Shown: one piece after another, positions 1 to 64,000 of the stretch
How positions within the stretch are numbered: the first letter of the stretch is position 1
Layout of the letters: the number at the start of each line of letters is the position of its first letter
Source: a virus
Length of the DNA: 64,000 nt
Direction: 5' to 3' (one strand)
IMG/VR virus record: IMGVR_UViG_3300031993_000066
Location: 4,107-68,106 of that record
The notes under the pieces: generated by a model
What the model was told of the DNA's origin: nothing
The model's database searches: none
What the model saw: only the letters and a program-made list of their open reading frames with translations
Program-made: the position numbers and the translations under genes

Positions 1-252
1 GTTCAGCAGCTCGACGATTCGGTTCGGTTCCTGCCAGTCGAACACGAAAGACACATCCTTCATGCTCGCGCCGGGGAACACGCCGTTCCACGACACGCCG
101 GTGAGCGCGGTTCCTCTCGGTATCTTCGCTTCGCCCAGCTTGATGATCTGGAAAGACAGGGGCAGCGCCCCTGTCTTCACGTTGATTCGGTCTGGCAAGA
201 GCGGGAAACGCAGGCATTCCCCACTCGACTTCGCCGTCAGGTAGATGTCCAT
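1..252 (-). CDS. XkdP-like tail tube initiator/baseplate protein, N-terminal part (runs off window)
   Basis: ATG at 252 with GGGAGG RBS; MDIYLTAKSSGECLRFPLLPDRINV...GEAKIPRG...SWNGVFPG; directly downstream of tape measure. Confidence 0.7.
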   Translation of the reverse strand, partial: MDIYLTAKSSGECLRFPLLPDRINVKTGALPLSFQIIKLGEAKIPRGTALTGVSWNGVFPGASMKDVSFVFDWQEPNRIVELLN

Positions 253-266
253 CCGTTTCCCTCCCC

Positions 267-3200
267 TTAGACCATGTTCGATACAATGTCTTCCAGTTGG
301 TCGGCAATCGCGCCGCCGAACAGCTCCGCGAGTTCTCTCTGCTTCTCTTTGAGCTTGTCCAGTATATCGTCTGCGCTGCTGCCGCCCTCGATCTGGAAGG
401 TCGGATTGGCTTCCACGGAAATCGTGAACGTGTTTCCGCCTCCGCCGGTGTTGCCTCCGCCTCCACCTACCGGGGCAGGTTTCGGGGTCGGCGTGTCATC
501 GTCCAAGAACGCCGCGTCCGGCAGACCTTCGAGCACGTTCCCGTAAGGCTCCATGATGCCGCCCTCTGCAAACTCCGCGACGCCCAGCATCTCGCCTGCC
601 TGCAACCACAGGTCGATGCCCCTGTTCCGGCGCTTCGACCCCAGCGGGATGATCGCTTCCGGGCCATCCTCAGCTACCCACGACAGGAATGCTCCGTCGA
701 AGATGCCGCCGTTCGCGCTCTTACCTGCGTTGTTGTAGGTGTTGTTATAGGTGTTATTGATGGTATTGTTCGTTACTGTCGTTGTTGCCGTCGTTCCATC
801 GAGATTCTGCAGTGCTGCTTTGAGCGAATCCACGCTTGTCTTCGCTCCACTCGCCTTGCCTGTCAACGCCATAAACGCCGTCTGAGCTGCGTCGAGCGAG
901 AACGAGGAGAGGTCTGCGTTTTTGAGCTGGTCAATCGCATCGCCGATCTCGTTCAGGCTTCCGATGTCCTGCCCGCCGATGGCTTCAAGCGCGGTATTGA
1001 TTGCTTCGAGCGTAGCCTTGCCATCTGCGGAGGCTGCGTAGGCTTGCTGCTCTTCTGCGCTCATGTTCCCGTACTGTACAGCCGTCTCACGTACCTGCTC
1101 CTGAACCTGCTGCATCACTTCCGCTTTCGCTGCGATGTCCGCGATGTCAACCGCCTGCGTTTTATCGCTTTCGTCGATGTAGTCGGTCTGCGCGTTCAGT
1201 TCATTCAGCGCCAGCACAGCATCATTGAACAGTTGCCTGCCCGCTTCGTCGAGCGTCGCGTAGCTCTGCGCCAGCTCTTCGAGGCTGTACCCGGCGAGGT
1301 CTGTACCGTTAAACATCTGCCCTTCCATGAGCGCCTTTTCATTTTGGTACAGCTTCACGAGGCTTTCGTTTTCGGTTGCAGCCTTCCCTTGCGCCGCTTC
1401 CTTTTCGCTGCGATACCACGCTTCGTTATCAATCCAGTTCTGCGCGTCGATTTTTCCGTTCGTCGTTTCGAGCCATCCGAATTGTGGCGCGGTTTCTGCC
1501 CCTGTGATCTCTTTATACTTGTCTTGCAGGCCCCAAATTCCCGGCTTATAGGTTTCCTGTTCCCACAGGTCGTAGGCATCGGAAGTAATCTCGCCTCTTC
1601 TTTCGCGAGCTTCCATGTTGTCGCGCTCTTGGTTGAGTTTCTGCCTGTCGAGTTCGAGGTCTCCGAGAGCTTTGACTATGTCTCCAAAGTGAGTTTCCCG
1701 CTCTTCCGCTGCTCTTGCCGCCGCTTCGTATTGGCTGCGAGCGGTCATCGCTTCATCCTTCCGGGAGCGCTCTTCTTCGACCTCGCCCTGCAGTTTAAGC
1801 AGGTCTACGTCTGCCTTTTTCTGCAAATAGGCTTTCGCTTCGTCCTCAGTCCATTTCCCGGTTTCAAGGTCTTCCGCCGTGAACGCGCCTCCGCTGAGTT
1901 CAGCCAGATGTTCGTACAGTTGTTTGAGCTGTTCGTTGTACGCTTCGAGGTCTGCCGTTTTCAGGCCCTCTGCCGAGAATTGGAAGTCCAGCACGACGTT
2001 CGTGTCGCTGATCTGCTGCATCAATCCGGCGATCTTTTCCAGCTCCGCAACTGTGAGGCCTGCGTCGTTGAGGTCTGCGTTGATCTCCGCCCGCTTGTCT
2101 TCAAGCCCGTCGTACTCTTCCTTGATGTTTCCGAGCTGTTCTTCCGTCAAGCTTTGCCCGCTCAGCATCAGCGTGATGGCGGCTTGCTGATCTTGGAGTT
2201 CCGAGTATTCCGCCGTCATCTCTGCGAGCTGTTGCTCTGTCAGTCCGCCCTTCGCCATCTCTATGTCGAGTTCTGCCTTGCGGTCTTGAATCTGCTGTAA
2301 GGTTGTTTTGTACTGCTCAACCTCTTCCGGGGTGAGAGACGAGCCTGCCAGCACGAGTTCGATCTCCGCTTCGCGGGACTGGATGCCCTCCAGCTCTTCC
2401 ATGTAGTTGTCGATGGTCTCATCGTCCAGTTCAGTGCTTGCCATGACGGTTCTGATCTCTGCCCTGAGCGTTCCGATGTCGGAAAGTTTCTGCTGGATAG
2501 ACTGGATTCCGAGCATCGTGAAGCCATACCCTTCCAGCTCTGTGATGATTTTGAGCCTGCCGGTCTTTGTCTTAACTTCCTTTTCGAGATCGCAGGCTTC
2601 CTTGAATTCTTCCGGGTCTACTCCGAGCTTCAGGAGCGCCTCAGTCAACGCGCCGTATGCCGTATCAACCTCTTCCTTGAGGCCTGTGAGCTGCGTGAAT
2701 TGATCTTCCGTCAATCCAGAACGCCTCAACGCTTCCGTGTATGCTCCACTTGCGGTATCGACTTCCGATTTCAGTCCGGTCAATTCCTTGAACTGGTCTT
2801 CCGTCAGGCCGACGCGCCGCAGTGCTTCCTTGAACTCTCCGCTTTCGGTTCCTACTTCTTCGCCGAGCGCAACCAGATCCTTGAACTGGTCTTCCGTAAG
2901 GCCCGTGCGTTTCAATGCTTCCGTAAATGCTCCGCTTGCCGAGCTTACCTCTTCCGCGAGTTCGGTGATTTCGAGGAAATCGTCGTAGCTCAGGCCAAAC
3001 TTCGCCAGTGTCTCCATCAACACGCCGGTCTTCGTATCCACGGCTGCTGCGAGGTCGGTGATGAGCTGCACGTCTTCTTCATTGTCGATTCCGAATTTCA
3101 GCAGCGTCGCAGAGATTACGAGTTTCGGGTCTTCCAGCGCGGACAGTTCTTCAAACAGCCCTCGGATTTTGTTCGCGTCGGCGGTCAGCGCGTCGAGCTT

Positions 3201-5765
3201 GCCCTGAATCTCTGCCCGCGTCTCTTCCGTCGCGCCTGCCAAATCCGCTTTGAGCTGCTGAATTGTGTTCGCGTTCGCCTGCTGTGGATTGGAAATCTTG
3301 ATCTTGACTTCCTTGATCTCTTCGATGGTGCTCATCGCGTCGTTCACAGCTCTGGCACTCTCTCTGTATTGCTGCGCTGCCTTTTCGCCTGCGTCCGCGA
3401 AGTGGAGCAGTTCCTGTTCTTGCTGCTGTTGTGCTCTGTTGTAAGCGATCACGCCGATGGTAACCGCTGCCAATGCTGCCGCTGCAACCCAGCCCCATAC
3501 CGGGATGGCTGCGATAGCTGCTTTCAACCCTCCGAGCATCGACGCGGCGCTTCCTGCGCTTCCTGCCGCCGACGCAGCCGAAGCGCCTACTGCTCCGAGG
3601 CTGGACGTCGCCGCCGGTGCCGCCTTTGCCACTCCGCTAAAGGCGATCTTTACCATGCTGATGTCCTTCGCAAGGCTCAGGGCCGTGCCGCCTGCGCTGA
3701 TTCCGAGGTAGCCGAGCAGCCCGGTTTTCAGGAATCCGGGCATCTCCCCAAAAAGCCCTTTCAGGTCGAATGCCTCCATGAACGCGGTGACAAATTCCTT
3801 CGCGGCCTCCGCGCCTGCTTTCGCAATGCCGGTGATGTTCAGGCCATCGAAGTCGATGTCTTCGCCTTTCAGCGCCGCAAAGATGCCGGTGATGATTCCG
3901 TGGTACAGCTCTCCGAGGCTCTTTCCCATCTTTCCGACGGCGTTGAGGATGGCCTGCTGCCCGCCTCCGTCCCACCATTTCTGGAAGGGTTCGGCGATGA
4001 TCTTGTCCCATGCAACGAAAAACTTACCGGCGAATCCTTCCGCGTTTTGGAAGTCCGAGCTATCGAATACTCCGCTGATGAACTTTTTAAGTTGCTTCGC
4101 CTTTTCGAGGCCGGTTTTCAGCATCCCTTCGAGCTTCGCGGTGACTTCCGGGATTTTGGCAGTAACCCACTGGACGGCGCTCCGCAGGTACGGGTTCAGC
4201 TCTTTCATCAGGCTGATCTTCATGCCGTCCACCGCGCTCTGCAGTAGCGTCAGGTCGCCTTCAAGGTTGTCGAGCTGGATTTCCGCCATTTCCTGTGCTG
4301 CGCCTTTGGAGTTGTAGATGGATTCGCTCAGTTCGTCGAACTTGTCGATGCCCTGATCGAGCACGGCCAGCCACGCCGTGGATGCGTTCTTCCCGAACAG
4401 GTCATCCGCCAGCGCGAGCCGTTCCTGATTGCCGAGCTTCCCGAATGCGACGGTGAGTTCGGACATGATCGTCCGCATGTCCTTCATGTTGCCCTTGCCG
4501 TCATCGAAGGAAATGCCGAGTTTCTGCATGGCCTTCGCTGCCTCCGCCGTCGGGCTTGCCATGCGGAGCAGGGCAGTCCTCAGCGCGGTGCCTGCGCTGC
4601 TGCCCTTGACGCCTGCGTTCGCCATCATGCCGGTCAGCGTGGCGACGTCTTCAATCTGCATCCCGAATGCTTTCGCTGCCGGGGCCGCATATTTCAGCGT
4701 CTCGCCCATCATGCTGATGGTGGTGTTCGTGCTGGTAGCGGTTCGTGCGAACACGTCCGCTGCGCGGGTCGCCTCTGACGCGCTCATGCCCATCGCCGTC
4801 ATCACGTCCGAGACGATGTCCGCCGACGTTCCGAGGTCGGTGTTGCCCGCCGCCGCGAGCTGCAACAGGCCGGGCATGGCCTCGATGATCTCATTGGTCT
4901 CCCAGCCGGCCATTGCGAGGTACTGCATTCCCTCCGACGCCTGCGTTGCGGTGAACTTCGTCGTAGCGCCAAGCTCTTCCGCTGTCGCGGTCAGGCGCTG
5001 GAATTCCTCTTCCGTCGCGCCGGACAGCGCCTTGACATTGCTCATCCCTGCGCTGAATTCCTTGAACGTGCTGATGAAGCTGCCTGCGCCGAGACTGATT
5101 CCCGCCATCGACAGCGTCATCACAATCGGGCTGGTAATCAAGTCCTTTATCTTTCGGAATGGGGCCGTCACCATGTCCGTCATCTTCACCGCGACGCGCC
5201 ATGCCTTTTGCGTCAGCCCCTTCACGGTATTTGCGATGTTACGCAGAGCGGGAGAAGCCTTGTCCAGTGCCTCCATGATGAGCTGCAGCTTTTCCTTGAA
5301 AGCCTGCCGCAAGGTTCTCTCGCTCTTCTCGACCCTCTGCGTGAATTGGTCTACGTTGTTGGATGCCTGCGTGAACGCGCTGCCGGATTCATGTCCGGCC
5401 TGCTGCGCCGCGTCTCCAACATCCTCGTATGCGTCCGCCGCCTCGCCGACGGAATCTTCGAGCTCTTCCGCTGCCTGTCCCGCTTCCTGCGCTGCCGCTT
5501 CGCCCTCCGAACCGGCTGTATTGGCTGCGTTTCCCACGTCCGTGAAAGCCTGCGCCGCCCTGTCTGCGGCAGTGTCTATCTGCCCGATGGCCGACGCCGC
5601 CCTGCCAGCTCCGCTTGCCGCTTGATCGAACACGCCCTGCGCCGCAGCTCGGTCTTTCTGGAACGCGCTGTAGATTTTATTCAGCATGCTTTCAAGCTGC
5701 TGCAATTCTCCCATATTGGCGTTGCTCGTAACATCAATCGGGATTTCAATGCGGAAATCCGACAC
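267..5765 (-). CDS. Tail tape measure protein
   Basis: 1832 aa, Ala/Glu-rich helical; TP901-type core (LGATTKFTATQASEGMQYLAMAGW...GTALR); C-terminal ANGG...VAEDGPEAIIPL. Confidence 0.95.
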   Translation of the reverse strand: MSDFRIEIPIDVTSNANMGELQQLESMLNKIYSAFQKDRAAAQGVFDQAASGAGRAASAIGQIDTAADRAAQAFTDVGNAANTAGSEGEAAAQEAGQAAEELEDSVGEAADAYEDVGDAAQQAGHESGSAFTQASNNVDQFTQRVEKSERTLRQAFKEKLQLIMEALDKASPALRNIANTVKGLTQKAWRVAVKMTDMVTAPFRKIKDLITSPIVMTLSMAGISLGAGSFISTFKEFSAGMSNVKALSGATEEEFQRLTATAEELGATTKFTATQASEGMQYLAMAGWETNEIIEAMPGLLQLAAAGNTDLGTSADIVSDVMTAMGMSASEATRAADVFARTATSTNTTISMMGETLKYAAPAAKAFGMQIEDVATLTGMMANAGVKGSSAGTALRTALLRMASPTAEAAKAMQKLGISFDDGKGNMKDMRTIMSELTVAFGKLGNQERLALADDLFGKNASTAWLAVLDQGIDKFDELSESIYNSKGAAQEMAEIQLDNLEGDLTLLQSAVDGMKISLMKELNPYLRSAVQWVTAKIPEVTAKLEGMLKTGLEKAKQLKKFISGVFDSSDFQNAEGFAGKFFVAWDKIIAEPFQKWWDGGGQQAILNAVGKMGKSLGELYHGIITGIFAALKGEDIDFDGLNITGIAKAGAEAAKEFVTAFMEAFDLKGLFGEMPGFLKTGLLGYLGISAGGTALSLAKDISMVKIAFSGVAKAAPAATSSLGAVGASAASAAGSAGSAASMLGGLKAAIAAIPVWGWVAAAALAAVTIGVIAYNRAQQQQEQELLHFADAGEKAAQQYRESARAVNDAMSTIEEIKEVKIKISNPQQANANTIQQLKADLAGATEETRAEIQGKLDALTADANKIRGLFEELSALEDPKLVISATLLKFGIDNEEDVQLITDLAAAVDTKTGVLMETLAKFGLSYDDFLEITELAEEVSSASGAFTEALKRTGLTEDQFKDLVALGEEVGTESGEFKEALRRVGLTEDQFKELTGLKSEVDTASGAYTEALRRSGLTEDQFTQLTGLKEEVDTAYGALTEALLKLGVDPEEFKEACDLEKEVKTKTGRLKIITELEGYGFTMLGIQSIQQKLSDIGTLRAEIRTVMASTELDDETIDNYMEELEGIQSREAEIELVLAGSSLTPEEVEQYKTTLQQIQDRKAELDIEMAKGGLTEQQLAEMTAEYSELQDQQAAITLMLSGQSLTEEQLGNIKEEYDGLEDKRAEINADLNDAGLTVAELEKIAGLMQQISDTNVVLDFQFSAEGLKTADLEAYNEQLKQLYEHLAELSGGAFTAEDLETGKWTEDEAKAYLQKKADVDLLKLQGEVEEERSRKDEAMTARSQYEAAARAAEERETHFGDIVKALGDLELDRQKLNQERDNMEARERRGEITSDAYDLWEQETYKPGIWGLQDKYKEITGAETAPQFGWLETTNGKIDAQNWIDNEAWYRSEKEAAQGKAATENESLVKLYQNEKALMEGQMFNGTDLAGYSLEELAQSYATLDEAGRQLFNDAVLALNELNAQTDYIDESDKTQAVDIADIAAKAEVMQQVQEQVRETAVQYGNMSAEEQQAYAASADGKATLEAINTALEAIGGQDIGSLNEIGDAIDQLKNADLSSFSLDAAQTAFMALTGKASGAKTSVDSLKAALQNLDGTTATTTVTNNTINNTYNNTYNNAGKSANGGIFDGAFLSWVAEDGPEAIIPLGSKRRNRGIDLWLQAGEMLGVAEFAEGGIMEPYGNVLEGLPDAAFLDDDTPTPKPAPVGGGGGNTGGGGNTFTISVEANPTFQIEGGSSADDILDKLKEKQRELAELFGGAIADQLEDIVSNMV

Positions 5766-5768
5766 GCT

Positions 5769-5980
5769 TTATCGCCTCCTTGAACGCTGCGCCGCCTGCG
5801 CTGCTCTTTGTCTCTCGCGGGCAGCGGCAATCTGCTCCGCCTCCGCTTCTATCTGGACTTCCATTGATTTCAGCAGAAACGTGCGGATGAAGCGCGGCTT
5901 ACCCATCACTTCGTCCGGGGGCATCCCCGTTTTCTGGAAGATGTAATGGAGCAGCCGCGCTTTCCCGCCAGCGAGTATCA
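5769..5980 (-). CDS. Tail assembly chaperone C-terminal extension (-1 frameshift product)
   Basis: Open -1 frame LILAGGKARLLHYIFQKTGMPPDEV...RSRRR* entered via slippery A AAA AAC at 5981-5987. Confidence 0.8.
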
Positions 5981-6487
5981 GTTTTTTACGGTCTCTTCGT
6001 AATCGTCATCGTCATCGTAGCCGCTCAGCCGCTCGATGCGCTCCACGATGGCCTGCTTCTTCCCGGCGTAGGGAATCAGCTTGTCCACCATGTCGGTGCC
6101 CGTCACGGCGTTCACCGCCGCCCACAGGCGCTTGTTGTCCCACAGCTTCGCCTTGTCTTCGTCCACCGTCGCGGTGTAGATCAGGTCGCTGTGGTAGCCG
6201 GTGGTGTTCGTGCTCTCAGGGAGCCTCATGCCGCCCAGCCTGCGATTCTTGCTGTACTTCGTGTTCCGCTCCCTGCACTTGTCCCATTCCTTCTCGCTCA
6301 GGGGCCGCACCCGGAAGTTGAACGTGGTTTTGCCGAACAGCACCGTGATGGTCTCCACCCTGTCATCGTGCTGCCGCTGGTCGGTGAGTGCTTTCAGGAT
6401 TTCGTCTTCGTTGAACAGCAGTTCTTCCTTGATTTCCTGCTCCGTGACCGGGGTGCCATCCTCATGAAATTCCGTGTTCTTAGCCAT
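5978..6487 (-). CDS. Tail assembly chaperone (XkdN-like)
   Basis: Between tube and tape measure; ends LSGY...ETVKN with slippery site. Confidence 0.85.
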   Translation of the reverse strand: MAKNTEFHEDGTPVTEQEIKEELLFNEDEILKALTDQRQHDDRVETITVLFGKTTFNFRVRPLSEKEWDKCRERNTKYSKNRRLGGMRLPESTNTTGYHSDLIYTATVDEDKAKLWDNKRLWAAVNAVTGTDMVDKLIPYAGKKQAIVERIERLSGYDDDDDYEETVKN

Positions 6488-6606
6488 CCTCTTGTACCAT
6501 CCTTTCAGAATTGTGTGTTAAACGCGATTAAACGCCCACAGGACGGCTTTGGCTCCGTCCCGTGGGTGTTTGCTTTGGTGAAGCCCGAACCGGCTCAGAG
6601 GCCGAA

Positions 6607-7074
6607 TCAGGTGTTCCTCAGCAGGGCCTGCAGCTCCGGCGGCTTGTTGACGATGAAGCTCCACGGCCTCTTGTACAGCTCGCCGACCTGCATGTTCTGG
6701 ATGTCGATGTTCCCGTCCGGCACGCAGTCGCGGTACACGACCTGCTCTTCGCTGCCGTCGTAGGGGCTGCGCATCATGCCGCGGAACGTCCACACGGGCA
6801 TCCTGTGCTGGCTCAGGCCCTCCATGAACTCCTGGAAGAACTTGCTGTCTTCCACGATGATCTCGCTGAACGTCAGCGTCACGCGGTAGCTGGTCATCGC
6901 GCCGTGTTCCTGCGCGTCGCCCAGCGGCTGGAACGTCGCGTTGGTGATGGCGACCTGAGACTGGAAATTCTCCGTCGAGACGAGCATGGTGCCGTCTTCG
7001 CTGTACAGAGCGCCGTCTTTGCCCGACATAACCTTGCGGATGTCGGAGACCGGGGAAGTGTTAAGTACGCTCAT
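6607..7074 (-). CDS. Tail tube protein (XkdM-like)
   Basis: 155 aa after sheath; MSGKDGALY...DCVPDGNIDI. Confidence 0.85.
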   Translation of the reverse strand: MSVLNTSPVSDIRKVMSGKDGALYSEDGTMLVSTENFQSQVAITNATFQPLGDAQEHGAMTSYRVTLTFSEIIVEDSKFFQEFMEGLSQHRMPVWTFRGMMRSPYDGSEEQVVYRDCVPDGNIDIQNMQVGELYKRPWSFIVNKPPELQALLRNT

Positions 7075-7095
7075 TGGTCTTTACTCCTTTCTGCC

Positions 7096-8523
7096 TTAGT
7101 CCTCCGAGAAGTGGAAGCGGTACACGAGGTACACCTTCTCGATGCTGTCGAGGTCGAGGATGTTCAGGATGAACCACGCGCTATCGCCCTTCGCCGGGTT
7201 GCTCGTGTCCTCAACACAGGAGCCGCTCTGCAGCTTGCCCTCCGCGATCATCGCGTTGATGACGCCGTTGGCGATGGCGATGAAGGTCGCCCGACCATTC
7301 GCGTCATTGTTGACGGCGCCGATGATGTTCTCCGCGCTGCTGTTGATGCGGGTGATCAGCTCGAAGCGGGTCTTCGTCCGCCTGATCTTCTTCCAGCCGG
7401 CATCCTGATTCGTGCTCAGGGTGACGAGGGTGTTGATGCCCTGCTCCACCCATACCGCGCCGGAGCTGGCGACGGTAAACACGATGCAGCCGCTCTGCAG
7501 CGCGTTCACGACCTGCGTGTTGGTCAGCGGGCCGACAACCTCCGTCGCGCCGGGCATGACCTTGTGGGTCACGCTGTCGTTGCAGGGCAGGTACGCGATG
7601 TAGCCCGCCAGCACCGCCGCCGCGTTGAAGCCCTCGTACACGTCATCGCCGACCTTGAAGCCGTTCAGGCAGTACACGACGTTCTCGCTGTTCATGCCCG
7701 CCGCCGCCGCTTTCCGGGTATCGAAGGACACGGAGGTGAGCTGTCCGATGACCGCGATACCCATCAGGCCCGCGTCATTGGCGCGGCTGATAAAGGCTTT
7801 CAGCAGCGCGTGGATGGCGACGTCATTCGTGTCGATGCAGATGGTGTTCCACGTGGAGGCTTCCAGCACCACGAAAGCCGCATCGTAGTCGGTGCTGGTG
7901 ATCGTGGGGGAAACGCCCGCCGTGGTGAAGGTGGCCTGCGCCACCGCAGCCATCAGGCCGTTGCCAGTCGCAACCTTCGTCGCGGTGACTACCGCTGCTT
8001 CGCTGCTGTTGATGGCCGCGACCAGCGCATCGACCTCGCCCGCGCTGCCCTTCGCAAACGTCACCTTGCACAGCTCCGTGGTGCCGCTGTAGATGATGCA
8101 TTCGCGCTCCGTGCTCACGCTCAGGCTGTCCTTGATGGTGACGCTCAGGTCGCGGGTTCCGGCGTACTTCGCCGTCAGCGTCACGACGTTGGCGGGGGTG
8201 CTGGCGGTGTCCTGCAGCGTGATCGCCGCTTTGGTGCCGCCGGTGCCGACGCGCACGGCCTTGATCTGGGATGCGCCGCCGAGGAAAATCTTGTTCAGGA
8301 TGGCGACGTTGCTGTTGCTGCCGGAATCGTCGCCGAACGCCGCCGGGATGTCAGCCGGGGAATCCAGCGTCACGATCTCGCCCAGCGGACCCCAGTTCGC
8401 CTGAAACGCCACAGCGACAATGCCGTTGGACGCGCCAGAGATGTCCACTCCGCCGCCGTTTTCCTGCCGGAAATAGATGCCCGGACGGACTTTGGTTTCG
8501 CCTGCGGTGAATCTTCCGCTCAT
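7096..8523 (-). CDS. Tail sheath protein
   Basis: GETKVRPGIY, ANWGP, VEQGINTL, WKKIRR, DSIEKVY motifs of XkdK-type sheaths. Confidence 0.93.
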   Translation of the reverse strand: MSGRFTAGETKVRPGIYFRQENGGGVDISGASNGIVAVAFQANWGPLGEIVTLDSPADIPAAFGDDSGSNSNVAILNKIFLGGASQIKAVRVGTGGTKAAITLQDTASTPANVVTLTAKYAGTRDLSVTIKDSLSVSTERECIIYSGTTELCKVTFAKGSAGEVDALVAAINSSEAAVVTATKVATGNGLMAAVAQATFTTAGVSPTITSTDYDAAFVVLEASTWNTICIDTNDVAIHALLKAFISRANDAGLMGIAVIGQLTSVSFDTRKAAAAGMNSENVVYCLNGFKVGDDVYEGFNAAAVLAGYIAYLPCNDSVTHKVMPGATEVVGPLTNTQVVNALQSGCIVFTVASSGAVWVEQGINTLVTLSTNQDAGWKKIRRTKTRFELITRINSSAENIIGAVNNDANGRATFIAIANGVINAMIAEGKLQSGSCVEDTSNPAKGDSAWFILNILDLDSIEKVYLVYRFHFSED

Positions 8524-8524
8524 G

Positions 8525-8734
8525 TTAGTTTACCTTCCTTTCCGCAAATTCCTTGATGATCTTCTTCGCTACCGCGAGGGTGCAACGCTTGATACCGTTG
8601 TACTCAAACGCCGCCGTAGCGATGTCCACGCTGTAGCCGAACAGGGCCGGAGCGTTCGCAGCGATTTCCGCCACGTCGTATTCCTCTTCCTGCACGACAG
8701 GGGCCTCGACTTTCTTCTCAGCCATCGTTTTCAC
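8525..8734 (-). CDS. Small hypothetical protein preceding sheath
   Basis: Packed ORF in tail operon. Confidence 0.65.
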   Translation of the reverse strand: MKTMAEKKVEAPVVQEEEYDVAEIAANAPALFGYSVDIATAAFEYNGIKRCTLAVAKKIIKEFAERKVN

Positions 8735-8740
8735 TCCCTT

Positions 8741-9751
8741 CTAATCCTCGCCACCCGGTTTCTTGTCTTCGCCGGGTGTCGGGTACTCATACTTGTACCC
8801 CTGACTGGTGCCTCCGCCCACGTCCGCCTCGATCTCTGCCTCGAAAACCTCTCTCGGAGGGTTGACAGGGTATGCCTTGTTCAGCACGTCGCCCGTCCAC
8901 TTGTTCCTGAGGTGCGATTCCGGCTGCAGCAGCCCGAAATATCCCGTGGCCTTGATCTGGCCCGTGGTGATGTAGTTCATGTGCGGCTGGACGGTGAAGG
9001 TTTTCAGGAACAGCGGCGATGTGTCTTCCAGCGTGATATGTCCTATCAGCGCGTGGGCCGTGTTGAGCTGGACGAGGTTGTAAAGCCTGTCCGCCGCGTT
9101 CCTGCAATACACATGGCACTCCACGGCAATGTTCATCCATGTGTAGGCGAAGTGCTGCCGTTCCTTTCCCTGCGCTGTCAGCCGCCAGTAGATCGCGGGC
9201 TTTTTCCTTGTCGGTACGAGCCATCCGTCTATGGTGTCTTCGCCTATGACAACCGCGTTCGGCAGCACTTCCTTCGTCCATGCGTTGAGGCCCTTGATCG
9301 GGTCGGGGTACATCGTGTACTGGCATGGACACGCCGTTACGTCGAACAGGACGGTTACGCCGACTGTGCGTACCGTTTCTTCCTGTTGCTTCTTTATCTC
9401 GAATGCGTCCGATCTCACCCACGCGAAGCAGTATGCGAAATCGTCCGCCTGTGCAAAGGTGGCATGGAGGAGTTCGCGCAGTCTGGCCTCGATGTCTTCC
9501 GGCTCTGCGCCAACCTGTGTATCGCACCAAACATTGACCGTCAGCACTCCGCTCGTATTCCTCGCCGGATTCTCCACCATGTCAAGCGTGTAATCGATAC
9601 GCGGGTACTGGATTTCACTCTGCCACCTCGCGTTCTCTGCCGACGCTGGGCGCTGGTAAAAGACTGCCGCTCCGCCGTTGTACGTCGCCGTCAAGGCTAT
9701 CAGCCTTTCATCGTTTCGCAGGCGGCGATATATCATCTGGTACAGTTCCAT
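8741..9751 (-). CDS. Putative tail terminator/neck protein
   Basis: 336 aa; position between neck genes and sheath. Confidence 0.55.
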   Translation of the reverse strand: MELYQMIYRRLRNDERLIALTATYNGGAAVFYQRPASAENARWQSEIQYPRIDYTLDMVENPARNTSGVLTVNVWCDTQVGAEPEDIEARLRELLHATFAQADDFAYCFAWVRSDAFEIKKQQEETVRTVGVTVLFDVTACPCQYTMYPDPIKGLNAWTKEVLPNAVVIGEDTIDGWLVPTRKKPAIYWRLTAQGKERQHFAYTWMNIAVECHVYCRNAADRLYNLVQLNTAHALIGHITLEDTSPLFLKTFTVQPHMNYITTGQIKATGYFGLLQPESHLRNKWTGDVLNKAYPVNPPREVFEAEIEADVGGGTSQGYKYEYPTPGEDKKPGGED

Positions 9752-9766
9752 GCGCTTTCCTCCGTG

Positions 9767-10165
9767 TTAGATACTGATGTGCCACGGCTCTTGGTAGATG
9801 GCTTCGATCTCTGCCTGCGCTGCGTCGATGATCGGCTGTCGGAACGGTCTCGCTGCCATCTTGCTTGTGCCCTCTTCGAGGTAGTTCGCATAGAAAGCAT
9901 TGGACATGATTCCGGGCAGGTGCGCGTCGTTCGTCAGCGGTGTGAAGCTGGTATCCCTCAGGTGCCCGCTCCAATTCGCCGGTGGTGCACCGGGTGCGGA
10001 TGCCTGATGGCTTCCGTACCGCCTGCCGCCGCCCTGCCCGCGCAGGACTTCGTTCTTCGCGTTCAGCAGCGCGTTCGCTGCCCTCACAGCTCTGCTCGGC
10101 AGCTCCGCCTCTACCTGCGCCTGTACCTTTGCGGGTATGCCGGTGATGTCAATTTTGAAGCCCAT
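9767..10165 (-). CDS. HK97 gp10-like neck protein
   Basis: ASAPGAPPA...YLEEGTSKMAARPF motif. Confidence 0.8.
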   Translation of the reverse strand: MGFKIDITGIPAKVQAQVEAELPSRAVRAANALLNAKNEVLRGQGGGRRYGSHQASAPGAPPANWSGHLRDTSFTPLTNDAHLPGIMSNAFYANYLEEGTSKMAARPFRQPIIDAAQAEIEAIYQEPWHISI

Positions 10166-10529
10166 TGACGTCGCCTCTTTCCTCGCAGTAGTACGTCGTG
10201 AACACGCTCATCTCTCCGTGGTCTTGCACTGCCTGTACTCGGAAGAATCGGGTTTCCTCTTCGCCTTTCAGCAGTGCGAATATGTCGTTTTCCTTCGCTG
10301 CCGGCATCCCTGTGTGGAAGATGGTGTGTGTGACCGTCACTCCCATCTGCCCGTACCGCTGCTGTTCTTCCGGCTTCGCCACCGACAGGATGCAGCGCCG
10401 CTCTCCGATCTTCTCCGGGGTTCCGATTCGTTCACGGCCTCTGTCACTCGTGGAGGTCTCCGCCCTGTAGATGTTGAACAGCTTTGGAAAGGCTTCCGGC
10501 CTCTTCATCCCGATTGCGCCGTAACGCAT
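10149..10529 (-). CDS. Head closure/head-tail adaptor protein
   Basis: Likely start MRYGAIG at 10529; VTHTI, YYCEER; position. Confidence 0.65.
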   Translation of the reverse strand: MRYGAIGMKRPEAFPKLFNIYRAETSTSDRGRERIGTPEKIGERRCILSVAKPEEQQRYGQMGVTVTHTIFHTGMPAAKENDIFALLKGEEETRFFRVQAVQDHGEMSVFTTYYCEERGDVNGLQN

Positions 10530-10972
10530 CACGGGTCTCCCTCTTCGTAGTCCGGGTACGGCGGCTGGACATACGGCGATTTCTGCATTCCTCTGTGGAA
10601 GTAGTGCCCGCCGTCGCTGCTCTGTACGCTCTCGCTTACGGCTCCCGATACCGGCAAGCTCGCCTCGATTGCAGCTTCCTTCTCCAGCTTGTCCCTGAGC
10701 TTCATCCAGCGGTCTGCCCGCTGGGAGAGGTCGAAGGATGTCCCGTCGTTCTTCCAGTTCGTCTCGTAGCTCAACCTCATGCACACCGCATCCGCGAGCT
10801 GGAACAGCTTCCGCTTCCATCTCGCCGTTGTGCTGAGGATGGCTCCGATCTCTTCGTCCGACAGGTAGCAGCTCTCCGCTTCGCCCTCGACGGCGATGTC
10901 TCCGAGTTCAAACCTTGCGCGGCTCACGCTCTCCGTTGCGATCTCCGCCGGGTTGTAGGTGTATGTCGCCAT
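10529..10972 (-). CDS. Head-tail connector protein
   Basis: TYTYNP...RFELGD...LSDEEI; position after capsid. Confidence 0.7.
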   Translation of the reverse strand: MATYTYNPAEIATESVSRARFELGDIAVEGEAESCYLSDEEIGAILSTTARWKRKLFQLADAVCMRLSYETNWKNDGTSFDLSQRADRWMKLRDKLEKEAAIEASLPVSGAVSESVQSSDGGHYFHRGMQKSPYVQPPYPDYEEGDP

Positions 10973-10975
10973 TCC

Positions 10976-11254
10976 TTACTTCCCGCCCTTCTTCGCGGGC
11001 TGCTTCTTCGCTGCCGTGGCATCCGCGTTGTTTAACGCCCGTTTATCGCCCTCAGAGCCGTTCTTCCTGCCGGTGCTGGTATTCGTGCCAGTCTCCGCTT
11101 TCGGAGGCTCAGGAGGTGTATCAGGGACGCTCTCGATGGTGCCGTACTTGACGAGCGTCCTCATCCGGCTGCTGTCGACCAGCTCTTCCGGGATTTCGTC
11201 CCCGACGTAGAACTGCCTGCCGCCGAACTTGCACGGCCTCTTTGCCTTGATCAT
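10976..11254 (-). CDS. Small head-region protein
   Basis: Start MIKAKRPCKFGG with AGGGGGA RBS. Confidence 0.6.
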   Translation of the reverse strand: MIKAKRPCKFGGRQFYVGDEIPEELVDSSRMRTLVKYGTIESVPDTPPEPPKAETGTNTSTGRKNGSEGDKRALNNADATAAKKQPAKKGGK

Positions 11255-11435
11255 TGCGCTTCCCCCTTTCTGGAAGAATTGAAAAGTCCCCACTAGTCTC
11301 CCTTTGCACCCATAAGCAAAGGGAGCAGGTGGTCAGTCTGCTCCCTCGCTGTGCATCCGCTCATGGGCGAGGGTGACGCCCTTGCAAGGAGGTGCAACAA
11401 GCGGCTGCGCTTATAGCGCGGGGTAGGTGCGTCTG

Positions 11436-12458
11436 TTAGGCCACGCAGTCCTTCAGGAACACGCCCAGCTCATTGCAGATGATCTTGGGAGTGTAGCTGC
11501 ACAGGCCCTCGATGAACTCGGTGTGAGTGCCGGGTTCGCCCTCCCACTGATCGAACGCGAGGTACTGCCCGTTGCCGAGCATATCCCACGCGAACGTGTA
11601 GCCAGCGGAGGCTTCGTCCACGGACGGGGTCGGGTTGCTGTAGCACAGCAGGGCACTCTTCGGGTTGCAGATGAAGTCCATATCGGTGGTGCCGATAGCG
11701 CCCTTGTTGTAGGTGCTGTTCAGCACGACCACGCGCTCGATCTCCAACAGCTGCGCCAGCACGTTCGTGTTGATGGTCGCGGGGTTGGCGGTGGAGCCGC
11801 TGTACTTCACGCGGTCGAGGATGTCCGGGTTCTGCTTCAGGCCCTCGTAGGCCTCGACGCCCAGCGCCAGCACGTTCGGGCGACGGCGACCTTCCTTCAT
11901 CATCGCGGTGCGCAGCCCGCCGAAGAAGGAGATGGCGTCGAAGTTGGAGTTGTCGAACTGCCAGAACTCGTTCGTGCTGGGGGTGGTGGCCTTGCCAGTC
12001 CACTCGTTCGTCCAGATGCCGCTCTTGAAGTAGGCCTCCGCGAAAATCCTGTCCATGTGGAGCTTCATCTGCTCCGTGGCCAGACGCACCTTCGCCCTGC
12101 GCGGGTCGTTGATGCCGGGGGTGTTGCTGCGGGTGTAATCCTGCGTGGCGATCTGATCGAGACCGATGATGACCTGATCGACCTCGCAGGTGTAGGTATC
12201 GGTGTCGTGCCCGAACACCATCGGCGTCACCTTGCCGAACTCAGGCTTCCGCTGGACGTTGTCGCGGGCCAGGTCGCCCTTGTCGAAGATGTAGTACAGG
12301 CCGGTGCTCAGGCCGACGGGCAGGATGGGGAAGATGAACGGGCTGACAAACCAGTCATCCGGCTGGAACTGCGCCACGCTCATGTTGGTGAGGTACATAT
12401 TCGGCTTCCATCCGTTGCTGATGCTCTTGGCGATGGAAGCAGTGCTCTTCGCTCTCAT
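11436..12458 (-). CDS. Major capsid protein
   Basis: 340 aa after scaffold/cement; YLTNMSVA, RPNVLALG motifs; biased codon use. Confidence 0.88.
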   Translation of the reverse strand: MRAKSTASIAKSISNGWKPNMYLTNMSVAQFQPDDWFVSPFIFPILPVGLSTGLYYIFDKGDLARDNVQRKPEFGKVTPMVFGHDTDTYTCEVDQVIIGLDQIATQDYTRSNTPGINDPRRAKVRLATEQMKLHMDRIFAEAYFKSGIWTNEWTGKATTPSTNEFWQFDNSNFDAISFFGGLRTAMMKEGRRRPNVLALGVEAYEGLKQNPDILDRVKYSGSTANPATINTNVLAQLLEIERVVVLNSTYNKGAIGTTDMDFICNPKSALLCYSNPTPSVDEASAGYTFAWDMLGNGQYLAFDQWEGEPGTHTEFIEGLCSYTPKIICNELGVFLKDCVA

Positions 12459-12487
12459 GTTGTTCTATTCTCCTTTCTCCGCTGCTC

Positions 12488-12883
12488 TTAGGAAGCAGGT
12501 ACGATCAGGGTGTGCATGATGAACACCTCAACCGGCTTGCCGCTGGCGGCATCCGCGAGGGCCACGGCCAGCACCTGCAGGCCGGCAGTCGCCTTTTTTA
12601 GGGTGCCGTCGGTGTGCGCCATCAGAACGTCGCCGCGCTTGATGGTTTCGCCCGCAATGCCGAGGCAGATGTCCTTGATCTGGATGTTCACGCGGCCACC
12701 GGCTGCGATGTCCGCCGAATCCGCCAGCACGATGCCGATGGCAAGGTCGCCGGAGTTGGCGGGCAGGATGACCTTGCCGCTGCTGTTGAGCGCCACGGCC
12801 TTCATCGCCGGAGCGGTCAGCGCGGCGTTCGCCTCACCGTAGATGGTAGGGGACTGATTGATTGCATGGGTCAGGTAGCTCAT
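12488..12883 (-). CDS. Capsid cement/decoration protein (DUF2190-like)
   Basis: 131 aa Ala/Gly-rich, AGETIKRGD...AVALADA; upstream of capsid. Confidence 0.75.
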   Translation of the reverse strand: MSYLTHAINQSPTIYGEANAALTAPAMKAVALNSSGKVILPANSGDLAIGIVLADSADIAAGGRVNIQIKDICLGIAGETIKRGDVLMAHTDGTLKKATAGLQVLAVALADAASGKPVEVFIMHTLIVPAS

Positions 12884-12907
12884 ATTCTTTCTCCCTTCCG
12901 CCGCTTC

Positions 12908-14089
12908 TTACTTGCGGCTCTTCTCGTAGGCTTCGAGCAGGTCGGGATGGTCGATGCAGGCCTTGTCGATGGCCTGCGCGTAGGTCATCCCGCTGTTGCT
13001 CTTGACGATTTCCTGCGCGGCGACCTCGATCTTGCCCCACGCATCGTCGGTTTCGCTGCCGCCGTTGCCGCGCTTGCCGATCTCGCCGAACACACCGCTC
13101 TTCTCGACGGTCTGCACGGCGCTGTCCAGCACGGCGATCATGTCCGCGTAAGCGGTGCCGCCAGCGGCTTTCAGGCCTTTCAGCACCGGGGCCAGCTCTT
13201 CCGGCTTCTTCCCGATGATGGTGTAGCGCTTCGCTACCTCCATGATCTCACGCTCTTCCGCGTCTTCGCGGAATTTGCGCAGGGTCTCGATCTCCGCCTT
13301 GACAGCGGGGTTCAGGCCCTTGTAGATGTCATCGCCGCCGGGTTCCTCCGTGGTGTCCACGGCGTTGGCCTGCGCCTGCTGCGCGGTGGCCTGCTGCTCT
13401 TCCTCAGCCACGCCGTAACGCTTCTGCAGGTCTTCGAGCTGCGTCCGCTCTTCCGGGGTCATGGATTCCGTATTGAATTTCATGTCAATCTCTACTCCTT
13501 CCTGATGGGTCTTCTCCACCGTGTCGGTGGTGTCTGCCGGGGTCTGTTCTTCCTGCGCGGATTCCGCCGGAGCTTCGGACGTGGGCTGCTCACCTGCTCC
13601 CTCATTGCCATTTTCGCCCTCTTCGCTCTTGCTGACAGCCGTGCCGTTGAACATCCCGGCTATATCGGTTTTGATCGCTTGCGCGGCCTGATCTGCCGTC
13701 TCGACGATCATACCGGCTTTCTGTTCGTCGGTGAGCTCTTCGTCGCCGACGATGGAGCGGAGGCTGTCGCCCAGCGCATCGCTGATGCGGTATATCCGCT
13801 CAAAGGTCTTTCGTGCGCCGTCGATGGATGCGAATGTCTTCGCTTCCTTCTCCACCTCTTCGTCCCCTTTGGGGGACAGGTGGAACATCTTTGCGACGGC
13901 CTGCCCGATTCGCGCAAAAAAAGCAGTGTCATTGCTGACCTGCTCTTCGATGGTTTCCTGGGCCTCTTCTTCGTCCGCCCTCTTTGCGAGCTTGATGTGT
14001 GCGTGCTGGTTCGCGCCCTGATCTACGACGCTCACGCTCTTGATCTTCAAGTCGCGGAGGACGGTTGGCCCTTTCTTATTCCTGCTCAT
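12908..14089 (-). CDS. Scaffolding protein with N-terminal prohead-protease-like segment
   Basis: N-terminal LRDLKIKSVSVVDQGAN, then acidic helical region. Confidence 0.65.
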   Translation of the reverse strand: MSRNKKGPTVLRDLKIKSVSVVDQGANQHAHIKLAKRADEEEAQETIEEQVSNDTAFFARIGQAVAKMFHLSPKGDEEVEKEAKTFASIDGARKTFERIYRISDALGDSLRSIVGDEELTDEQKAGMIVETADQAAQAIKTDIAGMFNGTAVSKSEEGENGNEGAGEQPTSEAPAESAQEEQTPADTTDTVEKTHQEGVEIDMKFNTESMTPEERTQLEDLQKRYGVAEEEQQATAQQAQANAVDTTEEPGGDDIYKGLNPAVKAEIETLRKFREDAEEREIMEVAKRYTIIGKKPEELAPVLKGLKAAGGTAYADMIAVLDSAVQTVEKSGVFGEIGKRGNGGSETDDAWGKIEVAAQEIVKSNSGMTYAQAIDKACIDHPDLLEAYEKSRK

Positions 14090-14558
14090 CGCCGTTTTCC
14101 TCCGTTTCTCCTACCGGCGTTCGTGTAGCCTCTCCCTCGATGCTGAACATGCTGTAGGTGCCGTCTTTGACCTTCTCCCAAACTGCATCGTCTGTGATTT
14201 TCAGGCCCAGCCACCACCCGCTGGGGAGCGTCCCTTCCGGGATCCCCATCGCTTTCAGCTTGTCCGGCGTGAAGACCACGCTCTCGACGAGTACGCCGAT
14301 GCCTCTCCGCTGGTGCATCTCTCCACCGTCCCGGAAGAACAGCACGTAGTTGTACACCGCGTCCTCCAGTTCTTCGATTTCGAGGATGTCCCGCTGGTAG
14401 TCTTCGACGGTTGTCCCGTCGGCGAGCGCCGCTACCGACGCCCATCCAAAAACCATGTGCCGCTCATCGTCCGCTTTGGCTACGGAAAAGAGCCGCCCTT
14501 TTTCGGGGTCGGCTCTCGGCTGCTGTTGGTAGAATTTCGCAAAGCTATGATCTTTCAT
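14076..14558 (-). CDS. XkdF-like prohead serine protease
   Basis: VFGWASV, GEMH, LVESV, WWLG, VWEKVKDGTYSMFSIEG. Confidence 0.85.
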   Translation of the reverse strand: MKDHSFAKFYQQQPRADPEKGRLFSVAKADDERHMVFGWASVAALADGTTVEDYQRDILEIEELEDAVYNYVLFFRDGGEMHQRRGIGVLVESVVFTPDKLKAMGIPEGTLPSGWWLGLKITDDAVWEKVKDGTYSMFSIEGEATRTPVGETEENGDEQE

Positions 14559-14574
14559 CGCTTCTTCTCCCTTC

Positions 14575-14952
14575 TCAGTTGATGCTCGCCTGCTGTCTGT
14601 ACCAAACGTACACATCGTCAAGGTCGTTCAGCATCTCGCTGACTTCCGTCCGGAGCGACGGCCTGATGCGGGCCTCGAACTGCTCCATCGTCAGCTCTGT
14701 CAGCGTGATGTCCCAATTCAGCTCTTTGGCGCGGAAAACTATCCCGTCGGCCAGGTTCTTTTTCACCTTGCCGGGGAGCAGGTGCCCGCGCTCTGCGCCC
14801 AAATCAAAATAGAACAGGCTGATCTCCCCGTCATCGTTGTCGATGAACGCCTTGATCGCTATGGTTGGTACGGTCTCTTCGTTGTCTCTCAGGTTGAGCT
14901 TCCTTGTGCGGTCTTCGATGTCCACCACATAGGGCTTGCGTCTGTCCAGCAT
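14575..14952 (-). CDS. Hypothetical protein, candidate immunity protein for MuF toxin
   Basis: 125 aa, TAATG-coupled to the MuF fusion stop. Confidence 0.5.
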   Translation of the reverse strand: MLDRRKPYVVDIEDRTRKLNLRDNEETVPTIAIKAFIDNDDGEISLFYFDLGAERGHLLPGKVKKNLADGIVFRAKELNWDITLTELTMEQFEARIRPSLRTEVSEMLNDLDDVYVWYRQQASIN

Positions 14953-17900
14953 TACACCATGCCGCCTCCCACCTTAATCAGAGTTTCCAGCCGGATTCCG
15001 TTGATCTGGGAGATGCCGACTGAGTGCAGCCTGTCGATCAGGGCTTGCCTGTCCTTCGACGGTACGCGCACCTCCGTCAGCGTGTCCATTGGCAGCGTCT
15101 TTCGGAAACACAGCTCATTCCGCTTCTCGTAGTATTTGCTGGTTGCCTTGAAATGAGCTTCCGTTCCCAGCCTGCTGCTGAAATCTCCCATTTCTGTCGT
15201 TCCGAACTTGTCACCAGTATAAGCGAACCAGTCTGTTCTTTCAAGCGCCTTTGTGTCGAACACGAAAACGTAATCCCCGAACCACTTGTACCGGGGTTCG
15301 TTTCCGACCTGATTGTTGAACACGATTCGGGTGAAAACGCTGTCCGCGCCGCCGGTGCCGATGTCGGACATCGAGCTTGCGCCTGACGTAAAGACGCCGC
15401 GCCCGTATCGGTTCGTTGTCGCCAGCAGCTCTCCGCTCGTGAGGACGCTCGCCGCCTTGTTTATATCGTCGCATTCGTGGTAGAGGTAGGCCGCTCCGTA
15501 CTTCTTCGCCAGCGCCACGTTTTCCGGGTCGTACAGTGTCCAGTAGCCCTCCGCGACTTTCCGTACCTGTATGGCGTCAAGCCGCTTTTGCGTGATGCCG
15601 AGCTTCCTCAGCACTCCGTCGATCTGCGCGTCCGTGACCGTCGCCACGTTCAGGCTCGCCGCCTCTGACGGGGCCGTCTGCCAGATGACGCGCATCTTTT
15701 TATAGCGGTCGAGTGCCGCCGCCGTCGCATCGTCGGCGATGTCTGCGATTCCCGCCTGCTGCATGAGGCTCTGTATCTTCCGGGCCGCGTCCGTGCCGTT
15801 GCTGGCCTGCACCCGGATGTTGAACTGGCCCATCAGTGCGCGTCCGCCGTTCTCTGCTCCGCTGCCCGCCACGATGATGATATCGTCGCCCTGCCGGATG
15901 TACTTCGTGCCGAGGCTGAATTTCTGCGTGGTGCTGCTCAGGTTGAGGACCGGCTGCGTGTAGTCGATGGTACCGACGGCTTCGTTCCACCGCCAGTAGC
16001 TGCCGCTGCTCTGCCCGTTCATGTTTTGGAGCGTCTGCTCCCACCGGGTCTGCGTCAGCTTGCCCGACAGCTCGTAGTATTCTTTGCCGTCGATGGTGAC
16101 CTTCCGCAGGTTCGTCTCCAAACCTTCCAGCGCCCTGTCATCGGAGATCAGCGCCACGCCCTTCGGAGTGCTGCCTTTCAGCGTTCCGTCGATGTCCTTC
16201 AGCGCGTCAGAGAGCTGTGTCACGCCGCCGAACTGACCGCCGCCGGTCTGTGTCCCGGCCTTGCGTCCGCGCCGCGTGGCGTACTGCTGATGCGCCCTGT
16301 TGAGCGCCGTCTGGAACACCTGCTGGGACTGTGACGGGTCGCTGATGACGGCGATCAGCTCATCCTTGTGCAGGATGCCGAAGTTCTTGATGCCCTTCGC
16401 CTTTGCCATCGCGTGAAGGTCTGCGAGGCTCAGGCCTTTCAGCGTCGCCGGGGTGATCGTGCTGGTAATCGGTGATGGCTGCGTGAACACTGCCGCCGCT
16501 GCGTTGTCCGCGAACTGGAAGACGGTCTTCGTGCCCTTCCGCTGTGTCAGCAGGTCGGAGTAGAACGTCTCGAAGGTTGCCCGGACATTCTGCTTGCGGA
16601 ACACGATCTGATCGAGCAGGTGCTCCGCCTTTGCGCCCTTGCCGTACAGCGATTCCGCGTAGCTGCGGAATATCTCCCTGTACTCCGCGTCCGGCACGGC
16701 CTCGATGCGCTTGATGTAGGCCAGCGTGTCGTTCAGCTTGATGTCGATCTCGCCGTTGGCGAACCGCCGGTAAAGGGTGTTGTAGACCGGCTCCGTTTCG
16801 TGGTAGATACTGTTCGGGTGGTAGGTCAGGCTCATGGTCTGCGAACCGCTCTGCGACATGTAGCGGAATGCCTGCTCTTTGTCCACGCCGATCAGCTTTC
16901 CATCCTGCGTCAGCACAAAATTCCTGCCGTGGCAGTCGTAGTTGCCGAGCAGCCAGTCGGTGACGTTCTCCCTCTGTAGCTGGGACACGATATCCGGGTC
17001 GAGCGGCCCGCCCGCCTTTTGCCACGCTTCCAGATTGAAGCTCGTATCGAGGTTGGTGATCCTCCGCTGCGCCGCGCCGAACATCTGCCCTTTGCCGGGG
17101 ACGTCCACGTACCCGGTGCCAACCTGCACCGCGCTGTCCGGGTCTACGATGTACTGCAGCTTGTACCCGGCTTCCTGCGCGTAGGCCCGGAACTCTTCCG
17201 TGACGCCGCTCTTACTCTGCGCGGGCTTGAATATGAATTCGTCGCCGCTCTGATCGTCTTCGACTAGGTGCATCTCGCCTGTTCCTCCGAGATGTAACGG
17301 CTTTTTGTAGTTCATCTCCCCGGTGATGTCGATGCTGTCCGGGATGTCAACGGTGTCCGGGGCCTGCGTCGGCTGCGCCGTCGTGGTGTCCACCCAATTC
17401 GTCGGGGGCAGCACGTTCACGTAGTTCACCGCGCACCTGCACCGGGGGTGCGCCGGGGGAACCAGCACGCCGATTGAGAACGGGACGTCCATCTCCGTTG
17501 TCTCTTTGTCGATCTTCCCGCAAACCTCGCAGACGCGCTCGTCAAAAGCTGTCATCCACTTCTTTTGCGCTCCGCCGATCAGCCCATCCTTGATGCACTG
17601 CTCCATGTAGGCCTGCTGCCCGTAATTGTAGGCGTAGGCCATTTCCGTGATGGCGATGGTCTCCGCCCTTGTGCGATGCAGCCTCTCCGCGTACTTCGCC
17701 TGAATCGCCCGCGCCTCATCCTTTGAGTAGCCGTCTGCGATTGCCTGCTGGTATCGGTTGTAAGCTGCCTGCGCCTGCCGGGTTGTCAGGCCTACCGTGG
17801 GCCGGATGGCCTTTGCCAGCTCTTTCACGTCCATCGTCTCGGAGAAGCTGGCCTGTCGCACGAGCACGTTGATCGCCTTGTACTGCTCTTCGCTGACCTC

Positions 17901-18236
17901 TCGAATCAGCTTCCCGCCCTGCGAGGCAATGAAGCTGTCCATGTAGGGGTAGTTCAGGCTCTTCGCGCCTATCCCGAACAGCGCCTGCATTTCGTGGGCG
18001 CTGCTGTCGATGGCCTGCTGCGCCAGCGGCGCGTAGCCGTTGATAATGAATTTGCTGTAATCCTGCTGCCACTGTGCGAGGTAGCCGGGGTCGAGCTGTC
18101 CGGCGTAAATGGCCTCGCGGATTTCCTTGTACGTGATCGCCTGCTGCTGATTCTTCCACGTCCGCGCCAGCACGGTACAGAGCTTTGGGTTGCTGTAGTC
18201 TATGAAGCCGTTTAAGGTCTGTTTAACGTCCTTCAA
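14952..18236 (-). CDS. MuF/SPP1 gp7 minor head protein fused to kinase-like and ART-like domains
   Basis: RAETIAITE, KKWMTAFDERVCEVC, PPAHPRCRCAV (MuF); LGGTGE/FKP/DWLLGNYDCHGRNF/VDKEQAF (atypical kinase); LYH...VLTSGELL...VFTR...NEL (ART-like). Confidence 0.85.
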   Translation of the reverse strand: MKDVKQTLNGFIDYSNPKLCTVLARTWKNQQQAITYKEIREAIYAGQLDPGYLAQWQQDYSKFIINGYAPLAQQAIDSSAHEMQALFGIGAKSLNYPYMDSFIASQGGKLIREVSEEQYKAINVLVRQASFSETMDVKELAKAIRPTVGLTTRQAQAAYNRYQQAIADGYSKDEARAIQAKYAERLHRTRAETIAITEMAYAYNYGQQAYMEQCIKDGLIGGAQKKWMTAFDERVCEVCGKIDKETTEMDVPFSIGVLVPPAHPRCRCAVNYVNVLPPTNWVDTTTAQPTQAPDTVDIPDSIDITGEMNYKKPLHLGGTGEMHLVEDDQSGDEFIFKPAQSKSGVTEEFRAYAQEAGYKLQYIVDPDSAVQVGTGYVDVPGKGQMFGAAQRRITNLDTSFNLEAWQKAGGPLDPDIVSQLQRENVTDWLLGNYDCHGRNFVLTQDGKLIGVDKEQAFRYMSQSGSQTMSLTYHPNSIYHETEPVYNTLYRRFANGEIDIKLNDTLAYIKRIEAVPDAEYREIFRSYAESLYGKGAKAEHLLDQIVFRKQNVRATFETFYSDLLTQRKGTKTVFQFADNAAAAVFTQPSPITSTITPATLKGLSLADLHAMAKAKGIKNFGILHKDELIAVISDPSQSQQVFQTALNRAHQQYATRRGRKAGTQTGGGQFGGVTQLSDALKDIDGTLKGSTPKGVALISDDRALEGLETNLRKVTIDGKEYYELSGKLTQTRWEQTLQNMNGQSSGSYWRWNEAVGTIDYTQPVLNLSSTTQKFSLGTKYIRQGDDIIIVAGSGAENGGRALMGQFNIRVQASNGTDAARKIQSLMQQAGIADIADDATAAALDRYKKMRVIWQTAPSEAASLNVATVTDAQIDGVLRKLGITQKRLDAIQVRKVAEGYWTLYDPENVALAKKYGAAYLYHECDDINKAASVLTSGELLATTNRYGRGVFTSGASSMSDIGTGGADSVFTRIVFNNQVGNEPRYKWFGDYVFVFDTKALERTDWFAYTGDKFGTTEMGDFSSRLGTEAHFKATSKYYEKRNELCFRKTLPMDTLTEVRVPSKDRQALIDRLHSVGISQINGIRLETLIKVGGGMV

Positions 18237-18253
18237 CTACGCCCCTCCCTTCG

Positions 18254-19663
18254 TTACCGCTCCAGCCGTTTCTTCGCTCTCTCCGCCTGTTTCGCGTCCT
18301 CAGCGTCTTCTTCTTCGATTTCCTCCGCGTCGATGTCTCCGCCGGTCTGCTTTTCCCTTTGGTCGCGCTGCTGCTGCCTCCGAGCGTCCCTGTCGAACTG
18401 CTGCGCTTCCAGACGTTCCGGCAGGTTGCCGGTCTCTCGCACGTAGTCTTCGAGGGCTTCGTCCGGCATGATGACGCCGCACCCGGTCAGCTCTTTGATG
18501 TACGTGCTCAGGTCTTTCAGGTTCGGCGCGTCTGCGCTGCTGTGCGTCAGCGTCGGATATTCGGTGATCCCGCTGAAATGCTCCGCGTTCATCCCGATCA
18601 GCCGGGGAATGCCCTGACTGTTGAACACCTCGCAGATGATGTCGAGGTAGCTGTCCAGCGCCACGCTGAACAGGTCAGTCTTGTCCGCGCTCAGCGCGAA
18701 GCTGCCAACTCCCTGATGGCCCAGCAGCAGGAAATCCGCCATCACGCTCATGGCGATTCGTGTGTCGTACCTCTCGATGATCGCGTTCGTGTCAAACTGC
18801 CGCCTGCCTCCACTGGTGAGCAGCGTGAACTCCCATCCAGCCGGCAGCACCAGTCCCTCCGTCGCGTCGCGGCGCACGTTGCGGACGATTGTCTCCGCCC
18901 GCTGGAATGCCTGCACCATCACCGGGTCATCCTGATTCCAGATGTCCCACGTCTCAGGCGGATGCAGAATCGGCAGGCCTGCGAGGTCTCTTTCCAGCCC
19001 CATGCCCTCGATCTCTTGAATCCTGCGCTTGAAATACCACGAGCGGTAGGCGCTGCGCAGGATGCTCCGCCCTTCCGGGTTGGCTTTCCTGCTCTTCGTG
19101 CGGAAGTGCAGGGCTTTCCCGATGGGAACCGTCGCCATGACGTAGCGCGGGGGAGGGAGCTGCGTCATCCCGGTCAGGTTGTCGTAATCGTCGTACTCCC
19201 AGCGGAAGAGCGTTTCCTGCGCTCTGATCGGGAGTTTCTGCCATCCGATCAGCCCGTCAGTGTACTTGCTTTTCTGTCGGGGGTCGTTCACGTTGCCGGT
19301 GCGCCGCTTGTACACGATTTCGTGGTAGCTCCACCCGAACGGCAGGAAGGACAGAATTTCGCTGATGGTGTCCGTCCACGTGTCCTGCATGTCGTTCATG
19401 CAGCTCTCCACAAACTCCGCGCACTCTCTGTCCTTCGCGCTGTCGCCGCCGGGCTGGATGCTCCAGCTCGTTTTGCGGATGAGCATCTCGATGGTGTACA
19501 GAATCGCTCCGCACACATCGTCGTTTTCGCTCATCTCCCTGTAGACCTCGATGCCGTGCTTGCCCTGCAGCTCTTTGAGGAACTCTTCGGCAAAGATTCC
19601 CGCGTATCGCCTCTGTCCTATGCTGCCATATTCCTTCATGCTCTGCGGCATGTCTCTCTTCAC
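18254..19663 (-). CDS. Portal protein
   Basis: 469 aa after terminase; NPEGRSILRSAY...ERDLAG, GSFALS motifs. Confidence 0.9.
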   Translation of the reverse strand: MKRDMPQSMKEYGSIGQRRYAGIFAEEFLKELQGKHGIEVYREMSENDDVCGAILYTIEMLIRKTSWSIQPGGDSAKDRECAEFVESCMNDMQDTWTDTISEILSFLPFGWSYHEIVYKRRTGNVNDPRQKSKYTDGLIGWQKLPIRAQETLFRWEYDDYDNLTGMTQLPPPRYVMATVPIGKALHFRTKSRKANPEGRSILRSAYRSWYFKRRIQEIEGMGLERDLAGLPILHPPETWDIWNQDDPVMVQAFQRAETIVRNVRRDATEGLVLPAGWEFTLLTSGGRRQFDTNAIIERYDTRIAMSVMADFLLLGHQGVGSFALSADKTDLFSVALDSYLDIICEVFNSQGIPRLIGMNAEHFSGITEYPTLTHSSADAPNLKDLSTYIKELTGCGVIMPDEALEDYVRETGNLPERLEAQQFDRDARRQQQRDQREKQTGGDIDAEEIEEEDAEDAKQAERAKKRLER

Positions 19664-19664
19664 C

Positions 19665-21110
19665 TCATCTCCGCTGCCACGGGCTTATTCTGTCCGCGCC
19701 GTAATTCGTCGGTGGCAGGCTTGACGCCGTGCCTGCTGCCATCCAGTTGATCGCCTGCGTCATTGCGTCCACATCGTCATCGTGCGCTGCGTTCGGGAAT
19801 GCCGCGCACTCTTCCAAAAAATCGTGAATCCACGGTGCTATCCGTGGATGTGGCAGGTAGATGTTCCCTGCTTCCGCGTATGGGGCGACGGCCTGCGCCC
19901 TCACCACCTTGCCGCCTTGCGGGTCGATGGGTATCAGGCCGGAAATCTCTTTCCTCAGCAGCTCGATGACCGCCGTGCCGTTCGCCTTGTCTTCGACGAG
20001 CTTCGCTCTTGCGCGTGGGTGCTTCGCCGTCAGCGTTCGGATGCTCCGCATCGTGTCGCTGATTCCCATGTGATCGTGTACCCTGTCCACGAGGTAGTAG
20101 TTCGGGCCGGTGCGCTGCCATACGTGCCCTGCCACAAAGTCGTGGTTGTCGCCGTCCTTGAACGTACAGTCCCAGCTCTGTACCTGCATCCCCGCTTCCG
20201 GGAGCACTTCGTAGAACTGGAACCAGCTCCGTTTCAGGATTCCGCCCTCCGCCGGTGCCGGTCTCTGCTGGTAAAGCCCTGCGAATGAGTAGCTGCCAAC
20301 CTTGCCTTTCTGCTTCCGCATCCACTCTTCGTCGTACCCGTGCTCAGGCCACAGGGCTTCGCCCTCTGTCCGGCCGAGCAGGTCTTCCGCGTCTTCCGCG
20401 ATGGCCGGTAGCCGCAGTATCGTCCAGTCCTCCACGTCGCAGTATTCCGGGTTCAGCAGGCGCCCAACCAGATCGTCTTCGTGCCAGCGCGTCATTATCA
20501 CGATCACTGCCGCGCCGGGGTGTGTACGGGTTGAGAACGTCGCCGTGTACTCATCCCATATCCTGTCCCTCATGGTTTTGCTGTCTGCTTCCTGCCGATT
20601 CTTCACCGGGTCATCGATAATCAGCAGGTCAGCGCCCTCGCCGGTTGCTGCGCCGCCGAAGCCCACGGAGATCATTCCGCCCCTGCGCCTGTCCAGATCC
20701 CAGTTGGACGCGCTGTGGTTGATCTGGCTCAGGCCGATGTCCCACAGCCGCGCCCCGAATTCCTCTATCTTTTCGCGGTTCTTCCTTCCGAATTTCTGCG
20801 CGAAGGTGTCGTTGTAGCTGACCTCCATCACGCGCTTGTCCGGGAACCGTCCGAGGTAGTAGCTGGGAAAAGTCTCTGTCACCGCCATGCTCTTTCCGTG
20901 TCGGGGTGGCATGCAGATAATCAGACGCTTTTCCTCTCCGCGAATCACCGCGTCCAGCTTTTCACAAATGAGCCGGTGGTGCCTGCCGGGAATCCATGCT
21001 CCGTGGTGGACGTACTCGCAGTACCGCAGGTAGTGCCGCCGCGCCCATTCCCTCTCGAAGTCTGCGCGGGTCGCAATCGGGAGCTTTCCTGCCCTGCGTA
21101 CTTCGCTCAT
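19665..21110 (-). CDS. terL: Terminase large subunit
   Basis: MPPRHGKS Walker A, LLIIDDPVK Walker B, MTRWHEDD, SWD, FPNAAHDDDVDA. Confidence 0.96.
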   Translation of the reverse strand: MSEVRRAGKLPIATRADFEREWARRHYLRYCEYVHHGAWIPGRHHRLICEKLDAVIRGEEKRLIICMPPRHGKSMAVTETFPSYYLGRFPDKRVMEVSYNDTFAQKFGRKNREKIEEFGARLWDIGLSQINHSASNWDLDRRRGGMISVGFGGAATGEGADLLIIDDPVKNRQEADSKTMRDRIWDEYTATFSTRTHPGAAVIVIMTRWHEDDLVGRLLNPEYCDVEDWTILRLPAIAEDAEDLLGRTEGEALWPEHGYDEEWMRKQKGKVGSYSFAGLYQQRPAPAEGGILKRSWFQFYEVLPEAGMQVQSWDCTFKDGDNHDFVAGHVWQRTGPNYYLVDRVHDHMGISDTMRSIRTLTAKHPRARAKLVEDKANGTAVIELLRKEISGLIPIDPQGGKVVRAQAVAPYAEAGNIYLPHPRIAPWIHDFLEECAAFPNAAHDDDVDAMTQAINWMAAGTASSLPPTNYGADRISPWQRR

Positions 21111-21619
21111 GGGCCGACCCCGCTTTCATCGTCGAACATCGCGCACAGCTTCTCGTACTGCGCCAGCTCTTCGTCCGACATGGCGCTCATGCGCTCCCTC
21201 ACGCCGTCGCTGTCCATCACCGCTTCCTGCTGCCGCTGCTCTTCGCCGTAGATGCTCCGCCGCATGACTTCCTCCGCCTTTGCGTCCAGCATCGCCGCCT
21301 CCGATGTCTCGCCCGCCATCTCGATCAGGAACTTGTAGCACGCCATGTCGCCCTTCATGGCCTTTTGCATGATGGCGAGCGTTGCAATGTACCGCATGTC
21401 CGGGTTGACGTTCTTCCTCAGCCCCATCCGGCGCATGGTGTCCAGCATTTGCGGTGGTAAATCCGGCTTGAAGTCGAGCACCAGCTTCGCCGTCTCACGG
21501 GCCTCCCTTTTCGCCCGCCTTGCTGCTCCGCTGGCTATACCGCCCTTCCTGCCGTTCCTCTTGGCTTCCTCACGGTTTTGATCGGAGGTGAACGGTATCA
21601 GATTTTGCTCATTCGCCAT
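21107..21619 (-). CDS. terS: Terminase small subunit (probable)
   Basis: MANEQNLIPF...GRKGGIASG...KAMKGD; overlaps terL start. Confidence 0.75.
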   Translation of the reverse strand: MANEQNLIPFTSDQNREEAKRNGRKGGIASGAARRAKREARETAKLVLDFKPDLPPQMLDTMRRMGLRKNVNPDMRYIATLAIMQKAMKGDMACYKFLIEMAGETSEAAMLDAKAEEVMRRSIYGEEQRQQEAVMDSDGVRERMSAMSDEELAQYEKLCAMFDDESGVGP

Positions 21620-21651
21620 ACCTCCGTCACCTCATTTCCTGCCGTTTCTAA

Positions 21652-22293
21652 CTATGCTGTCGCAATTCGGGCGAGCATAGCGATTTCGGCTCCGAGATAC
21701 AGCCTTTTCAGGCGTTTCGTCTCGTGAATGAGGTGTGCCAGGTACTCTTTGTCCTCAGGGCTTTCGCAGACGATGGCGACGTTGAAGCTCTGTATCACGT
21801 CGGCTTCCGCCTGCTCTTCGTAGTCCTTGAATTCGTCCCTGTCCTGCTTGTCCGGGGTTGCGTCGGCCTCCGAGTAGTAGAGCTGCTCCGCTTCGTTGAA
21901 GCCGGTGAATTCGAGGTCGAATCCGCTGTTGGCGAGGTTCGTCATCTCCGTCATCAACTTGTCGTAGTTCCACCCTGCGATCTCCGCCGTCTTATTGTCT
22001 GCGATGCGGTAGGCGTTGATTTCGTCTTCCGTCAGGCCGTAGGCGTATGTGCAGGGGACTTCTTCCATCCCCAGCATCATGCAGGCTTTCAGCGTCGCGT
22101 GTCCGCACACGATCACGTCGTTTTCGTCGATGACGATGGGCTGCTTCATCCCCAGCCTGTCGATCATCCTCTTGAGCTTCAGCGCCGTCGCTTCGTTTTG
22201 CCGTGGGTTGTTGTGGTAGGGGATAAGGTCTGTGACCTTTTTCATCACCACTTCCAACCGGCTGTTTTTGTCCTTCCCTAACTTGCCCGCCAT
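21652..22293 (-). CDS. ParB/Srx N-terminal domain protein
   Basis: LIPYHNNPRQN, PIVID, VIVCGH, AYRIADNKTAE, WNYDKL. Confidence 0.85.
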   Translation of the reverse strand: MAGKLGKDKNSRLEVVMKKVTDLIPYHNNPRQNEATALKLKRMIDRLGMKQPIVIDENDVIVCGHATLKACMMLGMEEVPCTYAYGLTEDEINAYRIADNKTAEIAGWNYDKLMTEMTNLANSGFDLEFTGFNEAEQLYYSEADATPDKQDRDEFKDYEEQAEADVIQSFNVAIVCESPEDKEYLAHLIHETKRLKRLYLGAEIAMLARIATA

Positions 22294-22463
22294 TTGCTTC
22301 TTACCTCCGTTATCGTATTGTACTTATACAGTATTCTCTATACTTTTCTTTTTCTCGTAGGCGAGATAGTATATATAATATACTGTATTAGGTCGCCGCT
22401 CATTTGCCCTTAACTTGCACGCTTGACTAAATCCGCCTTTCTTAAACTAACACGCGAGCGAGT

Positions 22464-22521
22464 TGTGTTAAACAACGTTGGCTGCGTTAGAACTGCGTTG
22501 GATTGCGTTGGATTGCGTTGG
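22464..22521. repeat. Tandem ~10-bp repeats (TGCGTTGGAT-like)
   Basis: tgcgttagaac tgcgttggat tgcgttggat tgcgttgg plus degenerate copies upstream. Confidence 0.8.
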
Positions 22522-22523
22522 TC

Positions 22524-23816
22524 TCAGCACCCTCCGCACCTTTCGCATGGGCTGATGTAGGTCTTCGTTCCGTCGAACGTGTAGATGATGTCTCCGTTGC
22601 TGTCCTTCCCGCTGGGCTTCATCACTCCGCCGAAAAGCGTGTACGGCGACTGTCCGGCGTATGGGTTATTCCAGAGGTATCGCAGGTAGTCCCGCATCGT
22701 CATGTACTCGAACTTCGCTCTGTGCTCCACGCTGATCGTGTTGAAGCCCTCCGCCTTTCCGTATGGGAAATCGAGGTGCCGCATGTCCGCGTCGATCTCT
22801 GCGAATGTGACCTTGCCGTTCCTCTTGCACAACTGCAGCGCGTAGCTGAAATTGCCCCTGCTGTAATTGTACCGGGGGTCTTCCGGCAATCCGCAGCAGC
22901 ACGAGCCGGTACATGCTTCCTTGTAGTGCGCGTCGCTGACGTAATACCTCATTCCGAGCTTTTTGCACAGCTCGTCCATCTCCCGGATGTACTTCTCCTT
23001 GACCTTGCGGTTCAACCGCAGGTAGCCGCATCCGCTGCTGTACTTTTTGTAAAAGTCGAAGATGTCAAAGCCTGCGCACTCGCTGATGATCTCGTAGTTC
23101 TTCCGGGCGACTACGCTCCGCGCTTCGAGGCAGAAGAATTCCGTCGTGACCGCCGTCGCGCCTGCGTCATGCGCCGCCACGATCAGGTCTTTGTAATCCT
23201 TGCTGCTGACGCCTATGATGAACGGCCTCAGCCTCAGCGTCGCCTCGCCCTTGTTGAGCTGCGAGTAAATCTTCATGGCCTCCAACCGGGCTTTCGGGCT
23301 TGGTACGCCCTGCTCGATCTTCGCCGCCATCCGTTCGTCCAGCGTGATGATGCTGAACTTCATGTTCCAGTTGTCCGCGCCCTCGAACAGGCTCGTGTAC
23401 CTCTGATCGTGGAACACCCACGCGCTCTTCGTCGAAAAGCAAATCGGGTAGTTCAACTGCCGGAGGAACCGCAGGATTTCCAGCGTCACGCCGTACTTCC
23501 GCTCGAATCCGTCGAACTGATCGCTCAGCCCGCCCCACTGTATGGGCCTCCGCTGCGCTATCCATCCGTTGAATTGGCTGTCTGTTTCCAGCGCGAACAG
23601 CTTCCGAATCTTTTCCGGGTTCACGCTCCGCACGACCTTGTTGAGGTATTCCTGCCTCTTCTTCTCTCCGCCGATGCCGCGCTGGTATTGCGAGAAGCAG
23701 TACACGCATCCGAACGAGCAGTTGCTGTAGGTGTCGAAGGTCATCGGCAGGCTGCAGTCGGCAATCTCATTCGACCACCGCGGGCTTCCGTAGTCCATCT
23801 TGATGTCCCGCGTCAT
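22524..23816 (-). CDS. Radical SAM enzyme (SPL-like clade)
   Basis: DTYSNCSFGCVYCF CxxxCxxC motif; FSTK, LRLRPFIIG; extra CCC and C-terminal CxxCxxC. Confidence 0.88.
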   Translation of the reverse strand: MTRDIKMDYGSPRWSNEIADCSLPMTFDTYSNCSFGCVYCFSQYQRGIGGEKKRQEYLNKVVRSVNPEKIRKLFALETDSQFNGWIAQRRPIQWGGLSDQFDGFERKYGVTLEILRFLRQLNYPICFSTKSAWVFHDQRYTSLFEGADNWNMKFSIITLDERMAAKIEQGVPSPKARLEAMKIYSQLNKGEATLRLRPFIIGVSSKDYKDLIVAAHDAGATAVTTEFFCLEARSVVARKNYEIISECAGFDIFDFYKKYSSGCGYLRLNRKVKEKYIREMDELCKKLGMRYYVSDAHYKEACTGSCCCGLPEDPRYNYSRGNFSYALQLCKRNGKVTFAEIDADMRHLDFPYGKAEGFNTISVEHRAKFEYMTMRDYLRYLWNNPYAGQSPYTLFGGVMKPSGKDSNGDIIYTFDGTKTYISPCERCGGC

Positions 23817-24601
23817 CCTCCGTCACCTGCCCTTTGCTGCGCTGCGTTCCTGAACTCCGCGCACGGCACCTTTTCGTCCTTGACCTTGACCCGGACCTCC
23901 CACGGCTTTCCCTTTTGCGGCGCGAAGATTTCCGGGTATCTGGCGCACAGCTTCTTCACCGACCTCAGGTTTTCGTCCTGATGCCACTTCTCCCTGTACC
24001 CGTTCTTGTCCTTGTTATGGTCTGCCGTCACCGCCAGGTTGTTGAACCGCACCACCCGGCCTCCGTTCTTCAGTATCCGGCCGCAAATCTCCGCATCTTC
24101 CTTCGTCTCGAAGTTTTCATCGAACCGTATCGGGAATCCCGCCGCGAATCCGAACACCGTGTTGACCGCCACCCTTGTGCTGATGTCGTTCGACATGAAG
24201 AACGCATTGGCTACCGGGTAAATCCCGAACACGTGCGCTTTCAGCCTCCGCGTCTGCTCGAAGCATCGGTTGAACGCCAGCGCCATGTCTATCCGCCTCT
24301 CGATGGGCTTCAGCTTTCCTGCGTTCATCGTGAAAAGCGTCTTCACGTCATCGTCCAGCATCAGGATGTTTTGCCCTTTGAGCCGTTTGAGGATGTTGTT
24401 CCTCGCCGCCACTCCACGCGTCGCCGGCATCTTCACGATGTTCGCCCTGCCCGCGTGGATTTGGTATTCGGCGTAGTCTTCGTCCGTCTGCACGAAAATC
24501 CAGATCAGCTCTTTGGGTACGCCCATCCCCGACAGGTAATCGAGCGTTGTCTGCCTGTTCACCCTCTTGTAGCTCGGTATCGCGTAAACATACTTTTCCA
24601 T
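23813..24601 (-). CDS. GT-A glycosyltransferase, TET-associated/GREB1-like type
   Basis: YAIPSYKR, ARNNIL, MLDDDV (DxD), KEDAEI. Confidence 0.8.
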   Translation of the reverse strand: MEKYVYAIPSYKRVNRQTTLDYLSGMGVPKELIWIFVQTDEDYAEYQIHAGRANIVKMPATRGVAARNNILKRLKGQNILMLDDDVKTLFTMNAGKLKPIERRIDMALAFNRCFEQTRRLKAHVFGIYPVANAFFMSNDISTRVAVNTVFGFAAGFPIRFDENFETKEDAEICGRILKNGGRVVRFNNLAVTADHNKDKNGYREKWHQDENLRSVKKLCARYPEIFAPQKGKPWEVRVKVKDEKVPCAEFRNAAQQRAGDGG

Positions 24602-24603
24602 GC

Positions 24604-25044
24604 TCACGCCTCCGATGCTCTCTTCCGCGCCGGTCTCACCTGCGCCTCGAAAATTCGGTCTCTCAGGCTTGCGCTGCTCAGGCCGTGATCTCGCCTGTTG
24701 TACACAATCGGGATCCCGCGCCTCTCGCAAATGTTCTTCCCCGTGAAGGGTTTGTCCCGGTATTCCTCCCCGACAAACCTCACGTCGTAGTCCAGCATCT
24801 CCAGCGCCAGCGCGAGGTCTTCTTCGCCCTCCAGCGGTATCACCTCATCCACGCCGTCGCAGTGCGCCACCCGGAACCACCGCTCGAACACGCTTTCGAT
24901 GGGCTTGTTTTTGAGCGGTCTGTCCGTCGGGTCGCAGATAAGCCCCACGATCAGGTAGTCGCACTGTTCGGCGCATTCCTGAATCATGGCGATGTGTCCG
25001 GGGTGGAAAAGGTCTCCCACCACCGACGTGAATCCTATGACCAT
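24604..25044 (-). CDS. Cytidylyltransferase (TagD-like HxGH family)
   Basis: DLFHPGH, CDYLIVGL, ER, VDEVIP, R.HGLSS. Confidence 0.88.
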   Translation of the reverse strand: MVIGFTSVVGDLFHPGHIAMIQECAEQCDYLIVGLICDPTDRPLKNKPIESVFERWFRVAHCDGVDEVIPLEGEEDLALALEMLDYDVRFVGEEYRDKPFTGKNICERRGIPIVYNRRDHGLSSASLRDRIFEAQVRPARKRASEA

Positions 25045-26102
25045 CTCTCTCCATACTCCTTTATCAGTTCGTCGATGACCCTGTCCACTGTCTTCCGCTG
25101 TTTCTCTGTCCTGTACTTGTACAGCCTTATCCAGTGCGTGATTTCCAGCAGCTGCACCAGCCTGCCGTCTTCGACCTTCCTGTCGAATGCCTCCCTCAGC
25201 CCTCTCAGGTCTGCTTTCCCGAATCCGAACAGCCGTTCGTAGCCTGTCATCGAGAATCGAATCTTCGCCAAATCCAGCAGGTAGCTCGAATAATCACCCT
25301 TGTTATTCGGGTCGATCACCTTGATGCCGCCGCCGGTGCTGCGGATGACGTTCGACAAGCTCAAATCTCCGTGGGAGAAGCTGACCTTCGCCTGCAGCTC
25401 TGCTTCGCTGCCCTGCATCTCACGGATGACCCACTCCGTTTCTTCGCTCTTGCTGTGCGTCAGCAGGTTGTCGCAGTATGCTCCGATGTCCTTCCGCCAG
25501 TCCGGGATCGCCGCGAACCGCTCCGTCAGCCGCAGCAGTTCGTCGATGTCCTTCTCCCCGGCTTCGTCTGCCAGCGCCGTTCCCGGTATGTACTCCATGT
25601 ACAGCGTGTCCAGCGTCCGCGAGTAAATCCGGGGGAGGTATTCGCCCAGCCCGTGCTCCGCTGCCTGCAAGTACCATTCGTGCTCCGCCGCTGCTTTCTC
25701 CGTTGTCTTGATGACCGTCTTGTCTTCCAGCCACACCTTTGAGCCGCTTCCGCCCCTCAGTGCCAGCGGCTCGAAATCCGCTTCGAGGAACGTCTCCACG
25801 CTCATGGCCTTATCGTCGATGTACCAGTCCGCGAGCGGCTTCCCGAATATCAGCTCATCGTACATCACGCCGTGCCTTTTCAGCCACTCCCTCAGCACGG
25901 GTTCGTTGCGCTCCCTTATCAGCCGCAAATCTCCCTTGCAGCTATTCTGCCCTCTCGCTGTGTACAGCTTGATGCAGTAGCCCATTTCCTTGAGCCTGTT
26001 GATCTTGTCGATCACCGGCTGAATCGGCTTCGCGTTCGGGTAGTCCCGGTTGTGGTGTACGCTGATCGTATCGTCGATATCAAACACCAGCGTCCGCGCC
26101 AT
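25035..26102 (-). CDS. HAD phosphatase fused to APH/choline-kinase-like phosphotransferase
   Basis: LVFDIDDTI, YTAR, GKP.ADWYIDDKA; then GGSGS, VIK, HGDLSLSN, IDP, DLAK. Confidence 0.85.
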   Translation of the reverse strand: MARTLVFDIDDTISVHHNRDYPNAKPIQPVIDKINRLKEMGYCIKLYTARGQNSCKGDLRLIRERNEPVLREWLKRHGVMYDELIFGKPLADWYIDDKAMSVETFLEADFEPLALRGGSGSKVWLEDKTVIKTTEKAAAEHEWYLQAAEHGLGEYLPRIYSRTLDTLYMEYIPGTALADEAGEKDIDELLRLTERFAAIPDWRKDIGAYCDNLLTHSKSEETEWVIREMQGSEAELQAKVSFSHGDLSLSNVIRSTGGGIKVIDPNNKGDYSSYLLDLAKIRFSMTGYERLFGFGKADLRGLREAFDRKVEDGRLVQLLEITHWIRLYKYRTEKQRKTVDRVIDELIKEYGERWS

Positions 26103-26757
26103 CCGAATCACCTTCCAGCATCTTCCGTATCTGCGCGACGGTGTACCTGCGCTTCAGCTCCCCGGTCTCTCCGATGGTCTCCGCGACTACCTTCTCTTCG
26201 TCTTCGTCCTTACACGCGATGATTACCACGTATTCCTCATCCGTGTCTTCGCTGTCTTCCGGCTCTTCTTCGTCCGGGACGTACTCTCCGCTCTCCGTTT
26301 CCGGCGTGTCGTAATCCTCCGTCCCGGCCTCGAATCCCGCTTCGCTCATGTCGATGCCGCCGATCTCGAATGCGTCGAAGCCGGTTTTGCTCAGGTCGAA
26401 TCCGTTGTTCCTCAGCGTCTCGAATTCCTTCGCCAGCGCCTCCGTGTCCCATTGGCTGTCTTCCTGCGTTCGGTTGTCTTCCAGCCGGTACGCATTGGCC
26501 TCCGCCTTGCTCAGGTCATCTGCCAGCACACACGGCACTTCCTTGTGGCCCAAAATCCGCGCCGCCTTGATGCGCGTGTGTCCTGCGATCAGCACTTTGT
26601 CTTTGTCGATTATCAGTGGCCTGCGCCATCCGTAGTTCTTCAGGCTCTCCACCACCGCCTCGACCGGCTCCCCGTCGTTGTCCCTCGGATTGTTCTCGTA
26701 CTCCCTTATTTCGTCAATCGGGAGATACACGATCTGCGTGACCATTCGCTTCTTCAT
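26080..26757 (-). CDS. ParB/Srx N-terminal domain protein with acidic tail
   Basis: YENNPRDN, PLIID, IAGHTRIKAA, AYRLEDNRT. Confidence 0.87.
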   Translation of the reverse strand: MKKRMVTQIVYLPIDEIREYENNPRDNDGEPVEAVVESLKNYGWRRPLIIDKDKVLIAGHTRIKAARILGHKEVPCVLADDLSKAEANAYRLEDNRTQEDSQWDTEALAKEFETLRNNGFDLSKTGFDAFEIGGIDMSEAGFEAGTEDYDTPETESGEYVPDEEEPEDSEDTDEEYVVIIACKDEDEEKVVAETIGETGELKRRYTVAQIRKMLEGDSDGADAGV

Positions 26758-26849
26758 GTGCTCCGCCCTCCTAAAAATAATGCGCCGCCCGCGATGCGCG
26801 GGTGGCGCTTCCGGGGTGCCGTTCATGGCATCCCTTCCCAGTGATTATA

Positions 26850-26878
26850 ATTTTACACGACGCGATTTCGTCTGTCAA
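26850..26878 (-). promoter_or_regulatory. Sigma-A promoter of modification/packaging operon with operator in spacer
   Basis: TTGACA-17bp-TAAAAT on minus strand; GACGCGATTTCGTC at 26859-26872. Confidence 0.65.
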
Positions 26879-26966
26879 GTTGCAAAGGGTGTGAAAAAAG
26901 TGTGCAAATCGCGGCGATTTTGACGCACGGGTCGTTTTTCGCGTTTCACATGGAACATTCTGCGTC

Positions 26967-27470
26967 CTACTTTGCCATCTTTATGATCTTGTCTACCGCC
27001 GCTTTCTTCATCCTGCGTATTCCGTCCCTGCTCACCTGTATGCCGTACCTGTCCGCGTATGCCCTCGCCGCTTCGTTGTACGTGCTCCCCTCGAAATACA
27101 CCTGCTCGATCAGCCAGTGTTCTTTCGTGGACAGTCCTTCCAGCCACGTCTCCACGAAAAACACCACCATGTCCAGCTCTCGCAGCTCCCTCCGCATCTC
27201 TTCCAGCCGCTTCTTTGCGTCCTTCAGGTCTTCCGGCTCGTAGCCTGTCGCCAGCATCAGCGCCATTCGCTCCGTCGGATTGCCTACCGTTGTGCCGTGC
27301 GGCATTCCGTCAAGGTTCGCCCCTCCGCTGCCGACCAAATCCTCCGCCAGACGGCTCTCCCATAGAGCGACGTCCACTTCCGCCTCTTCTATGGCCTTTT
27401 TCAGGAATCCGCTCCGCCCGACGTTGTTTTTGTAGTCGCGCAACATCTGCTCCGCCCGCTCCGGCAACAT
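26967..27470 (-). CDS. ArpU/RinA-like late transcriptional regulator
   Basis: LDGMPHGTTVGNPTE, C-terminal sigma-region-4-like HTH; last gene before late promoter. Confidence 0.7.
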   Translation of the reverse strand: MLPERAEQMLRDYKNNVGRSGFLKKAIEEAEVDVALWESRLAEDLVGSGGANLDGMPHGTTVGNPTERMALMLATGYEPEDLKDAKKRLEEMRRELRELDMVVFFVETWLEGLSTKEHWLIEQVYFEGSTYNEAARAYADRYGIQVSRDGIRRMKKAAVDKIIKMAK

Positions 27471-27491
27471 CGCTCTCGCCTCCCCGCTTAC

Positions 27492-27926
27492 TTAGAATGG
27501 CAGTTCATCATCCTGGACTTCCGTGAAATCTCCGTTGTCTGCCGGAGGTGCCGCCGGTGGCGCTGCCTGTTCCGGGGCCGGAGCTGCTGCCGGGGCGCTG
27601 CTTCCGTCGCCCTGCGCCGAAGACAGGAACTCGATCTTATCCGTGACAAACTCCGTTGTCCAGATCGTCTGCCCGTCCTTTTCGTACTTGCCGGTTCGGA
27701 CGTGCGCTTCCACGGCGCACTTCCGCCCCTTCGTCAGGTACTTGTTGATAAGCTCCGCCGTTTTGTCGTATGCGATGCAGGTAATGAAATCCGCGTCCCG
27801 CTGCCCGCTCTGGTTCGTGTACGGCCTGTTCACCGCGATGGTGAACATCGTCCGGGATTTCCCGTTCGTCATCACCTTCGTTTCCGGGTCGCGGGTCAGG
27901 TTCCCTATGAAGATTGCCTTGTTCAT
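27492..27926 (-). CDS. ssb: Single-stranded DNA-binding protein
   Basis: MNKAIFIGNLTRDPE, ADFITC, C-terminal DDELPF. Confidence 0.95.
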   Translation of the reverse strand: MNKAIFIGNLTRDPETKVMTNGKSRTMFTIAVNRPYTNQSGQRDADFITCIAYDKTAELINKYLTKGRKCAVEAHVRTGKYEKDGQTIWTTEFVTDKIEFLSSAQGDGSSAPAAAPAPEQAAPPAAPPADNGDFTEVQDDELPF

Positions 27927-28045
27927 GCTGTCACACCTTTCTGCGTCTCAGGCGACATCAGCGCCGCCTCTGTCTTCGCCCTTACACTTTCCCATCCGCC
28001 GGGGCGCATCGGCTCAGAGGGCCGTTTAACGGAGTTTAACTCCAA

Positions 28046-28684
28046 TCAGAACTGCTTTCCGTGTTTGTAGGGCCTCGTATGGTTGTATTCGTGCTTCTCT
28101 CGGAGAATCTTTTCCGGGTTTTCACCCTGCGCCTGCACCCACCACATCACGAGGCCGGCACAGGCCTCCAGTGGAGACAGCCCGATGTGCTTATCTCTCC
28201 CTGCCGTCATCCAGTCGCCAGCCTTAGCGGTCAACGAGTGCGCTATGGCGACGATTGTCACGAGCGACGTCTGCTTGTTCAGCAGCGGGTTCGCCTGCTT
28301 CGTGGCGCGGGTGATCTGCTCGATGGTAGTCCGCGAGAACGTCATCCCGTACTTCCCGTACAGGTCGAAGATGCGAATCACGCCGTCCATCAGCTCCACG
28401 GCGATCCCTTCCGGCTTCTTACCTCTGTGCTCGCATTCTTCGCACCTCTCGTAGTTGAGACAGTCCGCGATGCTCTTCGGCTCGCACGGCGCGGTTTCGT
28501 CGTATGGAGTGCCCTCCAAACAGCTCCTGTACACCATCGGCCTGCCTGCGCGGGCCTCTTCCACCGCTTCGCTCCATTCGCTGTGAATCAGCACGATGCT
28601 CTCGCTGATGCCCCTGTCCGTCTCCCACCATCCGTGCCTCACCGCGTTGTCGTGTACTTCCGTGATAAACTCGTTCAAGTTCAT
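28046..28684 (-). CDS. MazG-like NTP pyrophosphohydrolase
   Basis: HGWW, LIHSEWSEAVE, ELMDGVIRIFD, KHEYNHTRPYKHGK. Confidence 0.7.
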   Translation of the reverse strand: MNLNEFITEVHDNAVRHGWWETDRGISESIVLIHSEWSEAVEEARAGRPMVYRSCLEGTPYDETAPCEPKSIADCLNYERCEECEHRGKKPEGIAVELMDGVIRIFDLYGKYGMTFSRTTIEQITRATKQANPLLNKQTSLVTIVAIAHSLTAKAGDWMTAGRDKHIGLSPLEACAGLVMWWVQAQGENPEKILREKHEYNHTRPYKHGKQF

Positions 28685-28886
28685 TCTGCCATTCCTCCTA
28701 TGCTTACGATCATTCCGAGCAGGTACTTCGTGATGTCTGCCGCCTGCTCTTCCGAGAATCCTGCCTCCGCCATCGCGCTGAAAATCCTGTACAGCAGCGC
28801 CGCCAACCCTACCGGGTCTTTCAGTGCCTTTGCGAGGTATGCCGCGCTCTTTTCGTTGATGGTCTCTTTCTCTGTCTTCCCGCCGC

Positions 28887-29216
28887 TCACATCCACACCT
28901 CCACGATCACCGGGTCATCCTCCGCGCTCCGCTCGAACCGCACGTAGTCCGGCGGGAGCGCCGCCCGTATCTCTTCCAGCGTGTCCTTTACCGCCAGCAT
29001 GCGGAGCGGTGCCTTTCCGTCGAAAAGCCTCGCCACGTACTTTCCGGGGAAATCCTTTGGGTTGTAAAACACCGTGAACACCGGCAGCACCTTGACCTTT
29101 TCACGCCAGTTGACGCCGTGGAAGTTATCTACGATGACGCTCACGTTCGGCGCGTTCCCTACGCGCTGCATGGCCCGCCTGCTCTTGAACAGGTGCCGCT
29201 TGTCATGCCTGTTCAT
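28887..29216 (-). CDS. Hypothetical protein
   Basis: Packed ORF; NPKDFPGKYVAR...DDPVIVEVW. Confidence 0.6.
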   Translation of the reverse strand: MNRHDKRHLFKSRRAMQRVGNAPNVSVIVDNFHGVNWREKVKVLPVFTVFYNPKDFPGKYVARLFDGKAPLRMLAVKDTLEEIRAALPPDYVRFERSAEDDPVIVEVWM

Positions 29217-29231
29217 CCTGCACCGCCTCCC

Positions 29232-29749
29232 TCAGATGGTGAACTCTTCCTCGAAGCAATCCACGCCGGTCTCCCTCTTGCATCGCTCGATGATGTCGCC
29301 GGTGCTGATCTCTTCGCACATGATTTCCTGCACCCGTTCCAACAGCCGCAGCGCCCGGTCTTTTCCGAATCCGAACAGCTCATGCGCGGCGATGGCTGCT
29401 GCCGAGTAGAAGAATTTCTGCTGGTACGGCAGCAGCTTGTCCACGTATTCCTTCGTGGCGTCGCGCCTGCCGCGCTCGTACTCATCGGTCAAATCCTGCG
29501 CCGTGATGCCGTTCTTCATCAGCCTCTCCGCCACGGCCTGCTTCCGGGCGAGCTGCGCCTGCTTCCACAGCGGGATTTCCGTCAATCCCTTCGTGCTGCC
29601 GGTGATGTCTGCGATCTTCATCTCCGCCTCTGCCTTTTTCATCAGCAGCAGATTCTCTCGCGTGTCCAGCTCCGCCATACCTTTGTTGTATTCCTGCATC
29701 GTCATCCTTTTGGCGGTCGTGTAGCGTTTCTTCGCGCTCCGCTTGCTCA
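29232..29749 (-). CDS. Hypothetical protein
   Basis: Likely start MSKRSAKK; HELFGFGKDR motif. Confidence 0.6.
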
Positions 29750-29955
29750 TCTGTAGTTCCTCCCCGTTTTGCGGTCTCGGATTTCGATTCTCGCCAGCAG
29801 GTCGTAGTCCGCGAGGTCGATCATCGTTTTCAGCGCCCGTATGAGCTGCTGACACCGCTGATCGGCTTCATCCTGCTCCGCCTGTACGCTGGACAGCGCC
29901 TTATGTGCCGTCGGGTCGACGTACCCTTCCGGGTTGCGGTAGGGGATTCCTCCGC

Positions 29956-30483
29956 TCATCCCTTTACGCACCTCCCGCATCCGTCGATCTCGTGACAGAC
30001 GCCTCCGTGGTACATGCACGTCGGCACCAGCCATCTCTCCAGTTCCGGCGTGGCCTTGATCGCTTCGTCGCACATCATCTTCACAACGTGCCGCGTCTTC
30101 GCGCTGGCCTTGCTGCACAGCCTCTTATTCGCTACGGTCATCAGTTCTTCGCCGTTGAGGTAGTAGATCATGTTGACCGGCGTGTTCCGTGGCGCTCTGT
30201 CTCCGTCGATCTTTTCCTGCCTGTCGTTCCTCAGGCTGCTGATGAATGGCACCGCGTGGACGTGTCGGGCGAGGTGCGTCGATGTGTTCGACGGGATTCC
30301 CTCGATCAGGAATGCGTAGTTCAGCACCCGGATGGGGCTGTGCCGCGCTCCCAGCAGCTTTTCCAGCAGCTCGCTGGACGGCGGGGTGTTCGGTTCCTGC
30401 GTCTTTCCCATCGTTATCCACACGCACCGCTTCAGCAGCTTCAGCTCCCTCTCTTCCGGGCCGTAAATCAGCGTGACCTTCAT
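29956..30483 (-). CDS. ThyX-like FAD-dependent thymidylate synthase homologue (divergent)
   Basis: HSPIR, HLARHV-x7-SLR, N.EEL...RLC, LVPTC...C.E...CG; start with GGAGG RBS. Confidence 0.7.
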   Translation of the reverse strand: MKVTLIYGPEERELKLLKRCVWITMGKTQEPNTPPSSELLEKLLGARHSPIRVLNYAFLIEGIPSNTSTHLARHVHAVPFISSLRNDRQEKIDGDRAPRNTPVNMIYYLNGEELMTVANKRLCSKASAKTRHVVKMMCDEAIKATPELERWLVPTCMYHGGVCHEIDGCGRCVKG

Positions 30484-30500
30484 CTGCTCATTCCTCCGTT

Positions 30501-30914
30501 TCATTTCCCGGCGAGCGCCATGTACGCTTCCGCCATCGCTTGGCTCATGCTCTGTCCGTTCTTCGCTCCGACCATCCAGCTCGGCGGCATCGGCATTCCG
30601 GGCTGCTGATACCGCCAGAGGTGCAGGCAGAACGGGAAGTTGTTGACGTATTCGCTTTCCGGCGGGTGATATTCCACGCAAACCTCTTCCGGGTAGAAGA
30701 ACGTCTTTTTCACGAGGCACATTTCGTCCCACGTCGGGCAGCGGTTCGACCAGCTCACCGACACGTGATCCCATCCACCGCCGGTGCTCCACTGCACCAT
30801 CGCCATCTTGCTGGGCCTCTTGTAGTCCAGCGCCATGCATCCCATTCCGCCGTCTTCGCCGCTTCTTATGACCTGCAATCGCGGCTGCTGCAAAATCTCG
30901 CTCAGTGTCTTCAT
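30501..30914 (-). CDS. Conserved phage protein
   Basis: GWDHVSVS..RCPTWDEMC..K..F, YVNNFPFCLHLW. Confidence 0.7.
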   Translation of the reverse strand: MKTLSEILQQPRLQVIRSGEDGGMGCMALDYKRPSKMAMVQWSTGGGWDHVSVSWSNRCPTWDEMCLVKKTFFYPEEVCVEYHPPESEYVNNFPFCLHLWRYQQPGMPMPPSWMVGAKNGQSMSQAMAEAYMALAGK

Positions 30915-32248
30915 CTTTTCCTCCCATCCGCACAGAACCATTCCGGGTCTGTGATGCAGATTCCACCGTTCTTCCAGTGCTCCGCGCACTGCCCGCACCG
31001 CACGATTTCCTCACAGATCGTCGGCGCTCTACTTACGATCTCCGCGCATCGCCTCGCCGTGTTGAACCGTTCCCGGTTCCGGGTCTCCGCGCTCTTGATG
31101 ATCGGCGCTATCCGCGCCAGCACTTCGTCCGCGTCAATCCGTCTCACCGGGCACCGCCTCCATCCTCACGCGCTGCCCGCACATCGGGCAGTAGTTGATG
31201 GGGTAGTGCATGTGCGCGGCTTCCTGCCCGTCTACCTCCATCCTGAGCGTGATCTGCCCTCCGTTGAAGAACATCAGCAGCCTTTGGTTTCCTTTCGGGT
31301 GCTCGAACAGCGCCATGCTGTACCGCCCTTCGCTGTCAGGCTTGCACCACGTGCACCGCTCCATCCTGTTGAATACTTCCTGCGCTGCGTCGATCTTCCG
31401 CTGCATCGCATCGACCCTCTTGTCGGATTCCTCGATCTCTTCCGGGGTGTAGGTCTCTCTCTCGAACGCCTCATCCCATGCTTTCGGCTTCTTCGCCATT
31501 ATTCCGCCTCCGTTCTCCATCCGCGCAGAACCAGTCTCCGTGGTGATACTCTTGGTAGTACCTGTCTTCTCCGAGCACGTTGGCGCGTCCGCTGTGCTTT
31601 TTGCAGAGCCATTCGACGCCCACGCATTTCCCGTGCTCGCAGTTCCTACAGCGCACCACCTGCGTCTGCGCTGCCGGTATGAGCTTCACGATCTTGCACA
31701 CGTCCCTCAGCTGTATCAGTGCTTCGCTCTCTTCGTCGCGGTAGCCGGGAATCTTCCGCAGCTCCCTTATCAGGGCTTCGCGGCTGATCGCGTCGGCTGT
31801 CGTGACCTGCGTCTCATTCCGCTGCTGTTGGCTGTTCACTCTCGATTACCTCCATTCGGCAGGTCGGGCAGGTGCAGCAGTGGAATGTGCCGTTCTTCGC
31901 GGTCTCGATTCTGTACTCCGCTGCGCTGGCGTCGAATACGCATCCGCACAGCCGACACTCGAACCGCTTCGCCATCGGGAATCGGGAGAGGTCTCCCTCT
32001 TTGATGATCTTCATTCCGGCTCGCCTCCCTGCTGCTCTTCGCCTCCGTCGATCTTGCATTCCTCGCAATCGTCGCCGGTCATCGCGTCCAGTGCGGCGGA
32101 CAGCGTCTCGATGACTTCGAGTGCGTCGTTCTTCAGCCGGTTCAGGCAGTAGGATGTCGGGTCGCGGTACGGGCATTCCGGGCACCGCATCTTATCGTCC
32201 GGGTTCCGTACTATGCAGCAGCGTAAGCCCTGCTTCACCTTCTCAATA

Positions 32249-32683
32249 TCAGGCATCTGTTTTCACCTCCAAAAGCTCCGGGTCTTCGTGTATGTTGCCG
32301 ATAATCGTCGCAGACGGTTTTTCTGCGTGTTGAATGTAGTGGATATCTACCGGCCATGCCGGGCCGGGTTCCGGGAACACAAGGCAGAACGCACCCTCAA
32401 TAAATCTGACTTCGCAAACGTTCGGGGTGAAATTGTCCATCCACAGGATGTCGCCCTCGAAAATCGGATTCCCGTTCTTATCGTTCATGCCGATGTACTG
32501 TCCGATTGTTTCTTCGTAAACAAGGAACCGTCCGAAAGTCATGTACCCGCCCTCGTTTTCACTCGTGATTATGCATGGCGTTGGATGCCGGGTTCCGTGG
32601 CTGTAATCTCCGTACCTGAGATAGTCGCCTTTCACCCATCCAAAACCATCAAGACGTTTCCCTCGAAACAGAATCTCTCTCAC
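32249..32683 (-). CDS. YopX-family protein
   Basis: REILFRGK, TIGQYIGMNDKNGNPIFEGDIL, IIGNIHEDPELL. Confidence 0.88.
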   Translation of the reverse strand: MREILFRGKRLDGFGWVKGDYLRYGDYSHGTRHPTPCIITSENEGGYMTFGRFLVYEETIGQYIGMNDKNGNPIFEGDILWMDNFTPNVCEVRFIEGAFCLVFPEPGPAWPVDIHYIQHAEKPSATIIGNIHEDPELLEVKTDA

Positions 32684-33238
32684 GTTTTCCTCTCCGTTCT
32701 TCTTCGCGTAACGCTTCCTGCGCTGCGTCGATGATGTCGCGCTGGCCCTTGATGCAGCCGTAGGGCCACGGCATTCCGGGGTGTGGATTCCACTGGCAAT
32801 CCTTGCATCTGTGCTGGTTTGTCTTGAAGCATTCCAGCCCGTCAATGACCTGCTGTATCGTCGGCATCGCTGTCACTCCCTATCCACGAAACTGTAAGGA
32901 GAATCGCCGTCCCTATGAGGCCGAGTAGCCCTGCACCCATCATGGCGTTCGATAGAATCTCCATCGCCTTGCTGACTATCGCGTAGAGCATCAATTTTTC
33001 CTCCCCACGCTTCGCATTTCGTCGCACCTCTTCTTTTCGCCACAGAAGATGCATAACATGCCGTGCGACAGCGTCAGGCAGCGGTTGAACATGATGCGCA
33101 GGGATTCTCTTTGGCTCTCGATTGTCTTGTCCCTGTCTTTCAGTTCAGCTCGCAGTCTCTTGACCTGCTTTTCCAAACCATCAGCTTTCTTTGTCGCATC
33201 AGAGGCGAGCGCCTCCCGCATCTCTTCAAGGTTCATCG

Positions 33239-34009
33239 CTATCCCTCCCACGGAAATTCCTGCTTGAAGTCCGCGCCCATGATCTCTCTGAGGCTCTCTT
33301 TCATAAAGACCGGGATCCCGTTGCCCTGCGCGTACCGGGCGATCTCATCCACCCATTCCTTTTCCGGGACGATCTTGCCCTTGCGGTTTCCCGTCTCCGC
33401 ACCGATGATCATCCATTGCGGGAGTTCTTTCCGCTCCGCTGCGCCGATGTAGCGGAACCGCTCGTGCAGCGGCTCGATGCTCACAAACGTGTTCACGCCC
33501 TCGCCGAAAAAGTACGGGGTATCAGGGGTCGGCGTAGAGCAGCCGAACCAGAAGTTATCCTCCGTCGGGAGCTGCCCCAGCTTTGCAAGGCTGATGTATC
33601 GTTCCGGGGCCTTCGTCAGGAACAGGTAGCGGTGCTGAGGTGCTTTCCGGCAGGCCTCGAACACTTCCTGAATCCATGCCAGCGGCACCCACTCCCCGAA
33701 AAGGTCTGCCATCGAACAGACAAAGACTGTCCGGGGCTGCTTCCACTTCTGAACTTCGTCCAATTTGTAGCGGTGGAGCGTAGGCTCGAAGTCGTGCAGG
33801 TACGGTACGATTGCACCGATCTTTCCGGGCATCGCTTTCTTTCGCGCCGGTTTGTCCAATTCGTGGATGTTCCGGCATTTCCATTCGGTCAGGTGCATCC
33901 CGAATCGGTTCGCAATCCCTCTTGCGTAGCAATACGGGCAATCGTGGTAGCAGCCGGTTACCGGGTTCCACGAGCTGTCGCACCAGTCAATCTTCGTGTT
34001 TCGTCCCAT
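33239..34009 (-). CDS. Gp37/Gp68 (DUF5131) radical-SAM-like protein
   Basis: TKIDWCDSSWNPVTGCYHDCPYCYA, FVCSMADLF, FLTK, SIEP, IIGAETG. Confidence 0.9.
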   Translation of the reverse strand: MGRNTKIDWCDSSWNPVTGCYHDCPYCYARGIANRFGMHLTEWKCRNIHELDKPARKKAMPGKIGAIVPYLHDFEPTLHRYKLDEVQKWKQPRTVFVCSMADLFGEWVPLAWIQEVFEACRKAPQHRYLFLTKAPERYISLAKLGQLPTEDNFWFGCSTPTPDTPYFFGEGVNTFVSIEPLHERFRYIGAAERKELPQWMIIGAETGNRKGKIVPEKEWVDEIARYAQGNGIPVFMKESLREIMGADFKQEFPWEG

Positions 34010-35199
34010 GTTTCGCCTCCCTCTGCCGCTCTTCGTAGTCGCGCATCACGTCTCCGTCCAGTGCGACTAAGCTGCCTTTTACTGTGATTCCTGTTACGTG
34101 CTTCACCGGGTCGTAAACAGCAGTTTCGATGGCGTTCGGATTGATGTAGGCTTCGCGGTTCTCTTTCTCGTAGTATTCGTAGCCGCTTGCGGTTCGCTTT
34201 CTTTTCATCGGCGTTCCCTTAATGAACTCCATCCTGCTTCCCCTTTCTCTGCTGCGTTGTGATGTTCCACTTGATTTTCTTCTCAAAACACGTTCTGCAA
34301 TCCGCCAGCGGGTCGTATGCGCAATGACTTCGCTTCCGGGGCCACAGGCAACCATTTGGAGAAAGAAGCGCCTCAATGATTGCTTCCTTTTGCCTCTTGT
34401 TGCAAGTTATCTCGACCATGCCGTGCTTCCTCCCTCTTTTTGATCTCCACCAGCGGGCAAAAGTCCGCCCGCCTCTTTGTGATCGAAACGTCGAATAGGG
34501 TCTTTGGAAATCCGTCTTTTCCGACCACGCCTCCGCAACACCCCTCTCCGTACATCCTGCCGTTTATGTAGAGCCTGCACTGCTGGCAGCATGATGGAAT
34601 CCGGCGCATCTTCGTCTTAATCGCTATCATGTCGTTTTCCCTCGCAGTATTCCAGACACGCCTTGCATTTCCGGGGCACCTGCTCCCCTTTGAGAATCCT
34701 GTTGTACAGCTTGCAGTTGTAGGCGTTCCACTTCTTCGTGTACCGCGCCATGATGCAAGGCTTCGTCCCTTCTTTCATGCAGGTCTCGCCTGCCGGTATC
34801 TCGACCTCTACTTTGTACACGTCCGCGCCTCCCTCTTTGCGATGATCTTTCCGGCCCATTCGAGGAAGTGCTTTCCTTCGTCGCCAAAGTATCGGATGAC
34901 GGTCTTCCGAAACTCCGCTGGCATGGCCCACTTGCACTTCCGCCCTTCGTTTTCATCGCACGGCCTTTTCCCGTCGTTGAACCGCTTGCAGGCCTCGCAG
35001 TCTGCGAGCCTGTCCAACGCCATGTTTCCCGTCTTCCTGTCTTCGTCTTCCTGCGCCATCACCATCAGGGCCTGCAGCCTGCACTTCCGGGCGAATGCCT
35101 GTAGCTTCGCGTCGTTCGGCTTTTCCTCTGCGAAAATCTTCACCGCCATCGCAAAGTCGCACACGGCATCTGTCTCGTATTGCCTCTGCCATCCGACGC

Positions 35200-35604
35200 T
35201 CATTTCCTCGCAACCCCTTTCAGGTACGCCATGATCTCTGCCGCTGCCGCTTCCCATCCGTAGCAGATGACCGCCCTGTTCCCGGCGCGGTTCAGCGCGT
35301 CAATCCATCCGCGCTGTTCGTCGGAGGTTTTGCTGCCCTTCTTCCGCTTCAGCTCGATGTACAGCGCCGCGTACTTCCCGCGTGGCACCGGCAGGCAGTT
35401 GTCCGGCACTCCCCGTTTCATGCCCTGCTTCACAAGTTCGCGGCCTGCCCTGTACGTGCGCTTTCCTTCGTTCGGGATGTGGTAGAACAGCGCCAGCTCA
35501 GGGTGAGCCGCTGTGTTCAGTTCCGCCCATTCCAGCAACCACTTTTGTTCCTGCTCTTCGAGCGGTGCCGGCATCACGTCCGCCGCTCTTTTCCTGACTC
35601 TCAT
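35200..35604 (-). CDS. VRR-NUC nuclease
   Basis: HIPNEG, GVPD, IELK, EQRGW. Confidence 0.85.
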   Translation of the reverse strand: MRVRKRAADVMPAPLEEQEQKWLLEWAELNTAAHPELALFYHIPNEGKRTYRAGRELVKQGMKRGVPDNCLPVPRGKYAALYIELKRKKGSKTSDEQRGWIDALNRAGNRAVICYGWEAAAAEIMAYLKGVARK

Positions 35605-37100
35605 TTCTGTGCCTCCGTCGCGGTGCTGGCGTTCTGCCCGTTGAAAATCTCTCCCATGTCAACCTGCTCGTACTGCTCATACGGCTGTTCCTGCGCGGGC
35701 TGCGTCGGTGCCGCCTGTTCTTCCGCCGGTGCCGATCTGTCGATGGCGTAGTACCGCATGAGCTTCTTGCTGAACAGCACACAGCACACGCCGGTGACGC
35801 CCTGCCGCTGCTTTGCGATTCCGAGGCACAGGTAGGTGAATCCCTGTCTCACGTACTCGTGGAAGAAATCCTTGTCACGCGGGTCTACAAACTCATCCTC
35901 CGCGTCGAACGGGTTATGCAGGAAGATGACGTTGTCCGCATCCTGCTCGATGGCTCCGCTGTCTTTGAGGTCTTCCAGCGTCGGCATCTTTGCCCGCGCT
36001 CCGCCCGCGAATCTCTTGACCTGCGCCAGCGCGATCACGGGGATGTTGAAATCCGTGGCGATGTTCTTCAGCGCCTTGCTGATGTGCCCGACGCGCAGCC
36101 GGTCTTCCTTGTACCTCTGCGCTGCTTCCATGAGCTGCAGGTAGTCCACCACCAGCATGTCGATCTCTCCGCGATTATGCTTGCGCTGTACCTCCGCTCT
36201 CAGGTCTTCCACCGTCCGCACCGTGAACAGGAAACTGATCGGCAGCTCTGACGCGATGCTCATGCCGTCCACCAGCCGCTCCCAGTCTTCGCTATCCAAC
36301 TTCGCCCGCCTGATCTTCGAGCCGTCCACACCGCCCGCGTAGGAGAGAATGCGCTGCCCGTACTGGATATCCGTCATCTCCCTGCTCACGATGCCGACCT
36401 TGTATCCCTGCTTCGCTGCTGCCAGCGCGACGTTCATCCCGAAAACCGATTTGCCTACCGCCGGTCTCGCACCCACGACCGTCAGTTCTCCGCCGAAGAA
36501 TCCGCCGATCACATGATCGAGGTTCCCGATTCCGCTCGTGATGCTGTTGATCTCTCCGCGTGTTCTCTGGTCTATGTACTCGTAGGTGTTGAGCAGCACG
36601 TCTTGAATGCCAACCCATTTGTGCCCGCCGACGAGCAGGTTCCCGGTGCTGTTCATCAGCTTATCAACGATTCCGTTGATGCTGTTCGCCGGGTTCTTCA
36701 AATCCTGCTGTATCTGGCCCACCAACTCGATGGCCCTGCGCCGCGCTGCCAGTTCCTTCACTATCCGGCAATGGCTCTCCACCGCCCACGCTTCCGCGTG
36801 TTTGATGCACTCGATCAGCTCTTCCGTGACGGCGCTGGCGTTCGCCGGTTCTACCCTCTGGATTACCGTGTCTATCGTCACCAGGTCTATCGTCAGGCCC
36901 TCGCTCTTTGCGAGTTTAACGGCCTTAAACGCGGCCTTATGTGTGTCGTAGTAGAAATCCTCTTCCGTAAGCTCGGAGACCACGTGGGCGCATTGGTCGT
37001 ACTTGAGGACGATGCTTCCGATCAGCGCCTGCTCCGCTGGCCCTGCCGCATATCCCGTCTGCGCCGCCGCGTCGATTATCCTCTGTTCCGTCTCGTTCAT
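35601..37100 (-). CDS. dnaB: Replicative DNA helicase
   Basis: GARPAVGKS, VVDYLQL, LKDSGAIEQDAD, AKQRQG. Confidence 0.95.
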   Translation of the reverse strand: MNETEQRIIDAAAQTGYAAGPAEQALIGSIVLKYDQCAHVVSELTEEDFYYDTHKAAFKAVKLAKSEGLTIDLVTIDTVIQRVEPANASAVTEELIECIKHAEAWAVESHCRIVKELAARRRAIELVGQIQQDLKNPANSINGIVDKLMNSTGNLLVGGHKWVGIQDVLLNTYEYIDQRTRGEINSITSGIGNLDHVIGGFFGGELTVVGARPAVGKSVFGMNVALAAAKQGYKVGIVSREMTDIQYGQRILSYAGGVDGSKIRRAKLDSEDWERLVDGMSIASELPISFLFTVRTVEDLRAEVQRKHNRGEIDMLVVDYLQLMEAAQRYKEDRLRVGHISKALKNIATDFNIPVIALAQVKRFAGGARAKMPTLEDLKDSGAIEQDADNVIFLHNPFDAEDEFVDPRDKDFFHEYVRQGFTYLCLGIAKQRQGVTGVCCVLFSKKLMRYYAIDRSAPAEEQAAPTQPAQEQPYEQYEQVDMGEIFNGQNASTATEAQK

Positions 37101-37115
37101 GCCGCGCCTCCGTCC

Positions 37116-37901
37116 CTAATAAAATTCGCCGGTGATCGCTGGCGGCTCGTTCGCCGCTGCTGCCGGTTGTTTCTGCTTCCTTGCCTGCTTGATTCTCCGC
37201 TCCAAATCCTTGCAATACGCCTGTGCCTGTTCCACTGTCGTGATGCCTATGTCCGCCCACTTGTCCAGCACCGCTTTCAGGTACTTCCACGGGTTCGACG
37301 CCTGCGCCTTATTCGTGACAACGATGGCTTCCACCACCACGTCCGCCGTGAGGTCTTTCACGTAGCTGACAAGCATCTCGCCCGCCGTCCCCGTCGGTAT
37401 CATGCCGATGTTGGCTTCGTAGGCTTTCACGACTTTCAGCCATTCCGGGTCGATGACGCCGAGCGCCGCGTCGACTTCCGGCGCTGCTTCCGGCTCCGCG
37501 TCTGCTGCGCGTTTTTTTGCTCGTTCTCTTTCGCGGTGCCTCTGTGATTTGAGGCGGTTACGCTCTCTTTCTTTTTCCCTGAACGCTATAAGCCGACCTA
37601 TGTAATCGTCCCAATCGTGGATTTCCAGTCCATCTGATGTCTTCTCGATGAAATCCGACGCGATCATCGCGTCCAAGAATACGTCCGGGTCGCCCATCCA
37701 TCCGGCTGCGTCCGCTATATCCTGCGCGTCAAGGTCTGCGAGGCTTCCGTCTTCCGTGCCGTCCACGCACCAAAGCCAGAACAGGCACAGGTGGCCGATA
37801 GTCTGTGGAATCCCTTGCGGCACTCCCAGCCCCAACGCCCTCGCCAGCCGCCGGGTCTTCTTATGCGTGGTGAGCGACTGGTGCAGCTCTATCCATGCCA
37901 T
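37116..37901 (-). CDS. Replication initiator with C-terminal DnaD-like domain
   Basis: MAWIELHQSL..HKK, IHDWDDY; WKYLKAVLDKW..GITTVEQA. Confidence 0.85.
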   Translation of the reverse strand: MAWIELHQSLTTHKKTRRLARALGLGVPQGIPQTIGHLCLFWLWCVDGTEDGSLADLDAQDIADAAGWMGDPDVFLDAMIASDFIEKTSDGLEIHDWDDYIGRLIAFREKERERNRLKSQRHRERERAKKRAADAEPEAAPEVDAALGVIDPEWLKVVKAYEANIGMIPTGTAGEMLVSYVKDLTADVVVEAIVVTNKAQASNPWKYLKAVLDKWADIGITTVEQAQAYCKDLERRIKQARKQKQPAAAANEPPAITGEFY

Positions 37902-37956
37902 TGCTCCGCTTCCTTCCTGCTGCCGGGGAGATGGCCTCTCCCCGGCAGCGCATCCT

Positions 37957-38769
37957 TTACGCGATGACTTCCACGTTGTACCCGGCGAGGTTCGCTTTCA
38001 GGTACTCCGCTATGTTCGCAACGGCTTCCAGCTTCCACGCGCTGCCGTCGCCGGTGAACAGCGCCGCCCGTGCGTCTTCGTTGAATCGAAGGATGAACGG
38101 GCTTTCCGGCTGGTTGACTTCGCGGAACGTGCGGAACGGGGTCAGAATGACCGGGTTCTTCACAATCACGTCAGAGGCCGTCGCCACGCCGGTGTTGATC
38201 GTGACCTTCTGACTGGTGCCATCGTCCGCCGTCTGCATGGACTGTTCTTTCCTGACGCTGCCCGCCAGCTTCAAAACGATGGCGCGGTTGTCGCTATCCT
38301 CGAAGCTTGTCTGCACCATGATCTGGAAATCGTCCGTGTCCATGAATCTGCCGAACGTGATGTCCGGCACCACCGCCGCGCACTGCGCCACGATGACGCG
38401 CTCCAGCCAGTAGCCGGTGGTGGGGCTGATGACCTCGACCTTCGTTGGGCTGGTGACGCGGACGACGTGCCGGAACTTATCGTTTTTGAAAATGCCGTCC
38501 ACATCGGTCTTGATGTAGTCGATCAGGCCATCAAGCGAGAACGCCGTGAAGGTGTCCGGCTTCACGATCTTGTCCGGCAGCACCGGCTTCACAAGCTGGA
38601 AGCTGTTTCCCGCGCTGATGTAGGTGTGGCCGTCAATTGTGAACAGTTCAGGTCGAAGATTCTTGTCGATCTTCATCTGAGCCTCTACTCCCGCTTTGTA
38701 CAGGAACTCGATCTCCGCGCGGGCCGCTTCCGGGGTGATGGTCTGAGGGTTGATCTCTTTCGTCGCCAT
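37957..38769 (-). CDS. Conserved phage protein
   Basis: DDGTSQKV, NPVILTPFRTFREVNQPES. Confidence 0.75.
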   Translation of the reverse strand: MATKEINPQTITPEAARAEIEFLYKAGVEAQMKIDKNLRPELFTIDGHTYISAGNSFQLVKPVLPDKIVKPDTFTAFSLDGLIDYIKTDVDGIFKNDKFRHVVRVTSPTKVEVISPTTGYWLERVIVAQCAAVVPDITFGRFMDTDDFQIMVQTSFEDSDNRAIVLKLAGSVRKEQSMQTADDGTSQKVTINTGVATASDVIVKNPVILTPFRTFREVNQPESPFILRFNEDARAALFTGDGSAWKLEAVANIAEYLKANLAGYNVEVIA

Positions 38770-38790
38770 GTGTTTTCTCCGTCCTTTCTC

Positions 38791-39168
38791 TTACTTTTCC
38801 TGCGCTTTCGCGCTGCTGAACTCCACCACGCGGGGGAGTGCCTGCGTGTTCCCGTCCATGTCGATCTGTCCGGGGACTTCCTTCGTCATCTCCGTCGCGG
38901 TGACGTTGCCGGAATCGTCCATGTGCAGGAATACCGTCTGCGCAATCGCCACCGGCGGAGCGATCTTGCTCTTCACGTCCACCTTGAACTCCGCCGCGTC
39001 CCGGCGCTCGTTCGGCGCGATGTCGATGACGATCTGGATTTGCCGCTTCGCTTTCGGATTCGTGTTCGGGTCGAACACGTTGCCGAGCACCCGCTCCATC
39101 TCCATGTTGAATCGCTCCGTCAGAGCGCCGTCCATCAGTTCGTCGAGCTGCTTGATCTGCCTTGCCAT
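38791..39168 (-). CDS. Conserved phage protein, partner of preceding gene
   Basis: GALTERFN...NVFDPNT..KAKR, VPGQ. Confidence 0.7.
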   Translation of the reverse strand: MARQIKQLDELMDGALTERFNMEMERVLGNVFDPNTNPKAKRQIQIVIDIAPNERRDAAEFKVDVKSKIAPPVAIAQTVFLHMDDSGNVTATEMTKEVPGQIDMDGNTQALPRVVEFSSAKAQEK

Positions 39169-39185
39169 GCCTTTCTCACCTCCCT

Positions 39186-39941
39186 TCAAAACGGCGTAAG
39201 GTTGAGCTTGTATGTCTTTCCTGCCTCTGCCGCCCACACGTCTTCGATGCCCGCCGTGGCCTTGATTGTCTCCACCATCTGCTTTTCGTCGCTGCGTTCA
39301 TCGCTAAGGTGAACGAGCACGATTGCCCGAGTCTCTGTGAGGTCGTTCGCTTCCAGCGCGTCGCACAGCCTCCGCAGGCTCATATGGCTCTTGATGAGGC
39401 GCCCACGCAATTCCTCCGCCAGCTCCCCGGCTTCGAGCTGTTCCTGCAGGATGGCTTCCGTGTAGTTGCACTCCACAATCCAGTAGTGGATGCCGGGGAA
39501 GGTGTGCCGCAGGTAGTACGTGTCCGTGGCGTACAGAGCGGTCTCGCCTGTCGGCTCGTATCGAATGAGCCACCCAACGGGCTGAGCGGCGTCATGCTCC
39601 GTATCAAACGCCATAACGGTGAAATCCCCTATGGCGAAGCTGCGTAAGCTCTCAGCCCTATTTAACTGCGTTAAACGGCCTATCCGTGGAATCGCCTCGA
39701 TGGTGCCCTGCGTGGCGTAGGTGCGGATTCCGTACTTTGAGATTTCCTCCGCGCTCCTTGCGTGATCGAGGTGCTCATGGGTTATCAGGCACCCGACCAC
39801 GCTCCGCCAGCCCTTGACGGCCTTGACGATCTGCATCACCGGCAATCCTGCGTCCAGCATGAGCGCCTGCCCGTGCGCTCCGCCTGCGTGGAGGACGTAG
39901 CAGTTGCCGCTACTGCCTGTCCCGACTACCTGCAGTTCCAT
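39186..39941 (-). CDS. MBL-fold metallo-hydrolase
   Basis: GSSGNCY, THEHLDH, HDA, TDT, ECNY, SHMS, HLS. Confidence 0.9.
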   Translation of the reverse strand: MELQVVGTGSSGNCYVLHAGGAHGQALMLDAGLPVMQIVKAVKGWRSVVGCLITHEHLDHARSAEEISKYGIRTYATQGTIEAIPRIGRLTQLNRAESLRSFAIGDFTVMAFDTEHDAAQPVGWLIRYEPTGETALYATDTYYLRHTFPGIHYWIVECNYTEAILQEQLEAGELAEELRGRLIKSHMSLRRLCDALEANDLTETRAIVLVHLSDERSDEKQMVETIKATAGIEDVWAAEAGKTYKLNLTPF

Positions 39942-40990
39942 CAGAACGGCGGGTCATCGTCGTACTGATCTTCCGGCATCGGAGGTTCAGCGGGCATCCG
40001 TTCCTCCGCCGGTTCCGCCTGTGCCGCCGTCGGTGCCGCTTCGATGGCTTTCGGCGCTTCCGGCAGCGCAACCGGCGCTCCGTTTCCGTTCTCCGTGACC
40101 TCCGCTTCCACCGCGATGTCCATGTACTGGGCTTCGCGCTGCCGGATGTACTGGTAGCTTTCATCGATCTTCGCCGGGTCGCGGGGAATGCGCTTGCTGC
40201 CGTAGATTTCGCGCTTCATGGTCTTCTCGTACATTTCCGGCACCCAGCCCTCCATGTCCACTTCGACCTGCTTCCCGTTCTCCCACGTCTTCTTCTTCCC
40301 GCCCCAGAATTCCGGCGATGCGTATTTGGGCTTCCGCTTCAACACGTCCTTCGTCGAGAAGATGACCAGCAGGTTCTTCGTGCTGTCCTCAAACTCGATG
40401 TACCCGAACACGCCTACCGGCTCCCCACGGTCGAACGGCTGCGGAATCTCGAACTCGTAGCTCTCCACGGGGTTCTTCGCGCTCTTCTTGATAGGCTTGA
40501 AAACGTCGTTCGCGTAGATGACCTCCACCGTCACGCTGCGGAACGGGTCGAGCGCGTACTTCTCCGCCTGATAGCGGATCCCGTTGTAGCCCTCCATCAG
40601 CGTGATCGTGTACATGTTCCCCTTGTTATTCTTGTAGGGGATGGGGAAGAGCGTGTTGTCTTCCATCATGTCAAGGCCGACGCGAGCGTAGTGCGCCAAA
40701 TCCTGCGCGAGCTGCGGCAGGTCGATGGTCTGCCACGAGTAGGCCAGTTCGTTGTCCCACTTGTGGTCTTTGTTGTTCGCGTTCTTCCTCAGGCGCTCCG
40801 CCTCCGTCCGCTGCAGCATCTGATCGATGCAGATGAAGTAGTTCCGAATGAGCTGCTTTTCCTTCGCCGTGAAGACGTAGGGGCTACCGATGTTCCCGTA
40901 CTGCTTCATCACCATCTGCGTGAATCGCTCGCTTGCACTGGGCTTCTTCTCTTCCTGCTGCTGCGTGACCATCTGATTGTTTTCCGCCAT
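39941..40990 (-). CDS. RecT-like single-strand annealing protein
   Basis: Position in ATPase-SSAP-MBL triad; GYNG, EMYEKT, acidic PPF tail. Confidence 0.7.
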   Translation of the reverse strand: MAENNQMVTQQQEEKKPSASERFTQMVMKQYGNIGSPYVFTAKEKQLIRNYFICIDQMLQRTEAERLRKNANNKDHKWDNELAYSWQTIDLPQLAQDLAHYARVGLDMMEDNTLFPIPYKNNKGNMYTITLMEGYNGIRYQAEKYALDPFRSVTVEVIYANDVFKPIKKSAKNPVESYEFEIPQPFDRGEPVGVFGYIEFEDSTKNLLVIFSTKDVLKRKPKYASPEFWGGKKKTWENGKQVEVDMEGWVPEMYEKTMKREIYGSKRIPRDPAKIDESYQYIRQREAQYMDIAVEAEVTENGNGAPVALPEAPKAIEAAPTAAQAEPAEERMPAEPPMPEDQYDDDPPF

Positions 40991-40991
40991 G

Positions 40992-42962
40992 TTACGATGC
41001 CTCCCTTACAGTGAGTTCCTTGTCGGTGCTTACGCTCAGCGTGATTAACTGACTATCCGTGTGGGCCAGCACGTTCACGCTCTCCGCGCCGTCCACAAAC
41101 AGGGGAATGAACACGTCGTAGTGCCTGGACAGGACATTGATGATCTCCAAATCCGCGTTCACCTGCGCCGCCGTGTTCGCGCTCTCGTATGCCACGAGGC
41201 CGCTGTCGCACGGTATCATGCAGTTGCACACGTCCGTGATTCCTCCGTTGATCTGCGTCTCGAACAGCTTCCAGCGGATGGTCGGGAAGCATGCGTTGAT
41301 GCTCTCTTCCAGCGCCGCGCAGCGGTCAGCGACAAACTTCTCTGCCAGCGCAATGAGCTGTTCCAGCTCTGCCAGTGCCGTCCCGATTTCCTGCTGCTGC
41401 CGCTCCAGCTCCGCGATGCGCTTCTCCGTCTCGATGCCCGCGTCCCTCCGCGCAATGATGGCTTTCTTTTCGTCCATCTGCGTCTGCAGCTCCGCCCTGC
41501 GCTGCATCAGCGCAAGCACCTTTTCGTCCGGGGATTCGTTCTGCTTCGCTTGTAGCTCCCTGATCTGCTGCCGCAGTTCCTCAATTCGGCTGTTCACGCT
41601 GTAGTCCGGGGCCGTCGGATAGATTCTGAGCAGTTCGCTCACTTCGTCCCTGCGCTGTTGCGCCTCTTCCGAGCGCTTCGTGGTGTCTTCGATCTCCCTG
41701 TCCAGCTCACTCAGCGCCGCCGTCAGCGTCTCGACTTCCTGCGCTGCCTCCGCGCCACGCCTCTTGATTTCGTCCAGCTTCGCCTTTTTCTCGGAGGCGA
41801 ACCTCTGTTCTTCCGCTGCCCGCGCCTCTGCGATCTTCTCTTCCGGCAGCGCCTGTCCGCATGTCGGGCAAATCCGCTCGCCCTCCGCCCACTGGAATTT
41901 CTCGCCGCGCACACTGGTGTATGATGTCCGCAGGCTGTCGCGCTGCTCTGTTACCCTCACGAGCTGTGCGTCGGTCTGTTCCCGGCGCTTCTTCGCCGCC
42001 AAACACAGCTCAATCGCCCTCCGCAGGTCATCCGCTGCTTCGTCCCGGCACTTTTCGAGCTGCCGCTTGCCATCCGCCCAATCCGACGCGACCTGCCTCG
42101 TGAGGCTCGTGACTTCCTGCTCCAGCGCCACGATCTGATTTGTGGTTCCTGCGCTGCTGCTCTGCGCTCTCACGTCCGCGATCATTCCGTTGATGCGCTC
42201 GATGCTCTCCGCGTTGTCCTTCACGATGTACTCCGCGTCCGCGACCTCCGTCTTCCCGAACGTCGGCAGGGCTTTCTTCGCTTCGTCGATGCGCACCGGG
42301 ATCATCTGCAGCTCCGTGTTCGTGCGCTTACGCTGATCTGCGAGCACCTTCCTCAGGTCATCGATGCCGATGTTCCTCTGCCCGCACTCATCCGCCAGCG
42401 GCCTGTATTCGTCCGTGTCCAGCAGCTTCGCGTCCACGTCTCCGCCGCTCAGTGTGAGAAGCTGGCCTCTGCGCTTCTTCCATTCCTGCGCGTTGAACGC
42501 CGCCAGCGTTCCGATCAGCCGGAACACCTCTTCCGGGGCGATCTCCGCGATGCGGGCCTTGAAGTCTTTCAGCGCCGTCTCCACGTCGTTTATCCAGTAG
42601 GTGGATGCGTTGCCCTGATAGACCGGGTTCGTGCTGCCGCGCTTCTTCACCCAGTTCTCACGCTGCGTCCGCCTGAGATTGAATGCCTTGCCGTCCAGCA
42701 GACATACCAGCTCAACCGTCGTATCGAGGTTGTGGACTTCCTTGCCCTCCGCGTCCAGCGGCTTTTCCCGGAAGTTGTCGCTGCCGGGGGCATTGCCGTG
42801 GGAATCCTTGTTGAACAGCACCCACGTGAATGCGTCTGCGATGCTGCTCTTGCCCGTCCCGTTCATGCCGAAGATGTGCGTCTCCGTGTCCGCGAAGTCG
42901 ATGGACAAGCTGCGAATCCCCTTGAAATTCTCGATGATGATCTTCTCCAATGACAGCCTCAT
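40992..42962 (-). CDS. SMC/SbcC-like coiled-coil ATPase
   Basis: NFKG, GMNGTGKS, central CPTCGQ hook, PLFVDGAES. Confidence 0.88.
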   Translation of the reverse strand: MRLSLEKIIIENFKGIRSLSIDFADTETHIFGMNGTGKSSIADAFTWVLFNKDSHGNAPGSDNFREKPLDAEGKEVHNLDTTVELVCLLDGKAFNLRRTQRENWVKKRGSTNPVYQGNASTYWINDVETALKDFKARIAEIAPEEVFRLIGTLAAFNAQEWKKRRGQLLTLSGGDVDAKLLDTDEYRPLADECGQRNIGIDDLRKVLADQRKRTNTELQMIPVRIDEAKKALPTFGKTEVADAEYIVKDNAESIERINGMIADVRAQSSSAGTTNQIVALEQEVTSLTRQVASDWADGKRQLEKCRDEAADDLRRAIELCLAAKKRREQTDAQLVRVTEQRDSLRTSYTSVRGEKFQWAEGERICPTCGQALPEEKIAEARAAEEQRFASEKKAKLDEIKRRGAEAAQEVETLTAALSELDREIEDTTKRSEEAQQRRDEVSELLRIYPTAPDYSVNSRIEELRQQIRELQAKQNESPDEKVLALMQRRAELQTQMDEKKAIIARRDAGIETEKRIAELERQQQEIGTALAELEQLIALAEKFVADRCAALEESINACFPTIRWKLFETQINGGITDVCNCMIPCDSGLVAYESANTAAQVNADLEIINVLSRHYDVFIPLFVDGAESVNVLAHTDSQLITLSVSTDKELTVREAS

Positions 42963-42976
42963 TTCTGTACCTCCCC

Positions 42977-43390
42977 TTACTTGAAAAAAAGTCCGAACAC
43001 GATCTGGCCTATGATGTTCGCCACGATGAATGCCAGCGCCCCGAGTACCGCGATTCCGAACGCTTCCAGCCTGTCGGCCTTTTCGCCGCTGCGCTTCTCT
43101 TCGCGCTTGTACGCTGCTACGGCCTTTGCGTAGTAGGCGGCATCCTGCTTCGCCTGCTTTTCCAGTGACCTTACTTCGTTCTCCAACGCCTCGTTCAGGT
43201 CTCTCTCGCTGTCGAGCTGCCTCTGCAGCGTCTCCGCGAACACCTTCGCGTCATCCGCCGCCGTCAGCGCCTCTTCGATGTCGTGCTGGACTTCCTTGCT
43301 GACAAGTCCCTGCGCGATGACCTGTCGGAGCCTGTCTTCGCTGCCGCCCTGCAGCAGCATGACCGTCGCCCTCTTGTTATCGCTGTCCAT
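42977..43390 (-). CDS. Coiled-coil protein with C-terminal membrane anchor
   Basis: Hydrophobic C-terminus. Confidence 0.6.
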   Translation of the reverse strand: MDSDNKRATVMLLQGGSEDRLRQVIAQGLVSKEVQHDIEEALTAADDAKVFAETLQRQLDSERDLNEALENEVRSLEKQAKQDAAYYAKAVAAYKREEKRSGEKADRLEAFGIAVLGALAFIVANIIGQIVFGLFFK

Positions 43391-43404
43391 TGCCTACCTC
43401 CGCT

Positions 43405-43599
43405 CTATTGCTCTGGTGCTGATGTGTGCTGCCTGCGCCATTCCTCGAATGCCTCGATCTCAACCCTGAGGGTTGTCCCGCGCCTGAAAAGGTGTCCCGT
43501 CCGCTCGAATTCGTGCATGATCTGATTCGCCGTTGTCCGGCTCACCGCCAGTATCGTCTGCACATCCTTCGTGCTGTAGTATCGCTTCTCGACTTCCAT
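43405..43599 (-). CDS. Excisionase-like HTH protein
   Basis: YYSTKDVQTILAVSRTTA...LRV..EAFEEW. Confidence 0.7.
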   Translation of the reverse strand: MEVEKRYYSTKDVQTILAVSRTTANQIMHEFERTGHLFRRGTTLRVEIEAFEEWRRQHTSAPEQ

Positions 43600-43603
43600 C
43601 GTC

Positions 43604-44044
43604 TCACCGCCCTTTCAGCAGCGTCCGCACTCTCTGTGCGCTCTGCATCATCTCTGTGACCTCTTTGAGAATCCTGTCCTTCAGTTCCGGGTCATCGATC
43701 TTCCCGTCTGCGCCATCCTTCATCGCTGCCGTCTGCATCGCCAGTACATCGTCCATCTCCGCGAACATGCTCATCAACGCGCCGGACAGCTCGTAGCTCG
43801 CCGTTTCCGGGTGTACCCTTCCGTAGCTCGCCGGGTACTCCGTCCGCATCCAGTTCGTCCACTTGTCCGGGTCTCCCAGCTCGTAGCAGATTTCGTACAT
43901 GACATCCGGGTTCGGCTTGATCTTCCCGCTCTCGTAGCGATAAATCGTCGTTGCGTCGCACGAAATGCGTTCCGCGAGGTCTGCTGCGCTGATTTGCTGC
44001 GTCTCTCGCCATTTTCGCAGGTCGTTTCCTGTAAATGCCGCCAT
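43604..44044 (-). CDS. XRE HTH regulator
   Basis: LRKWRE..ISAADLA...IYRYESGKIKP. Confidence 0.8.
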   Translation of the reverse strand: MAAFTGNDLRKWRETQQISAADLAERISCDATTIYRYESGKIKPNPDVMYEICYELGDPDKWTNWMRTEYPASYGRVHPETASYELSGALMSMFAEMDDVLAMQTAAMKDGADGKIDDPELKDRILKEVTEMMQSAQRVRTLLKGR

Positions 44045-44065
44045 TGTGCGTTCCTCCCTGCGATG

Positions 44066-44656
44066 TTATGCTTTATTCGTCGCCGGGGAAACCGGCTCCA
44101 CGACAGGAGGTATCAGCTCATGCAGCGTCTTTCCGTCCAGCCTCAGCGCCGCGTACTGCTTGAGGGTCTGCCTGTACATCTCCCTCATCCACTCTGCCGT
44201 ACTTCGATATCCCAGCCCCTTGACAGCCTTGATCAGCGCCGCCTTTTCTTCCGGCTTGAACCAGAAGAACAGCCTCTCTTGACCTTCGTGTCCGTGGTTC
44301 CCGCTCTGCTCTGCTCTCTGCCTGACCGGGGCTTCCAGCGAATTGAGCGGGATTGTCGCTCTCTCTTCCGTCTCCGTTTCGGCCTTGACCTCTGCCGTAT
44401 GCAGCGGGCTTTCCGTGGGCCTCTGCCCTTCGCTCTTGCCGGTGACGTTCAGGTTCAGCTCCGCTTCGTCGTACAGGTCTGTCGCCAGACATCCGAACGT
44501 CTCGCACATCGCCGCCATTCCTTCGCGTGTCGGCAGCGCGATTCCGTTCACGATGAAGCTCATGCAAACCTTACCCATGTCCGGCATCTGCTTGGAAAGT
44601 GCTGCTGCGCTCATTTTCTTGTCGGCAAGCATAACCCTGATTCGGTTGTCTATCAT
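44066..44656 (-). CDS. HTH DNA-binding protein
   Basis: MIDNRIRVMLADKKMSAAALS...NGIALP; C-terminal RHH-like segment. Confidence 0.65.
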   Translation of the reverse strand: MIDNRIRVMLADKKMSAAALSKQMPDMGKVCMSFIVNGIALPTREGMAAMCETFGCLATDLYDEAELNLNVTGKSEGQRPTESPLHTAEVKAETETEERATIPLNSLEAPVRQRAEQSGNHGHEGQERLFFWFKPEEKAALIKAVKGLGYRSTAEWMREMYRQTLKQYAALRLDGKTLHELIPPVVEPVSPATNKA

Positions 44657-44691
44657 GCCGCTGCGCCTCCTCTGCTCGATGTCGTTCGTCT

Positions 44692-44913
44692 TTACCTGAT
44701 GGGCTTCTCGCTCAGGAACTTCCTCGGATTCTGCCGCAGGAAGTCGCAGATGCGAAGCGCCGACTTGACATCCGGCTCGTACAGTCCCTTCTCGACCCTG
44801 CTGTAAGTGCTGATCGCCACGTTCGCCGCCTGTGCGACTTCCGTCTGCGTGTAGCCCTGTTCCTTGCGGGCCTTTTCGAGCCACGACCTATCGAAGATCA
44901 CTCCGCCTCTCAT
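44692..44913 (-). CDS. Cro-like XRE regulator
   Basis: ARKEQGYTQTEVAQAANVAISTYSRVEKG..EP; divergent from repressor. Confidence 0.82.
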   Translation of the reverse strand: MRGGVIFDRSWLEKARKEQGYTQTEVAQAANVAISTYSRVEKGLYEPDVKSALRICDFLRQNPRKFLSEKPIR

Positions 44914-44945
44914 TGGTTTTCCCTCCATTCCCGACGCTTTTTCGT

Positions 44946-44974
44946 TTGCATATTCGCAAATTATGTGATACAAT
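44946..44974 (+). promoter_or_regulatory. Putative repressor (lysogenic) promoter
   Basis: TTGCAT-17bp-TACAAT. Confidence 0.55.
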
Positions 44975-45105
44975 ACCCGAAGGATTATACCGAGGCTTTG
45001 CTGCGCGGTGCCGTGCGTCGTTCGCCACCGTCCGGGGAGCGTGCCCTCTGCGTTGTCAGCTCCGAAACTGCGGATTGCTCCGCGATTTCGTATCGACTAT
45101 CCCCA

Positions 45106-45133
45106 ATTATAATCCTTTTTGCGTATTTGTCAA
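45106..45133 (-). promoter_or_regulatory. Putative early lytic promoter
   Basis: TTGACA-16bp-TATAAT on minus strand. Confidence 0.65.
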
Positions 45134-45182
45134 TACTCAAATTTGACTTTTTGAAAATATTTTCGTATTGGAGGTTCCTGTG

Positions 45183-45581
45183 ATGCAGAATGTCGTTCTC
45201 ACACCGACGCAACGTATGAATCAAGCCCTCATCGACCGGCACATACAAAAAAAGGTACTGGCCGACGCCATCGGCGTTCCGGCCACCACCCTGAACTCAT
45301 GGATAAACCGTGGCGGCGATTTCCCCGCCAGCTACATCGTCCCCGTCGCCGAAGCTCTCGGAGTGCATCCCCTCTGGCTGCTCACCGGCGAAGACCATGT
45401 CCTGCCTACCATCCCTGATTCCTTCGTGGAGCTGAAAGAGGACGAGCTGTTCCTGCTGCAAACCTTCCGCACCCTCGACCAGGAGGGCCGGGTTGTCGTT
45501 GCCAATAAAGCCGTCGAAGAGCTGCGCCGCGTCAAGGCTGAACAGGGGAGTGCGTCGCCAGCGAGCGGCGCTACTGCGTAA
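45183..45581 (+). CDS. CI-like XRE repressor
   Basis: KKVLADAIGVPATTLNSW...AEALGVHPLWLLTG; same strand as integrase. Confidence 0.82.
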   Translation: MQNVVLTPTQRMNQALIDRHIQKKVLADAIGVPATTLNSWINRGGDFPASYIVPVAEALGVHPLWLLTGEDHVLPTIPDSFVELKEDELFLLQTFRTLDQEGRVVVANKAVEELRRVKAEQGSASPASGATA

Positions 45582-45759
45582 AAAAGCTGCTGCGATGTGG
45601 GGCGACAGCCCGCCGGTGCTTCTGAATTTCCCTGAGCCGTAGCCTCGCGCGCGCGTATAGTATATATCTATATATCGTCTCTCTGTCTGTAGGTATGTAC
45701 TACCACTACTACTATGGTTATGGTTCGGTTGGTTTCTGTGGGGTTTCGGCATGGTTTCT

Positions 45760-45858
45760 ACCCGGTTGTTCCACATCCAAAAACCCGGTTGTTACCCGGT
45801 TTCTACCCGGTTTCGTAACCCGGTTATGCTGTGGTTGTTATATGGTAATTTCCCGGTT
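45760..45858. repeat. Iteron-like array ACCCGGTT x5 plus one variant
   Basis: Copies start at 45760, 45783, 45794, 45805, 45818; TCCCGGTT at 45851. Confidence 0.85.
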
Positions 45859-45885
45859 GCTTATCTGATTTCAGGAGGTATTGCC

Positions 45886-46428
45886 ATGAGGAAACTGGCC
45901 TCTGCTCTATTGGTTCTTCTTTCAGTGTCTCTCTGCGCTGCTGCTGAGATGTATCCTTCCGGCTGGTATTCGCTCCACGGTGATGACGGTTCTGTTCTGT
46001 CGCCCTTCTATATGCCGTATGGCTGCACAGTCTCTCTACCTGATTCGATGTCCCTGTCTCCGCTGGAAACGGTGCTGCCATTCACGGCTGCGCCGGGAAT
46101 TTATAAAGTCCCGTCTGATGTTCCTCCCGGAACGTACTCCGTGAAATGCGATGATTCATCTTCGTGGTGCATCGTTTCTGTCTGGGATGATGCTGGCAAG
46201 CTGGTTATCTCTCAGGTCATGCACTCGGATGAAGGAGGCGTTATCGCATCGGTTCCGATGTCAGATGGCTATTCCTTCGAGGTGGAGAAAGGGAGCGCCC
46301 ACTTTGATGCGGCTGTCGGCGTGACCTTTGACTTCTCCGAACGAGAGGAATCCTCTGACCGGCTCTTCGTTCCGAAGCCGGGAACATCCCTTCTCGATGT
46401 CGCGGAATCTGCCGTCGACGGAAACTGA
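45886..46428 (+). CDS. Secreted protein (lysogenic conversion/superinfection-exclusion candidate)
   Basis: AGGAGG RBS; signal peptide MRKLASALLVLLSVSLCAAA; GIYKVPSDVPPGTY. Confidence 0.65.
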   Translation: MRKLASALLVLLSVSLCAAAEMYPSGWYSLHGDDGSVLSPFYMPYGCTVSLPDSMSLSPLETVLPFTAAPGIYKVPSDVPPGTYSVKCDDSSSWCIVSVWDDAGKLVISQVMHSDEGGVIASVPMSDGYSFEVEKGSAHFDAAVGVTFDFSEREESSDRLFVPKPGTSLLDVAESAVDGN

Positions 46429-46437
46429 GGTGCCGCC

Positions 46438-46905
46438 ATGAATGATCTGATCTGGTGCTCTTCCTGCGGAACTGATGTTTCCCTTGCGCGGGCCGTCGCT
46501 GAGCTGCCATGTCCCTGCTGTGGCAGCACGGACTACTTCGTGCTGGCTACCGATGCCGAATATGATGCGCTCTTGTCCCTCTCCGAGCGGATGCAGCGTA
46601 TCGGCTGCTGGGAAGTCGCTGAGGCTGCATTCCGTCGCTGCCGCGATCAGGGGTACATCTCCACAGCCGATTGTAATCTGTCCCTCCGCGCTCTTTCGTG
46701 GCGGAAGGAGTGCTCCGAGGTTGCCCGCGATCTCATCCGCTCATCCTCCGCCGCCCTGACCGTCGATGCTCTGCGCTCCCTGCTTCTCAATGAGTACGAC
46801 GAGTACACCGTCGGTTGGCTGCTGACTGAGTTCACCGGGCTGCGCCGCGTCCCCTTTGACAACACCTACATCGTCGAGGTGCCGAATGCCGCACAAGAAA
46901 CGTAA
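46438..46905 (+). CDS. Zinc-ribbon hypothetical protein
   Basis: CSSC...CPCCGS; GAGG RBS. Confidence 0.6.
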   Translation: MNDLIWCSSCGTDVSLARAVAELPCPCCGSTDYFVLATDAEYDALLSLSERMQRIGCWEVAEAAFRRCRDQGYISTADCNLSLRALSWRKECSEVARDLIRSSSAALTVDALRSLLLNEYDEYTVGWLLTEFTGLRRVPFDNTYIVEVPNAAQET

Positions 46906-48163
46906 AGGCGAGCGGCCTGATGGTCTCATTCAGGTCTCTCTGCAAGTCGGCTTCCGCGCCGACGGAAAGCCTGACCGCAAGTTCTTCTACGGCCATTCCC
47001 GTGCGGAGGCCGAGCGCAAGCGCGATGCCTACAAGCAGCGTGTCGGCTCTTCCTTCTCCCCGAACATCACTGTCCGGGAATGGGTCGAGGTTTTCAAAAA
47101 GACATACCGCGAGGGTGTCGATGATGCCTACATCGATCAGGACAACGTGCCATACAACAGGCTTGTCTCCGCGCTGGGCTGGAAACGGATGGTTGACGTC
47201 CGCGAATCCGATCTCCAGTCCGCGCTCAATGCCGTCTCAGGCATGTCCTTCTCAACCGTGGACAAGTACGTCCAGTGCATCCGCCGGGTCTTCCTTCGTG
47301 CGCAAAAAAATAAGGTCATCAGCGATAATCCCGCTGCTGACCTTATCGTGCCTCCGTCTGTCAAGGGCACCCACCGCGCCCTCGAACGCTGGGAGGTTGA
47401 GCTGATCCTGGACAACTGGAACAATCCGAACACCTGCGCCGGTCTATGGGTGCTGCTCATGATGCTCTGTGGCCTCCGTCGCGGTGAGATGATGGCGCTC
47501 GATTGGTCTGCTGTCGATCTCTCCGTTCGTGCGCTGCACGTCCGGCAGGTCGCCGTCATCCACAGCAACCGGGCCGTGATCGCGGAGCGGGCGAAAACTG
47601 ATGCGGGGCTTCGCACCCTCCCGATCTGTCAGGCCCTCTTTGATGCGCTCTCCGCTGTCCCTGTCGAGAAGCGCGTAGGGCCTGTCTGCCGCTCTGCAAA
47701 GGGCAAGCCCCTGTCTGAGGCTGCTGTCCGTCGCGGCCTGCAACAATTCTGCGCGGTGCTCACTCGCATCCGCAACGGCGAATCGACCGAGAAGCCTGTC
47801 CGCCTCTCCAAAGCTGCGAAGGCTGCACAGGACGAGCGCCGCGCCTCCCCGGACTACGTGACCTTTTCCTTCCGCGCTCACGATCTCCGTCACACCTTCG
47901 CCACCGCCCTCTACGATGCCGGGGTCGATGTCAAGGCTGCGCAGTATTTTCTCGGTCACGCCGATGTCCGCATGACGATGGACTTGTACACCCACCTGTC
48001 CCGCGAACGCGATTCCGCTTCCCGCTCGCAGATCGTGTCCCTGTTCGACGCATGGGTGAGGGAGCGGATGCAGGACGCAGCTTCGTTGCCGTCTCCGTCT
48101 CTCTGGACAGCGCGTGTGGTGCTCGCCGTGCCGCCTGAACCACCAAAAAGCACCGATAATTGA
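46886..48163 (+). CDS. int: Tyrosine integrase
   Basis: GLRRGE, KT, HDLRHT, LGH, DLYTH catalytic residues; N-terminal arm-binding segment. Confidence 0.96.
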   Translation: MPHKKRKGERPDGLIQVSLQVGFRADGKPDRKFFYGHSRAEAERKRDAYKQRVGSSFSPNITVREWVEVFKKTYREGVDDAYIDQDNVPYNRLVSALGWKRMVDVRESDLQSALNAVSGMSFSTVDKYVQCIRRVFLRAQKNKVISDNPAADLIVPPSVKGTHRALERWEVELILDNWNNPNTCAGLWVLLMMLCGLRRGEMMALDWSAVDLSVRALHVRQVAVIHSNRAVIAERAKTDAGLRTLPICQALFDALSAVPVEKRVGPVCRSAKGKPLSEAAVRRGLQQFCAVLTRIRNGESTEKPVRLSKAAKAAQDERRASPDYVTFSFRAHDLRHTFATALYDAGVDVKAAQYFLGHADVRMTMDLYTHLSRERDSASRSQIVSLFDAWVRERMQDAASLPSPSLWTARVVLAVPPEPPKSTDN

Positions 48164-48169
48164 GTGCTC

Positions 48170-48439
48170 TGTGGTAAAAATGTGGTAATTCGCTTTCCTG
48201 CTGTCTGTACCTCGTAGCGAAAAGCCTTGCGCCGCAGGGCTTTTCAGGGTTTTGTCTGGTTTTTGTCACCTTGCTTCGGGACCAAAAGGTCGCAGGTTCA
48301 AATCCTGTCACCTCGACCAACAAAACCCCACGGAAATGCCTGATTCCGTGGGGTTTTTCGTTGCCCTGCCTCCGCTGCGCGTCTCTTTCCTGCCGTTTCT
48401 AACAGGCCATGCGTGGTAAAAACGTGGTAATTTACCACA
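48170..48439. other. attP: core is 3' half of tRNA-Pro (48275-48319), flanked by GTGGTAA arm-type repeats
   Basis: TTCGGGACCAAAAGGTCGCAGGTTCAAATCCTGTCACCTCGACCA; TGTGGTAAAAATGTGGTAA at 48170 and CGTGGTAAAAACGTGGTAATTTACCACA at 48412. Confidence 0.88.
48322..48358 (+). terminator. Intrinsic terminator after tRNA fragment (likely bidirectional)
   Basis: AAAACCCCACGGAA / TTCCGTGGGGTTTT stem. Confidence 0.85.
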
Positions 48440-48843
48440 TCCGCAATCTTGTCCGCATGGTAGTACCTGCGTCGCTCGTGACGCAATCTGCCATCTCAAA
48501 GCTCTCAGGCGGCACTCAGGAGCGTTCTCCGCCCGTATGCGGTAAATCCTTCGCCCTATGTGGCGGGGCCGCTCTGAGGGCCGTTAAATCGCGTTAAACA
48601 GCGGCCTCCGCGTGAGAGACCGCTGTGCCGTCTATTTCCGCCTGTACCTGCGCTTCGCTTCGCTGTATTCCTTGACCGTCGTGAATCCGCTGTAGGCTGC
48701 TGCCTGTTTCTGTGCTTCCGCCTTGCTTTTCGTGAAGCTGCCGAACACGGGAATCCATGCGTACCCTTCCTGATGGATGTAGAACAGCCCAGAATCCTTG
48801 TCTTTTGACACGACGTAGAATCTCATGCCGTCTCGCCTCCGCC

Positions 48844-49328
48844 TCAGTTGCACCGCCGGAGCAGGTCAACGATGTCATCCAAGCCATCCGGGAGCGGTGC
48901 CTTGACCACGTTCCCGTCGTTCATCTCTCCTATGGTGCCGTCCGCGTATTGCCGGGTGCGTTTGCCTGTGTCGTACCGCAGGAAGAATCTGTTCTTCTTG
49001 ATGCTATCCGGCTCGTACTCGTATTCCGGGTAGAGCGTCAGTCCGAGCGTCGGTTCTTCGCAGATGTCTCCGACGGTGCCGTTCACAAAAAAGTAGATGG
49101 ACGTATGGCAGCTCAGGCCGAACGGGCCGTAGATTTTGTAGGGCATTTCGATGGCTTTTGAAATCCTCTCCGCCATCGGGACGATGACGTTGTTATACCA
49201 TCCGGGGATTTCGCGCTCCAGCTTGTCGAGCCGCTTCTGATGCCTCTGTATGAGGCTCATCAGCTTTTCGCGGTCTTCTTTGTTCTTCCTGTCCGCCTCG
49301 ATGTAGGCGGTGTAGATTTCCTGCATCA
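48844..49328 (-). CDS. Hypothetical protein
   Basis: Likely start MMQEIY; YGPFGL motif. Confidence 0.6.
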
Positions 49329-49551
49329 TTCGCCGTCGCCTCCCTTCTCCGCTTCTTTGTGCTTCGCCTGTAGGTGCTGGGCGTATAGCTTCGTCCCGAT
49401 TCCGAAGTTCCACGCGTTCTTCGTGATGTACTCGTAGTAATCCGGGTCGTACTTCTTCAGGATTTCAAGCGTCTTTTCATCGGTCATTCCGTATCGTTCC
49501 TCCCTCCGTTGAAATGCCGGTGGACTTCCGCCCACCGGCACCCGTCTGTCC

Positions 49552-50643
49552 TTATGCGACCTTCCGCTTCGCCGGTGCGGGCTGCTGCAGCCGGTTCCAC
49601 TGCGACTTGCTCATTCCGAGGATGCTGTAGCCGATGCTCTCCATCGCCGTCGAGCGGTCGTAGCTCTCCACATCCTGCGCGGCGCGGGTGACGGCGTTCG
49701 CCAGCCCGTACAGGCTGAACTCTCCGCCCCTGATGAGGTGATCGAGGACGCCGCTGCTCTCTTTCTGGTTGATGCCGTAGTCCGTCGCCGCCAGCTCCAC
49801 CATCGCGGGGATGTCCGGCGCGGTGATCTTCGCTTCTTTGGCGTCCTTCATCATCTGCACGACCTTCTCGAACCGGGTCTGATCGACGGCTGCGCGGACG
49901 GTGTCCTGCACCTTCATCATCAGCGCCCTGTCATCCGCCGCCAGCGTTGCGCTGCTGTACAGCGTGTAATCCTCCGCCGCCTCATTGCCGCGTCCTATGT
50001 GGTAGCGCCGGGTCGCTGCGTCGTTCACGACCATGCCGTTCGTGCACACCAGCCTGTAGACCAGCGGCTGGACTGCCATGCTTCCCATGCCGACCTCGGA
50101 GTTGGTAATCAGGATCCCGCTCTGCACGATGTCGCCGGGAGTAACCTCCGTCTGCAACCGGGGATTGACAACCTTGATGTACATGCGTTCGTCGGTGACT
50201 TCGCAGCTCTCCACGCGGGCATCCTTGATGTCGCTGATGATCGGGAGTACCGCTTCCGCGATCTCGAAGTTGTCAATCCGGCGGTACTTGTCGGAGAGGA
50301 ATGCGCGGGCTGTTCCGTCGAGGGTGCGCACCATGCGGGTCTGCGGATTGTGGTTGAACCACTCGTTGACGTTCATCGTCAGCAGTTCCGGGTGCTCCGT
50401 GCGCATCTTGTCGTAATACTTCGCCGGGATGCCGAGCGAGGCGCCGATCTGCCGGTGCGCGATGTCGTTCACGCTCAGGATGGTGTTCTGCCGCTGCGCC
50501 GGGTTCTGCATCGTCAGCATGTGGCCTCCGTCCGGGGTCGCGTCCATGACGAGGTTCCGAGTGTCGATCAGGTAGTCGTGCTTCGCTTCGCGCTGCCGGG
50601 TGAGTTCCTGAGCCAGTTCCATCAGAGTGCGTCCAAACTTCAT
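49552..50643 (-). CDS. DUF932-like protein
   Basis: RAFLSDKYRRIDN, ITNSEVG, RLVCTNGM, H; AGGGAGG RBS. Confidence 0.8.
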   Translation of the reverse strand: MKFGRTLMELAQELTRQREAKHDYLIDTRNLVMDATPDGGHMLTMQNPAQRQNTILSVNDIAHRQIGASLGIPAKYYDKMRTEHPELLTMNVNEWFNHNPQTRMVRTLDGTARAFLSDKYRRIDNFEIAEAVLPIISDIKDARVESCEVTDERMYIKVVNPRLQTEVTPGDIVQSGILITNSEVGMGSMAVQPLVYRLVCTNGMVVNDAATRRYHIGRGNEAAEDYTLYSSATLAADDRALMMKVQDTVRAAVDQTRFEKVVQMMKDAKEAKITAPDIPAMVELAATDYGINQKESSGVLDHLIRGGEFSLYGLANAVTRAAQDVESYDRSTAMESIGYSILGMSKSQWNRLQQPAPAKRKVA

Positions 50644-51155
50644 TGTGGTGTCCTCCCTTTCATTCTGTCGATATGGATTAGTGCTGCGCGGTCATCTCTG
50701 CGATGACCTTGCGCTTGATGACGTCGTAGTAGCGGTTCTTCCACCGCAGGCTCTTGTGGGGGTAGCTGGGAATCGCGTAGCAGCGGTTCAGGACCTCGTT
50801 CCTGATGTAGTCGCTCTGGATGATCGCGTTCCGCAGCTCTTCGTCTTCGATGCTCGCCGCGATGCTCACGACGCTCTCGCAGCTCATGTGGGCGATTCCC
50901 AGCTTCTTCATGGTGTCTTTCCTCACTGCCGTCGTTCCTCCGTGGCGGGATGTTCATTGCTTCGTGTAGACCACCTTCCAGCCGTTCTCTCTGGCCTTGC
51001 GCTCAATCTTGCTGATTCGGCTCATAAGGTCGTACATGCTGACCTCGATAACTCCATCCACGACCTTGAAGGTCTTTCCCTGTACGCTGATGCGCTTCGT
51101 CATGGTGATTTTCCTTTCTGCCCGTCTCGCCGATGGCCCAGCGTTGTCGGTTCGG

Positions 51156-51524
51156 TTACGCGGCCTTGAACTCTTTCACGTCCCACATCTTCATCGTCCC
51201 GCCGGTATAGTTCGGAACCTCCCTCGTGTCGATCTCTCCGCTCTGGGAGATATAGAAGTGGAGCTTCGTCATCGTGTCATACCCTTCAAGCAGCATGTCA
51301 ACGCTGTAGTGGGTTTCGTCGGTCTCCATCGTGCCGCCGGGGAAGGCGTCGAGCTTGCAGTAGACGATCTCGTCGCTGTAGCCGTAGTGCCAGCCGTCTA
51401 CCGCGTCCCGGAACATCCTGAGCAGGTCGCCATCGGTGTAGATTTCCTTGAACTCTTTCATCTGCTGCTTCGTGCGCTCCAGCTTGTCAAGCGTGGTGTA
51501 GGCCTTGTTGATCGTGATCTTCAT
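51156..51524 (-). CDS. Hypothetical protein, first gene after promoter
   Basis: MKITINKAY with GGAGG RBS. Confidence 0.65.
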   Translation of the reverse strand: MKITINKAYTTLDKLERTKQQMKEFKEIYTDGDLLRMFRDAVDGWHYGYSDEIVYCKLDAFPGGTMETDETHYSVDMLLEGYDTMTKLHFYISQSGEIDTREVPNYTGGTMKMWDVKEFKAA

Positions 51525-51574
51525 GTGCGTAGCCTCCAATCCGTATTTTCGTTGTGTTCCTACCAACTGAGGCT

Positions 51575-51625
51575 ATTATACTACGTTAGAATATTGATGT
51601 CAACCCATAAATACGCATTTTCGTA
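51575..51625 (-). promoter_or_regulatory. Consensus sigma-A promoter plus operator
   Basis: TTGACA-17bp-TATAAT; TACGCATTTTCGTA 8 bp upstream of -35. Confidence 0.85.
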
Positions 51626-51664
51626 ACATTTTTTTCATAAATCGTATCAACGACGCAAAATAAT

Positions 51665-51686
51665 AGCCCGCCGATGCTGGCGGGCT
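51665..51686 (-). terminator. Intrinsic terminator
   Basis: AGCCCGCC / GGCGGGCT stem followed by T-rich run on minus strand. Confidence 0.65.
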
Positions 51687-51698
51687 TGAATCTGCGTA

Positions 51699-51929
51699 TC
51701 ACTCCGTCGGCTTCCGCTTTCGCGGTTTCCCGACGTATCTGCCGGAGGTCACACGGCCATCGATGTACGGTTCGTCTTCGTCGATGAACCAGTCGCGGCC
51801 CAGCTTCTTCGCGGTTCTGAATCCTCCGCGTAGGGCTTTCTGTCGCACGATGTCGATGTGCTTCCCGTGGCGCTGCGCATATTCCTTCAACGTGATGATT
51901 GCCACTTTGCTTGCCTCCCTTCGTGGCAT
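51699..51929 (-). CDS. Small DNA-binding (HTH-like) protein
   Basis: ITLKEYAQRHG...AKKLGRDWFIDEDEP. Confidence 0.65.
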   Translation of the reverse strand: MPRREASKVAIITLKEYAQRHGKHIDIVRQKALRGGFRTAKKLGRDWFIDEDEPYIDGRVTSGRYVGKPRKRKPTE

Positions 51930-51950
51930 TGCTATCCTTGCATAATTCTA

Positions 51951-52949
51951 TCAGCGCCGCGCTGCCTTGTCAAGCTTCCGCCTTGCCTCATCCGCCTTTG
52001 CCCGTTCCCGTTCAAGCTCCGCCGCGTATGCCAGATCGTCCAGCTCCGCTTTCAGCCCTTCGTCCAGCGCATCGACCCAACTCTCCGGGATTTTGTGGAA
52101 GCCGCACAGAGCGCCCGCCAGCCCGCCGGTGATCGCTCCGATGGTGTCCGCGTCCCCTCCGAGGTTGACCGCAATCTCCACGGCCTTGCGGAAGTCCGTG
52201 GAGTAGCGCGTTGCCTGCCTGATGCTCCATACCGCCGCGAGGAAGCTGTCCTTCACGTAGCCGGTGGGATTCGGCGTGAATCCGGGCACCATGGCCCGGC
52301 GGTAGTCCGTCTTCCTGATCTCGTACTGGAAAACGTCCCATCGGGAATCGAACACTTTCCTGTTCAGCATCCTGCCGATGATCCTGCTGTACAGCTCGCA
52401 GGCCTCCGCTGCTTCCGGGTCGTAGTGCGTCATCCGGCTTATCGTCCCGGCCCAATGAGCGATGTTGTCTTCGCTGTAATAGTAGCAGGGGACGTAGGCC
52501 GTGCGCATCAAACTTCCGTTGCCTGCGCTGCGCCCTCCGAGGTTGATGTGGGCTTCCTTCGCTCCGTCAAGCCAGTCTTTCTGCGACGGCAATATGATGT
52601 TCCCTCTCTCCCTTGCGAGCCACTGTGCCCTGTTGATGCTCAGTCCGCAGGTGCTTCCGATGTCCTTTGGCCCTCCGTTGGCCCACTTGATGAAGTTCTC
52701 TCCGATGCTCTGCACCGGGGCGTTCGGCTGCTCGCAGATGCCTCTTGCCACGCAGAGCGTCATCTGCGTATCGTCGGTCACTTCGCCGGGGCGGACGTTC
52801 AGCCATCCTCCGCCGATCATCTCCGTTACGCGCCCGTGCTGCTCTTTGATGCTCTCTGCGCTCATAAACTCTACCGGCGCTCCGAGCGCGTCCCCCACGG
52901 CCACGCCGTAGAGGACGCCCCTGATCTTATCGTGCTGCATGTGATTCAT
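51951..52949 (-). CDS. ADP-ribosylglycohydrolase (DraG/ARH family)
   Basis: G.AVGDALGAPVEF, TDDTQM, GNGSLMR, TH, GGDADTIGAITGGLAGA. Confidence 0.93.
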   Translation of the reverse strand: MNHMQHDKIRGVLYGVAVGDALGAPVEFMSAESIKEQHGRVTEMIGGGWLNVRPGEVTDDTQMTLCVARGICEQPNAPVQSIGENFIKWANGGPKDIGSTCGLSINRAQWLARERGNIILPSQKDWLDGAKEAHINLGGRSAGNGSLMRTAYVPCYYYSEDNIAHWAGTISRMTHYDPEAAEACELYSRIIGRMLNRKVFDSRWDVFQYEIRKTDYRRAMVPGFTPNPTGYVKDSFLAAVWSIRQATRYSTDFRKAVEIAVNLGGDADTIGAITGGLAGALCGFHKIPESWVDALDEGLKAELDDLAYAAELERERAKADEARRKLDKAARR

Positions 52950-55872
52950 TCTCCGTTGCCTCCCTTTCTGATGTCCTTCGTGCTGTCGCCCTCGATGTAG
53001 TCGGGCATGGCTCCAAATTCTCCGCTCAGGCACAGCGATGTCGCCGCGCATACGATGGTCATTACCGTGGTGTCGAGGCTGTTCCAATCCAGCGCGTTCT
53101 TCAGCCCGCGCTTCGCCGCGTCGTACCCGACCTTTTGCGTCGTGAGCCGTATCAGCCTCGCTACGTGCTCTTTCAGCACCCGCTTGTCCGCTTCCGTGTC
53201 GGCGTTCTTCCCTGAGTTCTGACCCATCCAGAACATGCCCCACATGGAATCTTTCAAGCCTGCCCGCCAGTCGATCTTATCCGGCATCGGCTTCGCCTCC
53301 CTCCGTCTGCTGCGTCGCCCTGATGATCTTCCTGTAGACCATCGCTTCCAGCGCGTCGCCGATTTCCTTCTCCGTGAAATACGCTCTCTGCTCCACGTGC
53401 CGGATGTGGTTTCCGAAGTAGTCCGCGCTCAGGAGCCGTACTTCGACCTCGCCGGAGTGCTCCGTGTCGTTTTCCGAGTGCGTGAATGCCCTGAGCAGCT
53501 TGCCCTCCGACCTGTCTACCACGACGTGCATCATCTCACACACCGTCCTCTCCGTCGTATGCGCCGGGGAGGATTTCCCCGGCCGTGAAACCCCTGACGA
53601 TCATGTTGCCGATGCGCTGGAGTTCCTGCGGAATGAGGTCATCGGCGCGGATGTGCTGCCCTTCGTCTCCGAGGTACTGGACGTACCACCAGTTTTTCGG
53701 GGTGCTCTTTTCCTTTTGATCGAGGAACCGCAACTCATGGATGGCGAGCCTCAGCTTCTTCGCCGTCGGTGTGTTCGGGTTCGTCAGCTTGTCCAGCTTC
53801 TCTTGCAGCACCATCGCCGCAAATTCGAGGTTGCTCAGATCATGCGGATTTTTCATACTCTTCATCCTCCCTCTCCGTCTTCCGCAGGAGGCCTGCTTTC
53901 CGCAGGCGCTCCCTGTTCCTCTGTTCGATTGCCCGCATCAGTGCGAGCTTGTTCTTGACCGTCACGCTGCCGCCTCCCTTCTCAATGATCGCATTCGTCG
54001 AAGTAGTTGAAGATCGCATCGATGGCTTCGCGCTCCGTCTGCTTCTTCGTGATGGCGTCCACGAGGTTGTGCCCTTCCTGATAGGTGCTTTCGTCGATCA
54101 GCCCTGCCGCGTTGTAGGCCATCATGATGCCGAGCGTCTTCGCTGTGTTCAGGTTGTCCCTGTGCCTCGCTACCGCGAGCAGCGCCGTGGACAGCAGCGT
54201 CGCCGTCTGCCGGTTCAGGTTCCAGTAGGCGATAAAGCCCTGGATGATTACGAGGTACTGCTCATTCATCGTCTTCGCTCCCTTCTTCGAGGAAAATCGT
54301 CACGCGCTCGTATGGGCCTATGGTGCCTTGAAATGTCCTGATCTTGTACATCATGTACTTCCAGATTCCCGTGTAGGTCTTTACCCTGATGCCGTCCATC
54401 GTGTTCCAGAAGTTGATGCGTTCCCTCTCCGCCCACTCCGCTATCTTCGCGGACGGGACGAAATTCTTTCCGGCTTTCTGATCGAACGTGAATGTCTCCA
54501 CCCATTTGATTGCGTCGTAGTGCTCCGCGCTCCGATGATTCACGTACCGCAGGATTCCGTCGATGGTGTAGGCGTAGCCTCCGTTCGTGTCCATGTTCAC
54601 CCTCGACCAGTGGTAGGGGAAGCCGGTGCAGTTCGCCGCGCCGTCGAACCGGCACATCTGCGTCGCCAGCTCCCTGCCGCCCCTGAACCGCATCACGTCG
54701 CCTTCGACCTCTGTCCCGTCCTTCGCCGTAAAGCGGATGTACACGCGGTAGTTGCCGACGTCCAGCCCCTTTACGCTGCTGTCGTTCGCTGCGAAGTTGC
54801 ATCCGCGCTTCTCGACGAGCAGGTAGTTCTTGTCACCAATCCTCATCTTCATCCTCCCATTCGTCATCGTCATCGTCGCGCCACTCGAAACGGTACGGCC
54901 CTTCCGCCTCATAGATGGAATCGACCTTTCCTCTATGCGCCATCCGCTCCAAACGCTCGTCATCCATCAGCCTGTCCGCAAGCGCTTTGAGCAGGTCTTC
55001 GTAGTCGCCCTCCGTGAAGCACTGGTAGATGCGGTCGAGGATGTCCGCCGCGTTTGTATACTTCCGCAGCCAGTTCGCGTAGCTGCTCAGGTCGTTCGCC
55101 CAGCCGGCCAACGCGCCCGTGTTGTCGAACACGTCTCCGTCGTTGTACCACTTGTAGACCAGCTTGTTGACCGCCGTCACGGTCTGCGTTGCTTGATTCT
55201 CGCCCTCGCCGAACTCCGGCAGGTACTTCCCGTTGATCGCCTTGAACTCGATCTTGCCGAAATAGCTCCAATCTACCATTGCTTTCCCTTTCTCACCTGC
55301 CATCATCAGCGCCGGGTGGTGAATCCACGGCGGACGGGCTTTCGCCCGTTTCGGCTCAGTCCAGAACCTCATCCATGTATGTGACCTCTCCGTCGGCTAC
55401 GGTCTCCGCGAATGCCCTTGCTTCGCGCTCCGTGTTGAACGTCCGAATCCACTCAGGCCTCTTCCCGTGCGGTGTGTCCATCCAGTCGTATTCGACCATC
55501 CACGTCCTCTTCCCGAATTTCATGCTGCTCGCCTCCCTTACTTCCTGTACCCGAGAATCTGCCAGAAGTTGTCTTTGTCGTGCAGCTTTTCGATGAACTT
55601 GTTCATCGCCGCCTCCGTGCGGAAGCTCTTGCGCTTCGTGATGATCTCCGCCTTGCGGTTGAATTCCTGCCATGCTACCTCGAACATTTCCTTGCCCTCC
55701 CTTATCCCTTCAAGAATTGCTCTGCGATGATCTTCGCTGCCGCCTGGAATGCTTCCAGTGTGATCTTGCCCTCTGCCAGCATCCTGTGGTTTCCTTTGTT
55801 TGCCGCTTCTACTCCATCGACTTCCATGTACCACTTGATTGCGACGATGTAATCGTTGACCGTGCCCTTCAT
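52946..55872 (-). other. Run of about nine small hypothetical genes
   Basis: Tightly packed minus-strand ORFs with RBSs (e.g. 52946-53287, 53277-53543, 53536-53865, 53982-54269, 54262-, 54833-, 55702-55872). Confidence 0.65.
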
Positions 55873-55928
55873 TGCTTTTTCCCTCCGTTTTGTGTCGTTC
55901 CCGTAACATTTCCTTAACTCTTGATGCT

Positions 55929-55979
55929 ATTATACTACGTTAAAATAGCTATGTCAATAGAAAAATACGCAATTTCGCA
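55929..55979 (-). promoter_or_regulatory. Consensus sigma-A promoter plus operator
   Basis: TTGACA-17bp-TATAAT; TACGCAATTTCGCA 8 bp upstream of -35; near copy of the 51575 promoter. Confidence 0.85.
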
Positions 55980-56009
55980 ATAAAATTTTCAATATCGTAT
56001 CATACAACG

Positions 56010-56048
56010 AAAAAAGAGCGCACCCGGCGGAAATCCGGGTGCGCTCTT
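56010..56048 (-). terminator. Intrinsic terminator of late/lysis operon
   Basis: AAGAGCGCACCCGG / CCGGGTGCGCTCTT stem followed by T6. Confidence 0.9.
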
Positions 56049-56060
56049 GCGTATCATGTT

Positions 56061-56513
56061 CTATTTTCCAGCTTTTGCGAACGTAATCTCGTATCCGCCC
56101 ATCGCCGCCAGCGCAACAACAAAGGCATTCACCACCGCGAGCAGCGCGTTCTCCGCCGTCAGGCCGGTGGTAAAAGCTGTCGCAACCAGCATGATAATCA
56201 GCGCGATTGCGTATGCCACAAGCCGTGTGGGGATGTTTCCGAACGCCTTGTCGAGCGGCAGCTTGAGGAACTGTACGATCAATAGTGTTGCTGCTGTCGC
56301 TCCGGCTATTGTTGCGAGGTAAGCCCATGTGAACGGGGTCTGAGGGCCGGGTGTCGGCTCAGGTTCGTCAGTGACGATCTCCGTCGCTGCCGCGCTGGGC
56401 TTGATCTGCTCTTCCGCCTCCGTCGCGGGAGGCTCCGTTTCTGCCATGACCGGCAGGACGCAGATGGCGAAAACCATCAGCGCAACCAGAACCAGAATCA
56501 GGATTTTCTTCAT
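56061..56513 (-). CDS. Holin-like membrane protein
   Basis: Signal-like N-terminus plus ~3 TM segments (IVQFLK, IPTRL, AAMGGYE). Confidence 0.7.
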   Translation of the reverse strand: MKKILILVLVALMVFAICVLPVMAETEPPATEAEEQIKPSAAATEIVTDEPEPTPGPQTPFTWAYLATIAGATAATLLIVQFLKLPLDKAFGNIPTRLVAYAIALIIMLVATAFTTGLTAENALLAVVNAFVVALAAMGGYEITFAKAGK

Positions 56514-56528
56514 GTTGCATTCTCCCTT

Positions 56529-56873
56529 CTACTTCAGGGGCAAACGGTTGACCTCTCGCATCAGGTTGTCGAGGTCTCCGTTGCCGCCTAATCCTTCGTG
56601 GTAACAGTCGTGCATCTCTTTGAGAATCCGGCGGTCATCGAAATCCACCGCTCCGTCCGAGATGTATTTCAGGCCAAGATATCGAATGCGGTCATAGAGC
56701 ATCAATTTCTGTGCTGTCTTGATGGCCTCGATGTCTTTGTCTTTCCCGTCATCCTTGTCGTACTTCCGCTTCCTCCGCTGCCTGATTCCCTCCGCGATGG
56801 CGTTGATCAGCGCGGCTACCGCTGAACCTCCGAGCAGACCGCCTATGATGGCGATGATGATTCCAGTGTCCAT
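56529..56873 (-). CDS. Holin/antiholin-like protein
   Basis: N-terminal TM; LYDRI, YH.GLGGNG, LP motif. Confidence 0.75.
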   Translation of the reverse strand: MDTGIIIAIIGGLLGGSAVAALINAIAEGIRQRRKRKYDKDDGKDKDIEAIKTAQKLMLYDRIRYLGLKYISDGAVDFDDRRILKEMHDCYHEGLGGNGDLDNLMREVNRLPLK

Positions 56874-57026
56874 CGGTGCCTCACCTCCAATCTGCGCGGT
56901 TGATCGCGTAGAAAAAAAGCGCCAGCACGATGATTGCGGGCAGCGCGAGTTTGAGGAACCGCATCCCGGCGGTGATCAGCAGGTCGGTCTTCGCCACAGC
57001 GATCTGGATTTGCCTCTCCACGCTCA

Positions 57027-58577
57027 TCAGCTCTCACCGCCTCTCATCAGCCATTCGAGCGTTCTTCCGTTCATGAGCAGATTCTTGTCCACGTGGGTCT
57101 TGATGCCGTCGATCTTGCCCTTCTCCGTGTACTGCCACAGGTCGCACTCGAAATCCGGCTTGTACCCGTTCGGCTCGCCGATGTCGTTCTTCGCGTAGCG
57201 AGGAATCCATACAAAGTCGAACAGGCTGCGCAGTTCGTCGAATCTGTAATCCTTGTAGTGGTGGTGCGCGACGTATGCGCCGACGCGCTTGATTCCGAGG
57301 TCGCGCAGCGTCTTGACGAAAGCCCTGACGCCCGCCTGCGTGATGCAGGTCTGCTCCATGTCGATGCAGTAGAACAGCGGGTCGTACCCGCTGGCGTACT
57401 CCACCATCTTGATGGCTTCGTCTTCGCCCTTCGCCGCGTCTCTCGCGTAGCTGTAGCAGAACACTCCGAATGGGATGCTCCGCTCCTTCATCGCTCTGGC
57501 GTATTCGTCGAACCGGGTGTCCTTATCGCTTCCGATGGAAGCGCGGGGAATCACGAGGCTCACATGGGGCTTGAGTGCGTCGAAATCAATGCTGCCCTTG
57601 TGGTAGCTGATGTCGATGATCTCTTTGCCGGTGGTGCTGCCCTCTACATCACCGGCTTGCTCAAAAGGGTAGAAGATGAAGAACTGCTTCCTCTGCTCTT
57701 CAAACGCGGCGAGTTTCTGCCGCTTCCGGGTGGAGGATGCCGGGTCGTTCGCGTACATGTAGGTATCGTCGCACCGCCACAGGCAGATGTAATGTCCGCC
57801 CTTCGTCCAGTAGCCGGGACCCATGCTGGCGACCACGAGGCATCCGGCCTTGATCGCGGCCTTCGCCGTCGCCATCGACTTCGTCTGTACAAACTTCGTG
57901 AAGTTGTAGGCTTTGGCGATGCTCTTGAAGAAGTCCCATGCGGTGCCGCTGTTCTTCGTGCGGAAGCCGTGGTCGAGCGCGTACTGGCACATTTCCACCG
58001 GGGTCAGATTCTTGTTTACCCACGTCGCCATGATGTCAGCCATCGAGGTCGGGCCGCAGCCGGAATTGGCGATCGTTTGCTTCTTATTGCCGCAGCTCGT
58101 ATAGGGCTTCTTTCCCCACCTGCTGTCGCCCTGCTTGTAGTCTACCGGCTGCTTCGTGCCGGTGCCGGAGGTCTTCGCCGTCCGGGTGTACTCGCAATCC
58201 CACAGCGCCAGCCAGTCGTTCAGCTCCACGTTACCCGTGGCTTCCAGCCCTGCCGTAGTCTGGAATGCGATGACGTTCTTCCGGGTGTTGCTGCCGTACT
58301 TGCCGTCGATGCTCGTAGAGACCAGCGCCTGTACCGCCTTGACGTACACGCTGCACGAGTAATCCTTGTACATGACGGCGGGGAGCGTCTTCACCAGCTC
58401 CGTGAGGGTCTGAGGGCCTGCCTTGCCGTCAACCGTCAGCCCGTGCTCCCTCTGGAAATTCTTCGTCGCGGTTTCGAGGGCAATCGAAAAATCATCCTCA
58501 ACCGGGAATCCCATCAGCAGCCGGTAGGCCCGTACCGCCTGCTTCGAGTTGGATTTACTGCCGTGTTTCAGGATCAT
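57027..58577 (-). CDS. Endolysin: PG-binding domains + C39-like peptidase + GH25 muramidase
   Basis: FQREHGLTVDGKAG, DGKYG; KQGDSRW, SGCGPTSMA, GHY; IIDISY, IDME, LWQYT, VDKN. Confidence 0.9.
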   Translation of the reverse strand: MILKHGSKSNSKQAVRAYRLLMGFPVEDDFSIALETATKNFQREHGLTVDGKAGPQTLTELVKTLPAVMYKDYSCSVYVKAVQALVSTSIDGKYGSNTRKNVIAFQTTAGLEATGNVELNDWLALWDCEYTRTAKTSGTGTKQPVDYKQGDSRWGKKPYTSCGNKKQTIANSGCGPTSMADIMATWVNKNLTPVEMCQYALDHGFRTKNSGTAWDFFKSIAKAYNFTKFVQTKSMATAKAAIKAGCLVVASMGPGYWTKGGHYICLWRCDDTYMYANDPASSTRKRQKLAAFEEQRKQFFIFYPFEQAGDVEGSTTGKEIIDISYHKGSIDFDALKPHVSLVIPRASIGSDKDTRFDEYARAMKERSIPFGVFCYSYARDAAKGEDEAIKMVEYASGYDPLFYCIDMEQTCITQAGVRAFVKTLRDLGIKRVGAYVAHHHYKDYRFDELRSLFDFVWIPRYAKNDIGEPNGYKPDFECDLWQYTEKGKIDGIKTHVDKNLLMNGRTLEWLMRGGES

Positions 58578-58685
58578 CTTCCGTCACCTCCACCAGCTCC
58601 CCGTCGATCATCACCATCACGGTGTCGTGCTCGACCTGCTCTTCGTATTCCGGCTCGTAGTACCTTGCCATGTGTCTCACTCCAA

Positions 58686-59009
58686 TCATAAATTGATCTC
58701 TTCGCCGCTGGCGCACCATGCGTCGAATCTCCGTCGCACGTCTTCTTCTAATTCCGGCCACGGTTCAACACCGCGCACCACCCGGACGGGAACATCCAGT
58801 TCCCTTGCGCCGGTTTCGGCGTTATGTGTGATGCAGACCGGCGCGAGGTAGACATCCACGAGGCCGTCTTCCCGAACGTCTATCGCGTAGAAGCGTTTAC
58901 CCTGCGCGGGATGGTCTCGCGGTGAGTTCGTGTCTCTATGCTGCGATCTGCTCATATCTACCATCCCATTCATAAGGTTCTCCGTGCGTAAACGCGATGT
59001 TGTCCTCAA
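58686..59009 (-). CDS. Hypothetical protein downstream of RT (start uncertain)
   Basis: ORF between RT and lysin; LEEDVRRRFDAW. Confidence 0.5.
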   Translation of the reverse strand: MRTTSRLRTENLMNGMVDMSRSQHRDTNSPRDHPAQGKRFYAIDVREDGLVDVYLAPVCITHNAETGARELDVPVRVVRGVEPWPELEEDVRRRFDAWCASGEEINL

Positions 59010-60126
59010 TCCACTTTTTCAGCCCGTCTCCGTTGCAATGGGTGAGCAGCCCGTTGTAGCTCACGCAGACCTGCATGCAGTAGTCGAAATCGACCTCGCC
59101 CTGCCGGTATCGCTCCGCCAGATTTTTCAGCGCCCGCTTCATGTGCTTCGTGGTGCTCTTCCTCAGCAGAATATGGGTAGCCCAAATCCTCTTGCCGACA
59201 AATGGGATGCCGTGGGACATGGGAATGACCTGCGTTTTTCGGTTGCATTTCAGCCGCAGCTCCGCCTCCATGAACTTCCGTATGGCCTCCATCCATCCGT
59301 GGAGCGTCGCCTTGTCCGGCGCGAGGATGATGATGTCATCCATGTACCGGGTGTAGTACCTGATGTGAAGAACGTGCTTCGCGTACTGGTCGACCTCGTT
59401 CATCACGAGGTTCGCCGTCGTTTGCGACATCAGTGAGCCGATGGGTACGCCGACCTCGAACAGCCGGTCTTCCTTCGCCACCTCCATGCAGGTCTTTCCT
59501 TCCGGCAGGCCGAATGCCGTGTGCCGGCATCTGATGATGTTCCCGATGATCTTCAACAGCAGCGGGTCTTCGATGTACTTCCCGTACAGCTCCATGATGA
59601 CGTCGTGATCGAGCCTGTAAAAGAACTTCGCCACGTCGATCTTCCCGCACACCCAGCTCTTCGCATCCGGCTTCCGGCTGATCTGCCTCAGCCACCTTTG
59701 CAGGTTCTTCGCTGCTTCTACCGCGCCTTTCCCTTTGCGGCAAGCGTAGCTGTGGTAGATGTAGTGCTTTTCCAGAATAGGGCACAGCTCTCCGTATATG
59801 GCCTGCTGTGCCACGCGGTCTCTAAATTGCGAGACCTGGATAAGTCTCGTCTGCGGAATGCGGACATATCGTTCCTTGTAGAGGCCGCTTTCGTATTCGC
59901 CGCTGAGGAAGTCCGCTTCGAGCGACAGCAGGTTTGCGCACAGGTCATTGTTGAATGCCATGACCTCAGGCCTGAACCGCTTGCCCTTGCTGCTTTCCTT
60001 GTTGGCACGGAGAAAATTGTCATAGGCCACGATGCGTTGCATCACACCTGATGCTTTCTGCACGAGTAACCTCCCGCATCGCTGCGCTGCGCGTGATATT
60101 CCTACCTTCGCAGCAAATGTGTTCAT
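58936..60126 (-). CDS. DGR reverse transcriptase
   Basis: FRDRVAQ, YACRKGKG, D..KFF, GVPIGSLMSQ (DGR-type), RYMDD. Confidence 0.95.
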   Translation of the reverse strand: MNTFAAKVGISRAAQRCGRLLVQKASGVMQRIVAYDNFLRANKESSKGKRFRPEVMAFNNDLCANLLSLEADFLSGEYESGLYKERYVRIPQTRLIQVSQFRDRVAQQAIYGELCPILEKHYIYHSYACRKGKGAVEAAKNLQRWLRQISRKPDAKSWVCGKIDVAKFFYRLDHDVIMELYGKYIEDPLLLKIIGNIIRCRHTAFGLPEGKTCMEVAKEDRLFEVGVPIGSLMSQTTANLVMNEVDQYAKHVLHIRYYTRYMDDIIILAPDKATLHGWMEAIRKFMEAELRLKCNRKTQVIPMSHGIPFVGKRIWATHILLRKSTTKHMKRALKNLAERYRQGEVDFDYCMQVCVSYNGLLTHCNGDGLKKWIEDNIAFTHGEPYEWDGRYEQIAA

Positions 60127-60248
60127 GGCGGGGTGTCCTGCCCGTCAACGGAAACATACTCCTTTGCCTCCGGGGCACTTCGCGGGAAGCCGTAGCCGCC
60201 CGCGTCTTATGGTCTATGCCGCGCTGCTGCGCGGCGTGGTGGAGGCAG

Positions 60249-60367
60249 AGCCGGAGCGGACGCCATAGTTCGTGTTCGTGTTCGACCGGGTGTTGTTGGC
60301 GTTCACGTAACCCAAACCAGTGTTGGACGTGTTGTTGTAGTTGCCGCCGCGCCGGGGGAACCGCTCA
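60249..60367 (-). ncRNA. DGR template repeat (TR)
   Basis: 119 bp matching 60884-61002 except at 13 adenines; 10 AAC codons in frame. Confidence 0.96.
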
Positions 60368-60422
60368 AAAAACAAGGCGCTATCGCTATGCAGTATGCTC
60401 CCCATGATAAAAGGCCCGGAAG

Positions 60423-60794
60423 CTACCGGCGGCGCGGCTGCGCTGCCTGCTTTGCTTCCAGAGCCTTTATCAATCCGCCGTTGATTCTGCCGAGTTCTTC
60501 GACCATCGCGCCCCACGTTTTGTGCTGATGCGGGGTGATGTACCCGCACCTCAGCGCGTAATCCATAAATGCTTTCAGCGCGTTCTTCCGCCGGTCGTAG
60601 GCTTTCAGGTTCGTCATCGTGTAAAAGCCGTTTCCGATGTCTGCCGCGATTTCCAGCATCTCGTAGCCCGCTGATCTGATGCGTGGCGTGATTCCGCTGC
60701 GCTCTTCTCGTGGGAAGTTTTTCAGCCGCCCTCGCATGTAGTCCAGCATGTCGGCTGTCTTCTCTTTCAGGATCAGGTCTTTTCCCTCAGCCAT
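60423..60794 (-). CDS. avd: DGR accessory variability determinant
   Basis: 123 aa helical; FPREER, YIT, ELGRINGGLIK; between target and TR. Confidence 0.9.
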   Translation of the reverse strand: MAEGKDLILKEKTADMLDYMRGRLKNFPREERSGITPRIRSAGYEMLEIAADIGNGFYTMTNLKAYDRRKNALKAFMDYALRCGYITPHQHKTWGAMVEELGRINGGLIKALEAKQAAQPRRR

Positions 60795-60827
60795 ATTCTG
60801 TTGCCCTCCGCTTCAAAAGGGGAGACG

Positions 60828-60845
60828 GGGGCGCTGCCGCGCCCC
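60828..60845 (-). promoter_or_regulatory. DGR target-recognition hairpin
   Basis: GGGGCGC-GGCA-GCGCCCC (GRNA loop) just downstream of VR. Confidence 0.8.
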
Positions 60846-60872
60846 TTTCAGGGTTCAGTTACCAGTTACCAG

Positions 60873-62081
60873 TCACTCCAAAAAGCCGGAGCGGACGCCA
60901 AAGTACGCGTTCGTGACCGACCGGGTGTTGCTGGCGTGCACGTAACCCAAACCAGAGTAGGACGTGTTGACGTAGAAGCCGCCGCGCCGGGGGAACCGCT
61001 CACCGCCGAAGTTGATGTACGTGTTTCCTTGCGTGGTGTCGCCACTGATCGGGAACAGACCCAGCTCTCGCATGATGCACGGGATGTAGGGCAGGTTCGT
61101 CGAGTTCACGGCCAGGTCTTTAAACTGCGTGCTCTTTTCGCCGATGGTCGTATCCGCGGTTACGGTGTCCAGCGTGATCTTACTGTTCAGCCAGTTCCAG
61201 TGCAAGGCTCCGGCGGTGCCGGGGGCAACGAGTGTGTAGCTGTCATCGCTGCTGCTCGGCAGGATGGCTTTCCACGCTGCGCTGTTCACGCTCAGGTCGG
61301 CACTGGGGTCTGCCGCGTTGTTATCCGCGAGAATCTGGATTTCTCCGTCAACGATGCGGTAGCCGTAGTCCTGATCGAAGCAGTTGCCGGTCAGATCGTC
61401 GATACCATTCGCCTTGCCGCCGAAGCGCCACGAGAGCGGGCCGCTGCCGGTCAGGGTGTTCAGGCCGTTCGGCTCGCTGTCACTGATCTGAGAGGCCACG
61501 GGAATGCCGCCGATGCGCCTGCCGCGTTCCCAATACAGCGGGCACACGTCCGGCTTCGTCGCAAGGGACGTGGTATGCGGGACGAGGCATGTATATGCGA
61601 CGCCCTGGAATACGCGGACGTCGTTCACGCTAACGTTCGCGTTCACGGCCCACTTCGTGCCGTCGCGGTAGTCTACGCCACGATCATTGTTGCCCTTGAC
61701 GGTGCTGCATCCGAGCTTCTTCGCCAGCAGGAGCAGCAGGCCGCTGTCCGCGACGGTCTTCGGACCGAAGCCGGTGCCGCAGGCTTTGATCTTCGCCAGC
61801 AGCTGGTCAGCTCCGAGGTTCACCAGCGGTGCCACGTTCGGGATGCTGTGGCAGGCGTTGTTGAAGTTTCCGCCCTTGTACACGGCGATCAGGCGGCGGC
61901 TGATTTCCTGCCCGTTGACGATGAACGCCGGGTGTGTGTGGTTCGGCAAGCTGGCGTCGAGATCGCTGCTCTTGCACTTGTAGATGGGGTAGAAGAAGTT
62001 CGGGGTGCCGTCCGCCGCGTACTTCACGACCCAGCCCATCTCTGCGGCGAACCGCTCAATGTTGTCCTTGACGGCCATCAC
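60873..62081 (-). CDS. DGR target protein, C-lectin/FGE-like fold (probable receptor-binding protein)
   Basis: HPAFIVNG, LTGSGP, GIDDLTGN, C-terminal RGG...G.R VR; follows tail fibre genes. Confidence 0.9.
   Translation of the reverse strand: MMAVKDNIERFAAEMGWVVKYAADGTPNFFYPIYKCKSSDLDASLPNHTHPAFIVNGQEISRRLIAVYKGGNFNNACHSIPNVAPLVNLGADQLLAKIKACGTGFGPKTVADSGLLLLLAKKLGCSTVKGNNDRGVDYRDGTKWAVNANVSVNDVRVFQGVAYTCLVPHTTSLATKPDVCPLYWERGRRIGGIPVASQISDSEPNGLNTLTGSGPLSWRFGGKANGIDDLTGNCFDQDYGYRIVDGEIQILADNNAADPSADLSVNSAAWKAILPSSSDDSYTLVAPGTAGALHWNWLNSKITLDTVTADTTIGEKSTQFKDLAVNSTNLPYIPCIMRELGLFPISGDTTQGNTYINFGGERFPRRGGFYVNTSYSGLGYVHASNTRSVTNAYFGVRSGFLE
60884..61002 (-). repeat. DGR variable repeat (VR)
   Basis: Encodes ERFPRRGGFYVNTSYSGLGYVHASNTRSVTNAYFGVRSG. 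Confidence 0.96.
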
Positions 62082-62233
62082 TCGTTACCTCCCTCGTTGA
62101 TCATCTCGACCAGTTCCTGATATTCCTCAATGGTAATGCGGTCGGCCATGAGGAACACGTCGAGCTTCTGCAGGGTGGCCTCCACGTCGTAGCCGCCCTT
62201 CTGGATAATCCGCTTCATCAGCTTATAGGTCAT
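62078..62233 (-). CDS. XkdX-like small protein
   Basis: MTYKLMKRII...KLDVF..DRIT.EEYQEL. Confidence 0.65.
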   Translation of the reverse strand: MTYKLMKRIIQKGGYDVEATLQKLDVFLMADRITIEEYQELVEMINEGGNE

Positions 62234-62313
62234 TGCGATTCCCTCCATTCGCTCCATGTCTTTTCTGTACTGCCGGTCTGTCCACCAGACGGCGATTCTC
62301 GTCAGCAGGTCGC

Positions 62314-62472
62314 TCATTCCGCATCCATCAGGGCGACGAGTTCCTGATACTGCTCCGTGGTGAGCCTGTCCGCCGCGAGGAATGCGTCCAACTTGTCCAT
62401 GATCGCTTCCCTGTCCAGCGTTCCGGCTTTCTTGTCGCGCTCGATGATGCGCTTCATCAGGTTATAGGCCAT
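62314..62472 (-). CDS. XkdX-like small protein (paralogue)
   Basis: MAYNLMKRII...KLDAF..DRLT.EQYQEL. Confidence 0.65.
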   Translation of the reverse strand: MAYNLMKRIIERDKKAGTLDREAIMDKLDAFLAADRLTTEQYQELVALMDAE

Positions 62473-62476
62473 CGCG

Positions 62477-62695
62477 TCATACCTCCATTCCGAGTTCCAG
62501 CATGGTGATTTCGTACAGCGCATCGGCCATCAGATCGTCGTGATCATTGACCTGCGCTTTGAGGTCGCGGTAGGGCTGAATCTTCGCTTCCCAACGGGCT
62601 TTCCGTTCGCGCTCCCACTCTTCCTCTTCTTCCGGGGTCGGGCCGGGTTCCGGCTCATCCGTCAGGATGACGGCCTCTTCGATGTTCTCAGGCAT
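62477..62695 (-). CDS. Small acidic tail-associated protein
   Basis: ORF with GGAGG RBS. Confidence 0.6.
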   Translation of the reverse strand: MPENIEEAVILTDEPEPGPTPEEEEEWERERKARWEAKIQPYRDLKAQVNDHDDLMADALYEITMLELGMEV

Positions 62696-62715
62696 CGTCT
62701 GTGTTCCTCCCTTCC

Positions 62716-63339
62716 TTAGGTTCCCAGCGCCGCGATCTGCGCCTCAGCGGTGATCAGCCGCTCTTCGAGGTCGCGCTGGATTGCGCCGTCGACGGAACGC
62801 TGCAGGTCTGCGTAGATCGTCGCTGCGATCAGGTCTCCGTTGCTCGGCACGTCGAGGTTCGCCCGTGCGCCTGCCGCGTCGGTTGCGTTCGTGCCGCCGT
62901 TTTCGATCTTTGTCTTGCCGGACAGCTTCGTGGCGTCCAGCGACGTGACCGGGATGGCGACGTTCCCGCTTCCGTCGAAGCTCGTAGCGGTGCCGGTCGC
63001 GCCGCCGGTCAGAGCAAACGTCCGGGCCGTCTCCAAAATCGCTGCCTTTTTCGCCACGATGTCGCCGCTCGCCAGCCCTGCCATCAGCCCGTCCAGCGTC
63101 ACGTCGCTGTGGCCCAGCTTCAGCATGACGAGGGTGTAGATCAGGTCTGCGAGCATGCTCGCCTCTCCGATTCCCTCTTCCTGCTTGTTGAAGTTGGTCG
63201 CGCTCATCGGGGTGCCCTGCTGCACTACCTCGCCGGGTGCCGGGGTGTAGGTTTTGCTGCCGTCGCTGTTGACCTGTTCGGTGTAGGTGTTCGGCCTTTC
63301 GACTACGTGGTCTTTCCAATCCGTCTGCGGATAAGGCAT
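62716..63339 (-). CDS. Tail fibre-like protein
   Basis: WKDHV, GTPMSATNFN..E.GI, LETART, SFDGSGNV, GGTNAT...ARANL. Confidence 0.8.
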   Translation of the reverse strand: MPYPQTDWKDHVVERPNTYTEQVNSDGSKTYTPAPGEVVQQGTPMSATNFNKQEEGIGEASMLADLIYTLVMLKLGHSDVTLDGLMAGLASGDIVAKKAAILETARTFALTGGATGTATSFDGSGNVAIPVTSLDATKLSGKTKIENGGTNATDAAGARANLDVPSNGDLIAATIYADLQRSVDGAIQRDLEERLITAEAQIAALGT

Positions 63340-63363
63340 TGTCTGTTCCCTCCCTTCTCAGCC

Positions 63364-63669
63364 TTATGTTTCGGTGATCGTAAACGCGAAGCGGTACAGA
63401 ATACCTTCCTGCACGTTCCTGCGCAAAATGGATTCCGCCTTGTTCGCCCAAAGACTGCCATTGTGGTCGTAGAGCTGGACTTCCGTCACGGTGATGTCTC
63501 CGCTCAGCGTGTGGTCGATGATGAACGTGATCGCCACCCTGCCGTCATCCATGATGTACGCGCTGCGGATGTCCGCCGTGTAGTAGTTGCTGCCGACCTT
63601 GTACTTCGCAAACGCGATGTTGTCCTTGATGCAGTTCTTCAAGGCGGTCAGCGCCGTGTTCGTGAGCAT
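63364..63669 (-). CDS. Baseplate/tail-fibre attachment protein
   Basis: ITVTEVQLYD..G; position in tail operon. Confidence 0.6.
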   Translation of the reverse strand: MLTNTALTALKNCIKDNIAFAKYKVGSNYYTADIRSAYIMDDGRVAITFIIDHTLSGDITVTEVQLYDHNGSLWANKAESILRRNVQEGILYRFAFTITET

Positions 63670-63856
63670 GTGCTGTCTCTCCCTTCGTTCCGATGCTTGC
63701 ATCCTTCGCACAGATACACAATGTTGCCCTTTTCGTCGATGAAGTGATCGGCTCCACTCTCATAGCACCGGCGGCATTTTCCTTCGCTGCTCCGATGCTT
63801 CAAAAGGTGCTTGAAAATCCCTCCGAACATTGAATCGTCCCCGTTTCTGGTCTTTT

Positions 63857-64000
63857 CTATAAAACACCTCCGCCGAGCGTGTACACGCCACAGGGGAGGT
63901 ATGGATAGGGGAATGCGCCTGCTTCCGGCTGCGCTCTGATCTGCCTGTCTTCAAGCCCGCTCGTCATGTTGTACTGCGGGATTGTGCCGCAGAACGTGTA
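63857..64000 (-). CDS. C-terminus of a baseplate/tail protein (partial)
   Basis: Open frame YTFCGTIPQ...YPYLPCG...VL*. Confidence 0.5.
   Translation of the reverse strand, partial: YTFCGTIPQYNMTSGLEDRQIRAQPEAGAFPYPYLPCGVYTLGGGVL

Follow-up and report, generated by a model that had tools for sequence, protein, structure and literature searches.

Gene structure and genome setting

Why a head-module gene of a phage should encode two enzyme-like domains is the question raised by the gene at 14952-18236 (minus strand) of the 64,000-nucleotide stretch analysed here (the window; positions 4,107 to 68,106 of IMG/VR record IMGVR_UViG_3300031993_000066). It is a single gene whose frame is open for 1094 codons, with the stop codon at 14952-14954. 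The start codon is TTG, with a Shine-Dalgarno sequence (GGGAGG) 7 nt upstream, and at the 3' end the stop codon overlaps, in a TAATG, the start codon of the following open reading frame (ORF), which encodes 125 amino acids (aa). The 1094-aa protein has five parts in the order MuF head domain, atypical kinase, Rho_N-like motif, a domain called MID, and an ADP-ribosyltransferase (ART) domain. Every motif quoted in the original prediction of a MuF head protein with kinase and ART-like domains was found in the translation: LGGTGE (residues 317-322), FKP (336-338), GNYDCHGRNF (431-440) and VDKEQAF (451-457) in the kinase, and LYH (918-920), VLTSGELL (931-938), VFTR (967-970) and NEL (1040-1042) in the ART. 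The existence of one gene with a head domain, a kinase and an ART-fold domain was confirmed.

The record was rated 100% complete (CheckV) and represents a complete 68-kb temperate myophage, probably of Clostridia. Pfam and PHROG matches placed the gene in a terminase-portal-MuF-protease-capsid module, all on the minus strand. Immediately upstream is the portal gene (18254-19663; Portal_Mu, E 1.2e-37) and beyond it the large terminase gene (19665-21110; Terminase_6C and 6N); together (18254-21110) they also matched phrog_113 and phrog_38. Downstream are genes for an XkdF-type prohead protease (14076-14621; Peptidase_S78_2, E 7.2e-24), a phrog_17741 protein (12908-14089; E 2.3e-78) and the major head protein (11436-12458; phrog_1005, E 4.8e-68).

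Among 8000 scored candidates, 178 homologues of the 1094-aa protein were detected at E <= 0.001, and the 120 matches listed ranged from 778 to 1153 aa in length. The entire architecture of about 1100 aa was kept at identities as low as 38%, and because it is conserved across the 178 homologues down to that level, it is more than a chance arrangement. The protein is therefore not a MuF stem carrying two interchangeable tips: its five parts are conserved together, and the ART always travels with MID and a small partner gene.

Head domain and Rho_N-like motif

Residues 1-278 (17403-18236, minus strand) form a MuF/SPP1 gp7-type minor head domain. PF04233 matched residues 160-270 (E 2.1e-12; 48.2 bits against a cut-off of 29.6), and the head-morphogenesis families phrog_28652 (E 5.3e-50) and phrog_2468 (E 6.3e-36) covered residues 2-278, in agreement with the MuF domain originally placed at about 17420-18236. 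The NCBIfam model phageSPP1_gp7 scored 37.3 bits, slightly below its cut-off of 39.65.

The Rho-N-like motif that had been noticed at about 16345-16442 was recovered as a Rho_N/SAP-like helix-extended-helix motif at residues 599-631 (16344-16442, minus strand). In the phage protein itself, Pfam Rho_N fell just below its cut-off (24.2 against 24.9 bits), and it matched 35 of 36 aligned relatives (best E 8.8e-9), with SAP matching seven of the 36. The family profile matched the Rho N-terminus in the PDB at E 0.02.

Kinase domain

Residues 300-585 (16482-17339, minus strand) were modelled as an atypical protein-kinase-like domain (AF2; pLDDT 93.5, pTM 0.90) with a glycine-rich LGGTGE, K337, D434-x-H436-x-x-N439 and D452. 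Foldseek returned no fewer than 500 matches to kinases of the PDB (E <= 0.001), and VIA Z scores were 15.6 and 15.2 for PI4KIIalpha, 13.8 for CtkA, 12.6 for Fam20, 10.8 for actin-fragmin kinase, 10.5 for CotH and 10.1 for HipA. Residues K337, D434, H436, N439 and D452 were invariant in two alignments of 36 and 24 relatives. The model makes the kinase fold unambiguous, and the PI3/PI4K-HipA-like kinase proposed earlier, for which fold prediction had been named as the check, has a PI4K-II/CtkA/HipA-like predicted fold.

The kinase shares the protein-kinase-like fold and the D-x-H-x-x-N catalytic loop with PI4K type II, Helicobacter pylori CtkA, Fam20, actin-fragmin kinase, CotH and HipA/HipT (Z 15.6 to 9.8), whereas identity to these is 10-15%, and Pfam PI3_PI4_kinase (E 0.06) and HipA_C (E 0.11) matched only weakly, far under their cut-offs. 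Unlike these kinases, it is part of a head-gene, putatively virion, protein. Cellular members of the same kinase family also occur in non-phage, ART-free contexts.

MID and ART domains

The region previously described as unknown is a folded, conserved alpha+beta domain, MID (residues ~684-885; 15582-16187, minus strand), and the AlphaFold model of MID plus ART had a pLDDT of 95.1 and a pTM of 0.92. Matches of MID to the PDB were weak (Z 4-5: CYTH/TTM-like proteins, T3SS chaperones, START and YbjN). D699, R711, E722, K726, W732, R808, R849 and W852 were invariant, and E704 was present in at least 90% of sequences. MID was detected upstream of the ART in 85 of 148 carriers, and the two domains travel together. 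MID-ART proteins form a family of 2332 clusters without annotation, and most carriers have no Rho_N motif.

The ART domain (residues 886-1094; 14955-15581, minus strand) has a predicted DarT-like fold. The four best VIA matches among 48,161 PDB representatives were all DarT: Escherichia coli DarT1, DarTG (Z 9.2), Thermus DarT (8.5) and Mycobacterium tuberculosis DarT (8.2); the DarT1 score of 10.3 (rmsd 3.1, 165 residues aligned) is good, not overwhelming, a best Z of 7-8 being common for models without a clear match. All 11 chains with Z of at least 5 were ART-fold enzymes. Foldseek also ranked DarT first (probability 1.00, E 1.2e-3), with zero PDB matches at E <= 0.001. DarT and Tpt1, the nearest folds, act on nucleic acids and not on proteins.

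At the sequence level, DarT membership of the domain fails. The ART domain had no Pfam matches; the Pfam DarT model found nothing in the phage genome at E <= 10 and reached an E of about 0.1 in merely four of 36 relatives. Profile comparison with 123 DarT sequences by hhalign gave E 0.0018 at 15% probability, and comparison with three DarT sequences gave a probability below 1%; the alignment placed H920 on the beta1 HITH of DarT and N1040-E1041 on its catalytic AE strand, a match between profiles in both the Glu strand and the beta1-alpha1-beta2 region. The ART had been rated the weaker of the two enzyme calls, and its support is now greater than was then expected.

The candidate catalytic glutamate, E1041, was conserved in 155 of 155 ART family members, as were R1000, D1002 and D1009; R943 and N1040 were conserved in 154 of the 155, and S954, D958, F968 and R970 complete the conserved set. 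Of the His/Glu pair proposed as catalytic, the glutamate is conserved and the LYH histidine is not: H920 is present in the phage protein, yet in only 77 of the 155 members, and the beta1 His is missing from the other 78; among the kinase-bearing members, 37 of 47 lack it. The original interpretation was supported in part, with both folds and the head-module placement upheld. Since the beta1 His is often missing, the mode of NAD binding may differ from that of known ARTs.

Small coupled protein and ADP-ribosylglycohydrolase

The 125-aa ORF translationally coupled to the MuF gene (14575-14952, minus strand) matched zero Pfam, PHROG or NCBIfam families. In all 67 of the viral loci compared, a homologous ORF of 108-140 aa began either at the MuF stop or no more than about 30 nt from it, and a small ORF lay immediately downstream of MID-ART genes in all 13 kinase-bearing genome loci, the one MuF-only locus and 29 of 43 others; it also follows MID-ART genes without kinase and MuF in other phyla. 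Prediction of the complex with MID-ART gave an ipSAE of 0.87, whereas the best of three controls scored 0.00; the score expresses model confidence and is no measurement. Of 80 solved complexes, 58 reached this mark, as did two of 110 mismatched pairs, counts that apply only roughly here because the alignments were our own. In the predicted complex (partner pLDDT at least 90, contact agreement at least 97%), the footprint covered the conserved ART site (residues 921-924, 949-958, 968, 1008-1011 and 1038-1039), and MID added contacts. The prediction makes the 125-aa protein a putative inhibitor that would sit over the active site of the ART.

An ADP-ribosylglycohydrolase (ARH) gene (51951-52949, longest ORF to 53243, minus strand; PF03747, E 5e-64) lies about 34 kb from the MuF gene. 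The best PDB relatives of its product were DraG (4.8e-37) and Tri1 (6dre; 3.6e-29), both arginine-specific, and the NCBIfam DRAG and Tri1 models both matched below their equivalog cut-offs. Of 20 related viral records, 14 had the hydrolase, and among the 12 records at least 90% complete, 11 did. These phages are mutually related and so give no independent evidence; no ARH was detected within 10 kb on either side of the MuF gene in 80 phage loci. Outside phages, it adjoined MID-ART and the small ORF in at least 15 loci (CPR and gammaproteobacterial), and a DraG/Tri1-like hydrolase was adjacent to MID-ART in Saccharibacteria cassettes.

Either or both enzyme-like domains could be dead scaffolds, for example enzyme-derived proteins that are head-internal or bind DNA, with the small ORF as an assembly chaperone. 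The variable beta1 His, the failure of family models to recognise either domain at curated cut-offs and the position of the small ORF inside the head-assembly module are consistent with this, which we nevertheless hold to be very improbable: polar residues at the expected catalytic positions of both domains are invariant over 37-94% identity, the small ORF and ARH accompany MID-ART in non-phage loci without head genes, and the predicted interface of the small ORF lies over the conserved ART site.

Macrodomain and NADAR proteins, the known erasers of DarT products, were looked for in the phage and neither was found. Judged from its relatives, the associated eraser belongs with the ADP-ribosyl-arginine hydrolases of DraG/Tri1-like type and not with the macrodomains or NADARs, and therefore protein arginine is favoured over nucleic acid as the ART target, with the hydrolase as candidate eraser of the modification.

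DarT-like or Tpt1-like modification of nucleic acid (ssDNA bases, or RNA/DNA phosphate ends), with the Rho_N/SAP motif helping in targeting, is on this evidence rather unlikely. The closest solved folds (DarT, Z 10.3 to 8.2; Tpt1, Z 7.0) and the motif in 35 of 36 relatives speak for it, as do BFVD matches that include the baculovirus ORF30/32 and iridovirus 422L group, described in the available text of PMC9503650 as related to DarT-like DNA-modifying ARTs. By eye, alignments showed T-D-W-[YF]-A in the ART family where DarT has T-D-[RL]-[NH]-A, which adds a likeness but would put an aromatic residue at the position of DarT's base-reading His/Asn. Besides the class of the eraser, the missing Rho_N motif in most MID-ART carriers and the arginine acceptor of Bxa, a MuF-ART with the same immunity logic (PMC11699363, available text), argue against it. 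The T-D-[RL]-[NH]-A stretch holds the base-contacting residue of DarT. Further differences are that the phage ART is fused behind MID on a 1094-aa head protein with a small binder and an ARH as partners, whereas DarT (DarT1/DarT2, DarTG; 154-165 residues aligned) is a stand-alone toxin of about 200 aa partnered by the DarG macrodomain or NADAR.

Comparison with MuF toxins and possible mode of delivery

The available text on Bxa (PMC11699363) describes a Bacteroides stercoris prophage toxin with a MuF N-terminus, a middle region and a C-terminal ART, as in the phage protein, which modifies arginine and is neutralised by the small binder Bsi and the ARH1-like hydrolase BAH. Bsi is an adjacent, non-enzymatic protein modelled in the ART active site, comparable to the 125-aa protein, and BAH serves as an enzymatic immunity protein, comparable to the phage ARH. 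No kinase is reported for Bxa in that text, and its hydrolase is adjacent rather than distant. The arrangement of phage MID-ART, small ORF and ARH mirrors Bxa-Bsi-BAH, with an added kinase and a probably different ART fold (DarT-like, without a Pfam model).

The kinase profile also matched gp54 of Mycobacterium prophage McProf (E 1.8e-38) and gp16 of phage Onyinye (E 7e-25), large proteins that are encoded within or beside the packaging/head module and carry a homologous kinase and a C-terminal ART, each followed by a 122- or 132-aa ORF; like this phage, McProf also has a distal ARH. Their ART is of the classical R-S-E exoenzyme family PF03496, without MID or a DarT-like module, and the N-terminus of McProf gp54 is VG15 instead of PF04233. 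By homology, mycobacteriophages have this kinase family fused to another family of ART. The deposited names are 'minor capsid and ADP-ribosyltransferase fusion' (McProf gp54) and 'ADP-ribosyltransferase' (Onyinye gp16), and kinase is absent from both annotations. The word 'kinase' is absent from the main text of PMC5576092, and the sole MuF-kinase fusion that we found in print, in the available part of PMC5512222, has a zeta-toxin-like P-loop kinase of different fold.

For T4 Alt and MuF toxins (EFV toxin; Jamet et al. 2017; Iyer et al. 2017, 2022), entry of a head-packaged ART into the host with DNA has been proposed or shown; in MuF toxins generally, MuF serves as carrier, and a small ORF commonly lies downstream. 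The phage protein might instead act without injection, as a Bxa-like prophage toxin or fitness factor, post-lysis on competitors or other cells or late in the producer, with MuF merely an inherited carrier. Among MuF-ARTs with two immunity proteins, Bxa is the best studied and is described as acting after release from cells (PMC11699363, available text); relatives of the phage protein belong to prophages of bacterial genomes, with loci L082-L089 and further ones lying in large bacterial contigs; two viral records are classed as provirus; and MID-ART, small ORF and ARH form chromosomal cassettes in CPR, one beside a CdiA_C toxin-domain gene. We nonetheless regard action without injection as unlikely: in all 63 loci with enough downstream sequence, the gene lay precisely between those for the portal and the prohead protease, MuF/gp7 proteins are portal-bound head components (PMC5576092, available text), and an enzyme with a cytoplasmic target, in which an export signal was not detected, needs a delivery route. 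Injected and non-injected action are compatible with each other.

Proposed function

Given these domain folds, conserved residue sets, gene order and co-occurrences, we consider it probable that the protein is an injected, virion-associated multi-enzyme effector that most likely modifies arginine and whose ART is held by a small binder and an eraser; its enzymatic activity, arginine acceptor, packaging and injection are what we infer. The MuF/gp7 N-terminus would seat the protein in the head beside the portal, with the remainder as cargo. This cargo would comprise an atypical protein kinase that is active and structurally of the PI4K-II/CtkA/Fam20/HipA class, a motif of Rho_N/SAP-like type that binds nucleic acid, and a toxin module made up of the two domains MID and ART, with E1041 as catalytic glutamate. 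In the producing cell, the coupled 125-aa protein would cover the ART active site and render the ART harmless, and the phage DraG/Tri1-like hydrolase would remove any ADP-ribose transferred. After assembly, the protein would exit the capsid together with the DNA, and proteins of the newly infected cell would be ADP-ribosylated, most likely on arginine, and phosphorylated. The arrangement of the ART with a predicted inhibitor and an eraser would resemble a toxin with two antidotes.

Gene and Head Module

The MuF-kinase-ART protein is encoded by a single open frame of 1094 codons at 14952-18236 on the minus strand, and every motif listed in the original prediction was found in its translation at the position predicted. 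The gene starts with TTG, 17 nt past the portal stop codon and with a Shine-Dalgarno sequence (GGGAGG) 7 nt upstream, and it ends in a TAATG, in which its stop codon and the start codon of the next ORF overlap. The window comprises bases 4107-68106 of a 68,106-bp viral record whose completeness was estimated by CheckV as 100%. Since a tail sheath is encoded, the phage is a myophage. A single strand carries, in order, the genes for the large terminase, the portal, the MuF-kinase-ART protein, a 125-aa ORF (14575-14952, minus strand; the small ORF), an XkdF-type prohead protease, a phrog_17741 protein and the major head protein, and the terminase-to-head order around the MuF-kinase-ART gene was the same in related loci.

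The gene thus lies beside the portal in a packaging and head module, and Phage_Mu_F (PF04233) matched residues 160-270 above its curated cut-off (48.2 vs. 29.6 bits; E 2.1e-12), as is expected of a MuF family member. The model also matched 36 of 36 relatives, and PHROG head-morphogenesis families spanned residues 2-278. The features used to recognize MuF polymorphic toxins (Jamet et al., 2017) were present, namely a MuF N-terminus, a C-terminal toxin domain, a downstream ORF of less than 150 aa and a temperate phage.

Several other minus-strand genes of the phage were observed. A reverse transcriptase (RVT_1, E 3.7e-19; 58936-60126) encoded close to the right-hand end may be part of a diversity-generating retroelement or of another reverse transcriptase system. 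A three-part lysin-like protein (57027-58577) combines PG_binding_1, Peptidase_C39_2 and Glyco_hydro_25. Also encoded are an APH-type phosphotransferase (25035-26111; E 3.7e-6), a 656-aa SMC/AAA_15-like ATPase (40992-42962) and a DUF932 protein (49552-50643).

Conservation of the Full-Length Protein

A search with residues 290-1094 recovered 178 proteins at E <= 0.001 from 8000 scored candidates. The 120 relatives listed were 778-1153 aa long, nearly all of them 1050-1150 aa, covered the query end to end and ranged in identity from 94% to 38%; the few source names given among them were Clostridia, Dysosmobacter and Negativibacillus. Over this whole range the order kinase, Rho_N, MID (a conserved alpha+beta domain of no assigned family) and ART was unchanged, and polymorphism, in the sense of a C-terminal domain that differs between close MuF relatives, was not seen. 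The architecture varied only in distant relatives, for example as MuF-MID-ART without the kinase. Because the whole architecture is conserved across relatives, the protein is one fixed arrangement and not a MuF stem with interchangeable tips.

Ninety-six relatives were present in IMG/VR, of which 80 were retained. Among species-representative genomes, the full architecture was detected in large bacterial contigs of Christensenellales, Oscillospiraceae, Oscillibacter, Flavonifractor and Dysosmobacter and also of Thermoanaerobacterium, Dethiobacter, Halanaerobiales and Tissierellales; lying within large bacterial contigs, these genes are therefore in prophages. The gene had no megablast match among 50,697 phage records, and phmmer of the whole protein against PDB sequences gave nothing at E <= 1.

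Two further observations concern individual relatives. A 1447-aa protein with the full MuF-kinase-Rho_N-MID-ART architecture (P0144) had a weak Intein_splicing match (29.6 bits vs. a cut-off of 35.8) at residues 188-435, in or right behind the MuF domain. One 75.9-kb viral contig carried two copies of the MuF-kinase-ART gene about 50 kb apart (L043 and L053), which is possibly a concatemer or the product of assembly through a circular permutation.

The short region between the kinase and MID is read as a Rho_N/SAP-type helix-extended-helix motif from its profile matches. Rho_N (PF07498) scored 24.2 bits in the window copy, just below its cut-off of 24.9, and was matched at E <= 1 in 35 of 36 aligned relatives (best E 8.8e-9); SAP was matched in seven of the 36. 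The Rho N-terminus (E 0.02) was the sole match of the full-length family profile in the PDB. Motifs of this type bind nucleic acid.

Structure and Conservation of the MID-ART Module

Residues 680-1094 were predicted to fold as one rigid two-domain unit (pLDDT 95.1, pTM 0.92). In the PDB, Foldseek gave nothing at E <= 0.001 and ranked DarT, matched by the ART domain (residues ~903-1094), first (7omy, E 1.2e-3; 8baq, 2.1e-3; probability 1.00, target TM up to 0.61), with SopF and Tpt1 next. A structure-alignment search (VIA) of 48,161 PDB representatives had E. coli DarT1 as its best match (Z 10.3, rmsd 3.1, 165 residues aligned), a good score and not an extreme one given that best Z values of 7-8 are common for models without a clear match. 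DarT1 was followed by Thermosipho DarTG (9.2), Thermus DarT (8.5), M. tuberculosis DarT (8.2), Tpt1 (7.0), OspC3 (6.7), CopC (6.2), and CteC and SopF (5.8 each). All 11 representatives with Z of at least 5 were NAD-using enzymes of the ART fold. The R-S-E toxins scored far below DarT (Scabin 4.3, pierisin 3.8, CARDS 3.3, and MTX 3.3), and a canonical R-S-E site composed of R943, S954, and E1041 was rejected because R943 follows beta2 and does not lie on beta1. In a viral structure library, 12 proteins matched at E <= 0.001, all of them uncharacterised, including betabaculovirus ORF32, iridovirus 422L, giant-virus proteins and a protein of Mycobacterium phage Larenn; a "minor capsid protein" matched more weakly (E 6.5e-3). 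MID (residues ~684-835 plus helices to ~885) had matches of Z 4-5 only, to CYTH/TTM-like proteins, type III secretion chaperones, START and YbjN, and the ESM Atlas yielded neither a usable match nor a stored model for MID.

By sequence the ART domain is not a DarT. The Pfam DarT model (PF14487, cut-off 22.5 bits) matched nothing in the phage genome at E <= 10, four of 36 relatives scored E of about 0.1 with none at the cut-off, and the ART profile matched no PDB sequence at E <= 10. For a direct comparison, DarT sequences from three loci and 117 further proteins were anchored to the Thermus and Thermosipho structures; when 101 genomes of a single family were screened for DarT genes, only one turned up. 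When 26 ART domains were compared with three DarT sequences by hhalign, only NELCFR was placed on the DarT AEILI strand (E 0.09, probability <1%). With 155 ART domains and 120 DarT sequences, positions 35-190 were aligned to DarT 1-179 (E 0.0018, probability 15%), placing H920 on the DarT beta1 HITH and N1040-E1041 on the catalytic AE, with low confidence in the middle region. The sections of PMC11543638 available to us give H17, R35, R52/D54, S63, N104 and E152 as the key residues of DarT1 and R51, Y71, H119 and E160 as those of DarT2. Only the His and Glu could be mapped to the ART domain with any confidence; F968 and R943 or R970 are candidates for the equivalents of the DarT Tyr and Arg (R51/R52). 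The motif R-T-D-W-[YF]-A of the ART family may correspond to T-D-[RL]-[NH]-A of DarT, with the base-reading fourth residue aromatic here, a likeness seen by eye across separate alignments and not computed.

Conservation was scored in the same 155 ART domains, of which 47 belong to kinase-bearing proteins and 108 to other proteins. E1041, which aligns to the strand of the DarT catalytic Glu and is the predicted catalytic residue, was present in all 155, as were R1000, D1002, D1009, G962 and G1012. R943, N1040 and F968 were each present in 154, D958 in 153, S954 in 152 and R970 in 150. The beta1 His (position 920) was found in 77 of 155 domains (67 of the 108 from kinase-free proteins, 10 of the 47 from kinase-bearing ones), and S, A, T or C replaced it elsewhere in the kinase-bearing group; the window copy keeps H920, and its subclade is among the few kinase-bearing ones to do so. 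The pattern fits a working enzyme whose NAD-binding details would be unlike the textbook H-Y-E or R-S-E arrangements.

The ART family extends well beyond phages. Its profile matched 2332 proteins at E <= 0.001 among 1.84 billion representatives, 1584 of them at E <= 1e-10 and 364 at E <= 1e-30. Domain make-up was scored in 148 of the 150 matches listed, with HMMs built from the domains of the MuF-kinase-ART protein itself. Among these 148, MID directly preceded ART in 85, the kinase was present in 21 and MuF in 14, and six were MuF-MID-ART or MuF-ART without the kinase; ART stood alone in 54, an upper bound, as many are gene fragments. Neither Pfam (20 sampled carriers) nor PHROGs (nine) gave a significant match in the MID or ART parts. 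The Pfam matches were MuF, Rho_N and a weak intein (in MuF-bearing carriers) together with sub-threshold DarT and zinc-ribbon matches, and PHROGs gave one irrelevant match. The best distant match to the DarT model was 18.1 bits (cut-off 22.5), in the Glu region of a Chlamydiae protein, and tblastn of MID-ART against the deposited phage collection gave no match.

Sixty-eight loci from species-representative genomes were compared. The 14 Bacillota carriers whose gene was complete in the locus were all of the MuF form, 13 with the kinase; in two more the gene was cut off at a contig end or disrupted by a frame break. Most other carriers were Candidatus Saccharibacteria and other CPR bacteria, with single carriers in Mycolicibacterium, Mycobacterium, Gammaproteobacteria, Chlamydiae, Synergistaceae and Desulfovibrionaceae; in these non-Bacillota carriers the proteins were 480-5500 aa long and contained MID-ART or ART but neither MuF nor the kinase. 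Giant open frames were observed in two loci of Candidatus Shapirobacteria, L114 (3-10748, at least 3582 aa) and L118 (3-16511, at least 5503 aa). Both run off their loci, and the ART domain is internal, at about residue 2650.

Predicted Inhibitor of the ART Domain

Wherever a viral locus extended 900 nt or more past the MuF gene (67 loci), an ORF of 108-140 aa began at the MuF stop codon or no more than about 30 nt from it. All 67 ORFs were homologous to the small ORF of the window by jackhmmer (E <= 7e-24); a single phmmer pass found 57 of them and plain tblastn 31 of 63. In genomes, the ORF that directly follows the ART gene matched an HMM of the small ORF in all 13 kinase-bearing loci, in the one locus with MuF and no kinase, and in 29 of the 43 other loci that had 500 nt or more of sequence there, among them Saccharibacteria, other CPR bacteria and a Gammaproteobacterium. 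Because it follows ART genes in loci without kinase or MuF, the small ORF appears to have the MID-ART module as its genetic partner, not the kinase or the head.

Structure prediction of MID-ART (415 aa) with the small ORF product (125 aa), using separate alignments, gave ipSAE values of 0.86, 0.88 and 0.87 in three runs, a partner pLDDT of at least 90 and at least 97% agreement of contacts between runs; the best of three controls was 0.00. Of 80 solved complexes 58 passed the ipSAE mark, as did 2 of 110 mismatched pairs, which is a rough guide only, own alignments having been used. Predicted contacts on the ART domain were residues 921-924, 927, 940, 949-958, 960-961, 964, 968, 983-986, 1008-1011, 1013-1017, and 1038-1039, and a few MID residues also took part. 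This footprint covers the strand after H920, the S954/D958 loop, F968, D1009 and the residues just before N1040-E1041, and the most confident contacts were made by the conserved R-G-H57 loop of the small ORF product, in which H57 is nearly invariant. The predicted complex supports a proposed occlusion of the ART active site by the small ORF product.

The ADP-Ribosylglycohydrolase and Chromosomal Cassettes

The phage also encodes an ADP-ribosylglycohydrolase (ARH; 51951-52949, minus strand; Pfam E 5e-64), a candidate eraser of ADP-ribosylation. Its best solved relatives were DraG (4.8e-37) and entry 6dre (3.6e-29), and the NCBIfam models DRAG (1.1e-52) and Tri1, an ADP-ribosylarginine hydrolase (2.3e-41), both matched below their equivalog cut-offs. 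The macrodomain of DarG and NADAR, with which DarT enzymes are paired, were both absent from the phage genome, which has the predicted small binder and the ARH instead.

The ARH was present in 14 of 20 related viral records and, of those at least 90% complete, in 11 of 12, the exception being a 93%-complete record; taken alone this count is weak, since the phages are related to each other. A position next to the MuF gene was rejected, as none of 80 viral loci had the ARH within ±10 kb. Independent evidence came from the 68 genome loci, of which 18 had an ARH homologue within ±8 kb, 15 of them at E <= 2e-13 and all 18 without the kinase, and the ARH usually adjoined the ART gene and small ORF directly. 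The ARH is thus linked to the toxin gene by presence in the same genome and by adjacency in CPR and gammaproteobacterial cassettes. In L099 the ART gene (7053-8918) is followed by the small ORF (8924-9316) and the ARH (9385-10506), and in L143 the order is the same (6537-9584, ~9618-9968, and 10086-11108); Pfam matched the two ARHs at E 9.7e-76 and 3.2e-55. The next gene after the L099 cassette (7053-11010) encodes a CdiA_C toxin domain.

Compact chromosomal sets of MID-ART, small ORF and DraG-like ARH were observed in Candidatus Saccharibacteria, other CPR bacteria and a Gammaproteobacterium. Further cassette loci are L091, L093-L096, L102, L104, L110, L116, L128, and L129.

These data bear on two alternative explanations. 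The target of the ART domain might be nucleic acid, as its DarT/Tpt1 fold and the Rho_N motif would suggest; an eraser of the arginine type fits such a target poorly, and we regard it as unlikely. That the enzyme domains are dead is very improbable in view of their invariant residues and of the cassettes outside phages.

The Kinase Domain

Residues 296-592 were modeled with a 77-row alignment (pLDDT 93.5, pTM 0.90). By Foldseek the model matched at least 500 PDB kinases at E <= 0.001, with the lowest E-value for PknB (6.7e-7) and the best superposition on H. pylori CtkA (TM 0.51). An independent all-against-representatives search of the PDB found 26 chains at Z >= 8, including PI4K type II alpha (15.6 and 15.2), CtkA (13.8), Fam20 (12.6-11.7), actin-fragmin kinase (10.8), CotH (10.5), HipA (10.1) and HipT (9.8). 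K337 (in FKP), D434, H436 and N439 (in the D-x-H-x-x-N loop) and D452 (in VDKEQ) were invariant in a 36-sequence alignment and again in a 24-sequence kinase alignment. From canonical kinase motifs we take K337 to be the ATP-binding Lys, D-x-H-x-x-N the catalytic loop and D452 the metal-binding Asp.

The similarity to PI4K type II alpha and the invariant motif residues place the domain in the atypical branch of the protein-kinase-like fold. The earlier description of it as a PI3/PI4K-HipA-like atypical kinase therefore holds at the level of fold and not for membership of either Pfam family, as PI3_PI4_kinase (PF00454) scored 13.7 bits vs. a cut-off of 27.1 and HipA_C (PF07804) 12.6 vs. 30.5. 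Both faint signals sit exactly on the D-x-H-x-x-N loop, and PI3_PI4_kinase was weakly matched in 14 of 36 relatives (best E 8.3e-4). Because the near neighbours of the model, PI4K excepted, are protein kinases by their PDB titles, a protein is the more likely substrate.

The kinase profile recovered 64 proteins of 152-504 aa, including stand-alone forms of ~261-276 aa with 34-45% identity, and the kinase stretch had no Pfam annotation in any of the 64. An exclusive association of this family with ART proteins was considered and dropped, as 30 of 63 metagenome loci had the kinase without MID-ART. In 22 of the 30 the ORF was 562-664 aa long, with the kinase C-terminal and an unrecognised N-terminal half of ~290 aa. 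The cellular context was read from one locus (L206), where the kinase ORF (6128-7831) has an ABC transporter, a histidine kinase and a histidine phosphatase (His_Phos_1) as neighbours and no ART nearby; about 21 similar metagenome loci were observed (L207-L227, L233, and L237). A scan of IMG/VR for stand-alone kinases found MuF fusions only.

Among deposited phages, tblastn of the kinase matched 12 Mycobacterium phage records, and two of these phages carry the kinase upstream of an ART of another family. McProf gp54 (BK061309.1; 1185 aa; L173, 3306-6863) is flanked by the portal and by a 122-aa ORF of no family. Its N-terminus is Pfam VG15, residues ~480-735 belong to the same kinase family with catalytic motifs intact (HMM E 1.8e-38), and its C-terminus is ADPrib_exo_Tox (PF03496; E 4.7e-16); it has neither MID nor the DarT-like domain, and an ARH lies ~25 kb from gp54. 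Onyinye gp16 (MN813687.1; 1340 aa; L174, 3155-7177) lies beside the terminase, is followed by a 132-aa ORF of no family, and contains the kinase (E 7e-25) and PF03496 (E 6.6e-8); an ARH was looked for in the Onyinye genome and none was found. Their annotations, [quoted passage not shown] for gp54 and "ADP-ribosyltransferase" for gp16, name the ART or the minor capsid-ART fusion only. In packaging-module proteins of phages, members of one kinase family are thus fused to ARTs of two different families.

Discussion

The closest precedent is Bxa of a Bacteroides stercoris prophage. In the parts of its description available to us (PMC11699363), Bxa starts with a MuF domain, continues with a middle domain and ends in an ART, and it ADP-ribosylates arginine promiscuously. 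Two proteins neutralise it: the ARH1-like hydrolase BAH, encoded next to it, and the small Bsi, which binds Bxa and was modelled in the active site of Bxa. As far as this description extends, the system studied here shares the parts list of Bxa, Bsi and BAH, and differs from it by an added kinase and by the DarT-like fold of its ART. A paper on polyvalent proteins (PMC5512222) reports a truncated Ser/Thr/Tyr-kinase clade in elements of Verrucomicrobia, Chlamydia and Bacteroidetes and a zeta-toxin-like kinase fused to MuF. The word "kinase" does not occur in the main text of a survey of MuF toxins (PMC5576092), whose supplementary Tables S4-S7 could list such domains.

We consider it probable that the MuF-kinase-ART protein is a dual enzyme carried in the phage head. 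Its ART module would be a genuine toxin-like ADP-ribosyltransferase, kept in check by the coupled small binder and the arginine-type eraser, and the protein would pass into the next host alongside the DNA. Action after lysis, as proposed for Bxa, in place of injection seems to us quite improbable as the sole explanation, and it may coexist with delivery from the head into the next host. The role of the kinase is the least constrained part of the whole reading.

A bolder proposal, which we offer as tentative, has two parts. One is that the kinase and the ART work as a pair. This kinase family has been joined at least twice to ARTs of virion or packaging-module proteins, a DarT-like one in phages of Clostridia and one of the R-S-E exoenzyme type in mycobacteriophages, and the recurrent joining to different ART families suggests a two-enzyme entry weapon. 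Phosphate and ADP-ribose might be placed on the same host target, beyond the reach of any single host eraser; alternatively, the kinase might disable host reversal or sensing of ADP-ribosylation. The other part, which stands separately, is that MID-ART, the small binder and the ARH form a new and very widespread toxin-immunity-eraser cassette, abundant in Saccharibacteria, whose catalytic domain would be a DarT-fold enzyme moved from DNA to protein arginine.

MuF-carried toxins and head-packaged ARTs were already known, and the logic of two immunities from the work on Bxa. New here is an ART family of DarT-like fold, covered by no Pfam or PHROG model, that comprises more than 2000 sequence clusters in phages, prophages of Clostridia, Saccharibacteria and other CPR bacteria, mycobacteria and proteobacteria. 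Its fixed partners (the MID domain, a predicted active-site binder and a DraG/Tri1-like eraser) are also new, as are the unannotated atypical kinase fused upstream of the ART and the recurrence of this kinase beside an ART of another family in cultured mycobacteriophages, whose annotations name the ART only. Our literature search turned up no publication that deals with this kinase in a MuF protein, in McProf or in Onyinye; within the reach of that search, there is no earlier description of the ART family, of MID as its partner, of the tandem kinase or of the recurring pairing of kinase and ART, although supplements might list such families. If the activities are confirmed, the protein would be a tractable example of phage delivery in which a single virion protein carries two different protein-modifying enzymes, with McProf and Onyinye as culturable systems for the kinase-ART pairing, and a test case for a DarT-type scaffold changing its substrate.

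Follow-up and report, generated by a model that had tools for sequence, protein, structure and literature searches.

Just ahead of the packaging genes, the viral DNA analysed here (the window, 64,000 nucleotides) carries six cassette ORFs, all on the minus strand within 21652–26757. The first, ParB_A (26080–26757), is a protein with a ParB/Srx N-terminal domain, and its start at 26757 is preceded by AGGAGG. It is followed by a HAD-kinase fusion (25035–26102), in which a HAD phosphatase (about residues 1–112) is joined to a sugar kinase of the APH/choline-kinase fold (about residues 120–355), a cytidylyltransferase-like nucleotidyltransferase of the HxGH family (24604–25044; PF01467), a TAGT-family GT-A glycosyltransferase (23813–24601; PF20691), a radical SAM enzyme resembling spore photoproduct lyase (SPL; the enzyme is termed rSAM, 22524–23816), and ParB_B (21652–22245, with an alternative start at 22293), which lies between rSAM and terS. 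The genes terS (21107–21619) and terL (19665–21110) follow on the same strand and portal (18254–19663) comes next, the two terminase genes being assigned jointly from Terminase_6N, Terminase_6C, phrog_38 (1.2e-124) and phrog_2412. The initial annotation had described six co-oriented, mostly overlapping genes directly upstream of terS/terL. Their orientation and position stand. The overlap holds for five of the six, which by their coordinates are connected by overlaps of 23, 10 and 4 nt and a single 2-nt gap; it does not extend to ParB_B, because 230–278 nt, depending on the start chosen, separate this gene from rSAM. A further 32 nt separate ParB_B from terS. The gene identities given at that time (ParB, HAD/kinase, cytidylyltransferase, TAGT-like glycosyltransferase, radical SAM, ParB) were confirmed by family matches in the HMM and structure searches it had suggested, which also confirmed the radical SAM fold.

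Upstream of ParB_A lies a candidate promoter on the minus strand (TTGACA-17-TAAAAT, 26878–26850; 11/12 consensus matches). A perfect palindrome (AAATCGC-G-GCGATTT, 7+1+7) occupies 26906–26920 and one of its half-sites recurs inside the promoter spacer at 26862–26868, so that palindrome and half-site together form a possible operator. With up to two mismatches allowed, the pattern occurs at two sites in the whole window, the exact one and one with two mismatches at 63036–63050, and two or more matches were also obtained in 5 of 100 shuffles. We propose that the cassette is transcribed together with the packaging genes or just before them.

The rSAM protein carries the CxxxCxxC motif of the SAM cluster as CSFGCVYC. 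In an alignment of 57 sequences C33, C37 and C40 are invariant and C21, C307 and C308 near-invariant; these last three are the only other cysteines conserved, and no clear second Fe-S site is seen. Against Radical_SAM (PF04055) the window protein scores 19.9 bits, below the gathering score of 29.5 that several of its homologues reach, but its place in the superfamily is confirmed by the motif together with the predicted fold. With the AF2 model (pLDDT 94.5) as the query, the top six Foldseek matches are all SPL (best E 1.3e-7), and the VIA comparison with SPL gives Z 19.5 and rmsd 2.9 for 263 residues, the next non-SPL entry having Z 16.1. SPL chemistry involves a radical on the methyl group of a thymine in DNA. 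SPL (PDB 4fhc and related entries), itself a DNA-acting radical SAM enzyme, is the best structural match to core residues 1–295 of rSAM. The two differ in that identity is only 13–18%, that rSAM continues beyond the core into an additional C-terminal domain (about 135 residues) in which a CC pair is conserved, and that rSAM sits in a modification context and SPL in repair; this context argues against photoproduct repair. The NCBIfam models PA0069 (9.9e-20, 70.8 bits, cut-off 360) and Rv2578c (50.2 bits, cut-off 430) match without their cut-offs being reached, and for this reason rSAM is, by sequence comparison, a separate subfamily of the SPL-like clade (COG1533 'DNA repair photolyase'), which includes the PA0069 and Rv2578c families.

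The glycosyltransferase matches PF20691 at 59.4 bits (cut-off 27.5; 5.9e-16) over profile positions 4–205 of 205, and a DDD (DxD-type) motif is visible in its translation. It also matches phrog_842 (1.1e-19), whose members are annotated 'beta-glucosyl-HMC-alpha-glucosyltransferase', and among deposited phages its closest matches, at 24–29% identity, are unstudied glycosyltransferases from phages that infect Arthrobacter, Mycobacterium and Synechococcus. In the fusion protein, the kinase domain reaches the APH cut-off (PF01636, 27.3 versus 23.2), its nearest folds being fructosamine-3-kinase, APH(3'), maltokinase, glucosamine kinase and LicA. The HAD domain matches TIGR01689 (1.6e-20, below cut-off), resembles 'capsule biosynthesis phosphatase' models and is 41% identical (Foldseek; profile E 2e-20) to 9iqw, the D-arabinose 1,5-diphosphate phosphatase AfhF of phage HY126. 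Across HAD-kinase homologues D8 and D10 (DxD) and H244-G245-D246 are invariant and N251 near-invariant. The nucleotidyltransferase, which we propose makes an NDP-activated donor, matches CTP_transf_like (PF01467) at 40 bits against 21, with rfaE_dom_II (6.4e-12) and TagD (6e-9) below their cut-offs; models for heptose-1-P adenylyltransferase and glycerol-3-P cytidylyltransferase score similarly, so that the CDP-activated donor of the initial annotation is only one possibility. In the PDB it aligns with TagD over its full length (1e-7) and with ECT over a part only (6e-9), its closest entries being phospho-alcohol-activating enzymes, which sits oddly beside a GT-A sugar transferase.

AfhE and AfhF make UDP-arabinofuranose for the arabinosyl-5-hydroxycytosine of RB69, DLP3 and HY126, according to the available text of the report (Lee et al., NAR 2026, PMC13326640), and by analogy we propose that the donor genes of the window follow the same bisphosphate logic. 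The two systems have in common an AfhF-homologous HAD phosphatase and, as far as the available text describes AfhE, the kinase, phosphatase and nucleotidyltransferase logic; the window has an APH-fold sugar kinase with the HGD...N motif as the putative counterpart of the AfhE kinase. The same text gives AfhE as a kinase-nucleotidyltransferase fusion with a MurU-like nucleotidyltransferase fold, whereas in the window the phosphatase is fused to the kinase and the nucleotidyltransferase is of the PF01467 type. It tabulates the arabinosyltransferases of those phages against BshA and sucrose-phosphate synthase structures, whereas the enzyme here is of the TAGT family (PMC13326640). The window phage also differs in having neither an arabinose-5-P isomerase (no SIS domain in G000, G001 or G002) nor a ThyA-type 5hoC synthase. 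That the transferred sugar is a pentofuranose is a guess. HAD-kinase matches occur in 389 phage records, HY126 included, and most span the HAD part only. In the cultured Agathobaculum phage AB434P2 (OP172633.1) both donor genes have homologues, the HAD-kinase fusion at 36% identity over 97% coverage and the nucleotidyltransferase (gene 5) at 62% identity. AB434P2 differs in that these donor genes are paired, within genes 2–7, with dUTPase_2, a thymidylate-kinase-like gene and a member of the ThyA family whose annotation is dUMP hydroxymethyltransferase, and it has no match to the window rSAM or TAGT. The AfhF likeness and these phage matches link the donor module to DNA glycosylation.

We compared the locus with 77 related loci encoding an rSAM at least 40% identical. 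Since many are near-duplicates or derive from MAGs, the counts that follow are not counts of independent events. Where at least 3 kb of upstream sequence was present (60 loci), a ParB gene lies at most six genes upstream of rSAM in 57; where at least 2.5 kb of downstream sequence was present (70 loci), terL lies at most four genes downstream in 60. The initial annotation had made its reading depend on conservation next to terminases, and this synteny bears it out. The whole gene set recurs before terS/terL in three viral loci (L002, L003, L010) and partially in L001, and ParB_B keeps its position between rSAM and terS in these four loci and in L017. ParB_A reaches the gathering score of ParB_N (PF02195, 30.3 bits versus 26.3) and matches phrog_620 at 1.1e-49; ParB_B matches the same family (5.8e-47), its Pfam scan being without any match. 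The synteny shows rSAM and one or two ParB-like proteins as the constant core directly upstream of terS/terL.

The genes between these core members are shown by the same comparison to be interchangeable decorating modules. Their classes, with module identities verified by Pfam on representatives, are distributed over the 60 loci as AADT (amino-acid:DNA transferase) with kinase and GNAT (13), kinase only (11), TAGT with HAD-kinase (8), TAGT (7), AADT with kinase (7), AADT with GNAT (7), AADT (1) and none of these (6). HAD-kinase, TAGT and rSAM thus occur together in 8/60 loci, and TAGT and AADT in the same locus in none of the 60. In L017, where rSAM is 75% identical and the flanks are the same, a single P-loop kinase replaces the HAD-kinase, the nucleotidyltransferase and TAGT. 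The rSAM tree (59 rows) requires at least 20 changes of module type, the minimum possible being 3 and the shuffled mean 27.4, and within its starred clades TAGT loci stand beside kinase-only loci or beside AADT loci. Of the 20 long rSAM-family representatives scanned, 8 carry a fused TAGT. The fusions occur in both domain orders, a single kinase-rSAM-TAGT protein exists, and an FkbM methyltransferase fusion is also found among the partners. The P-loop kinases give faint HMUD2 and Ploopntkinase3 matches. GATase is present in 4/77 loci and a phage SAM synthetase in 17/77. The partner enzymes (TAGT, P-loop kinases, AADT, the FkbM fusion and GNAT) all act on or downstream of a hydroxyl, and an rSAM seemingly indifferent to the appended group fits a common first step.

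The initial annotation had seen no TET/JBP dioxygenase, hydroxymethylase or methyltransferase, and the wider search agrees. The complete 68-kb phage record has no match to ThyA-type hydroxymethylases (PF00303), Tet/JBP (PF12851) or C5-methylases (PF00145), and the same is true of all five phage records covered (this one and four related, three of them at least 90% complete). ThyA queries gave no match in 89 loci (1.09 Mb), and the Pfam scans of the 55 other window ORFs list no oxygenase or DNA methyltransferase. The Tet/JBP part of this result, from which the TAGT family takes its name and in which the window phage would differ from that family, is a weak negative, because the search was silent everywhere (the 68-kb record, the four related phages, 0/50 host genomes and 14 control genomes) and had no positive control. 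What the window does contain, 4–6 kb upstream, is a MazG-like gene and a short, divergent ThyX-like gene (29956–30483), and the latter could supply a hydroxymethyl nucleotide before replication. It recurs in the nearest relative, G001, and was not found in G002, G003 or G004. Used as a query it has no match in five host genomes with related loci, whose own ThyA/ThyX matches are single, strong and of the housekeeping type, apart from an additional Thy1 match, which lies on a contig whose length rules it out as that of the locus.

Taken together, we consider it very probable that the cassette is a post-replicative DNA base hypermodification system of a gut-type temperate phage. That rSAM is the initiating, handle-making enzyme we hold to be somewhat better than an even bet, and that the modified base is thymine about an even one. 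There is an equal chance, in our judgement from the sequences, that rSAM and ParB make a thymine hydroxyl in DNA without oxygen, to which TAGT then adds a sugar from a phage-made NDP-sugar. In this scheme rSAM, with ParB as DNA-side helper, would cleave SAM and remove one hydrogen of the C5-methyl group on a thymine of the phage DNA; the thymine radical would be oxidised and hydrated to 5-hydroxymethyluracil, so that the hydroxyl oxygen would come from water and not from O2. We know of no precedent for DNA hydroxylation by a radical SAM enzyme using water. The HAD-kinase, acting as a sugar-phosphate 1-kinase and then as a bisphosphate phosphatase, and the cytidylyltransferase-like enzyme would build the donor, starting with a sugar phosphate of the host: sugar-P would become sugar-1,x-bisphosphate, then sugar-1-P and finally NDP-sugar. 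TAGT would put the sugar on the new hydroxyl, giving a base-J-like glycosyl-hydroxymethyluracil. The earlier statement that the chemistry matches no pathway is thereby narrowed: rSAM probably provides the missing hydroxylation and the donor genes would follow the AfhE/AfhF logic. In kinetoplastids, JBP1/2 hydroxylate T and a glucosyltransferase follows, as outlined in the introduction of PMC13229309. The proposed route would share with base J its two-step order on finished DNA, in which thymine becomes 5hmU and is then O-glycosylated by a TAGT-type enzyme. The J glucosyltransferase is a TAGT family member. The hydroxylating enzyme would here be of another class, the donor phage-made rather than cellular UDP-glucose, and the role is presumably anti-defence in a phage rather than gene regulation in a eukaryote.

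Some observations weigh against this reading. The kinase-only loci and those with none of the modules imply phosphomethyl-uracil and bare hmU as end products. To our knowledge neither is a final phage modification. In addition, the sole studied relative, gp53 of Pseudomonas phage M6, does not hydroxylate but has a tailoring role as an isomerase: the available text places this SPL-like radical SAM enzyme in the 5-NedU pathway, where it isomerises after amino acid attachment (Lee et al., NAR 2021/22, PMC8989533). It is thus, on that description, a member of the same clade within a phage thymidine hypermodification cluster, and at profile level a remote homologue of the window rSAM (hhalign 97%, E 2.8e-11, 234 columns). 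By this precedent rSAM would isomerise, epimerise or in some other way rework a group already attached by TAGT, AADT or kinase, with the hydroxyl coming from elsewhere, for example from the ThyX-like gene that lies with the MazG-like gene upstream, and AB434P2 shows that a ThyA-type enzyme acting before replication can be the partner of the donor module. We consider this unlikely. The gp53 match is not significant in BLASTP (E 0.21), so that it is not an orthologue; in tblastn gp53 is matched by the small additional rSAM paralogue that L004, L006 and L019 have. M6 also encodes gp58, a hydroxymethylase of the ThyA type, and a PLP enzyme beside gp53, both lacking in the window phage, and the ThyX-like gene is missing from the three related phages and five host genomes named above. 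Furthermore, the modules that accompany rSAM orthologues of 62–75% identity range from sugar, amino-acid and kinase-only to none, and as the tree has at least 20 switches, a tailoring enzyme would need to track its substrate; in 6/60 loci ParB and rSAM occur without known modules.

Less probable still is an rSAM that activates the base without a free hydroxyl, the thymine-methyl radical or cation being captured directly by the incoming group or a conserved cysteine; the resulting C-C, C-S or C-O linkage chemistry would be unlike any known pathway. The near-invariant C21, C307 and C308 outside the SAM cluster, the tight TAGT fusions in both orders and the lack of an evident auxiliary cluster for electron removal would all suit such a capture. 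However, the known members of the TAGT, P-loop kinase and FkbM O-methyltransferase families are hydroxyl-directed, and published kinase and AADT pairs, in the available text of two reports, require 5hmU (PMC8989533, PMC5889632).

It is very improbable that the glycosyltransferase and donor genes decorate virion proteins or host cell-wall polymers, with rSAM and ParB as mere neighbours: the unstudied nearest TAGT matches (24–29% identity), the virion glycosylation known for mycobacteriophage glycosyltransferases, the capsule-phosphatase likeness of the HAD domain and the TagD likeness of the nucleotidyltransferase are outweighed by the evidence that upholds DNA as the target, namely the TAGT-rSAM fusions, the fold of a DNA enzyme, ParB linkage in 57/60 loci, the replacement of the sugar module by amino-acid:DNA transferase modules in the same slot, the phrog_842 annotation and the place of the AB434P2 donor genes among nucleotide-metabolism and replication genes.

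If rSAM is the handle-making enzyme, it would take the place that Fe/2OG thymine dioxygenases (5mYOX, TET/JBP) occupy in other phages. The available text of O'Toole et al. (PNAS 2026, PMC13229309) describes ParB-dependent 5mYOX (TET/JBP clade C1) as 'consistently linked' with GATases, P-loop kinases and AADTs, and lists GTs, ParBs and terminases as the top co-occurring domains of 5mYOX. The window family has this context (ParB in 57/60 loci, terL in 60/70, and kinase, AADT and GT partners), and the likeness to those cassettes, as that text presents them, would lie in a ParB-like helper adjoining the enzyme responsible for the first step on DNA thymine, in P-loop kinase, AADT, GATase and glycosyltransferase partners, and in frequent terminases. 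Because of those ParB-dependent T-dioxygenases (PMC13229309), ParB_A is likely, by analogy, the DNA-side helper of rSAM. The difference is the first enzyme, an SPL-like radical SAM here and, in the available text, an Fe(II)/2-oxoglutarate dioxygenase there; since no Fe(II)/2OG 5mYOX was found, the locus is a variant and not a member of the O'Toole ParB-dependent cassettes. Neither 'radical SAM' nor 'anaerob' occurs in the main text of PMC13229309, and we found no description of an rSAM-ParB phage cassette family in the literature. We infer that the cassette acts around packaging time and has an anti-restriction role: the modified DNA would be packaged, presumably shielded from host nucleases. 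Most of the organisms named for the genome loci are anaerobes of the gut or rumen, and with a radical SAM enzyme instead of an Fe(II)/2-oxoglutarate dioxygenase the first step of the modification would need no O2.

The six co-oriented open reading frames claimed in the initial annotation are present at 21652–26757, all on the minus strand, which carries almost all genes of the window. They encode, in order, a ParB-like protein (ParB_A, 26080–26757, starting at an ATG behind AGGAGG), a fused HAD phosphatase and APH-fold kinase of 355 residues (HAD-kinase, 25035–26102), a CTP_transf_like nucleotidyltransferase of 146 residues (24604–25044), a TAGT glycosyltransferase of 262 residues (23813–24601), a radical SAM protein of 430 residues (rSAM, 22524–23816), and a second ParB-like protein (ParB_B, 21652–22245); terS (21107–21619), terL (19665–21110), and the portal gene (18254–19663) follow. 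The first five genes are joined by overlaps of 23, 10, and 4 nt and one 2-nt gap, and 230–278 nt lie between rSAM and ParB_B. A strong candidate sigma-70-like promoter, TTGACA-17-TAAAAT with 11 of 12 consensus matches, is located at 26878–26850; directly upstream is a perfect 7+1+7 palindrome (26906–26920), and a half-site occurs in the promoter spacer. The earlier wording of an "operator-bearing promoter" is therefore fair as a description of the sequence, with the palindrome as a putative operator. Between the candidate promoter and the start of ParB_A, the leader contains a GC-rich hairpin (26782–26808; 12-nt arms, 3-nt loop) that may be a regulatory RNA structure.

The window spans bases 4107–68106 of a source record of 68,106 bp with a CheckV completeness of 100%. 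Structural genes lie at the low end of the record, an integrase and CI/Cro-like regulators at 43.4–48.2 kb, and lysis and diversity-generating retroelement (DGR) genes at the high end; this order suggests that the record is a temperate phage genome in circularly permuted form, so that family searches of it cover the entire phage. The DGR (58936–60794, minus strand; RVT_1 at 58936–60126, bAvd at 60423–60794) adjoins presumed tail-fibre genes, and 46856–48163 is a plus-strand interval within the integrase/regulator region. An ADP-ribosylglycohydrolase with no evident link to the cassette (51951–53243, minus strand; PF03747, 5e-64) may counter host ADP-ribosylating defence. Besides the rSAM gene, the window's early region holds another gene related to radical SAM proteins (33239–34009, minus strand); it resembles DUF5131 and "radical SAM mobile pair protein A", has a CxxxCxxC-like motif, and has a homologue in L010, one of the loci with a related rSAM.

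Searches of Pfam, PHROGs, and NCBIfam uphold the identities first assigned to the six genes (ParB, HAD/kinase, cytidylyltransferase, TAGT-like glycosyltransferase, radical SAM, ParB). ParB_A matches ParB_N in Pfam at 30.3 bits, and both ParBs match phrog_620 (1e-49 for ParB_A, 6e-47 for ParB_B). The N-terminal HAD domain of the fusion matches the NCBIfam model TIGR01689, "capsule biosynthesis phosphatase", at 1.6e-20, under its cut-off, and the kinase half matches the Pfam APH family at 27.3 bits. The nucleotidyltransferase (PF01467, 40 bits) is near-equally similar to heptose-1-P adenylyltransferase (6e-12) and glycerol-3-P cytidylyltransferase (6e-9). The TAGT aligns across the full Pfam profile (PF20691, 5.9e-16) and also matches phrog_842, whose members are annotated as T-even beta-glucosyl-HMC alpha-glucosyltransferase; a comparison with PDB sequences gave no meaningful match.

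The rSAM carries a CSFGCVYC motif; among named families it is closest to PA0069 and Rv2578c ("DNA repair photolyase"), scoring far under their cut-offs. Sequence and profile searches of the PDB gave chance-level matches only, and spore photoproduct lyase (SPL) was found by fold comparison only. The AlphaFold model is confident (pLDDT 94.5); its best six Foldseek matches are all SPL (E from 1.3e-7), and VIA-align places it on SPL with a Z of 19.5 and an rmsd of 2.9 Å over 263 residues, the next non-SPL entry having a Z of 16.1. Residues 296–430 fall outside the SPL match. In a 57-sequence alignment, D28, C33, C37, C40, K130, and P198 are invariant, and the near-invariant columns include C21, C307, and C308. 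The family numbers 2157 proteins at E ≤ 1e-3 among 5002 candidates in 90% clusters, and 1584 representatives in 50% clusters (E ≤ 1e-3), 171 of them below 1e-30. A tblastn search of 50,697 deposited phage records returned zero matches at 1e-5, so no cultured phage among them has the rSAM. Complex prediction for rSAM and ParB_B scored 0.00 in two runs, which, made without controls, speak neither for nor against binding.

Protein fusions connect the rSAM to transfer enzymes. TAGT is fused in 8 of the 20 long representatives scanned, N-terminal to the rSAM in P0121, P0124, and P0148 and C-terminal in P0130, P0132, P0133, P0139, and P0143; P0133 combines P-loop kinase3, rSAM, and TAGT. An FkbM methyltransferase accompanies the rSAM in P0128, and 4/20 contain nothing extra. 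Fusions to GNAT are seen in P0004, P0005, and P0008, and further TAGT fusions in P0037, P0044, and P0112. In 8/20 long representatives (P0126, P0137, P0139, P0147, P0180, P0205, P0225, P0234) the rSAM is interrupted by an intein, which in several of them contains a LAGLIDADG homing endonuclease.

We gathered 11 viral and 78 genome loci with related rSAMs, called and BLAST-clustered their open reading frames locally, and identified the clusters by Pfam on representatives. Counts omit L005 (a duplicate of L004), L011 and L094 (without a full rSAM call), and rSAMs below 40% identity, leaving 77 loci. Sixty loci have 3 kb or more of sequence upstream of the rSAM, and in 57 of them a ParB lies there within six genes; 70 loci have 2.5 kb or more on the downstream side, and 60 of these show a large terminase within four genes. 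The cassette is thus conserved beside terminases, and the lack of conservation that would have refuted the first reading is not seen. A phage SAM synthetase accompanies the rSAM in 17/77. The module between ParB and rSAM varies, within the limits of a calling procedure that undercounts small genes such as the nucleotidyltransferase: amino-acid:DNA transferase (AADT) with kinase and GNAT in 13/60 loci, P-loop kinase alone in 11/60, TAGT with HAD-kinase in 8/60, TAGT, AADT with kinase, and AADT with GNAT in 7/60 each, AADT in 1/60, and none of these in 6/60. TAGT and AADT occur together in none of the 60. In L017, whose rSAM is 75% identical to that of the window and has the same flanks, one kinase replaces the three donor and transfer genes, and in L018 a class-I methyltransferase occupies the slot. 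Across the 59 rows of an rSAM tree restricted to proteins of up to 520 residues, the module type switches at least 20 times (possible minimum 3, shuffled mean 27.4, no shuffle as low). Near-identical loci and MAG contigs enter both the locus counts and this one, so that the events are not independent. Clades starred on this tree mix TAGT with kinase-only modules, and TAGT with AADT. The organisms named in the genome loci are mostly gut and rumen anaerobes, among them Clostridia, Bacteroidales (including Segatella and Prevotella), Victivallales, Selenomonas, and Treponema, a distribution that collection and search patterns may bias. In L002, the closest viral relative, a DDE transposase (518 aa, PF01609) splits the rSAM gene (6118–9200), and an additional SPASM-type radical SAM gene (5207–6130) lies between TAGT and rSAM; a SPASM gene is seen again in L065 and L074.

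A published parallel exists for this arrangement. According to the main text of O'Toole et al. (PNAS 2026, PMC13229309), one subclass of phage thymine dioxygenases requires a neighbouring ParB-like activator on dsDNA and is "consistently linked" with GATases, P-loop kinases, and AADTs; the commonest neighbours of these TET/JBP-clade enzymes (5mYOX) are glycosyltransferases (31%), ParBs (27%), and terminases (19.2%). Compared with the 5mYOX cassettes as described there, the present loci share companions and position, with the rSAM standing in the place of the dioxygenase; "radical SAM" and "anaerob" have zero occurrences in that main text. A search of the literature on radical SAM with TAGT, with 5-hydroxymethyluracil/glycosyltransferase, or with ParB/terminase found no description of the cassette; domain co-occurrence lists or gene tables in the supplements of PMC13229309 and PMC13326640 may bear on its novelty.

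Searches for a known enzyme that would supply a hydroxyl handle on the base found none. The initial annotation saw no TET/JBP dioxygenase or methyltransferase in the window, and this holds: Pfam lists no oxygenase or DNA methyltransferase for 55 further window ORFs, where its hits are to families of replication, recombination, lysogeny, lysis, and DGRs, and six-frame searches of five phage records (G000, the window's own, to G004; three at least 90% complete) returned no Thymidylat_synt, C5 DNA methylase, or Tet_JBP, the last without a positive control. Two ThyA-type queries gave zero matches in the 89 loci (1.09 Mb). Tet_JBP (PF12851) gave zero in 50 host genomes and also in 14 control genomes, and that search is thus likewise without a positive control.

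The first reading of the locus as a DNA hypermodification cassette is well supported, because the fusions, the SPL-like fold, the ParBs, the interchange of sugar and AADT modules, and the donor module's association with DNA glycosylation all point to it. Given the module swapping, the module-less loci, the hydroxyl-directed partners, the missing alternative maker, and the dioxygenase-cassette parallel, we infer as the most economical reading that the rSAM acts first and produces the hydroxyl handle. We know of no biochemical precedent for a radical SAM enzyme doing so on DNA. Thymine is the favoured base, since no C5-methylase was found, AADT/kinase pathways begin at 5hmU, and SPL chemistry passes through a thymine methyl radical.

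The main rival is that the rSAM is a tailoring enzyme like gp53 of Pseudomonas phage M6. The gp53 protein, the one SPL-like radical SAM enzyme whose role in DNA hypermodification is known, isomerises N-alpha- to C-alpha-glycinylthymine (PMC8989533). The window rSAM is homologous to it at the profile level only (hhalign 97%, E 2.8e-11, 234 columns; BLASTP E 0.21). A second, smaller SPL-like rSAM lies upstream of ParB in L004 (4812–5654), L006 (4696–5400), and L019 (4883–5725); tblastn links these paralogues to gp53, which BLASTP did not do for the window rSAM. The small paralogue may be the true tailoring enzyme in those three loci, and the pairing of a gp53-like paralogue with a window-type rSAM is consistent with separate tasks for the two.

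A ThyX-like gene is retained, for the window phage only, as a rival source of the handle. The ORF (29956–30483, minus strand; 175 aa) is divergent, matches the Thy1 model only in part, and has a partly changed ThyX signature (RHVHAVPFISSLR); the protein may be a decayed thymidylate synthase, or a variant that modifies nucleotides. It occurs in G000 and its nearest relative, G001. As a general component it was rejected, being absent from G002–G004 and, when its protein was searched against five host genomes that carry loci of this kind, without a match. What those five genomes do contain are single, strong ThyA and ThyX matches of housekeeping type; one further Thy1 match is on a contig too long to be a locus contig.

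The donor genes point toward an activated sugar. The fusion model is of high confidence (pLDDT 94.2); its kinase half matches the folds of fructosamine-3-kinase, APH(3'), maltokinase, glucosamine kinase, and LicA, and its HAD half is 41% identical (profile E 2e-20) to PDB 9iqw, the D-arabinose 1,5-diphosphate phosphatase AfhF of phage HY126. According to Lee et al. (NAR 2026, PMC13326640), the APH-like domain of AfhE phosphorylates arabinose-5-P at C1 and AfhF strips the 5-phosphate, leading to UDP-arabinofuranose and arabinosylation of 5-hydroxycytosine in DNA. Set against that account, the window enzymes share the kinase, phosphatase, and nucleotidyltransferase logic, but the fusion has another partner and the nucleotidyltransferase comes from a different family (PF01467; PDB neighbours TagD, ECT, and CCT). 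Those neighbours would suit CDP-glycerol or another CDP-alcohol as donor; we rank this below an NDP-sugar because the cassette has an AfhF-like phosphatase and a GT-A transferase. G000–G002 contain no SIS domain, so the phage has no isomerase of its own, and the donor pathway would have to start from a sugar phosphate of the host. Among deposited phages, 389 records match the fusion, most of them T-even-like and in the HAD part only, HY126 among them. AB434P2, a cultured Agathobaculum phage of a strict gut anaerobe, has the entire fusion (36% identity, 97% coverage) and a nucleotidyltransferase 62% identical, adjoining a ThyA-family gene (annotated dUMP hydroxymethyltransferase), dUTPase_2, and a thymidylate-kinase-like gene. 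One donor module therefore stands beside a classical pre-replicative hydroxy(methyl)pyrimidine pathway there and beside rSAM/ParB here, and AB434P2 makes the sugar-donor half directly accessible to experiment. We rejected, on context, a repair function for the SPL-like rSAM.

We class the cassette as a ParB-linked, terminase-adjacent thymine hypermodification system, novel in its radical SAM protein replacing the dioxygenase and in its form of sugar activation. The rSAM with its ParB helpers would be the first oxygen-independent DNA thymine hydroxylase, a non-homologous substitute for TET/JBP in phages of strict anaerobes; in the window phage it would begin a base-J-like glycosyl-hydroxymethyluracil, the sugar, possibly a pentofuranose, coming from a new fused AfhE/AfhF variant. 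Taken whole, this proposal is tentative, and we give it somewhat less than an even chance of being right. Phage DNA is known to gain hydroxymethyl- and hydroxypyrimidines by two routes, through ThyA-type enzymes at the nucleotide level or through O2-dependent dioxygenases on the DNA itself. A radical SAM route, if true, would explain how phages whose gut and rumen hosts are strict anaerobes come to have hypermodified DNA; it would also extend radical SAM enzymology by one reaction type and provide an oxygen-free tool to write 5hmU into DNA. The family may alter the sequencing behaviour of such phage DNA and, since it is large (1584 representatives) and in these loci mostly from gut and rumen bacteria, may shape which restriction and CRISPR defences are effective there.

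Follow-up and report, generated by a model that had tools for sequence, protein, structure and literature searches.

A radical SAM gene situated where phages of aerobes carry a TET/JBP dioxygenase was found in a 64,000-nt stretch of viral DNA (hereafter the window; all coordinates are positions in this stretch), and from this placement we propose that thymine is prepared for sugar attachment without O2. The best reading of its product, designated P0001, is a ParB-assisted O2-independent enzyme that would furnish thymine in DNA with a hydroxymethyl (or equivalent) handle, an assignment that we hold with as much doubt as confidence. Computation shows to which family and fold P0001 belongs, in which gene contexts it occurs, that known makers of the hydroxymethyl base are missing and that an interface with ParB is predicted. 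The sequence-only reading, which had viewed the gene as a possible oxygen-independent replacement for TET/JBP, is supported in that the comparative checks run came out as predicted, at the level of genomics only and without any biochemistry.

Radical SAM gene, its family and fold

The radical SAM gene (22524..23816, minus strand) encodes a protein of 430 aa from an ATG start. On the minus strand its junction with the gene of the TAGT-type glycosyltransferase reads ggaggATGAcg, with GGAGG standing just ahead of ATG, so that the radical SAM start codon ATG (23816-23814) overlaps the TAGT stop codon TGA (23815-23813). Translation gives the radical SAM motif C33-x3-C37-x2-C40 (CSFGCVYC) and also a CCC at 306-308 and a terminal C424-x2-C427-x2-C430. 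The claim made beforehand, that a CxxxCxxC radical SAM gene overlaps the glycosyltransferase stop via ATGA, held when judged by open reading frame, translation and junction sequence, and the additional CCC and terminal CxxCxxC that it pointed to are indeed present in P0001, but deserve less weight, their conservation being poor outside C307/C308.

The sole Pfam match of P0001, to PF04055, remains below threshold (19.9 bits where 29.5 are required), while homologues such as P0139 (42.6 bits) and P0144 (40.2 bits) pass it. The cysteines C33, C37 and C40 are kept in 51/51 aligned family members, and the fold model of P0001 (pLDDT 82.4, pTM 0.85) contains a radical SAM barrel. On the basis of these cysteines, the passing homologues and the modelled barrel, the assignment of P0001 to the radical SAM superfamily is shown by computation, as is its membership of a large, mostly viral and so far unnamed family of SPL-like (spore photoproduct lyase-like) radical SAM enzymes. 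The barrel occupies approximately residues 1-295 and is followed by a family-specific C-terminal domain of 135 residues (296-430) bearing a conserved CC (307-308) and WN (382-383). All 50 rows shown in the VIA fold comparison are radical SAM enzymes (Z 12.5-17.2), and so is nearly all of the Foldseek list, where a single aldolase stands at rank 35. The top six fold matches are all SPL (VIA Z 17.0-17.2, rmsd 3.2-3.3 Å, 258-261 residues, model residues 1-295; Foldseek E 2.9e-7 to 3.9e-6), the next best VIA match after SPL has Z 15.1, RlmN follows at Z 13.0, and viperin and BlsE are among the lower matches.

P0001 matches four NCBIfam families at E ≤0.01, none at the curated cut-off. The barrel matches to the PA0069 family (E 9.9e-20, 70.8 bits, cut-off 360) and to the Rv2578c family (E 1.8e-13, 50.2 bits, cut-off 430) do not make it a member of either; the match to the radical SAM mobile pair protein B family is weaker (E 3.3e-05, 23.4 bits, cut-off 410). 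Inteins occur in this group of families as well as in that of P0001. The PA0069, Rv2578c and mobile pair protein B families are themselves without known function. The SPL family TIGR04070 (cut-off 400 bits) was not among the NCBIfam matches at E ≤0.01, and comparison by hhalign of the family alignment with the SPL-family protein L094 from a host-type genome, which scores 215 bits to TIGR04070, yielded a probability of only 1.4% (E 0.037), an alignment too weak to place the SPL catalytic residues (the H-donor C140 and the tyrosine relay) in P0001. No match was obtained among PDB sequences searched with the family profile at E up to 10. SPL acts on DNA, and a thymine-methyl radical belongs to its mechanism. 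The kinship with the SPL clade suggested beforehand thus held at the level of fold, SPL being the nearest solved one, and not by TIGR04070.

Beyond the SAM cluster, the only conserved cysteines of the family are C21 (49/51 members) and the pair C307 and C308 (47/51); both members lacking C21 are also devoid of the CC pair, that is, the three extra cysteines are lost together. Near-invariant in the same alignment are W382 and N383. A full auxiliary cluster built from C229, C284 and C306 was considered and rejected, these residues being kept in only 36, 33 and 18 of 51 members, respectively. The terminal CxxCxxC was likewise rejected as a second cluster: none of its cysteines is found in more than 4 of the 51, and any role for this element, put forward beforehand as an additional cluster, is unsupported. 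No complete auxiliary iron-sulfur motif is conserved across the 51 aligned family members.

Gene context, partners and known makers of hydroxymethyl bases

All genes of the window cassette described here are encoded on the minus strand. It is opened by an upstream ParB-like gene (26080..26826, 248 aa; ParB_N PF02195 with E 4.3e-07 and 30.3 bits over a cut-off of 26.3; phrog_620 with E 1.1e-49), after which comes a fusion of HAD-type phosphatase with APH-like kinase (25035..26111, 358 aa; APH PF01636, E 3.7e-06; TIGR01689, E 1.6e-20). The match to TIGR01689, a capsule biosynthesis phosphatase family, covers residues 7-113 of the fusion and stays below the cut-off; the first steps in the synthesis of a sugar or alcohol donor are presumed for this protein by inference. 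A cytidylyltransferase-like nucleotidyltransferase (24604..25044, 146 aa; PF01467, E 5.5e-10, 40 bits, cut-off 21; TIGR00125, E 1e-12, over cut-off), with weaker matches to rfaE domain II and glycerol-3-phosphate cytidylyltransferase, is inferred to make the nucleotide-activated donor for the glycosyltransferase. The latter, a TAGT DNA-base glycosyltransferase (23813..24601; PF20691, E 5.9e-16, 59.4 bits, cut-off 27.5), counts 262 aa from M44, where BLAST and alignment with homologues place its real start. Downstream of the radical SAM gene lies another ParB-like gene (21652..22293, 213 aa; phrog_620, E 5.8e-47), whose product is by alignment 35-39% identical to the ParB directly preceding the enzyme in other loci. 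Two ParB-like genes therefore flank the cassette, and the packaging genes identified by Pfam, TerL (19665-21110) and portal (18254-19663), come after the downstream one.

Comparison of 82 loci, based on our own ORF calls and BLAST clusters with the partner class taken from one Pfam-scanned representative per cluster, revealed a constant enzyme with varying partners: 43 loci have a TAGT-type partner, 28 a kinase/AADT-type one (AADT, amino acid:DNA transferase), a single locus has both and 10 have neither. The cluster representative of the kinases scores 25.2 against the 5-hmdU DNA kinase model PF18748, under the cut-off of 27, and four records bearing this cluster exceed it (e.g., 38.4 and 37.1 bits); the AADT cluster reaches 36.4 bits against PF18724 (cut-off 26.2). 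When applied to whole records, the Pfam models of 5-hmdU kinase and AADT matched only 6 and 8 of 51, respectively, and owing to this insensitivity the partner classes rest on BLAST clusters. Both 5-hmdU kinase and amino acid:DNA transferase, as characterised, need a hydroxymethyl base. The HAD/kinase and nucleotidyltransferase clusters of the window recur in only 9/82 and 7/82 loci. A MetK-like gene, read as SAM supply, is present in 18/82. In 14/82 loci a second, smaller SPL-like radical SAM protein is encoded, the role of which is unknown.

The enzymes of loci L008 (with TAGT) and L009 (with kinase) are 98.8% identical, and those of L035 (with TAGT) and L036 (with ParB only) 99.3%; between the window and L033 the radical SAM enzyme shares 65% of residues, the glycosyltransferase only 25%. 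In L036, L039 and L041 the ParB gene comes first and is followed, after a 50-bp gap, by that of the enzyme, and the records of L036 and L041, with terminal repeats and 100% complete according to CheckV, have no TAGT, AADT or kinase match. The two activities can also be joined in one polypeptide. Of 23 forms exceeding 600 aa, 20 were scanned, and 8 of these are TAGT fusions, 3 of them TAGT-rSAM and 5 rSAM-TAGT, including one P-loop kinase-rSAM-TAGT; further TAGT fusions were found besides these. Of the two options offered beforehand, activation of the base and tailoring of the attached group, the first fits better because near-identical enzymes adjoin different transferases or none. Homologues without glycosyltransferase neighbours had been named in advance as an outcome that would refute the idea, and formally such are 38/82 loci; 28 of these 38, however, possess kinase/AADT types needing the hydroxymethyl base, and the idea is therefore widened, not refuted.

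Known makers of hydroxymethyl bases were sought in 51 phage records, namely the genome of the window and 50 relatives, 29 of these records (28 of the relatives) being at least 90% complete. Whole records were searched for only 50 of 335 viral relatives, the 30 shortest of 80 fetched having been left out. TET_JBP (PF12851) found no match anywhere in the window's genome at E up to 1 and none in the 51 records (0/29 for those at least 90% complete), and phmmer with three phage TET proteins, which find each other in a control, detected nothing among 5,114 ORFs of 84 loci plus the whole genome. As a positive control, TET_JBP is situated directly upstream of TAGT in 3/3 cultured TAGT phages (Arthrobacter, Mycobacterium and Synechococcus) drawn from an annotated phage collection, a sample of n=3 which does not cover all TAGT neighbourhoods; the sensitivity of the Pfam model to phage enzymes is marginal, 2/3 controls falling under its curated cut-off. 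The mutual exclusivity of radical SAM and TET/JBP, proposed in advance as a check, came out as predicted in the 51 records and three cultured controls. The ThyA-type family PF00303 was absent as well (0/51 records; control positive in 10/14 genomes). C5-methyltransferase is encoded in only 2/51 records, which makes thymine a likelier target than 5mC.

A ThyX-like gene in the genome of the window (29956-31014) is weak, reaching 28.9 of the 87.9 bits required by TIGR02170. ThyX as a general nucleotide-level maker was rejected, occurring in only 3/51 records, although owing to this gene a nucleotide-level source is not excluded for the phage of the window alone. Also rejected, as an obligatory partner, was DUF5131 (33239-34009, similar to radical SAM mobile pair protein A), found in 2/51 records.

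ParB is encoded in 66/82 loci, and its binding to the radical SAM enzyme is predicted by modelling, with no binding data at hand. The complex model of P0001 with the downstream ParB (21652..22293) scored 0.66, the best of 3 controls 0.00; this mark was reached by 58/80 solved complexes and 2/110 mismatched pairs, counts that hold only roughly because our own alignments were used for the complex model. At least 77% of contacts are shared between the runs of the model, and the partner has a pLDDT of at least 76. The predicted interface lies in the C-terminal part of the enzyme and includes the near-invariant W382 and N383. A parallel to such ParB-linked radical SAM enzymes is given by ParB-dependent phage T-dioxygenases (PMC13229309).

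Pieces matching the window with 0-4 differences were detected in sequencing runs from two additional studies, and two others yielded diverged relatives; every one of these runs is labelled as bovine gut or gut metagenome (cattle and other animals). The anaerobic host assumed beforehand fits this recurrence in gut metagenomes. No RNA dataset was recorded as containing the stretch. A search of P0001 against 401 genomes of one bacterial phylum gave 2 matches and was uninformative on hosts; tblastn of P0001 against 50,697 phage records, Pseudomonas phage M6 included, was without a match. In the sequencing runs that matched the window some bins were without coverage, and three contig joints skip 77-282 bases, from which nothing was concluded.

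Proposed reaction and competing explanations

According to the proposed explanation, the radical SAM enzyme would act on the phage's own finished DNA with the help of its ParB-like partner. SAM would be cleaved reductively to a 5′-deoxyadenosyl radical, which would take hydrogen from the thymine methyl and leave an allylic thymidyl radical, as in SPL chemistry; one electron would then be lost, possibly to a site formed by C21, C307 and C308 (the spatial proximity of which is unmeasured), and the intermediate would be captured by water to give 5-hydroxymethyluracil. In the window, the co-translated TAGT would then glycosylate the hydroxymethylated base using a donor that the HAD/kinase fusion together with the nucleotidyltransferase would supply, and the outcome would be a base-J-like modification shielding DNA just before packaging. 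Substrate, order of action and chemistry are inferred only, with neither biochemical nor DNA-composition data existing for any member of the family. The hydroxylation meets a problem in that an electron acceptor is required, yet no complete auxiliary-cluster motif is conserved.

A bolder reading, which we hold to be slightly less likely than not, is that with the family of P0001 a radical SAM enzyme is met for the first time as a DNA thymine hydroxylase, one that, with ParB assisting and without O2, would use water as the oxygen source to make 5-hydroxymethyluracil from thymine in finished DNA. To our knowledge, TET/JBP enzymes, which depend on O2 and 2-oxoglutarate, are the only ones known to hydroxylate 5-methylpyrimidines of DNA after replication. 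If the bolder reading is true, a second, unrelated solution would exist for a reaction otherwise known only from these dioxygenases, giving phages of anaerobes access to base-J-like glycosylated or amino-acid-decorated DNA and explaining DNA decoration in many gut and rumen phages that have TAGT, 5-hmdU-kinase or amino-acid:DNA-transferase but no maker. The SPL-like radical SAM clade would acquire its second DNA-modifying activity, the newly described ParB-activator principle would extend to an unrelated enzyme, and a thymine-directed DNA-labelling enzyme usable without oxygen might become available.

The main rival, which we nevertheless consider unlikely, is a tailoring enzyme that, like gp53 of phage M6, rearranges or trims a group already present on the base, with the hydroxymethyl base coming from an unrecognised source. 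In its favour, gp53 is the only studied SPL-like phage enzyme, a radical SAM isomerase acting on N-alpha-glycinyl-thymidine in DNA after an amino-acid transferase (PMC8989533), and its gene is located just before that of the small terminase; hhalign of the family profile with gp53 covers 224 barrel columns (E 4e-4, probability 35%); the enzyme of the window is encoded after the glycosyltransferase and no full auxiliary cluster is conserved. Against it, BLASTP with gp53 aligns only the cluster motif (E 0.21), and the tblastn search of phage records was without a match in M6 or elsewhere. M6 has a ThyA-type gene (annotated as thymidylate synthase) and its own polymerase, whereas ThyA-type genes were not found here; the PLP-enzyme cluster never adjoins the enzyme in the 82 gene strings; and the enzymes 98.8-99.3% identical to each other are found beside TAGT, kinase or ParB alone, including complete genomes with nothing to tailor. 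Unlikely, too, is direct DNA chemistry other than thymine hydroxylation with the product then used by TAGT and kinase, for example RlmN-like methylene transfer to C5 of cytosine or uracil, a C-C or C-S linkage, or modification of another base. The joint loss of the three conserved extra cysteines speaks for it, resembling the cysteine pairs of RlmN/Cfr, as do the presence of RlmN among fold matches (Z 13.0) and the unsolved electron bookkeeping of hydroxylation. On the other side, SPL is above RlmN by 4 Z units, 5-hmdU DNA kinase and amino acid:DNA transferase, as characterised, are specific to the thymidine pathway, and T-dioxygenases occupy the same cassette slot in other phages.

Much less room is left for a donor-side enzyme modifying the nucleotide sugar before TAGT transfer, in the manner of DesII, BlsE or viperin. 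This very improbable option is favoured by the location in one operon with HAD/kinase and nucleotidyltransferase genes and by viperin and BlsE appearing among the lower fold matches, but 28/82 loci lack the glycosyltransferase and have kinase/AADT types instead, the HAD/kinase and nucleotidyltransferase clusters are rare as counted above, ParB-only loci exist, the partner in the predicted interface, ParB, is DNA-associated, and the best fold match, SPL, is a DNA enzyme. A plain DNA repair lyase, i.e., a phage spore photoproduct lyase for UV damage, is hardly to be expected either. Database names of cluster members do include "DNA repair photolyase" and SPL is the best fold match; yet TIGR04070 is not matched at E ≤0.01, hhalign to a real SPL-family protein gives the negligible probability cited above, the family includes fusions with TAGT and with kinases and has the extra 135-residue C-terminal domain, the gut habitat is dark, and the place of the enzyme in the 82 gene strings is the ParB-to-terminase slot, with ParB seen in 66 of them.

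Comparison with known systems

The ParB-assisted preparation of thymine preferred here finds a close counterpart in phage cassettes whose thymine dioxygenase (5mYOX, TET/JBP clade C1) depends on ParB (O'Toole et al., PNAS 2026, PMC13229309). In these cassettes and in the radical SAM loci alike, a ParB-like gene adjoins that of the base-activating enzyme with terminase genes close by (PMC13229309), links to P-loop kinases, amino acid:DNA transferases or glycosyltransferases are observed, and post-replicative action on thymine is proposed. Unlike 5mYOX cassettes, the radical SAM loci have no oxidase (0/51) and contain instead a non-homologous radical SAM enzyme, the activity of which is inferred and for which neither O2 nor 2-oxoglutarate would be needed. 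P0001 has no homology to PF12851, and its likeness to TET/JBP is one of role and position, not of descent. The features of ParB-linked hypermodification cassettes, that is, ParB, terminase and users of the hydroxymethyl base, are thus present in the P0001 loci and the known maker is absent from them. The word "radical" is absent from the text of PMC13229309, and in the full-text literature searched, supplements not covered, we found no link of a radical SAM enzyme to TET/JBP replacement, nor radical SAM and 5mYOX together.

Among cultured phages, the slot of the radical SAM loci is seen in Mycobacterium phage Donny (gp1-gp6), where ParB, TET, TAGT, two more genes and terminase follow each other. 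Synechococcus phage S-CBWM1 (gp8-gp11) encodes TET, TAGT, HAD phosphatase and nucleotidyltransferase, the last two standing beside TAGT in the window too, and Arthrobacter phage Prairie (gp62-gp66) carries a TET-TAGT cassette. In all three TET_JBP directly precedes TAGT, whereas in the window radical SAM comes after TAGT and TET is lacking. The hosts of these phages are aerobes or oxygenic. Base J synthesis by JBP plus JGT is a related system.

The nearest solved structure is that of spore photoproduct lyase (PDB 4FHC and mutants; Z 17.2, rmsd 3.2 Å over 261 residues, 13% identity), with which P0001 has the CxxxCxxC cluster in common and from which it differs by the extra C-terminal domain with CC and WN and by its genomic role. 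Another SPL-like radical SAM enzyme, gp53 of Pseudomonas phage M6 (Lee et al., NAR, PMC8989533), is encoded in a thymidine-hypermodification cluster adjoining terminase genes. P0001 is not its orthologue, as judged by the BLASTP, hhalign and tblastn results given above, and the ThyA-type gene, PLP enzyme and polymerase of M6 set it apart from P0001-type phages, which are without a ThyA-type gene (0/51). Replacement of oxygenases by radical SAM enzymes is established for anaerobes, with anSME standing in for FGE and HemN for HemF. Their substrates are proteins or tetrapyrroles, and SPASM clusters are present in anSME; a SPASM-type motif is not conserved in the P0001 family. By analogy, anSME, HemN and the putative role of P0001 would share the same logic, in which a radical SAM enzyme replaces an O2-dependent oxidation in anoxic hosts.

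The radical SAM gene and its cassette

The radical SAM gene occupies positions 22524-23816 of the minus strand and encodes 430 residues with three cysteine motifs: C33-x3-C37-x2-C40, a CCC run at 306-308 and CxxCxxC at the C-terminus. Its ATG start codon shares bases with the TGA stop codon of the gene upstream (minus-strand sequence ggaggATGAcg). The sequence-only reading, which had described a CxxxCxxC radical SAM ORF with these additional cysteine clusters and an ATGA overlap with a glycosyltransferase (GT) stop, is therefore confirmed in ORF, motifs and overlap. The upstream gene encodes a DNA-base GT of the TAGT family (PF20691 at 59.4 bits, cut-off 27.5), and alignments of homologues place its true start at M44, giving a gene of 23813-24601. 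Nearly all genes of the window lie on the minus strand, including the whole cassette, in which a ParB-like gene (26080-26826) is followed by a HAD-phosphatase/APH-kinase fusion (25035-26111), a cytidylyltransferase-like nucleotidyltransferase (24604-25044), TAGT as the fourth member and the radical SAM gene as the fifth. A spacer of 230 bp (22294-22523) separates the stop of the latter from a second ParB-like gene (21652-22293, minus strand), past which a small gene of unknown kind, TerL and a Mu-type portal are found in this order. Directly beyond the radical SAM stop, at roughly 22476-22521 (minus strand), a 10-base unit (CAACGCAATC-like) is repeated head to tail about five times, and an AT-rich stretch comes next; this arrangement might be a binding site for ParB or terminase, or a promoter region.

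The source record (68,106 bp, rated 100% complete, 64 kb of it covered by the window) also encodes SSB, DnaB helicase, RecT, tyrosine integrase, a GH25/C39/PG-binding lysin, an ADP-ribosylglycohydrolase (51951-53243, minus strand, E 5e-64) and a reverse transcriptase (58936-60126, minus strand, RVT_1, E 3.7e-19), the last interpreted from sequence alone as part of a diversity-generating retroelement. The source is a temperate tailed phage. Lysins with GH25, C39 and PG-binding domains point to Gram-positive hosts, and such a host is suggested here. One more CxxxCxxC protein of the window (33239-34009, minus strand, CYHDCPYC at residues 20-27) matches DUF5131 (E 1.8e-37) and resembles "radical SAM mobile pair protein A" (99.5 bits, cut-off 355); as a general partner of the radical SAM enzyme it was rejected, since just two of the 51 related records have it.

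Family, fold and predicted binding to ParB

A word-indexed search returned 2,157 hits at E <=0.001 among 5,002 candidates, and an exhaustive search of 50%-identity representatives 1,584 at the same threshold, 171 of them at <=1e-30. Atlas clusters of the family are 64-83% viral (among members with known taxon), and no match was found in 50,697 deposited phage genomes. Sources giving any name call family members "DNA repair photolyase"; the curated models touched (PA0069, Rv2578c and "mobile pair B" radical SAM proteins) are all far under their cut-offs, and the PHROGs entry, phrog_13321, is of unknown function. The AlphaFold model, built with 18 homologues in the alignment (pLDDT 82.4, pTM 0.85), has spore photoproduct lyase (SPL) as all six of its top PDB matches (Foldseek E 2.9e-7 to 3.9e-6); VIA-align superimposes residues 1-295 of the model on SPL over 258-261 residues with Z 17.0-17.2 and rmsd 3.2-3.3 A, the next enzyme being SuiB (Z 15.1). 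Residues 296-430, outside this match, are predicted to form a family-specific domain. Since profile, PDB-sequence and alignment comparisons reveal only negligible sequence kinship to real SPL, the protein is to be regarded as an SPL-like radical SAM enzyme yet not as SPL. A Bacillota metagenome-assembled genome with a homologue has its own SPL-family gene (L094:1486-2487, 215 bits to TIGR04070), and the absence of sequence kinship between this host-type SPL and the phage-type enzyme marks them as distinct.

Twenty of the 23 listed members above 600 aa were scanned: eight are TAGT fusions in both domain orders (one being kinase-enzyme-TAGT), one carries an FkbM methyltransferase, five have unrecognised extensions, and seven (P0137, P0148, P0150, P0158, P0191, P0225 and P0236) have intein, HINT or LAGLIDADG sequences inserted within their radical SAM domains. 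Insertions of this kind are common in conserved phage enzymes of DNA metabolism.

One subclass of phage T-dioxygenases requires an adjoining ParB (O'Toole et al., PMC13229309). The radical SAM enzyme (family alignment A1) was folded together with the downstream ParB (family alignment A3) in three runs with three controls; the complex score was 0.66 in each run (0.65-0.67), against 0.00 for the best control. Of 80 solved complexes 58 score this high, as do 2 of 110 mismatched pairs, a calibration that is only rough because our own alignments were used. Between runs at least 77% of contacts are shared and partner pLDDT is at least 76; the modelled interface brings residues 380-387 of the enzyme's C-terminal domain against ParB residues 128-166, with W382 and N383 kept in 50/51 and 47/51 family members. 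No radical SAM-ParB complex is known to have been solved, so a score derived from a memorised structure seems unlikely. Binding is thus supported by model prediction, without being demonstrated.

A constant enzyme with changing partners

From the 335 related viral loci, 80 were taken for ORF calling and clustering, together with two named metagenome-assembled genomes; partner classes are our own clustering with one representative per frequent cluster scanned against Pfam. In these 82 loci the slot between ParB and terminase genes holds an enzyme of this type, its neighbour being TAGT-type in 43 (three as fusions), kinase/AADT-type in 28, both in one and neither in 10; the kinase is a P-loop kinase matching 5-hmdU DNA kinase, and AADT denotes an amino acid:DNA transferase. 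ParB is present in 66 loci and GNAT in 11. Compared with the window, the enzyme is 65% identical in locus L033 and 68% in L019, against 25% and 28% for the GT, so that conservation is far stronger in the enzyme. Identity is 98.8% between the L008 (TAGT) and L009 (kinase) enzymes and 99.3% between those of L035 (TAGT) and L036 (ParB only). The gap between ParB and enzyme is only 50 bp in L036, L039 and L041, and matches to TAGT, AADT and kinase are all absent from the L036 and L041 records, which have terminal repeats and are 100% complete.

Other genes recur in these cassettes. A smaller SPL-like radical SAM paralogue of about 280 aa occurs in 14 of the 82 loci (e.g. L023:11836-12672; PA0069 family E 1.8e-24, TIGR04070 E 1.7e-4); four loci have a radical SAM/SPASM gene in its stead (e.g. 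L046:1024-1968), and the window has neither. A 284-aa MetK-like protein just past the radical SAM gene in 18 loci (e.g. L026:1873-2727) matches the SAM synthetase N-terminal domain only (PF00438 E 4.3e-10; metK E 4.8e-12, far under cut-off) and may serve as a SAM-supply or SAM-binding helper.

TAGT, 5-hmdU kinase and amino acid:DNA transferase, as characterised, all use a hydroxymethyl base (PMC8989533, PMC5889632, PMC13229309). TET_JBP was not found in the window's genome (Pfam, E up to 1) or in any of 50 related records, among which 28 reach 90% completeness or more; these whole-record searches covered 50 of 335 relatives, the 30 shortest of 80 fetched records being omitted. In a positive control the same search detected it in all three cultured phages that encode a TAGT homologue, where it immediately precedes TAGT in every case. 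The Pfam model is only marginally sensitive (two of three controls fall under the curated cut-off); phmmer with the three control TET proteins, which match each other, gave no match in 5,114 ORFs from all loci and the whole genome. ThyA-type hydroxymethylases were found in 0 of 51 records (control positive in 10 of 14 genomes), and ThyX-like genes in three, one being a weak copy in the window (29956-31014, minus strand) with Pfam Thy1 at 32.6 bits on its C-terminal 50 residues, TIGR02170 at 28.9 bits (cut-off 87.9) and a poor codon-position GC pattern. C5-methyltransferases occur in just two of 51 records, which favours thymine over 5-methylcytosine as target.

Public runs in which the stretch occurs carry the labels bovine gut, gut or rumen metagenome; apart from the possible source, four runs from four studies were examined, two with pieces at 0-4 differences and two with relatives about 3-10% diverged. 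Homologues are also present in named genomes, whose titles read Bacillota and uncultured Bacilli. The TET-bearing control phages infect Arthrobacter, Mycobacterium and Synechococcus, which are aerobic or oxygenic. As to the sequence-only suggestion that radical SAM in place of TET/JBP might follow host anaerobiosis, the contrast points in the predicted direction, on a small sample.

Proposed activity, rivals and known systems

The best-supported reading, which we consider as likely to fail as to hold, is ParB-assisted hydroxylation of the thymine methyl in DNA followed by TAGT glycosylation; substrate and chemistry are inferred, without experiment. The enzyme with ParB would take hydrogen from the thymine methyl, the allylic radical would be oxidised and then hydrated to 5-hydroxymethyluracil, TAGT would glycosylate this base with a donor from the HAD/kinase and nucleotidyltransferase genes, and the modified DNA would be packaged. 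That the product bears a hydroxyl group is argued from the kinase carried by relatives. This reading is weakest at the electron acceptor. Beyond the SAM cluster, only C21 (49/51) and C307/C308 (47/51) are conserved in the 51-member alignment, which reaches down to 29% identity, and both sequences without C21 also lack the CC pair; a cluster with an open site could be bound by these three cysteines, or they could take part in redox or covalent catalysis.

Among the rivals, a gp53-like tailoring enzyme acting on the attached group is improbable, since such an enzyme should change with the group, whereas near-identical family members (98.8-99.3%) persist with swapped or missing partners. Direct DNA chemistry other than thymine hydroxylation is likewise judged unlikely. 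A donor-side role, in which the enzyme would modify the nucleotide sugar ahead of its transfer by TAGT, is less plausible still, and a repair lyase, suggested by the SPL-like fold and the photolyase names, is very unlikely.

No description of a radical SAM enzyme in the activating slot was found in the literature searched, and the word "radical" is absent from the 2026 ParB/5mYOX paper (PMC13229309) and the 2023 GT preprint. The kind of system, ParB-linked and packaging-adjacent phage DNA hypermodification, is already known. Cultured TET-TAGT phages show close synteny: Mycobacterium phage Donny has the order ParB, TET, TAGT, deacetylase, kinase and terminase, and S-CBWM1 has TET, TAGT, HAD phosphatase and nucleotidyltransferase.
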